24,000 bases of DNA from Amycolatopsis sp. NBC_00345 (GTDB lineage: Bacteria; Actinomycetota; Actinomycetes; Mycobacteriales; Pseudonocardiaceae), in NCBI RefSeq assembly GCF_036116635.1, contig NZ_CP107995.1, positions 2,163,229 through 2,187,228 on the forward strand, read 5' to 3'. Shown here piece by piece: positions 1 through 24,000 of this stretch. Position 1 is the first letter of the stretch. Every line of letters starts with the position of its first letter. A program made the position numbers and the translations under genes. Under the pieces are notes generated by a model. It did no database searches and was not told where the DNA came from. It worked only from the letters and a program-made list of their open reading frames with translations.

Positions 1-2
1 TG

Positions 3-1127
3 GACTTCTGCCTGGCGAAGGCGGACGGCGGCCCGGCCGCCCTGAAACTCGCGACGTCCCTGTGCGCTCACCGCCGGGCGCTGGACTCGCTGAGTGAAGG
101 GCGCCGATGGCTGGACCGAGCGCTCGACCAGGCGCCCGGACCGGAACCGGTGCGCGCGAAAGCGTTGTGGACCAACGCCTGGCTCGCCCTGATGCAGGGT
201 GACGGCCCGGCCGCGCGGGTCCTGCTGAGCGAGTGCCGGGAGATCGCCGAGCGCACCCAGGACGCTTCGGTCATGGCCCATGAAGCCCAGTTCTCCGCGC
301 TGGCCGATCTGTTCGACGGTGACGCCGGCGTCGCCGTCACCCGGTTCGGCGAAGCGATCCGGCGGCACGGCGAAGCCGGCGACCTCGACGGCGTGCGGGT
401 GTCGAGGTTCCAGCAGGTCATGTCCCGGTGTTTTGCCGGGGACCCGGTGGCGGCGGCGTCCGTCAAACAGGCCAAGACGTTCCTGCGGCCGGACCGGGAG
501 TCGGCCGCGTACGGCTACTTGTCCTGGTACGACGCGATCGAGCGGTTCGTCCGGCGCGACCGCGGTGACGCCGCCGCACCGGCCACGCGCGCGCTACTGA
601 TCGGCGCGGAGATCGAGGACCGCTGGCTGGTCGCGCTGGCCCTCGAGACGCTCGCGTGGACCGCGGTCGACGCCGGCGAGCACGTCCACGCGGCGCATGT
701 GTTCGGCGCGGCGGAGGCGGCGCGCGACACGATCGGAAGCCGGCTGTCCGGCCTCGCGCACCTGGGCGCGCATCACGATCGCTGCGAGCAAACGGCCAGG
801 TCGGCCCTCGGTGACGAGAAGTTCGATGCCGCCTACCGGTCCGGCGCCCGGATGAGGGAGAACGAGGCCGTCTCCTATGCGGCCGCGCCGCGCAAGCCGG
901 GCGCGCTGAAAGAACGCGGACGACCGGCCGCCCGTCCGCAGCTGACGTCGCGGGAGCGGGAGATCGCCGACCTGGTCGCCCGGGGCCTGAGCAACCAGGA
1001 GATCGCCGGCTCGCTGGTCATCGCCCGCCGGACGGCCGAAACGCACGTCGGGCACATTCTCACGAAGCTCGGCTTCACCGCCCGTGCGCAGATCGCCGCA
1101 TGGGTTGCGGAGCGTCCGGTGCGATGA
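3..1127 (+). CDS. LuxR-family transcriptional regulator, C-terminal part (helical-repeat/TPR-like body plus LuxR HTH); 5'-truncated by the window edge
   Basis: Frame 3 is open from the window edge (DFCLAKADGGPAALKLATSL...) and continues into track ORF 150..1127, so the track start is internal. The body is an Ala/Leu/Arg-rich helical repeat. C-terminal LuxR/GerE HTH: LTSREREIADLVARGLSNQEIAGSLVIARRTAETHVGHILTKLGFTARAQIAAWV. Confidence 0.85.
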   Translation, partial: DFCLAKADGGPAALKLATSLCAHRRALDSLSEGRRWLDRALDQAPGPEPVRAKALWTNAWLALMQGDGPAARVLLSECREIAERTQDASVMAHEAQFSALADLFDGDAGVAVTRFGEAIRRHGEAGDLDGVRVSRFQQVMSRCFAGDPVAAASVKQAKTFLRPDRESAAYGYLSWYDAIERFVRRDRGDAAAPATRALLIGAEIEDRWLVALALETLAWTAVDAGEHVHAAHVFGAAEAARDTIGSRLSGLAHLGAHHDRCEQTARSALGDEKFDAAYRSGARMRENEAVSYAAAPRKPGALKERGRPAARPQLTSREREIADLVARGLSNQEIAGSLVIARRTAETHVGHILTKLGFTARAQIAAWVAERPVR

Positions 1128-1131
1128 GCTC

Positions 1132-2427
1132 TCACCGGCGTGAGCCCGGGTATTCCTTGGCGACCCAGGCCGAGATCTGGGTCCGGCGGCCGAATCCCAG
1201 CTTCGACATGATCCGCGCTATGTGTGACTCCGCGGTCCGCTTCGAGATGCCCAGCGTTTCGCCGATGGCCTGGTTGGTGAGCCCGGCCCGGACCAGCTTC
1301 GCGACTTCTTGCTCACGGCGCGTCAGTTCCGGATCGGCCTGCGTGCGGAACGCGAGGGAATCAAGTGTGGATTCCCAGCGCCGGCCCGCGGCGCTGAAGT
1401 GCCGTGCGTGACGCTCCCGGTAGAACTCGCAACAACCCTTCTCCAGCAGACGATCTACACCGTACTGGCGAACAGTGTTGATCAAGCGGTAACCCGTCTC
1501 GCCTTCGTCTTCGACCCGGGTGACCACGGATTTGCGGACCAGTCCGGCGATGAGGCGGAGGACGTCTTCGCGGGCTATGCCGTCGCCGTCGCACACCGCC
1601 TCGGCCCCGGCGAGGTCGAAAGTGCCGTCGAAAACCGAAAGGCGGGCCCAGAGTTCGCGCTCTCGGCGCGTGCAGAGTTCGTAGCTCGACGCGCTGAGGT
1701 GGCCCAGCGAACGGTGCCGGAACGGGGCGGTCCGGCTGCCGAGGCCCAGCAGCCGGCGCCGGTCTTCCAACGCCGTCGACAGCTCGGCCAAGGACTGGGT
1801 GCGCAACCGGGTCGCGGCCAGCTCGATCGCCAGCGGGACGCCGTCGAGCCGGGAGCAGATCTTCGCCACGGCGGGCGCCGACCCGGGAGCGACGGAAAAG
1901 CCGGGGAGGATCGACCGCGCGCGACCGGCGAACAACTCCATCGCGTCGTAGCCCTTGAGATCCGGCACCTCCAACACGTTCTCACCGAGCACCCCCAGGG
2001 ACTCGCGGCTGGTGGTCAGGATCCGGGTGCCGGAAGTGCGGCGCAGCAATCCGGTCGCGAACGGGCCGCACTCGTCGAGCCGGTGCTCGCAGTTGTCGAG
2101 GATCAGCAAGGTGCTCGGGCGATCGAGGTACTCGGCGAGCGCGCGTATCCCGCCGCCCGGCCGGAATGGGAGAACGGCCGATACCGCGTCCGCGATGTCG
2201 GCGCCGGGGGAGCGCGCCGCCAGATCGACCAGCCACACGCCGCCAGGGAAATCGCGTGCCACCGTGGCGCCCAGTTCCGTCGCCAGGCGGGTCTTGCCGA
2301 CACCGCCGGTGCCGACCAGGGTGACGAGCCGCTCGTCGCGCAGGACCCGTCGCGCTTCCCGAAGCTCTCGGCCGCGTCCGACGAAGCTGGTCGTCGTCAT
2401 CGGCAGGTTGCCGTCCCGTCGGGCCAT
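1132..2427 (-). CDS. Short NB-ARC/P-loop NTPase fused directly to a LuxR HTH (431 aa; no long TPR sensor region)
   Basis: FVGRGRELREARRVL...RLVTLVGTGGVGKTRLA (Walker A), LLILDNCEH (Walker B-like), GVPLAIELAA (NB-ARC GxP-like), YRLINTVRQYG (winged-helix-like). C-terminal HTH: LTRREQEVAKLVRAGLTNQAIGETLGISKRTAESHIARIMSKLG. The start codon lies 3 nt after the stop of the upstream LAL gene (2431). Confidence 0.85.
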   Translation of the reverse strand: MARRDGNLPMTTTSFVGRGRELREARRVLRDERLVTLVGTGGVGKTRLATELGATVARDFPGGVWLVDLAARSPGADIADAVSAVLPFRPGGGIRALAEYLDRPSTLLILDNCEHRLDECGPFATGLLRRTSGTRILTTSRESLGVLGENVLEVPDLKGYDAMELFAGRARSILPGFSVAPGSAPAVAKICSRLDGVPLAIELAATRLRTQSLAELSTALEDRRRLLGLGSRTAPFRHRSLGHLSASSYELCTRRERELWARLSVFDGTFDLAGAEAVCDGDGIAREDVLRLIAGLVRKSVVTRVEDEGETGYRLINTVRQYGVDRLLEKGCCEFYRERHARHFSAAGRRWESTLDSLAFRTQADPELTRREQEVAKLVRAGLTNQAIGETLGISKRTAESHIARIMSKLGFGRRTQISAWVAKEYPGSRR

Positions 2428-2430
2428 GGG

Positions 2431-5268
2431 CTATGGCTGCGCGGACAGCAGCACGGACGCCAGCTTGTCGCGAGTGCGTATGCCGAGCTTCCGGTACGCG
2501 CTGGTGAGGTGGACTTCCACCGTCTTCACGGTGATGAACAGCTCCTCGGCTATCCGCCGGTTGGTGCCGCCCGCGATGGCCAGCTCGGCGACCCGGCGCT
2601 CGCTCGGGGTCAACGCGGCAGGCCCGGTGGCGCGGGTCCGTCGCGGCCGCACTCCCGCTGCTTGGAGCTCGCCGCGGACCTGTTCCCGCAACGGCACGGC
2701 GCCGGCGGCGGTCGCGATGTCGAGTGCGCGCAGGAGCGGCTCCCGCGCGTCGGCACGACGTCCGGTGCGGCGCAAGGCCGACCCGTAGTCGACCAGGGCC
2801 CGCGCGTACTCCAGGCGGGCCGGCGAACGCTCGAGCACTTCGACCGCTTCGCGGGCGTACTGGATCCCTTCTCGCGGGCCCAGCACCAAGCCCTGCACCC
2901 GCAGCGCGCACCCGAGCGCCCGGGGCGCGCCCCACTGCCTGGCGATCCGCAGCTCCTCGTCGGCCAGCTTCACCTGGTCCTCCTGGCCGAGCAGGTGGGC
3001 ACAAGTCGCGGCTTCGACACGCCAAGGGCTCAGCGAAGCGACCTCGTGCGCGTTGTGCATGGCGAGCCGCTGGCCGCTCGCCAGCGCGGTTTGCCGCGCC
3101 TCCTCCAGCTTTCCCCGCCGGCGCAGTAGTTTGGCCCGGGAATCGAGGTACCAGAACAGGGGGCCGAAGAACGGCACGGGATCGGGGACGTTCAGCGCGT
3201 CGAGCGTGGCCTCGGCGTCGTCCAGGCGGCCTTGCTCGATGAAGACGTCGGCCAGGAAACAGTGGCCCAGCAACGCCGCGAGCTCCATCCGGGCCGAGTC
3301 GGCACTGCGGAGGCCGGCCAGGATGTCGGCTTCGGCCTCGGCCAGCTGGCCTCGCTGCAGCCAGGCGAGCCCGCGAAGGACGTGCGCGGTCGCGAGGCCG
3401 TTGACGCTCCCGTGCTGATGGGCCCGCGCGATCGCGGCGTCGATGCTCGAGATCGCCTCGTCGCGGTCGGCATGGATCAGGACGATCCAGCCGACCTGCG
3501 CGGCGATGGTTTCGGGATAGACCTGCTCGACCACACCGGCGCCGCGCAGACCGTCGAGGGCGAGGGTGACGGCTTCCGGATCACCATGCAGCGCGCGGTG
3601 CGCGGCGAGCAGGCAGTCCAACGCCCCGCCTCCGTGGCCGCTGATCGAGCCGGCGGTGTGTCTTCGGTCGGCGAGATCCGGCCGGCCCGGCTGCAGGATC
3701 GGGATCAGCAGCAGGTTCGCTTCCAGCTGACCGCGGAGGCCGGCTTCCTCGGCGGGAAGGTCCGCCAGCGCACCGAGGCAGACGCTTTCGGCTTCTTCGA
3801 AACCGAGGAGGTAGATCAACGCGGTGCTCAGGAGAACCGCGATCTGGGCGCGCCGCTGGGCCGAGGTGGCGAGCGCGAGCGCCGTGCGCAGGTCGTCGGC
3901 GGCCCGCCGGGTGTCCACCAGGGTCATGATCCGGCCCAGTTCCCACTGCACTTCCGCGTGGACTTCCGCGGGGGGCGGTTCCGCGAGGCACCGGCGCAGG
4001 TAGGTGGCGGCGCTGTCCGGAGACCCGTGCGCGAACGCCTCCGCCGCCGCCTGGCGAAGCACGGTCACGACCCGTTCGTCCTGCGCGGGAGGCAGCCGGA
4101 GGACATGCGTCGCCACCCGCTCGGCCCGGTGCCGTGACGCGGTGAGGAGCCCGGCCGCGCGGCGGTGCGCGTCAACCCGTGCCGCCGGGTCGATCCCTTC
4201 GTACACAGTGGTCCGGACCAGGGGGTGGCTGAACTGGACCCGCTGGACCCCGTCCGGGAGCGCGGTCGCCGGGCCCGGGTGGAAGAGCTCGGCCCGCTCG
4301 AGGCTCTCGGCGGCGCGCAGTGCCGCTTCAGTGGACATCCGCGCCAGCGCCGCGGCGGTCTGGAGGGCGGTGCCGTCGCCGAGGATCGACACCGCCTCGG
4401 CGAGGGTCGCGCATTCGGCGGGCAAGCGGTGCAGCCACAGCGAGATGCGCTGGGCGACCGCCCGTGGCCCGAGCACGTCGACCATGGCAACGTTGTCAGC
4501 GCTCGGAACCAGGCCTTCGGCCTTGAAGGTCGCGGCAAGATCGTGCAGCAGCAGCGGATTTCCCTGGGTGGCCGCGTGGCAGGCGCGCAAGAAGGCCGCT
4601 TCGGCGCTGCCGTCCAGCACGCTCTGCACCAGCTGCCCGCTCGCCGTCTCGGTCAGGGGCGCCGGGCGCAGCACCGTGCTCTCCGCGTCGGTGACGATCT
4701 GGCCGAGCAGGTGGTGCGGCGCGCCCGGCTCGGCCGGCCGATGGGCGACCAGCATGGTGATCGGCAGCGCGTTGAGCCGGGGCAGCAAATAGGCCAGGAA
4801 ACGCAGTGAGGCGGTATCCGCCCAGTGGAGGTCGTCCATGATCAAAGCGACCGGGCCGCGCTCGCACAGATTCGCCGTCAACCAGAAGAGCCCGTGGAGA
4901 ATGGCGAAGTCGCCTGAGGTCGATCCGGAGTAAACGGTGTCCGAAAGCACCGCCGCGGCGGCTTTGCCGGCGGCCCCGTCGAGTAAACGCTCGCGGTCGG
5001 CCCGGGTCATCCGGATGAGGTGCGGCTCGAAGATCTGCCGGACCAGCCCGAAGGCGATGTCTCCCTCGAGTTCCGAGCAGCGCGCCGAAAAAACGTCGAA
5101 ACCCTGCTGGGACGCGGCGGCTCCGGCCGCGGCCAGCAGCCGCGATTTGCCGAGGCCGGCGGCGCCGACGATCGCGGTGAGGGTGCCCGAGCCGTGGGCC
5201 GCCGTGTCGAGCGCCGACGTCAGCACCGCCAATTGTGCGCTTCTTTCCAGCAATGGCGGCTCAGGCAT
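2431..5268 (-). CDS. LAL-type (large ATP-binding LuxR family) transcriptional regulator
   Basis: N-terminal P-loop TAIVGAAGLGKSRLL, Walker B-like LIMDDLHWAD, a long helical-repeat middle, and C-terminal LuxR HTH LTPSERRVAELAIAGGTNRRIAEELFITVKTVEVHLTSAYRKLG. The track ORF extends to 5382. I prefer the ATG at 5268 (MPEPPLLERSAQL...) because LAL proteins normally begin about 25 aa before the P-loop. The start remains uncertain. Confidence 0.85.
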   Translation of the reverse strand: MPEPPLLERSAQLAVLTSALDTAAHGSGTLTAIVGAAGLGKSRLLAAAGAAASQQGFDVFSARCSELEGDIAFGLVRQIFEPHLIRMTRADRERLLDGAAGKAAAAVLSDTVYSGSTSGDFAILHGLFWLTANLCERGPVALIMDDLHWADTASLRFLAYLLPRLNALPITMLVAHRPAEPGAPHHLLGQIVTDAESTVLRPAPLTETASGQLVQSVLDGSAEAAFLRACHAATQGNPLLLHDLAATFKAEGLVPSADNVAMVDVLGPRAVAQRISLWLHRLPAECATLAEAVSILGDGTALQTAAALARMSTEAALRAAESLERAELFHPGPATALPDGVQRVQFSHPLVRTTVYEGIDPAARVDAHRRAAGLLTASRHRAERVATHVLRLPPAQDERVVTVLRQAAAEAFAHGSPDSAATYLRRCLAEPPPAEVHAEVQWELGRIMTLVDTRRAADDLRTALALATSAQRRAQIAVLLSTALIYLLGFEEAESVCLGALADLPAEEAGLRGQLEANLLLIPILQPGRPDLADRRHTAGSISGHGGGALDCLLAAHRALHGDPEAVTLALDGLRGAGVVEQVYPETIAAQVGWIVLIHADRDEAISSIDAAIARAHQHGSVNGLATAHVLRGLAWLQRGQLAEAEADILAGLRSADSARMELAALLGHCFLADVFIEQGRLDDAEATLDALNVPDPVPFFGPLFWYLDSRAKLLRRRGKLEEARQTALASGQRLAMHNAHEVASLSPWRVEAATCAHLLGQEDQVKLADEELRIARQWGAPRALGCALRVQGLVLGPREGIQYAREAVEVLERSPARLEYARALVDYGSALRRTGRRADAREPLLRALDIATAAGAVPLREQVRGELQAAGVRPRRTRATGPAALTPSERRVAELAIAGGTNRRIAEELFITVKTVEVHLTSAYRKLGIRTRDKLASVLLSAQP
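4984..4986 (-). other. In-frame TTA (Leu) codon in the LAL regulator
   Basis: The minus-strand codons read cgc gag cgt TTA ctc gac ggg, encoding R-E-R-L-L-D-G. This matches the ORF translation ...ADRERLLDGAAG.... Confidence 0.9.
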
Positions 5269-5612
5269 GCAAGGAGGGTACCGCCCCTCCGGCGGTCTGC
5301 CAGCCACCAGTTTCAGCCCGCGCCGGTGCCACGCAACGTCACCGAATCCCCGGGTCTTTAGCCGACTCTCACGGCTTGTCAAGAGGCCGAACAGGCGTTG
5401 TTAGGCTATTCTTGTCTACTGTTCCCGCGTTCATTCCTTCGGACGGATCGTTGCCCGGCAAAACGAGCCCCGCCGGTTCGTCATTCCGGCACACCCCAAC
5501 GTCACCCCAATACGAAGTGGCCACCCTTAGACGATGGCCGGGAAGTGCGTAGGCCTCTCCGTACTTTCCTGGTCGTGGCCGACCGGCCGGTGACGTTGAC
5601 TCCGCGGCAGGC
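5269..5612. promoter_or_regulatory. Divergent intergenic region between the LAL gene and the P-loop/SARP gene; presumed to contain both promoters
   Basis: This is the only sizeable non-coding stretch in the regulator block. GC is locally lower at about 5380-5520 (e.g. ttgttaggctattcttgtctactgttcccgcgttcattcc). No promoter elements could be placed with confidence. Confidence 0.4.
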
Positions 5613-8531
5613 GTGCTTGTCCCGGCAGCCGGTGAACTCGAGGAGATGCCGCACCTCATGTCTTGTATCCACGAGGAAGAAACCGGCAAAGAGGACAATC
5701 GCCTCGGTGGAACGCGTCCCGGCGGGGGAGGAGAGCCGCCTCGCCCTCGTGCTGCGCCGGATTGTGGTCGCGGCATCAAGGACGGTCCGGCGCGGTCCCG
5801 GCTGGCCGGGCTGCTGGTCCGGCCGGACCTGATGGCCAAAGCGGAGTTCGTGGCCTCGGCGCCGGTCGGCCTGGTGGTCGGCCCGGCGGGCTCGGGAAAG
5901 TCCGTGCTGCTCCGCCAGCTCGCCGCGCGGGCCCCGTCCGGGCACCTGGTCCTGACGTGCGGGCTGGACTCGGGAGTGACCACCGAAGCGGCGCTGATCG
6001 CCCGGCTCGCACGGGTCATCGGCGTCACCGCTCCGGCGGGGCTGGACGGTTTGCTCGACGAGCTGGCGCGAAGGGACACCTCGCGTCTCGTCGTCCACCT
6101 CGACGACGCGCATCATCTCGTGGGCACGCCCGGAGATCGGGCGCTGGCCCGGCTCCTGGCGGAGGCGCCGTCCGGGCTGCGGTTCGTGGTGGCCGGGCGC
6201 GACGACCGGGTGGCCGGGATCGGTGGCACGGCTCCGCGCGTCGGCTACGACGACCTGCGGCTGAGGCCTTCGGAGGTGGCCGAGCTGTTCACCGGGGTCT
6301 ACGAAGTGCCGCTCTCCCCGGCCGAGGCGGCCCGGCTGTGCGCGCGGGTCGAGGGCCTGGCCGGGGCGGTGCGGCTGCTGCACCTGGACACGGTGCTGCT
6401 CTCGGAACGGGACCGGGCGGAAACCTTCGCGGCGCCGTTGACGCGGTCGCCTCGGCTGGTGGAGTTCCTCACCCGCGAGGTGTTCGACCCGCTGCCCGCG
6501 CCGCTGCGCGAGTTCATGGTCGCGGCGGCCCCGCTGGGTGTGCTCGACGGGCCGTTGTGCGATGTCCTGCTCGACCGGACCGGCAGCCGCGCGGCCATCA
6601 CCGAGCTGGCCGCGCGGCAGGCACTGACGTTCCGCGTCTCGGACGGTGGTGGCGCGCACCGCTTCCACGTTCTGCTCCAGCAATATCTCGAACGGTGCCT
6701 GGCCGAGCGCGCGGGCGCGCAGCGGAGCCGGCAGGCCTACCGTTCGGCGGCCAAGTACCTGGCCGGCGCCGGCCGGTGGGCGGAGGCGTACCGCTGTCAC
6801 GCCCACGCCGGTGACTGGGTGGCCGCCGCGGCCGTGCTCCACCGGTTCGGTGCCCGGCCCGGCGGGATCCACGCGGACGCGGCGCTGCCGGCGCCGTTGC
6901 TCGGTGACGACCCGTGGGTGGCCTTGGCCGACGCGCGCCGGCTGCGGGGCGAGGGCAGGCTGGACGCGGCTCACCGCCGTTACGCGGACGCCGAGGCGTT
7001 GCTGCCCGACCCCGCGCTGCGCTGGCAGTGCACCACGGAACGGTCCGGGGTGGCCGGCTGGCTCGGCCGCCCGGGCGACCCCCTCGTGGACGACATCAAC
7101 CGGCACCTCGCCGACGCGCTCCGAAGACACCCGGCCAAGCTGCTGAACCGGGCGGTGCCCGCGCAGAGCCCGGGGTGGACGCTGGGCCGGGCGGTGGCCG
7201 CGCTGCTCGACGGCCGGCCGGACCGTGCCGTCGAGATCGCAGGGCCGCTGGCGAACGGACCGGTGGCCTTCGTGGCGCTGGCGAGCCGGATCCTCGTGGC
7301 GGTGGTGGAAAGTGTCGGCCGGCCGCGCCGCGGCGACACCCGGTTCGCCGACCTTGCTGCCGAGTGCGAAGAGGCCGGCTGGTTATGGCTGGCCCGCCTC
7401 GCCCGGGCCGCCACCGCGGTCGTCGACGAGGAAGGCTGCGCGGACGCCGCGGCCGTGCTGGACGAGTGCTGCGGCGTCGGGGACGAGTGGGGCACGGTGC
7501 TGGCAGGCTGTCTCCTGGCCGTCGGACGGCTGCGGGCCGGACTGGACGCGGCCGAAGTACTGGAGACGGCGGCGTCGCGCGCGCGAGCCCTCGGCGCCCG
7601 CGTGCCGGAGACCTGGCTCCGGCTGGTGCTGGCCGACGAGTGGGACCGCCGCGGCGACCCGCGCGCCCACGACGGGCAGGCCGAACTGCGCCGGTTGGCC
7701 GCCGACACGGTGATCGATCGTGTTGCTGCCCAGGGGAAACGGCTGGTCGCCGCCATCCGGACCCCGGTCCCGCGACGCGCGCTGGTCGCCGTCGGCGAGC
7801 CCGCCGCCGAGCCCCCCGCTGAGCTCGCGGTGCCGGCCGTGGTGCGCTGCTTGGGCCGGTACACGCTGACCGTGGCCGGGACCGAGGTCGGGCTGGGCGG
7901 CCTGCGGGCCCAGGCCCGTCAGGTGCTGAGGATGCTGTCGGTGCAGTACGGGCACCCGCTGCACGAGGAGCGGCTGATGACCGCCATGTGGCCGGACTGC
8001 CCGGCGAACCGGACGAAGCATCGCCTGCAGGTGGCCGTTTCCAGCCTGCGCGCGCTGTTACGCGCTCATCTCCCGGCCGAATACGGAATCCTCCGCCATG
8101 GCAACAGTTACCTGCTGCGGCTGCCGCCGGGAAGCCTGGTGGACGTGGTCGAGTTCGCCGAAACCGTCCGACGGTGGCGCACTGCCCGGCAAGCGGGAGA
8201 CACCGCTTCGGCGATGGCACTCGGATACCGCGTCCTTGATTTGTATCGTGGCGAACTGCTCGTCGAGGAAGGGCCGGCCGAGTGGGTCCTCGCCCGGCGC
8301 GAGGCCGTACGCGGGGAGGCGGCCGGAGCGGCGGCCGTCTTGGCGGGCACGGCCCTCAACCGGGGGGACGCCGCCGAAGCGATCGAAGTCTGCGAGCGCG
8401 GCGTGACCATCGACGAACTCGACAACCGGCTCTGGTCGTTGCTGGCCGCGGCCAACGTCCGCGCCGGCAACAGGGCCGCCGCCGCGCGGGCCGAAGGGGC
8501 GTATCAGGCGCTCCTGGCCGACGGTGGCTGA
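5613..8531 (+). CDS. STAND-like P-loop NTPase with helical repeats and a C-terminal SARP module (OmpR-type wHTH plus BTAD)
   Basis: P-loop VVGPAGSGKSVLL (nt 5880-5903) and Walker B-like LVVHLDDAHH. The C-terminal 230 aa (nt 7839-8528) read as a SARP: VVRCLGRYTLTVAGTEVGLGGLRAQARQVLRMLSVQYGHPLHEERLMTAMWPD...KHRLQVAVSSLRALL...LVDVVEFAE...ALGYRVLDLYRGELLVEEGPAEWVLARREAVR...IDELDNRLWSLLAAANVRAGNRAAAARAEGAYQALL. The start is uncertain (ATG at 5613, 5646 or 5658), and third-position GC is poor before about 5760. Confidence 0.8.
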   Translation: MLVPAAGELEEMPHLMSCIHEEETGKEDNRLGGTRPGGGGEPPRPRAAPDCGRGIKDGPARSRLAGLLVRPDLMAKAEFVASAPVGLVVGPAGSGKSVLLRQLAARAPSGHLVLTCGLDSGVTTEAALIARLARVIGVTAPAGLDGLLDELARRDTSRLVVHLDDAHHLVGTPGDRALARLLAEAPSGLRFVVAGRDDRVAGIGGTAPRVGYDDLRLRPSEVAELFTGVYEVPLSPAEAARLCARVEGLAGAVRLLHLDTVLLSERDRAETFAAPLTRSPRLVEFLTREVFDPLPAPLREFMVAAAPLGVLDGPLCDVLLDRTGSRAAITELAARQALTFRVSDGGGAHRFHVLLQQYLERCLAERAGAQRSRQAYRSAAKYLAGAGRWAEAYRCHAHAGDWVAAAAVLHRFGARPGGIHADAALPAPLLGDDPWVALADARRLRGEGRLDAAHRRYADAEALLPDPALRWQCTTERSGVAGWLGRPGDPLVDDINRHLADALRRHPAKLLNRAVPAQSPGWTLGRAVAALLDGRPDRAVEIAGPLANGPVAFVALASRILVAVVESVGRPRRGDTRFADLAAECEEAGWLWLARLARAATAVVDEEGCADAAAVLDECCGVGDEWGTVLAGCLLAVGRLRAGLDAAEVLETAASRARALGARVPETWLRLVLADEWDRRGDPRAHDGQAELRRLAADTVIDRVAAQGKRLVAAIRTPVPRRALVAVGEPAAEPPAELAVPAVVRCLGRYTLTVAGTEVGLGGLRAQARQVLRMLSVQYGHPLHEERLMTAMWPDCPANRTKHRLQVAVSSLRALLRAHLPAEYGILRHGNSYLLRLPPGSLVDVVEFAETVRRWRTARQAGDTASAMALGYRVLDLYRGELLVEEGPAEWVLARREAVRGEAAGAAAVLAGTALNRGDAAEAIEVCERGVTIDELDNRLWSLLAAANVRAGNRAAAARAEGAYQALLADGG
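7383..7385 (+). other. In-frame TTA (Leu) codon in the P-loop/SARP regulator (first of two)
   Basis: gag gcc ggc tgg TTA tgg ctg gcc encodes E-A-G-W-L-W-L-A. The offset from 5613 is divisible by 3. Confidence 0.9.
8058..8060 (+). other. In-frame TTA (Leu) codon in the SARP wHTH region (second of two)
   Basis: agc ctg cgc gcg ctg TTA cgc gct cat encodes S-L-R-A-L-L-R-A-H. Confidence 0.9.
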
Positions 8532-8542
8532 AGGCTGGGGCA

Positions 8543-9769
8543 TCAGTGCGCCTGCGGAGCCGAGCCGGTCGACGGCGGGGCCGCGCAAGGCGCCGACGTC
8601 GCCGGGGGAGCACCCGTCAGCCCGCCGAGCAGGGTGCCCAGGAGCGTGCCCAGCGTGTCGGTGACCCCGCACAGCGCGTTCGGCTGCGGGCCGGGCACCG
8701 GGGGCGCCGGCGGGACGGCCGGAGTCGGGGAAGGCGGGGCCGGTGGCGTGGGCGTGGGACTCGGACCGGGTGATGGCGGCTGGGGTTCCGGGCCTGGCTG
8801 AGTCTGAGCGGACGGCGGGGACGGCACCGGGGCAGGCCCGGCGGCCGGGGCGGCGGACGGCACCTTCTCCACTTGGGCGGCCATGGCGTATTCGTTGTCC
8901 GGCAAGGCTGTCATGCCGGTGCTGTAGGTGTTCATCCAAGCCCGCACCAGGTTGAGGTAGGTGGCGGAGTGGTTGTAGCTGAGGATGGCGGCGGTGAGCC
9001 CGTCGGCCGTGGCGAGGTCGCGGCCGGCGCAGAGGTACCTGGCACTGGCCAGGCTGGCGTCGTACACGTTGTGGGGACTGCTGATCGCGTCGCCGTTGCC
9101 GTCGGACGCCCAGCGGGCCCAGGTCCCCGGGATGAACTGCATGGGCCCCACCGCCCGGTCCCACACCGCGTCACCGTCCCACCGGCCGCCGTCGGTGTCG
9201 GGGACCGCCGCGAACGCGCCGCCGTCGAGGACCGGGCCGAGGATCGGCTGGAGCGTGGTGCCCGCCGCGTCGACCTGGCCGCCACGGGCGTGCCCGGACT
9301 CCACTTTGCCGATCGCGGCCAGCAAAGCCACCGGCAGGTGGCAGGCCGGTTGAAGGGCGTCCGAACGCAGCTGCGCCGATCGGTAGGCGTCGAGCACGGT
9401 CGACGGGATCCCGTTGGTGAGCGTGATCCGGACCCTCGGCCCGTCATCCGGAAGCGGCGGGATCGGCTGATCGCCGGAGAACGTGGGCAGGTCGCCGGAC
9501 GGCAGTGGCGCGGTCGGCGGGACGTTGCCGTCGGCCCCCTGTGGATAAGGCGCCGGCCCACCGGCGGGCGGGGCGAGCGGTGTAGCCCGACCGGCCGGCC
9601 CGGCCGCGCCGGGTGCCGCGCCCGTGGCCAGTCCGATGAGGAGCGCGGCGGACAGCCCGAGAACGCCCGCCGACGAGGGGCGCCGGATACGGCCCGCGGG
9701 GGCGGCGGTCCGGCCCGCGCTCCGGCGGCCGCGCCGAACCTGATCCTGGTTACCAGACGACTTGGTCAA
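8543..9769 (-). CDS. Secreted lytic transglycosylase-like protein with a Pro-rich C-terminal tail
   Basis: N-terminal Arg-rich segment then hydrophobic signal-like segment: ...RIRRPSSAGVLGLSAALLIGLATGAAPGAAG. SLT/MltB-like core: LLAAIGKVESGHARGG...GPMQFIPGTWARWASDGNGDAISSPHNVYDASLASARYLCAGRDL...ILSYNHSATYLNLV. The C-terminus is a PxP-rich linker. Start codon is TTG at 9769, preceded by gagagga. Confidence 0.75.
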   Translation of the reverse strand: MTKSSGNQDQVRRGRRSAGRTAAPAGRIRRPSSAGVLGLSAALLIGLATGAAPGAAGPAGRATPLAPPAGGPAPYPQGADGNVPPTAPLPSGDLPTFSGDQPIPPLPDDGPRVRITLTNGIPSTVLDAYRSAQLRSDALQPACHLPVALLAAIGKVESGHARGGQVDAAGTTLQPILGPVLDGGAFAAVPDTDGGRWDGDAVWDRAVGPMQFIPGTWARWASDGNGDAISSPHNVYDASLASARYLCAGRDLATADGLTAAILSYNHSATYLNLVRAWMNTYSTGMTALPDNEYAMAAQVEKVPSAAPAAGPAPVPSPPSAQTQPGPEPQPPSPGPSPTPTPPAPPSPTPAVPPAPPVPGPQPNALCGVTDTLGTLLGTLLGGLTGAPPATSAPCAAPPSTGSAPQAH

Positions 9770-9925
9770 ACCGGCTCATCCTCTCAGCTCGTATCCATGG
9801 CGAGAACGGGCGACCGCCGGGAATTCAGTAGAGCACCGGCCGGGGCCGGATCACGGGCCGCGCGCGGTGAATTGTCTGTGCGGGAAACCGATACCGCCTG
9901 GCCGGGTTGCCCGCGGAGACGCCGC

Positions 9926-10546
9926 TCAGATCAATCCTTCTTGCAGAGCGAAGGCGACGGCGTGGGTCCGATTGCGAAGGTGGAAGCGGCTGACCACGTC
10001 GTGCAGCGTGTTCTTGATGGTGCGCTCCGAATAACAAAGCTCTTCGGCGATCTCCTTGATCTCGTTTCCCTGGGCGATTAACCGCAGCACGGTCGCCTCC
10101 CGTTCGGAGATGCCCGAGAAGTGCAGGCCGCGGGGCGCCAGTACCTGGTTCTGCAGCCGGGAAACCTGTTCGAGCAGCCGGCCGAGCAGCTTGGGGGACA
10201 GGACGCCCTCCATCGCGGCGGCGTGTGTGATCGCGGTGGTGAGCCGCTCCGGGGTCGCTTCGGCTCGCGACACCACACCGCAGACGCCGGCTTCCACCGC
10301 GGCCAGCAGCGCCGCGTCGTCGGGAGCGGAAAGCACCGTGATGATCCGTGGTGCGCCTTCGCCGCGCAGCGCGCGGATCAAGTCGATGGCCGGTGGGTTG
10401 ATCACGTCGACGACCGCGACGACGACGTCCGGCCCGTCGCTCATCGCCGGCACCATGGTCAGCTCCGGTCTGGACCGCAGCTGCGTGATCACCCCCGTCT
10501 CGGAGATCGGATCCAACCCGCGTACGTGGACCGGGATTCGCTGCAT
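9926..10546 (-). CDS. Atypical NarL/LuxR-family response regulator (206 aa)
   Basis: ATG at 10546 (MQRIPVHVRGLDPISETGV...) is preceded by GGAGG at a 7-nt spacing. A receiver-like N-terminal half is followed by C-terminal LuxR HTH ISEREATVLRLIAQGNEIKEIAEELCYSERTIKNTLHDVVSRFHL. The 613-aa track ORF (9926..11767) is a high-GC extension that runs antisense through the next gene. Confidence 0.85.
   Translation of the reverse strand: MQRIPVHVRGLDPISETGVITQLRSRPELTMVPAMSDGPDVVVAVVDVINPPAIDLIRALRGEGAPRIITVLSAPDDAALLAAVEAGVCGVVSRAEATPERLTTAITHAAAMEGVLSPKLLGRLLEQVSRLQNQVLAPRGLHFSGISEREATVLRLIAQGNEIKEIAEELCYSERTIKNTLHDVVSRFHLRNRTHAVAFALQEGLI
10079..10081 (-). other. In-frame TTA (Leu) codon in the atypical response regulator
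   Basis: The minus-strand codons read gtg ctg cgg TTA atc gcc cag, encoding V-L-R-L-I-A-Q. Confidence 0.9.
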
Positions 10547-10607
10547 GGTCTGGCCTCCTGCGCTGTCAAGGGCCGTGGTGAAGTCCGTCGAGGCCAGTCT
10601 TCGGTGG

Positions 10608-10629
10608 CCGCTCAACACCCGCTCAACAT
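10608..10629. promoter_or_regulatory. Two tandem 11-bp direct repeats (ccgctcaacaC / ccgctcaacaT); candidate activator (SARP- or RR-type) binding site
   Basis: 10608-10618 and 10619-10629 are identical at 10 of 11 positions and exactly abutting, giving one-helical-turn periodicity. They lie in the 234-bp divergent region, about 62 nt from the RR start codon and about 151 nt from the Trp-rich gene start. The repeat is certain. Its function is inferred. Confidence 0.35.
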
Positions 10630-10780
10630 GACCGGCCGGGAAGAGATCGCCGGGCCGGCGGGCGCCGCCGTGGCTGCCTCCGAGGGCAACGGCGAGTGTC
10701 CGTGGTGCCACCTCGGTGGTCCTCGCGCACCGCGACGCCGCGTCGTTACCGTCAACCGAAACAGCAGAAAGGTTCGACAG

Positions 10781-11782
10781 ATGGACGATATGGCGGTTAC
10801 GGCCATTCTGGCGGTTCCGGCTGATCTGCTCGGGACGGACACCGAAAAGTTCTTGGATGTGATCATCGACGCTTATCCGGGTGGTGAGGGCCCGAATTCG
10901 CTGGACGACTTCGTCACCCTGGTGGGCGAGCGGGAGCCGTCGTTCGCCGGTGCCGCCGAAGAATTCAGGGAGAACTTGCGGGCGGAGGGCGTCGACGGCC
11001 ACTGGGCCGAGATCGCCCGAACCTTCGTGAATGATGCCGGATCCGGCGCGCGGCTGTCGGATCTGCACGAGCAGTTCAGTGAAGAGCCGGAAGCCGACGA
11101 CGAACCGGCGGACGATGATGTCGCGGCCGAGACCGTCGAAGAGCCCGGTGACTGGGCGGCTTTCTGCGCCGAGAACCGGGAGTTCTGGCTGGGCTGGGAC
11201 GGGACGGATTGGGACGGGTGGCGGGCGGCGTTCGCCGAGGGCGCGGCCCAGGGCCGGGTTGACGGGGATCTGGCGGCGCACCTGGTCTGGATGGACAGCC
11301 TGGAGGCGGCGGGCCGGATGGCCTATCTGCGCGACACGCTCGGGTTCGCGATCAACGAGGACGCGCTGGCCGCCGTTTCGGCCGCTGCCGCTTCCGGTGA
11401 CTGGAATGCCTTCTGCGCCGAGAACCGGGACTTCTGGCAGGGGTGGGACGGCGCGGATTGGGCCGGGTGGCGGGCGGCGTTCGCGGAGGGGGCTGTGGGT
11501 GCCGGGGTCGGTGCGGATCTGGACCCGCATCTGTCCTGGATGGACAGTCTCGACGCGGCGGGCCGGATGGCCTACCTGCGCGACACGCTCGGATTCGCGA
11601 TCAACGAGGACGCATTCGCCGAAGCGAGCGGCACAGCTTCGGGGGAAGAGCCCAGCGAGGAAACGCAGATCCCGGCCGACCTCGCCGGTGAGATCGCCGC
11701 GCAGGTCCCCGGATTCGAGCAACTGTCCGATGAGGAGATCGCCGCGGTCGTGGCCGAGGCCCTGCAAGAAGCGGAGGAGTGA
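10781..11782 (+). CDS. Acidic hypothetical protein A: novel N-terminal domain, Asp/Glu linker and two ~83-aa Trp-rich modules
   Basis: ATG at 10781 is preceded by gaaagg. Sequence: MDDMAVTAILAVPADLLGTDTEKFLDVIIDAYPGGEGP... then EEPEADDEPADDDVAAETVEEP, then two copies of W.AFCAENR.FW.GWDG.DW.GWRAAFAEGA...DL..HL.WMDSL.AAGRMAYLRDTLGFAINEDA. The upstream part of track ORF 10121..11782 is Arg/Gly-rich junk. I recognise no family. Confidence 0.8.
   Translation: MDDMAVTAILAVPADLLGTDTEKFLDVIIDAYPGGEGPNSLDDFVTLVGEREPSFAGAAEEFRENLRAEGVDGHWAEIARTFVNDAGSGARLSDLHEQFSEEPEADDEPADDDVAAETVEEPGDWAAFCAENREFWLGWDGTDWDGWRAAFAEGAAQGRVDGDLAAHLVWMDSLEAAGRMAYLRDTLGFAINEDALAAVSAAAASGDWNAFCAENRDFWQGWDGADWAGWRAAFAEGAVGAGVGADLDPHLSWMDSLDAAGRMAYLRDTLGFAINEDAFAEASGTASGEEPSEETQIPADLAGEIAAQVPGFEQLSDEEIAAVVAEALQEAEE
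11147..11644 (+). repeat. Intragenic tandem duplication, 2 x 249 nt (83-aa Trp-rich module)
   Basis: ggtgactgggcggctttctgcgccgagaaccgggagttctgg starts at 11147. ggtgactggaatgccttctgcgccgagaaccgggacttctgg starts at 11396. The period is 249 nt and in frame. Confidence 0.9.
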
Positions 11783-11787
11783 GCGAA

Positions 11788-12318
11788 ATGACTGCCCCAG
11801 CGGGTGGCGCCGGCGTCGAAAACCACGGTGTCATCACACGTAACCTCAGGGCCTTCCTGCGCGCGAACCGGGATGTGCTGCGCCGGCTCGGGCAGTGCCT
11901 GGCCGTCGAAGAAGGCGACGCGGAGCCGGCGCCGGTTCGGGTGCACGTGGACATGGAAGGAATCGGCACGGTGGACGACGACGTGACCACGCTGTACACC
12001 GACGGGTTCGGGGGATGCATCGGCGTGGTCCTCCTCGGTCCCGGGAACACCCGCACCCTGGCCCACATCTATTCCGGCCACATTCCGGCCGCCCGGGCCG
12101 CTTCGGCGCCGGAGTGGGGAAGGGTCGGCCAGTTCCGGCAGCTCGCGGCGGCGGCCGACGTCTACCACGTCTACCAGCAGCCCTCTTACTGGGCGCCGGG
12201 AGACGGGGGATCCTGCGACGAATTCCTGGCGTATTTCCGCCTGGACCCGACACGGACCGCCTTTCACGGCGCGCCGGCCGTCGTCGAGGTCGGGCCCACG
12301 GGCGAGGTAACGCCGTAG
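11788..12318 (+). CDS. Small hypothetical protein with a CheD/CNF1/BLF1-like xGC...H (Cys-His) motif; possible deamidase/cysteine-hydrolase fold
   Basis: ATG at 11788 lies 8 nt after GGAGGAG (11773-11779). An alternative GTG at 11779 overlaps the upstream stop. Motif: VRVHVDMEGIGTVDDDVTTLYTDGFGGCIGVVLLGPGNTRTLAHIYSGH. The Cys codon is at 12016-12018 and the His codon at 12064-12066, 16 residues apart. In CheD the motif is ...TLGLGSCVAV...AHVMLP with a 17-residue spacing. This is a by-eye similarity only. Confidence 0.7.
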   Translation: MTAPAGGAGVENHGVITRNLRAFLRANRDVLRRLGQCLAVEEGDAEPAPVRVHVDMEGIGTVDDDVTTLYTDGFGGCIGVVLLGPGNTRTLAHIYSGHIPAARAASAPEWGRVGQFRQLAAAADVYHVYQQPSYWAPGDGGSCDEFLAYFRLDPTRTAFHGAPAVVEVGPTGEVTP

Positions 12319-12382
12319 CCCGCCGACAGCTCCGCCCAGAACGACCCCGTGTCCCAGAAGGACTGGAAAGGTACGACGACAG

Positions 12383-13441
12383 ATGGACGACACAGCCGTT
12401 GCGGCCATTCTGGCGGTTCCCGTCGACTTGCTCGGCGCGGACAGCGAGAAATTCTTCGACCTGGTCATCGACGCCTACCCGGGCGGGGAGGGTCCGGAGC
12501 TGGACGAGTTCTTGACTCAGGTGCGTGAGCGGGAACCGTCGTTCAGCACTGCCGTCGAGACCTTCGAGGAGAACTTGAAGGCCGAGGGCCTCGATCGGTA
12601 CTGGCCCGATATCACGCGCGCCTTCGTGAACGAGGCAGGCACGGGGGCGCGGCTGGACCAGCTCCGGGAACAGCTTGAGGAAGAGGCGGAGTTCGAGGAA
12701 GAACCGGCGGACGAGGCCGACGCCCCGGTCGCCGATTCCGGCGGCTGGGAGGCGTTCTGCGCCGAGAACCGGGCGTTCTGGCTGGGCTGGGATGGCGCGG
12801 ATTGGGCGGGGTGGCGGGCCGCGTTCGCGGAGGGGGCTGTGGGTGCCGGGGTGGGTGCGGACCTGGATCCGCATCTGTCCTGGATGGACGGACTCGACCT
12901 ACCGGGTCGGTTGGCGTATTTGCGTGACACGCTGGGGTTCTCCGTCAACGAGGAGGCACTGGCCGGCGCCGGTTCCGGTGGCTGGGAGGCGTTCTGCGCC
13001 GAGAACCGGGATTTCTGGCAGGGCTGGGACGGCGCGGATTGGGACACTTGGCGGGCAGCGTTTGCCGAGGGGGCTGCGGGTGCCGGGGTGGGTGCGGATC
13101 TGGATCCGCATCTGTCCTGGATGGACGGACTCGACCTGCCCGGCCGGTTGGCGTATTTGCGTGACACGCTCGGATTCTCCGTCAGCGAGGAGGCCTTCGC
13201 CGAAGCGAGCGGTGCGGCTCCGGCGGGCGACGTCGGCGCCCAGCCCTCCGAAGCGGAAGTCTCGGCGGCGATCGAAGCGGCCGAGCAGGCGATCCAGGGG
13301 CTTCCGCCGGAACAACAGGTCATCCCGCCGGAGATCGTCTCGGAGATGTTCAAGGAGTTTCCCGAGGCGGCGTTCATGGATCCGGCCGAGATCGCCACGG
13401 TCATCAGGGATGCCTCGTTGCAGATCGCGGCGTCAGCCTGA
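12383..13441 (+). CDS. Acidic hypothetical protein B, paralogue of 10781..11782 (two ~79-aa Trp-rich modules plus a distinct C-terminal tail)
   Basis: ATG at 12383 is preceded by ggaaagg. The leader and first codons resemble those of gene A (gaaaggt.cgac..agATGGACGA). Sequence: MDDTAVAAILAVPVDLLGADSEKFFDLVIDAYPGGEGP..., acidic linker EEEAEFEEEPADEADAP, then two copies of GGWEAFCAENR.FW.GWDGADW..WRAAFAEGA.GAGVGADLDPHLSWMDGLDLPGRLAYLRDTLGFSV. Confidence 0.8.
   Translation: MDDTAVAAILAVPVDLLGADSEKFFDLVIDAYPGGEGPELDEFLTQVREREPSFSTAVETFEENLKAEGLDRYWPDITRAFVNEAGTGARLDQLREQLEEEAEFEEEPADEADAPVADSGGWEAFCAENRAFWLGWDGADWAGWRAAFAEGAVGAGVGADLDPHLSWMDGLDLPGRLAYLRDTLGFSVNEEALAGAGSGGWEAFCAENRDFWQGWDGADWDTWRAAFAEGAAGAGVGADLDPHLSWMDGLDLPGRLAYLRDTLGFSVSEEAFAEASGAAPAGDVGAQPSEAEVSAAIEAAEQAIQGLPPEQQVIPPEIVSEMFKEFPEAAFMDPAEIATVIRDASLQIAASA
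12740..13213 (+). repeat. Intragenic tandem duplication, 2 x 237 nt (79-aa Trp-rich module)
   Basis: ggcggctgggaggcgttctgcgccgagaaccgggcgttctgg starts at 12740. ggtggctgggaggcgttctgcgccgagaaccgggatttctgg starts at 12977. The period is 237 nt and in frame. Confidence 0.9.
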
Positions 13442-13449
13442 CCGGCGGT

Positions 13450-14308
13450 TCAGCCGGAAGACCAGGAAACCTGGACGCGCCGGCGGAGCCACTCTTTGAG
13501 CTCGACCCGGAGGAACCAGGCGCCGAGCCACGAACTGCGGTCACGGAGGACGCCCCGGGTCGGCTCCGGCAGGTCCGCGACCACGGTCCGCGTTGGAGGC
13601 GGGCCCGGCCCTGGTCGTCGGCGCGCTTGAGTGGCTGGTGACCAACCCGGGGTACGGCCGGACCGTGGACCGCGCCGCCCGGGCGATCCGGTCGGCTCTC
13701 GGCGGGGCCCGCCGCGTTCGGGTCCGCCGGCGGGGCCGGGGCGCCCTTCCGGGTCGAGTATTCGCTGAGGATGGCCATGATCTTCGTCTGGACGGCCGGA
13801 TCCAGCTTTCCGGTTTCCTGCCAGAAGGCGTTCTGGTCCATCGCCCGGTCGAGCGCGTCGCCGTACCAGGGTAGCTGTGCAACAGGCCCATGGTCGATTC
13901 CGGCAGACGATCGAGGTAGGCCTCGGCCTCCGCGACGGCTTGCTGGTCCGGGGGATTCCCGGTGATCCGCCTTCCCACGTAGGCAAAGGGGGAGGCGCCG
14001 GGGTCGGGCGGGTCCGCGGAGGCGGGGCTTCGCTGGGGAGACTCGCCTCTGAGCTGAGCGGGGTGAGCACCAGTGCCTCGACGGGACCGTGCAAAGCCAC
14101 CATGGGCGACGTCGAAGTCGTACGCCGTGTTGAGGTGGAGTTCGGGCTTCGGTGCCGGCTGGCGGGCGCCGTCCAGGATCGCCGTCAGCGCGACGTCGTT
14201 GCGCAGGTTCACGGTGTGCTCGGTGTACATCCGCACGGTCTGGCCTCGCGGCACGAAAGTCGTTCCGCCGTCGGGATCCTCGCCATGGCCGGAGACGATG
14301 GTGGTCAC
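13450..14308 (-). pseudogene. Frame-disrupted gene directly downstream of the deaminase gene (candidate decayed immunity/partner gene, or local assembly indels)
   Basis: A GTG start at 14308 lies 19 nt after the deaminase stop. The first ~65 codons (MTTIVSGHGEDPDGGTTFVPRGQTVRMYTEHTVNLRNDVALTAILDG...) have high third-position GC. After that, the frame with coding-like GC3 and sensible residues switches four times. It moves near 14105 into the frame of track ORF 13450..14103, and returns near 14025. Near 13880 it moves into the frame of ORF 13404..14321 (QLPWYGDALDRAMDQNAFWQETGKLDPAVQTKIMAILSEYSTRKG). Near 13595 it moves into the frame ending at 13450 (VVADLPEPTRGVLRDRSSWLGAWFLRVELKEWLRRRVQVSWSSG*). 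Switch points are by-eye estimates. Confidence 0.45.
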
Positions 14309-14327
14309 GGGCGCTCCTCACCGGTGC

Positions 14328-15230
14328 TCAATGCCGTTTGTCCCAGGAGTAGTTCTTGAGCGCCGGCGGTGTGTCGGCGCCGGTGCTTTCGGTCTGCGGC
14401 GACAGGGTGGGGATGCACAGCTTGTAGGTGAGGTAACTACAGCTGTCGCAAGGGGGAATGGGGGGAAGCGCGACCGGCTTGGCCGGGGTGGCCACCTTGG
14501 GCGCGGTCAGGTTCGCGGCGGTCGCGGCGCCGAGGTGCTCGAAGTGGTTGCGGGCGTCGCTGAGACTCCAGCTGTTGTCGGGGTCCACCTCCCACAGGTA
14601 GTCCGAGATGACCCCGACTTCGGCGCACCGGCCGTGTCCGTTCCCCATCGGGTATTCGTTGTTGTTCTGGTCGCGGTTGGGCTTGTTGACGTTGTCTTCT
14701 TTTTCGCCGATATCGGAAAGTATGCTGCTGACCAGCGGATGGACGTGGGGGTCGCCCTGTTTCATGCTGGTGTGATCGGAGATGCGGGCTCCCGCGACCA
14801 GCGCGCCCGCCATCCCGGGCCTGGTGTTGTTGCTGCGGTCCTTGACCTGGTCGGCGAGCGCGTGGGAGGTGCTGTCGAGCGCGTGGTCCGCGAGGTGGTC
14901 GTCTTCCCAGGGGGTGGCCGAGAAGGCCTTGAGCGGGTGGGCGTCGCCCCGGGCCGGGTTCTTCTGGTGCTGGGTTCCTTCGCCGGTGAGGACGGGGGTG
15001 GCCGGATTGGCGGGCCGCGGCCGGTCGTATTTCCCCTTTTGCCCCACGGGGAGTGTTTCATTGTCCTTGACTGCGTCGTTCCACTGGACTTCCTTGTTCT
15101 TCTTCCGGCGCTTGGCCGGTCCTTGGTCGTCGGCCGGTTCATCGGGCACGGTCCGGTTCTTTTCGCGGTTCTCCGTGGCGGCCACCAGATACGCGGTGAG
15201 CTGCGCGGCGAAGTCGTGGGGCTGGCTCAT
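14328..15230 (-). CDS. Nucleic-acid deaminase-like toxin candidate (cytidine-deaminase-like superfamily, YwqJ-like/SCP1.201-like pattern) with a charged, disordered N-terminal region
   Basis: Zinc/catalytic motifs: GHGRCAEVGVISDYL (CAE at nt 14619-14627) and PPCDSC (PCDSC at nt 14439-14453), preceded by HPLVSSIL. The spacing from Glu to the PC motif is 55 aa, longer than the classic spacing. The N-terminal ~100 aa are Lys/Asp/Pro-rich (NREKNRTVPDEPADDQGPAKRRKKNKEVQWNDAVKDNETLPVGQKGKYDRPRPANP). There is no signal peptide. GGAG lies upstream of the ATG at 15230. Confidence 0.65.
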   Translation of the reverse strand: MSQPHDFAAQLTAYLVAATENREKNRTVPDEPADDQGPAKRRKKNKEVQWNDAVKDNETLPVGQKGKYDRPRPANPATPVLTGEGTQHQKNPARGDAHPLKAFSATPWEDDHLADHALDSTSHALADQVKDRSNNTRPGMAGALVAGARISDHTSMKQGDPHVHPLVSSILSDIGEKEDNVNKPNRDQNNNEYPMGNGHGRCAEVGVISDYLWEVDPDNSWSLSDARNHFEHLGAATAANLTAPKVATPAKPVALPPIPPCDSCSYLTYKLCIPTLSPQTESTGADTPPALKNYSWDKRH

Positions 15231-15275
15231 GGGACTCCGATCTCGAGGTGGCCGACAGGTCGTGGGGTTATTCGT

Positions 15276-18200
15276 TCAGTCCCCGGGCCACCAGCGCCGC
15301 AACGGCGAGTCTCCGGTTCGCCGGCGGTACGCGGTGGCGGCGACGGTGGCGACGCCGAGGAGAAGGAGGCCGCCGCCGATGACGATTCCCGCGGCCAGCG
15401 GCACGCCGGTGTAGGCCAGCTTTCCCGGGTTCGAGGTGCCGGGGCCGGTCCCGCCGGTCGCCTTCCCGACGGTGCCACCGGCGTTCACGGCAGCACTCGT
15501 ACTGCCGGTGCCTCCGCTGGTATTCGGCCCCAGACCACCGGACTGGCCGGTGCCCGGACTGGCGGCCTTGCTGTCCGGTGGAGCCTGCCCGGCAGTGACG
15601 GTGACCGTCGCCGAGTCGGTCCCGGTCAGCGGCTGGCCGATGTCGGCGCCGTTCACCCGGGGAGTGGCCGAATAGGACGAGGTGTTCGTGAGGTCGGTGC
15701 TGCTTTCGTCCGCGGGGGCGGCGGCGGTGCACGTGACGCCGTTGGCGGCGCCGACTTGCAGGCCGTCGCCGTTCAGCGTGAAGTCGCAGTCGTGAGCGCT
15801 GTCGTTGCGCACGTCGACGGTCAGCGGCACATCCCCGGTATTGCGGATGGTCACGGAGAACGTGACTTTCTGGCCGTGCTTCGCCTCCTGCGGATCGGCC
15901 GTGGTGCTGATGGCGAGGGCCGGGTTGATCACCGTCACCCGCAGCGGCGGCGAACCGACCCGCATCTCCCGGTTCGCCTGGTCGACGGCCGAGGCGGTGG
16001 CCTGGTTGTCGAAGCTCCGGTCGGGTTTGGCCGTGCACTCGGCCGTCGCGCTCTGCCCCGGGGCGAGCTGCGCGATCGGCTGCGGCCGGCAGTCGGGCAG
16101 GGTCGGGCTGGCCACCGCGATGTTGGTCACCGGGCCGTCCTGGGCGGTGCCGGTGTTCTGGACGGTGAACGTCACCTTGACCTGGTCGCCGTGCCGGACG
16201 AGGGGCTGGTCGACCTGCTGGCTCAAGGTGATCAGCGGCGCCAGCACGGTGATGGTGACGGGGGCCGCGGCCGCGTTCACCGCGTCGCCGTTCACATCCT
16301 CGGCCGTCACAGCGGCTTCCAGCGTGAGCGGCCCGATCTCCGTGGGCTGCGCGTCACAGCTGACTTCGGCCGACGCGCCGGGTCCGAGCACGGGAACCGG
16401 TGGCGCGCTGCAGATTTTCGGCGCTGACGCCACAAGGTTCGTGAGCGTCTCCTCGGGTTGGTCACCGTCGTTGTGCAGACCGAAGGTCAGCCGGACCGTG
16501 TCACCGGGATACAGGCTGGTCTTGTCCACCGAGGTGGTGATACTGACCGCCGGGTCGATCACGGTGGTCGTGATGGGCTGTCCGCGCACCGTCACCGTCC
16601 CTTGTGGAATGGTTCCGGTCATCGTGCCCGAACTGGTGAAGGTCTGCGCGGGAGCGGTGGCCGTACAGGAGAACTCCATCGGCGTTCCCGGGGACAGGGT
16701 GGCGGCCGGTGCTGCGCACTCCGGGGCCGCCGAGTCGGCGTAGCCCACGCCGGTCACGTCCGTGGTGGTGTTGTTGCCCAGCCGCACCGCGAAGTTCAGC
16801 TTGGCGCCCTCGCGGACCACGAGCCGGTCCGGCACCCGTTCGACGGTGTAGTCCGCGGGCGTCACCTGGACCGTCGCGCTCGCGGAGGCCTGCACGGTGT
16901 TCCGGCGGCCGGTCGTGCCGATCAGGTAGGTCCCGGTGACCGTGGCGTCGGTGGTGAACGCGGGCGCGGTGCGGGCGGGCTGGACGCAGCGCACGTCGGC
17001 GGATTCGCCGGGGCCGAGGGACGGCAGGGCGAGCGGCGTGCAGCGGATGCCCGGATCCGCGCTGGTGTCCTCGCGCGTCTTGAGGCCGACGTCCAGGTCG
17101 CTCAGCCGCAGCGCCCCGTCGTTGCGGATCCGCAGGTTGAACGTGGCGAGGTCGCCTTGGCCGATGGGCGTGGCCGGGCCGGTCATGGTCAGCGACACCG
17201 CGGGCGCGACGGTTTCGGCCAGCACGATGTTCTGCAGGACCACGAAGTCGTCGACGCTGTCGATCCCGATCTTGATGGACCCGTCGGTGTTGTCGGCCAG
17301 CGTGGGCTTGACCGTTTTGGCGTCCACGCTGAGATTGTTCGTGGTCCGCTTGACCGGGTCGAGCGGGTCGATCGCGCCGACGGCACACGAGCGGAAGAAG
17401 TCCACTGTGGTGTTTTCGCCGGAACACGGCTCGGCCATGGGGGTGCCGTCGACCGAGAAGGTCTCCTGGCCCAGGCCCCGGTCGCCGTCGTACCCGGTCA
17501 GGCCGACCGTGATGTCCGCGGTGGAGCGTTTCGGCGACACGCCGGGCAGCACGACACTGGTGCCGGTCAACGACGGCGTGAGGCCGGGCAGCAGGCCGGC
17601 CACCCCGTCCACCACCGGCCCGAGCGGCGCGGGCAGGCCGCCGGGCAGCAGCGGGTCGAGCAGCCCGGACAGAGCCGCGCTCTGTGGCATGTCCTGGGAG
17701 TAGAGGTCGATCACCCGGGGCACGAGGTAGGGCGCGTGCGGCTGGCCGTAGTCGAACACCACCACGATCGACCAGCCCCCCGCGCACCCCGGCCCGGACG
17801 GCGCCCACACGTTGCTCACCGAGAGCTTGACCGCGCCGCCGGTCGGCGCGCCGGCGAACGTGCCGGTGACGTCGGCCCAGTCGGTGTAGATCTGGCCGGC
17901 CTCGGCCAGCCCGTCCGTGGTGGTGAAGTGCGCCGGGTCGAGGACGGCCGCCTGCGGTTCGCCACCGGCGACCGCGATCCGGGGGCGCTGCTGGGCCGGG
18001 GCCGCCGCGGCCGGTTGGGGCGGCGCCTCGCCTTGCTGCATAAGGGGAGGGAGACAGTTGACGCCCGAGAACCCCGAGACCTTCCCGGTGTGCCCGCCCC
18101 AGTTCAGCTGCGCGTACCGCACCGTGGCGCCGCTCGGGACGGTGACTTCGGCGCTGCTGGAGTTGAACGAGTCGGTGCGGCCGTCGTCCCTCGCCTGGTG

Positions 18201-18527
18201 CAGGTAGTAGCCGTTGTTGTCGGCGCTGTTGTCCCGCGGGGCGGGCTGCGTGCTTTCGGTGGCGGCTTGGCAGGTGGCCGGCGGATTGTCGCCCGCGACC
18301 TCGTCGCCGGTCGGGCAGCGCAGCGAGCTGTTGCCGGCCATGACCACGTCCCCGTACACCGAGTCCCGGTAGGTCGGCTGCACGGTCGGGCTCATGGGGT
18401 CCGAGCCGTCCTGGGCCACGCGTTCGACGGCGCTCGGATCCCCGGGGTCGCCGGGCGCGCCGGGCGCGAACACCAGCGGGGCCGCGGCGAGGAGCAGGAG
18501 GACCACGACGAGCGAGTACCGGAACAT
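15276..18527 (-). CDS. LAxTG (sortase)-anchored cell-surface protein: signal peptide, ~420-aa N-terminal domain, five Ig-like DUF11/CARDB-type repeats, Gly/Ser/Thr stalk
   Basis: Signal peptide MFRYSLVVVLLLLAAAPLVFAPG. Repeats resemble ITLSQQVDQPLVRHGDQVKVTFTVQNTGTAQDGPVTNIAVASP.... C-terminal sorting signal: GKLAYTGVPLAAGIVIGGGLLLLGVATVAATAYRRRTG (LAYTG, hydrophobic span, basic tail). An agagggg RBS precedes the ATG at 18527, which is 18 nt after the DUF4255 gene stop. Confidence 0.85.
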   Translation of the reverse strand: MFRYSLVVVLLLLAAAPLVFAPGAPGDPGDPSAVERVAQDGSDPMSPTVQPTYRDSVYGDVVMAGNSSLRCPTGDEVAGDNPPATCQAATESTQPAPRDNSADNNGYYLHQARDDGRTDSFNSSSAEVTVPSGATVRYAQLNWGGHTGKVSGFSGVNCLPPLMQQGEAPPQPAAAAPAQQRPRIAVAGGEPQAAVLDPAHFTTTDGLAEAGQIYTDWADVTGTFAGAPTGGAVKLSVSNVWAPSGPGCAGGWSIVVVFDYGQPHAPYLVPRVIDLYSQDMPQSAALSGLLDPLLPGGLPAPLGPVVDGVAGLLPGLTPSLTGTSVVLPGVSPKRSTADITVGLTGYDGDRGLGQETFSVDGTPMAEPCSGENTTVDFFRSCAVGAIDPLDPVKRTTNNLSVDAKTVKPTLADNTDGSIKIGIDSVDDFVVLQNIVLAETVAPAVSLTMTGPATPIGQGDLATFNLRIRNDGALRLSDLDVGLKTREDTSADPGIRCTPLALPSLGPGESADVRCVQPARTAPAFTTDATVTGTYLIGTTGRRNTVQASASATVQVTPADYTVERVPDRLVVREGAKLNFAVRLGNNTTTDVTGVGYADSAAPECAAPAATLSPGTPMEFSCTATAPAQTFTSSGTMTGTIPQGTVTVRGQPITTTVIDPAVSITTSVDKTSLYPGDTVRLTFGLHNDGDQPEETLTNLVASAPKICSAPPVPVLGPGASAEVSCDAQPTEIGPLTLEAAVTAEDVNGDAVNAAAAPVTITVLAPLITLSQQVDQPLVRHGDQVKVTFTVQNTGTAQDGPVTNIAVASPTLPDCRPQPIAQLAPGQSATAECTAKPDRSFDNQATASAVDQANREMRVGSPPLRVTVINPALAISTTADPQEAKHGQKVTFSVTIRNTGDVPLTVDVRNDSAHDCDFTLNGDGLQVGAANGVTCTAAAPADESSTDLTNTSSYSATPRVNGADIGQPLTGTDSATVTVTAGQAPPDSKAASPGTGQSGGLGPNTSGGTGSTSAAVNAGGTVGKATGGTGPGTSNPGKLAYTGVPLAAGIVIGGGLLLLGVATVAATAYRRRTGDSPLRRWWPGD
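15405..15419 (-). other. LAYTG sortase recognition motif (LAxTG class, typical of actinomycete class E sortase substrates)
   Basis: The reverse complement of 15405-15419 is ctggcctacaccggc, encoding L-A-Y-T-G. A 23-aa hydrophobic segment and RRR follow. Confidence 0.8.
15594..17201 (-). repeat. Array of five ~105-aa Ig-like (DUF11-type) domains within the surface protein (aa ~443-978)
   Basis: Each unit has a ...G..v.f.v...N.G... strand pattern and exactly two Cys 17-19 residues apart: IRCTP..DVRCVQ, APECAA..EFSCTA, KICSAP..EVSCDA, LPDCRP..TAECTA, AHDCDF..GVTCTA. Confidence 0.7.
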
Positions 18528-18545
18528 GGGCGTGCCCCTCTGCTG

Positions 18546-19235
18546 TCAGCGCTCGGTGATGGAGGTCCGGCGCCACCGGGGCCGGGGCTCGGGCGGAAGC
18601 CCCCGCACGGTGTCGTGGACCTCGAGCTCGGCGGTCTTGACCGGAGGGGCGGGCGGGCGCAGCCGGGACGGCTGGACGGGGGCGGTGACCGTCAGGTCCA
18701 CTGCGGTGCGCATCGGCACGCCCAGGGCCGGCCACAGGTCGTGGCCGCGCCCGCCCGGGGTCCAGCCCAGCCGGACCGGGAGCGCCGTGTCGAGTTCGCG
18801 CAGGCAGCCTCGCAGGTGCTCGGCGCCGAGCGTGTCCTTTTCGGCGTGGGCGCCGATCACCGCGCCGAGCAGCTCGGCTTCCTCTTCGGTGTCCGCCGCC
18901 CACGCGGTGACCAGGTAGGTCAGGTGGTAGTTGCGGGCCGGGGCGACGGTGCCGGTGAGCCGGCCCTCGTCGTTGAGCACGCGCACCCGGGCCGCCGGGA
19001 TGCCGTCGAGGTCCTCGGTGATGCCGTAGAGGAAGACGTTCACGATCCCGGCCCGCTGCGGCCGCCGCGCCATGCCCGCGAGCACGTGGGGCGGGTCGAA
19101 CCCGATCACCGTGCCGGGCGACAGCTCGGCGGTCAGCCATTCGCGAAGGGAGGAAGCCAGGTCAGCCAGCACGTCCCGAGCTTCGCCCACGGCACGGGGC
19201 GCGGACAGCGTGGCCGCGGCCCGCCGCACGGCCAC
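18546..19235 (-). CDS. DUF4255 / Pvc16(Afp16)-like contractile-injection-system tail terminator (cap) protein
   Basis: The hallmark N-terminal-domain motif GIVNVFLYGITEDLDG is followed by ...YHLTYLVTAWA.DTEEEAELLG.... The GTG start at 19235 is uncertain, with an alternative GTG at 19190. The gene is divergent from the sheath gene. Confidence 0.7.
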   Translation of the reverse strand: MAVRRAAATLSAPRAVGEARDVLADLASSLREWLTAELSPGTVIGFDPPHVLAGMARRPQRAGIVNVFLYGITEDLDGIPAARVRVLNDEGRLTGTVAPARNYHLTYLVTAWAADTEEEAELLGAVIGAHAEKDTLGAEHLRGCLRELDTALPVRLGWTPGGRGHDLWPALGVPMRTAVDLTVTAPVQPSRLRPPAPPVKTAELEVHDTVRGLPPEPRPRWRRTSITER

Positions 19236-19365
19236 TCCGGATTGCCTCGAAGGGCAACCGGGGCTTGACCACGACTGTGCGCGTCAGCCCCGTGGCAACG
19301 GCGGCCGCGGCTGCCAGCCTGAAACGCAGCTGTTCATCTCGGAATCGCTCGGACTGGGAGACTCG
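19236..19365. promoter_or_regulatory. 130-bp divergent intergenic region between the cap-like gene and the sheath gene; presumed CIS promoters
   Basis: This is the only non-coding DNA between the two divergent gene strings. It contains a TTGACC hexamer (19264-19270 region) and a short TTGCC-N6-GGCAA inverted repeat (19242-19257). Neither is sufficient to call a promoter or operator. Confidence 0.35.
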
Positions 19366-20898
<1,533 letters not shown>

Positions 20899-20933
20899 CC
20901 ACCAGTTTTCCTGAACCTTACAAGGGATGAGCC

Positions 20934-21446
20934 ATGCCACGAACAGGACTTCGCTCCCAGACGGCCGATCTCGACACCACGAACACCCTGGTCAGCGCCG
21001 CGCGGTTCGTCATTCAGTTCGACGGGAACACCACCAGCAACGGGATCTCCTTCTCCGAGCTGTCGGGCATCACCTCCGAGGTCGAGGTGACGGAGTACAT
21101 GTCCAGCAACTCGCTGGGGGTGTCGCTGTCGAAGGTGTACGGCCGGACCAAGCCCGCGACCGTCACGCTCAAGCGCGGGGTGGACCAGGACCAGACGCTG
21201 TGGGGCTGGCACCAGCAGGTGCTCCGCGGCGACCCGACGGGCCGCAAGAGCTGTTCGCTGCTCCTGCTCGACTCGACCGGTGCGGTGAAGCAGACGTACC
21301 ATCTGCTCAACGCGTGGCCGTCCAAACTGGACGTCGGCAACTTCAAGGCCGGCGGCAGCGACGCGGCGGTCGCGACGGTCACGCTCGTCTGCGAGCAGAT
21401 CGACCTGGAGAACGGGTCCGGGCCCAGCGGACCGGGCGGTAATTGA
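20934..21446 (+). CDS. Tail tube protein (T4 gp19-like / eCIS Afp1/Cis1-like), 170 aa
   Basis: AAGGGA RBS 6 nt upstream of the ATG. Sequence: FVIQFDGNTTSNGISFSELSGITSEVEVTEYMSSN...KPATVTLKRGVDQDQTLWGWHQQVLRG...CSLLLLDSTGAVKQTYHLLNAWPSKLDVGNFKAGGSDAAVATVTLVCEQIDL. This matches the conserved phage-tail-region tube pattern. It carries a ~25-aa N-terminal extension. Confidence 0.88.
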   Translation: MPRTGLRSQTADLDTTNTLVSAARFVIQFDGNTTSNGISFSELSGITSEVEVTEYMSSNSLGVSLSKVYGRTKPATVTLKRGVDQDQTLWGWHQQVLRGDPTGRKSCSLLLLDSTGAVKQTYHLLNAWPSKLDVGNFKAGGSDAAVATVTLVCEQIDLENGSGPSGPGGN

Positions 21447-21835
21447 TGGCCGCCGTCGCCGAGCACCCCGTGCTGCGCACCGAGTACCCGTTCGCACTGC
21501 CGCGCGGCTACGTGGACGAGCAGGGCAAGCTCCACCGGGACGGGCTGCTGCGGCTGGCCACCGCCAAGGACGAGCTCGTCGCCCAGGCCGAGCCGCTGGT
21601 CCGGCAGAACCCCGCGTACCTGTCGGTCTACCTGATCATGCAGACGGTGACCAGGCTGGGCGCGCTGCCGGGGGTGGACCGGTTCGTCGTCGAGCATCTT
21701 TTCGCGTCGGACCTGGCTTTCCTGCAGGACCTCTACCGCCGGGTCAACCAGCAGGGCCACACCGAGGCCGAGGTGGCTTGCCCGGAGTGCGGGCACCAGT
21801 TCCTGGTCGACGTCGCGGGTGCGGCGCCGTCGTGA
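21446..21835 (+). CDS. Small CIS-associated protein with a C-terminal Zn-ribbon-like CPECGHQF, in the tail-assembly-chaperone position
   Basis: The ATG at 21446 overlaps the tube stop codon (tTGATGg). Sequence: AEHPVLRTEYPFALPRGYVDEQGKLHRDGLLRLATAKDELV...NPAYLSVYLIMQTVTRLG...FLQDLYRRVNQQGHTEAEVACPECGHQF. Function is inferred from position after the tube gene. Confidence 0.7.
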   Translation: MAAVAEHPVLRTEYPFALPRGYVDEQGKLHRDGLLRLATAKDELVAQAEPLVRQNPAYLSVYLIMQTVTRLGALPGVDRFVVEHLFASDLAFLQDLYRRVNQQGHTEAEVACPECGHQFLVDVAGAAPS

Positions 21836-22047
21836 CCGAGGCGACGGAGCGGTTCGCGGGCCGGCGTGTGGACCGGCTTGCGGACCGGTTCACGGACCGG
21901 CTGTGGGAGGAGATCGTCTACATCGCCTACCACCTGCACTGGTCGCTCGACTCGATCCTGGACCTCGACCATGCGACGAGGGCCAGGGTGATCACCGAAA
22001 TCGGCGTCATCAACGCCCGCCTGGACGGGGCGGTTCCGGAGGACTGA
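21832..22047 (+). CDS. Small CIS-associated 'HWS-motif' protein (resembles the DUF6760-like family I recall from eCIS loci), 71 aa
   Basis: GTG at 21832 overlaps the upstream stop (GTGA). Sequence: RLWEEIVYIAYHLHWSLDSILDLDHATRARVITEIGVINARL. The family name is from memory and not verified. Confidence 0.6.
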   Translation: MTEATERFAGRRVDRLADRFTDRLWEEIVYIAYHLHWSLDSILDLDHATRARVITEIGVINARLDGAVPED

Positions 22048-22074
22048 GTTCCCGGAGGGCTGAGGGAGGGTGCG

Positions 22075-24000
22075 ATGTTCGGCTGGTCGTGGCGCCGTAG
22101 CCGCCCGGGGGCCGCTGGTCCGTCCGGGGGCGTGGCTGATCAGTCTACTGTGGATGGTGGAGACGGCGGGGCCGTTGGGCGGGCCGGGGCCGGGGCCGGA
22201 CCCGAGCCCGGGTCCAGCTCCGGCTTCGGGTCTGAGTCCGGAGTGGACCGTGCTCGTTACCGTCCGGCCTGGCGGTCGATGACGCCCTTGCGGTCCACAC
22301 TGGCGGCTCAGGCCCCGTTGACCGCCGCCGGTGCGTCGATCGGCGTGCTGCACCGGCCGATGCTGCCTTCGGCGGATTCGGCGGCGGCAGGAATCACCGG
22401 CCCCGCGGGGCGGATCAGCGGAATTGTCACCGCGGTGCCCGTTCAGCACGATCTGGTCGACTTGCCGCTCCGCCAGCCGCCGGGGCAGCGGACACTCAAG
22501 GACCCGGTCTCCGGCCGGCCCGCGGCCCCCGTATCCGCGTCGGCCGGAAGCAATCCGGCCGCCGAAATGCCCGCGCCGCCGAATGCCTGGCTCGCCAATG
22601 GCCTCGGTCCCGAGATCTCTGTTGCCGACAGCGCGCCTCCCGCGCCTTCTCTGATCCTGGCGGAGTTGCCGGTGTGGCGGGCCGTTCCGCCCCGGCCGGA
22701 GTCGCCGCCGCTGACCGTCGCCGAAGTGACGGAACCCCAGGCGCCCGAGGTGCCCTGGCGGCCGTCCGATCTCGTCCACCTGGGATACCGGGAGAAGGAC
22801 CGTCAGCTCGCGGCCCGATACGCCGAGCTCAACCACGAGCCGCGTCCCGCCCCGGCGCGCGGACCCACACCGCTGCCGCCCCGCCCGCAGTCGCTCCCGG
22901 AACCGGCCGCCCGAATCGAGCCGGTGTACCGCGAGCCGGAGCTGCGCCCGACGGAGCCGCCCCCGCGGTCACGACGCGCTTCGCTTGTCGAGAGCAGACG
23001 ACTGGGCCTCGGCATCGCAAAGGCCCGCCCACAGCCCGACGGCGAGCCCGCCGATCCTCCGCCCACCACCGAATTCGCTGCCCCCGCCGACGTCGATGCG
23101 GCGGGTCCGGAATCAGCGGGCGAGCCGGACGGCCAGTCTGACGCTGCAGAGATCAGCGATCCGGACGTGGCCACGTCCGCTCTGGACGTACCAGCACAGC
23201 CGGCCGATCCCGTCCTCCCGGCGATGGACCCGCCAACGCTTCGGGCCCCAGCACTCGGCGACGAACCCTTAGGGCGCACCGTTCCGATGACACGGACACC
23301 TCTTTCGCCCTCGCCGGCGCACCGTGGCACACCCGGGAATACAACGGCGAAGGAGACCACATCGCCGCGTCCCTCCGACACCGAGCCGGGAGCGGCGTCC
23401 GCAGCGGGGGAGCACCGGGCGACCACCCGTAAGCCGCCGGCAGAGGACGCGCCCGGTGATCCCGTCCGCAGCTCCGCCGAACCTGTCCCCGCCGGCGACT
23501 CACCGGCGGGGCCAACTCACCCGACGGCGCGGTCCGCCGCCCTGTCCCGGCCGGAACTGGTCGGGCCGGAGCTGGTCGGGCCGGTGGGGCCCAGGTCCGC
23601 CGATCCCGCCCGTGCCCCCGTTCCCACTGCCGTAGCCCGGCCCACGCGAAGAGCCGACGATGCCGATGTTCTTCCGCTGGCCGGTATGCCGACCGGCCGG
23701 CAATCCTCGGCACCGGGTGCAGATCTGGTTTTCCCGGTAGCAGCGTCACCGCCTCCGGGGGGCGTGCCGGCTGGGGAGCGATCTTCCGCGCCGAGCGGAG
23801 AGCCGGGTTTGCCGGTAGCAGCGGCGCCGGCCTCGGGTGGCGCGCCAGTGGGGGAGCAATCGCCGGCACTGGACGGAGATCTGGGTTTGCCGGTAGCAGC
23901 GTCGCCGCGTTCGGCCGGTGTGCTGGCTGGAGAGCAATCCTCGGCGCCGAGCGGAGAGCTGGGTTTGCCTGTGGTGTCGTCGCCCCCGGCCGGTCAGCGA
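22075..24000 (+). CDS. Large Pro/Ala/Ser-rich low-complexity protein in the tape-measure position of the CIS operon; 3'-truncated by the window and absent from the supplied ORF track
   Basis: ATG at 22075 is preceded by gagggaggg (22062-22070). I translated all 642 codons to the window end and found no stop. Sequence: MFGWSWRRSRPGAAGPSGGVADQSTVDGG...PAWRSMTPLRSTLAAQAPL...LILAELPVWRAVPPRPESPPL...VHLGYREKDRQLAARYAELNHEPRP.... Third-position GC is high throughout. Confidence 0.7.
   Translation, partial: MFGWSWRRSRPGAAGPSGGVADQSTVDGGDGGAVGRAGAGAGPEPGSSSGFGSESGVDRARYRPAWRSMTPLRSTLAAQAPLTAAGASIGVLHRPMLPSADSAAAGITGPAGRISGIVTAVPVQHDLVDLPLRQPPGQRTLKDPVSGRPAAPVSASAGSNPAAEMPAPPNAWLANGLGPEISVADSAPPAPSLILAELPVWRAVPPRPESPPLTVAEVTEPQAPEVPWRPSDLVHLGYREKDRQLAARYAELNHEPRPAPARGPTPLPPRPQSLPEPAARIEPVYREPELRPTEPPPRSRRASLVESRRLGLGIAKARPQPDGEPADPPPTTEFAAPADVDAAGPESAGEPDGQSDAAEISDPDVATSALDVPAQPADPVLPAMDPPTLRAPALGDEPLGRTVPMTRTPLSPSPAHRGTPGNTTAKETTSPRPSDTEPGAASAAGEHRATTRKPPAEDAPGDPVRSSAEPVPAGDSPAGPTHPTARSAALSRPELVGPELVGPVGPRSADPARAPVPTAVARPTRRADDADVLPLAGMPTGRQSSAPGADLVFPVAASPPPGGVPAGERSSAPSGEPGLPVAAAPASGGAPVGEQSPALDGDLGLPVAASPRSAGVLAGEQSSAPSGELGLPVVSSPPAGQR
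23269..23271 (+). other. In-frame TTA (Leu) codon in the Pro-rich CIS ORF
   Basis: ggc gac gaa ccc TTA ggg cgc acc encodes G-D-E-P-L-G-R-T in the 22075 frame. Confidence 0.85.
23695..24000 (+). repeat. In-frame 78-nt (26-aa) tandem repeat, at least 3.9 copies, continuing off the window
   Basis: Units start at 23695, 23773, 23851 and 23929: GRQSSAPGADLVFPVAASPPPGGVPA / GERSSAPSGEPGLPVAAAPASGGAPV / GEQSPALDGDLGLPVAASPRSAGVLA / GEQSSAPSGELGLPVVSSPPAGQR... Confidence 0.85.

Follow-up and report, generated by a model that had tools for sequence, protein, structure and literature searches.

A YwqJ-clade deaminase in the cap-gene string of an Amycolatopsis contractile injection system locus, a candidate CIS-linked toxin

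To our knowledge, the cargo of actinobacterial contractile injection systems (CIS) and the rules by which it is loaded are known in few cases, namely DUF4157 proteins, the tape-measure-like Sle1/Tme proteins, and Sco4256-4258. A study published in 2026 described RS14790 from Micromonospora eburnea, an Sle1-type CIS effector with a toxic C-terminal cytidine-deaminase-like domain and the immunity protein RS14785 (PMC13277306). The Sle1/Sle2 effector pair of Streptomyces lividans lies in an arm divergent from the sheath gene (PMC13277306). YwqJ from Bacillus subtilis is a cytidine deaminase of single-stranded DNA (PMC13648612), and the clade named after it is marked by an insert between strand 3 and the CxxC motif (PMC3239186).

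Here we analyze a deaminase gene from the soil bacterium Amycolatopsis sp. NBC_00345, found in a 24,000-nucleotide stretch of DNA (the window) that also holds CIS genes (Table 1). A preliminary description, made from the letters of the window alone, had called a deaminase payload notable; the 2026 Micromonospora effector, with its cytidine-deaminase-like domain, weakens that point (PMC13277306).

Table 1. Features of the window, in window coordinates
Feature	Position	Strand	Remarks
Second AWR (acidic W-rich repeat) paralogue	10781..11782	+	333 aa, pI 4.05
179-aa protein	11779..12318	+	GGCIGV...H motif; directly after AWR gene
AWR protein	12383..13441	+	352 aa, pI 4.05; acidic W-rich tandem repeat; convergent with deaminase string
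Decayed Stv-domain gene (pseudogene)	13450..14308	-	Directly downstream of deaminase
Deaminase ORF	14328..15230	-	300 aa plus stop, ATG start; YwqJ clade, short-form architecture
Deaminase core, residues 117-275	14406..14882	-	Pfam match 130-270
P260-C261-D-S-C264 (PCxxC)	14439..14453	-	Zinc ligands, start of helix 3
C202-A203-E204	14619..14627	-	Zinc ligand and catalytic Glu, start of helix 2, part of GxCxE
Conserved pre-domain, residues 78-101	14928..14999	-	TGxGTxH ... HPLK; packs on core
Charged Pro/Lys/Asp-rich spacer, residues 27-76	15003..15152	-	Predicted disordered
Predicted N-terminal helix, residues 1-26	15153..15230	-	Lineage-specific; AlphaFold helix 4-26, pLDDT ~50-60
GGAG Shine-Dalgarno	15235..15238	-	4 nt before deaminase ATG; read directly from sequence
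DUF11/CARDB repeat wall protein	15276..18527	-	1083 aa; Pfam/NCBIfam
Cap/terminator gene, Pvc16_N (DUF4255)	18546..19235	-	Pfam E 1.8e-19
CIS sheath gene	19072..20898	+	Pfam Phage_sheath_1, Phage_sheath_1C; first-start ORF
CIS tube gene (gp19-like)	20934..21446	+	Pfam E 3.8e-27
Partial gene related to eCIS_core (DUF4157)-family proteins	22048..24000	+	phmmer E 2.9e-14 to L016_492

A selectively maintained YwqJ-clade deaminase with a short-form layout

The deaminase is 100% identical to an NCBI protein of Amycolatopsis sp. NBC_00345. Pfam matched residues 130-270 to PF14431 (YwqJ-deaminase; profile positions 7-135 of 138) with an E value of 4e-13 and a score of 50.2 bits against a cut-off of 25.9, which is far beyond chance; this toxin clade was the sole Pfam family above the gathering cut-off for the ORF. 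The preliminary description had placed the protein among the YwqJ-like or SCP1.201-like toxin deaminases. The first assignment held, but the second was lost, as the SCP1.201/DddA-type Pfam model gave no match to the ORF. The SCP1.201/DddA-like [HD]xEx[KQ] motif is also absent: the sequence reads CAEVG, with neither Lys nor Gln two residues past the Glu. The zinc-motif peptides listed earlier (HPLVSSIL, GHGRCAEVGVISDYL, and PPCDSC) were all located, and the numbering of C202, E204, C261, and C264 was correct. Gx[CH]xE corresponds to G200-R-C202-A-E204 and CxxC to C261-D-S-C264, and predicted helices 203-215 and 262-270 begin at these sites. Across 15 members of the deaminase subfamily, H199, G200, C202, E204, C261, and C264 are invariant.

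The GC3 of the ORF (0.85) fits a real coding frame. Against the orthologue in locus L012, dN/dS was 0.35 overall, 0.31 for the domain, and 0.48 for residues 1-120, compared with 0.19-0.23 in the DUF11 and Pvc16 genes; the deaminase gene is under purifying selection. We conclude that the ORF encodes a real zinc-dependent deaminase of the YwqJ clade, kept intact by selection and built in a short-form layout. By analogy with B. subtilis YwqJ, it most likely acts on cytosine in single-stranded DNA.

From the N terminus, the short-form layout runs through a helix, a spacer that is charged and disordered, and a conserved pre-domain with the motifs KxVxW, TGxGTxH, and HPLK to a core that stops shortly past helix 3. 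In the AlphaFold model, pLDDT falls below 50 at residues 27-67 and 69-76, with residue 68 just over this cut-off. Residues 78-100/101 (pLDDT ~88), which include a strand at 90-94, are modeled against the deaminase core, and T82, H98, P99, and L100 are invariant or nearly so in the 15 subfamily members. Residues ~20-100 had earlier been described as charged and disordered; their composition bears this out (16 K+R, 13 D+E, 10 P, and 7 N in residues 20-100; gravy -1.72; rich in P, K, N, R, and D), as does the predicted disorder of residues 27-76, but residues 78-100 are modeled as packed.

[quoted passage not shown] A loop (242-259) and an extra helix (223-233) lie between E204 and PCxxC and account for the 55-residue spacing from E204 to P260. 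This spacing, noted in the preliminary description as longer than canonical, no longer speaks against the assignment, because an insert before CxxC is a published trait of the clade (PMC3239186). Just 30 residues follow helix 3, with no predicted hairpin (pLDDT <50 at 279-288 and 290-300), so the C-terminal truncation past helix 3 or strand 4, another YwqJ-clade trait, is present in the model. All the published traits of the clade were found in the window deaminase, the long spacing between CAE and PCxxC included. A search with Foldseek gave no significant PDB match to the model, the best deaminase hits being weak (blasticidin S deaminase; TMt 0.52, E 2.4); no match was found in a PDB sequence search with the subfamily profile, or for the deaminase in NCBIfam.

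The earlier observation that signal peptides and trafficking domains are lacking was borne out: no secretion domain was recognized, and the deaminase has no hydrophobic signal-like segment (maximum Kyte-Doolittle value of 0.79 over a 15-residue window). When all six frames were searched with a profile of 36 trafficking N-domains from relatives, the window gave no match (top score 2 bits, E 5.1). The trafficking domain is missing rather than broken, and the idea of a remnant in the first 26 residues or the upstream DNA was rejected. The pre-toxin domain PT-TG gave no Pfam hit at E <= 10, and the TG motif is therefore a mere resemblance to it.

The cap-gene string and relatives of the deaminase elsewhere

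As the preliminary description had it, the deaminase gene is third in a string led by the DUF4255 cap gene and co-oriented with it. The order is Pvc16_N/DUF4255 cap gene, DUF11/CARDB gene, and deaminase gene; 18 nt separate the first two and 45 nt the last two, and the sheath and tube genes point away from this string. A promoter-like site lies upstream of Pvc16; the scanned region contains four terminator-like sites, all on the plus strand and none on the minus strand. Pvc16 homologues are 207-212 aa long and cover 90% of the window ORF, the true start probably lying ~20 codons later than the ORF start. The true sheath start is probably also later than 19072, judging from orthologues of 502-545 aa. 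The termini of the DUF11 protein carry a signal peptide, an LAYTG sortase motif, a transmembrane segment, and a basic tail. This Sec/sortase-exported wall protein, encoded between the cap and the deaminase, is not a known particle component, which counts against a CIS role.

The gene order of the string is repeated in L012, and the short contigs L002 and L003 hold the flanking genes. Eight Pseudonocardiaceae CIS loci were examined: Pvc16 is immediately followed by DUF11 in seven, and L017 has DUF11 elsewhere in that arm. The slot after DUF11 varies between clusters, and the L016 cluster ends there, beside housekeeping genes. Only the window and L012, which represent one lineage, carry a deaminase among the eight loci. 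We conclude that the deaminase and Stv genes are a lineage-specific insertion into the variable accessory arm of a Pseudonocardiaceae CIS cluster. The window Stv copy has suffered deletions of ~416 bp, 133 bp, and smaller sizes, as well as inversion of a piece at 13590-13686, so the accessory arm may be eroding in this genome; an intact orthologue of 517 aa is found in L012. The Stv-domain protein had no PDB sequence or NCBIfam match. As a sole immunity factor it was rejected, because it is decayed here beside an intact deaminase. The window has no SUKH/Imm6 immunity gene, the slot downstream of the deaminase being taken by Stv, and Pfam and NCBIfam identified no immunity gene of a known family next to the deaminase.

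The deaminase gene, inside or just flanking a CIS cluster, co-oriented with a structural gene and third behind Pvc16, has a position that a CIS effector gene may occupy. None of the known CIS effector markers is present in the protein itself: there is no DUF4157/eCIS_core hit even at E <= 10 and no small DUF4157 gene adjacent, and the model lacks a long coiled coil of the Sle1/Tme type, having a single 23-residue helix (4-26) before the spacer. The eCIS_core-family gene of the window lies across from the deaminase arm, beyond the tube genes, in what is the canonical effector/adaptor slot. It had no direct Pfam match; its relative L016_492 is homologous to the eCIS_core proteins of L013, L017, and L018, at the same position in these sister clusters.

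The closest relatives of the deaminase are Amycolatopsis polymorphic toxins that have an extra N-terminal trafficking domain of ~110 aa and a T7SS/ESX arrangement. At ~40% identity, relatives carry an N-domain common to ART, HNH, and RHS toxins, and YbaB and WXG100_2 genes lie upstream in L001, L005, L010, and L011, with WXG100_2 alone in L006. In a neighbor-joining tree of the domain, the window branch is nearest to the Amycolatopsis T7SS-type forms, and the short forms make up a separate clade; other relatives are embedded in giant multidomain proteins. A metagenome scan for the deaminase added two short contigs and nothing more, and this compact YwqJ-type subfamily is barely sampled in public data. 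Of the other deaminase loci, nine had 17 kb of context or more, and none of the nine holds a sheath, tube, Pvc16, or DUF11 gene; homologues show no enrichment around CIS loci, an outcome that the preliminary description itself had reckoned against cargo.

The proposal that the disordered N terminus is a CIS packaging region also lost ground. Residues 27-76 are predicted to be disordered, yet from residue ~45 on the sequence (KEVQW, Y68, P71, TGxGTxH at 82-88, and HPLK at 98-101) aligns with the pre-domain of non-CIS relatives, which are either T7SS-type toxins or short forms or else segments of giant proteins. The N-terminal region of the deaminase recurs in no other gene of the window locus.

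Acidic W-rich repeat proteins and the proposed role of the deaminase

In six loci (L007, L009, and L019-L022), the gene just upstream of the short-form deaminase encodes an acidic single-unit protein of 228-250 aa. It is homologous to a two-unit protein encoded after DUF11 in the CIS clusters L018, L013, and L023, with E values of 1e-18 in tblastn, 1e-37 to 1e-43 in jackhmmer (the two L018 repeats), and 8e-10 for a unit HMM against the L013 protein. Comparison with hhalign linked the window gene at 10781-11782 to the family of deaminase partners (probability 90.7%, E 1.3e-6) and, at the unit level, that at 12383-13441 (E 1.4e-4). The two window genes, ~60% identical to each other (60-62% in local alignments), are thus probably homologous to the deaminase partners, with moderate support from sequence comparison. 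The AWR partners are strongly acidic (pI ~4.05-4.08) and cytoplasmic. NCBIfam gave no match for the AWR protein at 12383-13441, and AWR may be a previously undescribed protein family.

In three lineages, the CIS clusters have their AWR gene at a constant place behind DUF11, ahead of variable genes, and in L013, L023, and L024 AWR genes precede an unrelated family of helical proteins, for which NCBIfam also gave no match. A strain of Actinophytocola algeriensis has a CIS cluster as well as an AWR-deaminase pair. No AWR gene lies directly upstream of the window deaminase; the nearest paralogue is within ~1 kb and the second ~2.5 kb away. Two overlapping frames, a LuxR ORF (9926-11767) and an ORF at 10121-11782, were rejected as first-start artifacts of high GC, and the real plus-strand gene starts at 10781. 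The 179-aa protein is 90% identical in L012; it had no Pfam, NCBIfam, or PDB match, and AlphaFold without an alignment gave a poor model (pLDDT 43).

Our best overall explanation, to which we assign a probability of about 0.45, is that the protein is a toxin deaminase, co-expressed with the CIS, that acts as a CIS-linked effector escorted by AWR proteins. The deaminase would be expressed together with the CIS from the cap-gene string, would be held or escorted by the AWR proteins encoded beside its gene, and would act as a CIS-linked toxin effector. Firing could then release it inside a target cell or, in a manner comparable to CIS-mediated cell death in Streptomyces, within the cytoplasm of the producer itself. 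Delivery by the neighboring injection machine is plausible. The idea of CIS cargo raised in the preliminary description gains from the position in the cap string, the variable slot, the purifying selection on the deaminase, the AWR link, the precedent of the deaminase-like domain on a Micromonospora CIS effector, and the similar placement of Sle1/Sle2 in S. lividans, in the arm divergent from the sheath gene; it loses from the N terminus, the count of zero in nine other loci, and the lack of an effector marker. The wider proposal that Pseudonocardiaceae CIS use the AWR family as an escort (an adaptor or holding partner), recruiting short-form deaminases, the window one included, as cargo is unlikely as it stands. 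If it is correct, deaminases would be loaded without DUF4157, a tape-measure-like coil, or a PVC-type signal, and actinobacterial CIS would have a third loading route and a DNA-deaminase payload.

Somewhat unlikely, but the best surviving alternative, is that a 5'-truncated derivative of a T7SS-type toxin landed in a recombination-prone CIS flank and has no functional tie to the CIS. The gene would then be either a reservoir for recombination into some full-length toxin gene or, as with the neighboring Stv gene, in slow decay. In favor of this reading, T7SS-type toxins with YbaB/WXG100 partners are its nearest relatives, and the window protein retains their pre-domain and C-terminal tail without the trafficking domain. 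The same reading draws on the deletions and inversion in the adjacent Stv pseudogene, on the differing content of the post-DUF11 slot, with the L016 cluster ending there beside housekeeping genes, and on the lack of any other deaminase locus near a CIS. Set against this, the gene has its own ATG and GGAG, and a second lineage, L012, is identical to it in truncated layout, in start site, and in flanking genes; a dN/dS of 0.35 and intact catalytic residues argue for function. The short forms without a trafficking domain are a whole clade with a dedicated partner, so a protein without the domain need not be a decayed one. Near the deaminase, the window offers no full-length T7SS toxin gene with which to recombine, and it also lacks WXG100-type helper and YbaB/EspL-like genes. 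Plasmid and phage collections gave no match to the deaminase and hence no evidence for a mobile cassette.

A further possibility, unlikely in our view, is that the deaminase is never exported and that AWR is its antitoxin or immunity protein, the pair serving regulated cell death or phage defense; CIS clusters would then carry AWR homologues only to neutralize other toxic products. The acidic, cytoplasmic AWR protein directly upstream in six loci resembles the arrangement of type II toxin-antitoxin pairs, these AWR-deaminase loci lie outside CIS clusters, and the deaminase has no secretion signal of any kind. AWR genes also precede the unrelated helical family, as promiscuous immunity scaffolds might, and STAND NTPase regulators are plentiful in the window and beside L021. 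This account has to contend, however, with a window deaminase that sits in the cap-gene string with no AWR gene directly upstream, and with the fixed post-DUF11 position of AWR in CIS clusters of three lineages. The T7SS-type relatives have neither an AWR gene nor any other adjacent immunity gene, so self-protection in the subfamily may not depend on AWR.

That the protein is no toxin, but a housekeeping nucleotide or nucleoside deaminase or an inactive relic with motifs kept by chance, is scarcely credible: the Foldseek result and the lack of an adjacent immunity gene of a known family would suit it, but the sole Pfam match above the cut-off is to a toxin clade, relatives are fused to polymorphic-toxin trafficking domains or lie inside giant multidomain proteins, the zinc and catalytic residues do not vary within the subfamily, and the distribution is patchy and lineage-specific, unlike that of a housekeeping enzyme.

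Under the preferred reading, that of a CIS-linked effector, a free-standing deaminase toxin in the cap-gene operon and the AWR partner family are concrete candidates, open to testing, for another way of loading CIS cargo, and through the deaminase CIS-mediated cell death or competition could work by genotoxicity. If the gene is just a stranded T7SS toxin module, its bearing is limited to the movement of toxin cassettes between secretion contexts. The recent finding that the YwqJ prototype edits single-stranded DNA (PMC13648612) means that the subfamily may interest developers of base editors.

Comparison with YwqJ toxins and CIS effectors

B. subtilis YwqJ, an LXG toxin delivered by a T7SSb (PMC13648612, PMC3239186), belongs to the same Pfam family as the window protein (PF14431) and has the same zinc site, [HC]xE plus CxxC. 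Both cores have elements that other toxin deaminases lack, namely published inserts and additional helices in YwqJ, and helix 223-233 and loop 242-259 in the window protein; in both, a conserved pre-toxin segment bearing a TG motif precedes the core. Unlike B. subtilis YwqJ, the window protein lacks an LXG/WXG domain and is accompanied by neither Lap/WXG helpers nor a YwqK-type (SUKH/Imm6) immunity gene. The window protein has CxE, is encoded in a CIS cluster, and lacks a Pfam PT-TG domain, whereas YwqJ has HxE and is encoded in a T7SS substrate operon.

The T7SS-type YwqJ toxins of Amycolatopsis and other Pseudonocardiaceae (P0003 and P0004; L001, L005, L006, L010, and L011), at ~40% identity, share with the window protein the pre-domain, the core, a C-terminal tail (WD.R), and all catalytic and structural invariants. 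They have ~70-110 extra N-terminal residues and YbaB/WXG100_2 genes upstream, neither of which accompanies the window protein. The short forms (L007, L009, and L019-L022) resemble it in their charged N terminus, K.V.F motif, TG..T.H..HPL pre-domain, and core, and in the absence of a trafficking domain, but they form a separate clade, have no C-terminal tail, lie outside CIS clusters, and have their partner directly upstream.

Compared with described CIS effectors, the window protein is like RS14790 in being encoded in an actinobacterial CIS cluster and in having a deaminase-like toxic module. RS14790 has a long tape-measure-like coiled coil, a small DUF4157 partner, and a downstream immunity gene, whereas the window protein is without all three. 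With the effectors of the Photorhabdus PVCs, which carry a disordered N-terminal packaging signal, it shares the lack of a classical secretion signal, a charged N-terminal stretch predicted to be disordered before the toxin domain, and a location at the edge of a CIS cluster. Unlike in those effectors, the N terminus of the window protein is largely homologous to non-CIS deaminases and is shared by no other gene of the locus, and the gene lies behind the cap gene on the divergent strand, rather than at the distal end of the structural operon.

Clade membership of the deaminase

The 300-aa product of the deaminase ORF is 100% identical to an NCBI protein of the same strain, Amycolatopsis sp. 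NBC_00345, annotated as "YwqJ-related putative deaminase," and the ORF's GC3 of 0.85 is usual for real genes in this DNA (70% GC). A profile check against Pfam agreed with the YwqJ-like call of the preliminary description: residues 130 to 270 match PF14431, YwqJ-deaminase (E = 4e-13; 50.2 bits, cut-off 25.9), and the zinc/catalytic motifs quoted there, C202-A-E204 and P260-C261-x-x-C264, are all present with the same residue numbering. [quoted passage not shown] G200-R-C-A-E204 and H164 are invariant across a 15-member subfamily alignment. In the AlphaFold model (mean pLDDT 69, >85 over much of the core), CAE begins a helix (203 to 215) and PCxxC another (262 to 270), with an extra helix (223 to 233), strand 3 (236 to 241), and a proline-rich loop between them; past helix 3 there is only a short disordered tail. 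The 55-residue spacing between CAE and PCxxC, raised earlier as a caveat, is no problem but a family trait, since the insert before CxxC is both published for the clade (PMC3239186) and modelled here.

A Foldseek search of the PDB with the model gave nothing significant (blasticidin S deaminase, TMt 0.52, E = 2.4), and no sequence relatives were found in the PDB. Membership therefore rests on sequence, and on that footing assignment as a YwqJ-clade toxin deaminase is secure. YwqJ of B. subtilis, a T7SSb-delivered toxin, was recently shown to deaminate cytidine in single-stranded DNA (PMC13648612); by analogy, the same chemistry would be most likely here.

The CIS cluster and its variable slot

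The deaminase is, as had been proposed, the third gene of a string that starts with the DUF4255 cap gene, Pvc16; the four genes, ending in a GTG-started ORF, are separated by tight gaps of 18, 45, and 19 nt. It diverges from the genes for sheath and tube, one for a protein of 130 aa, and one whose product is related to eCIS_core proteins. Upstream of Pvc16 there is a promoter-like site, and a −35/−10-like site occupies 19400 to 19373 on the minus strand; the scanned region has four terminator-like sites, every one of them on the plus strand. The first-start ORFs of Pvc16 and sheath overlap by 164 bp (19072 to 19235). Because their orthologues are shorter (207 to 212 aa and 502 to 545 aa, respectively), the true starts are probably further in, leaving a divergent promoter region.

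In the window, the DUF11 protein is a sortase substrate, judging from its signal peptide and from an LAYTG motif with a transmembrane segment and a basic tail behind it. Context look-ups of Pvc16 homologues yielded seven more CIS loci. Each of the eight Pseudonocardiaceae CIS loci examined encodes a DUF11/CARDB protein of ∼1050 to 1085 aa downstream of the cap gene on the same strand, directly after it in seven and with two genes between in L017; such a conserved, wall-anchored extracellular protein might serve as an anchor or a receptor, or be fibre-like.

The genes after DUF11 differ between CIS loci. They are the deaminase and an intact 517-aa Stv-domain gene in L012, a second lineage whose Pvc16 is 96% identical to that of the window; an acidic 344- to 347-aa protein, a 534- to 658-aa helical protein, and small genes in L013, L018, and L023; a lytic-transglycosylase-like gene in L014; and housekeeping genes in L016. 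This difference shows the deaminase-Stv pair to be a lineage-specific insertion in a variable slot of the cluster's accessory arm. Relative to its L012 orthologue, the window Stv pseudogene has lost ∼416 bp and ∼133 bp, with smaller gaps, and an inverted 97-bp piece (13590 to 13686) creates a spurious plus-strand ORF (13593 to 13874). In contrast to this decayed neighbour, the deaminase is under purifying selection (dN/dS of 0.35 overall and 0.31 in the core, with the 25-residue tail unchanged; Pvc16, 0.23; DUF11, 0.19). Large regulators crowd the left half of the window (150 to 11767).

Features of the window and AWR (acidic W-rich repeat) genes of other CIS clusters
Feature	Position	Strand	Remarks
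LuxR-type gene	150-1127	+	
AAA/STAND-LuxR gene	1132-2427	-	
AAA/STAND-LuxR gene	2431-5382	-	
AAA-BTAD SARP-like gene	5613-8531	+	
Lytic-transglycosylase-like gene	8543-9769	-	Homologues recur in CIS loci L013, L014
LuxR-type gene	9926 to ~10700	-	
AWR gene	10781-11782	+	
179-aa protein	11779-12318	+	GFGGCIGVVLL...AHIYSGH motif
AWR gene	12383-13441	+	
Decayed Stv-domain (PF21527) gene	13450-14308	-	GTG-started ORF at 14308, keeps start and RBS; fourth gene, after deaminase
Deaminase ORF	14328-15230	-	300 aa, ATG start, GGAG 4 nt upstream
Deaminase tail, residues 276-300	14328-14405	-	SPQTESTGADTPPALKNYSWDKRH
DUF11/CARDB gene	15276-18527	-	1083 aa; second gene
Pvc16_N/DUF4255 cap gene	18546-19235	-	First gene
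CIS-cluster AWR gene	L013:13959-14993		
CIS-cluster AWR gene	L018:13861-14904		
CIS-cluster AWR gene	L023:10001-11038		

Termini and relatives of the deaminase

The preliminary description saw a charged, disordered-looking N-terminus and took it for a possible CIS packaging signal. The appearance is real: residues 20 to 100 are abundant in Pro, Lys, Asn, Arg, and Asp, and AlphaFold gives a helix at 4 to 26 and disorder at 27 to 76. The packaging role is not supported, most of the region being homologous to non-CIS relatives. When 1.84 billion representative proteins were searched with a profile, 108 relatives emerged, in two groups. In the first, of many members, the match is limited to the first ∼110 profile positions; this domain is present in the 360- to 380-aa relatives P0003 and P0004, and because it occurs also in proteins whose C-terminal module is an ADP-ribosyltransferase, an HNH nuclease, or RHS plus a toxin, it is a polymorphic-toxin trafficking domain. 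In the rest, which are 220- to 250-aa short forms, T7SS-type forms, and proteins of 4800 to 6200 aa, the match starts at about profile position 101 to 113 (window residue ∼31 to 43). The segment from residue ∼45, holding KEVQW, Y68, P71, TGxGTxH (82 to 88), and HPLK (98 to 101), so accompanies the core in every delivery context, and the N-terminal stretch is not peculiar to the CIS context; residues 78 to 100 are modelled against the core (pLDDT ∼88), and the lineage-specific part is residues 1 to ∼44 only. The trafficking-domain profile found no trace in any frame of the window, and the deaminase truly lacks such a domain, as first described. Its C-terminal tail, predicted to be disordered, does not differ by a single residue from that in L012 (100% identity) though dS = 0.27; the WD.R end is common to T7SS-type relatives and missing from AWR-partnered short forms.

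Species-representative genomes and metagenomes yielded eight further deaminase loci that each had 17 kb of context or more, and several others on short contigs. A WXG100_2 gene lies upstream of all five 360- to 380-aa T7SS-type forms (L001, L005, L006, L010, and L011), joined in each except L006 by a YbaB/EspL-like gene; together these constitute an actinobacterial T7SS/ESX substrate arrangement. No immunity gene candidate was found directly downstream of the deaminase in L005, L006, L010, or L011, where the next feature is a gene on the opposite strand that is TetR-like by sequence, a gene for a response regulator, or a gap. In L008, from a Pseudonocardiaceae MAG, the deaminase domain (∼10001 to 10498) lies inside a single open frame of >5400 codons, and among the representative matches P0012 and P0032, at 6232 and 4809 aa, are giants of a similar kind. 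The deaminase homologues are not enriched near CIS loci, which the preliminary description had named among its refuting conditions: tblastn for sheath, tube, Pvc16, and DUF11 genes found them in none of nine deaminase loci whose context extended to 17 kb or more. In a neighbour-joining domain tree, the window sequence shares a long branch with its orthologue only, and this branch is slightly closer to the Amycolatopsis T7SS-type forms, which also have the C-terminal tail; the evolutionary origin of the window deaminase is close to T7SS-type toxins. With such an origin the gene might also be a stranded toxin cassette, a live reading that we consider less likely than the preferred one given below.

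The AWR family and comparison with known CIS effectors

Short-form deaminases in L007, L009, L019, and L020 have a gene for a 228- to 250-aa acidic protein upstream (17 to 30 nt away, as measured in L007 and L009), and L021 and L022, found through this partner, have the same arrangement. In the CIS cluster of Actinophytocola algeriensis, the acidic protein encoded after DUF11 is a homologue of this partner (tblastn E = 1e-18; jackhmmer E = 1e-37 and 1e-43 for its two repeats); this organism has both loci on different contigs, the deaminase pair in L007 and the CIS in L018. The AWR unit is W-rich and ∼75 residues long (WxAFxAE..WxG..W..F). Single-unit copies lie directly upstream of short-form deaminases at six other loci, and copies from CIS clusters contain two units in tandem and a conserved motif at the C-terminus. 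The unit profile matches the protein that comes after DUF11 in L013 (E = 8e-10) and, weakly, the window AWR gene at 12383 to 13441 (HMM E = 0.015; hhalign E = 1.4e-4). When full-length profiles of the partner family and of the window family (both window genes, their L012 orthologues, and P0172) were compared, the probability was 90.7% (E = 1.3e-6) over the C-terminal 70 columns. The pI is ∼4.05 to 4.08 in all members examined, and Pfam has no model for the family.

What comes downstream of AWR genes is always variable: short-form deaminases at the six loci, helical proteins of a 534-aa family (L013 and L023, and the start of a related protein in L024), a helical protein of 658 aa in the corresponding place in L018, and the 179-aa Cys/His-motif protein in the window. 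The last overlaps the upstream AWR stop by 4 nt, is 90% conserved in L012, and has no match in Pfam, NCBIfam, or the PDB; its motif makes it a possible Cys/His enzyme. L022 has a free-standing 447-aa eCIS_core gene (DUF4157, HExxH-containing; 14484 to 15827) 3 kb downstream of the AWR-deaminase pair, with no CIS structural genes within 10 kb. AWR proteins could be escorts/adaptors or neutralisers (immunity proteins or antitoxins). The window genes might also form a non-exported toxin-neutraliser module, a live reading to which we give somewhat less weight than to a stranded cassette. Our preferred, tentative reading is a CIS-linked function of the deaminase (probability about 0.45), given where it lies in the operon, the pattern of the variable slot, the selection acting on it, its link to AWR, and the published precedent.

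The proposed CIS effectors of Streptomyces coelicolor, Sco4256-4258, are membrane proteins (PMC10066040). In S. lividans the cargo is Sle1, a coiled-coil protein of tape-measure-like type whose partner Sle2 is a small DUF4157 protein; the genes for both lie in the arm that diverges from sheath. A Sle1-type protein of Micromonospora has at its C-terminus a cytidine-deaminase-like domain, toxic in E. coli, which the product of the downstream gene neutralises (PMC13277306). Unlike Sle1-type effectors, the window deaminase has no coiled coil and no DUF4157 domain or neighbour. The claim that a deaminase payload would be notable is weakened, because the Micromonospora protein sets a precedent on an actinobacterial CIS effector (PMC13277306), and the idea itself becomes more plausible.
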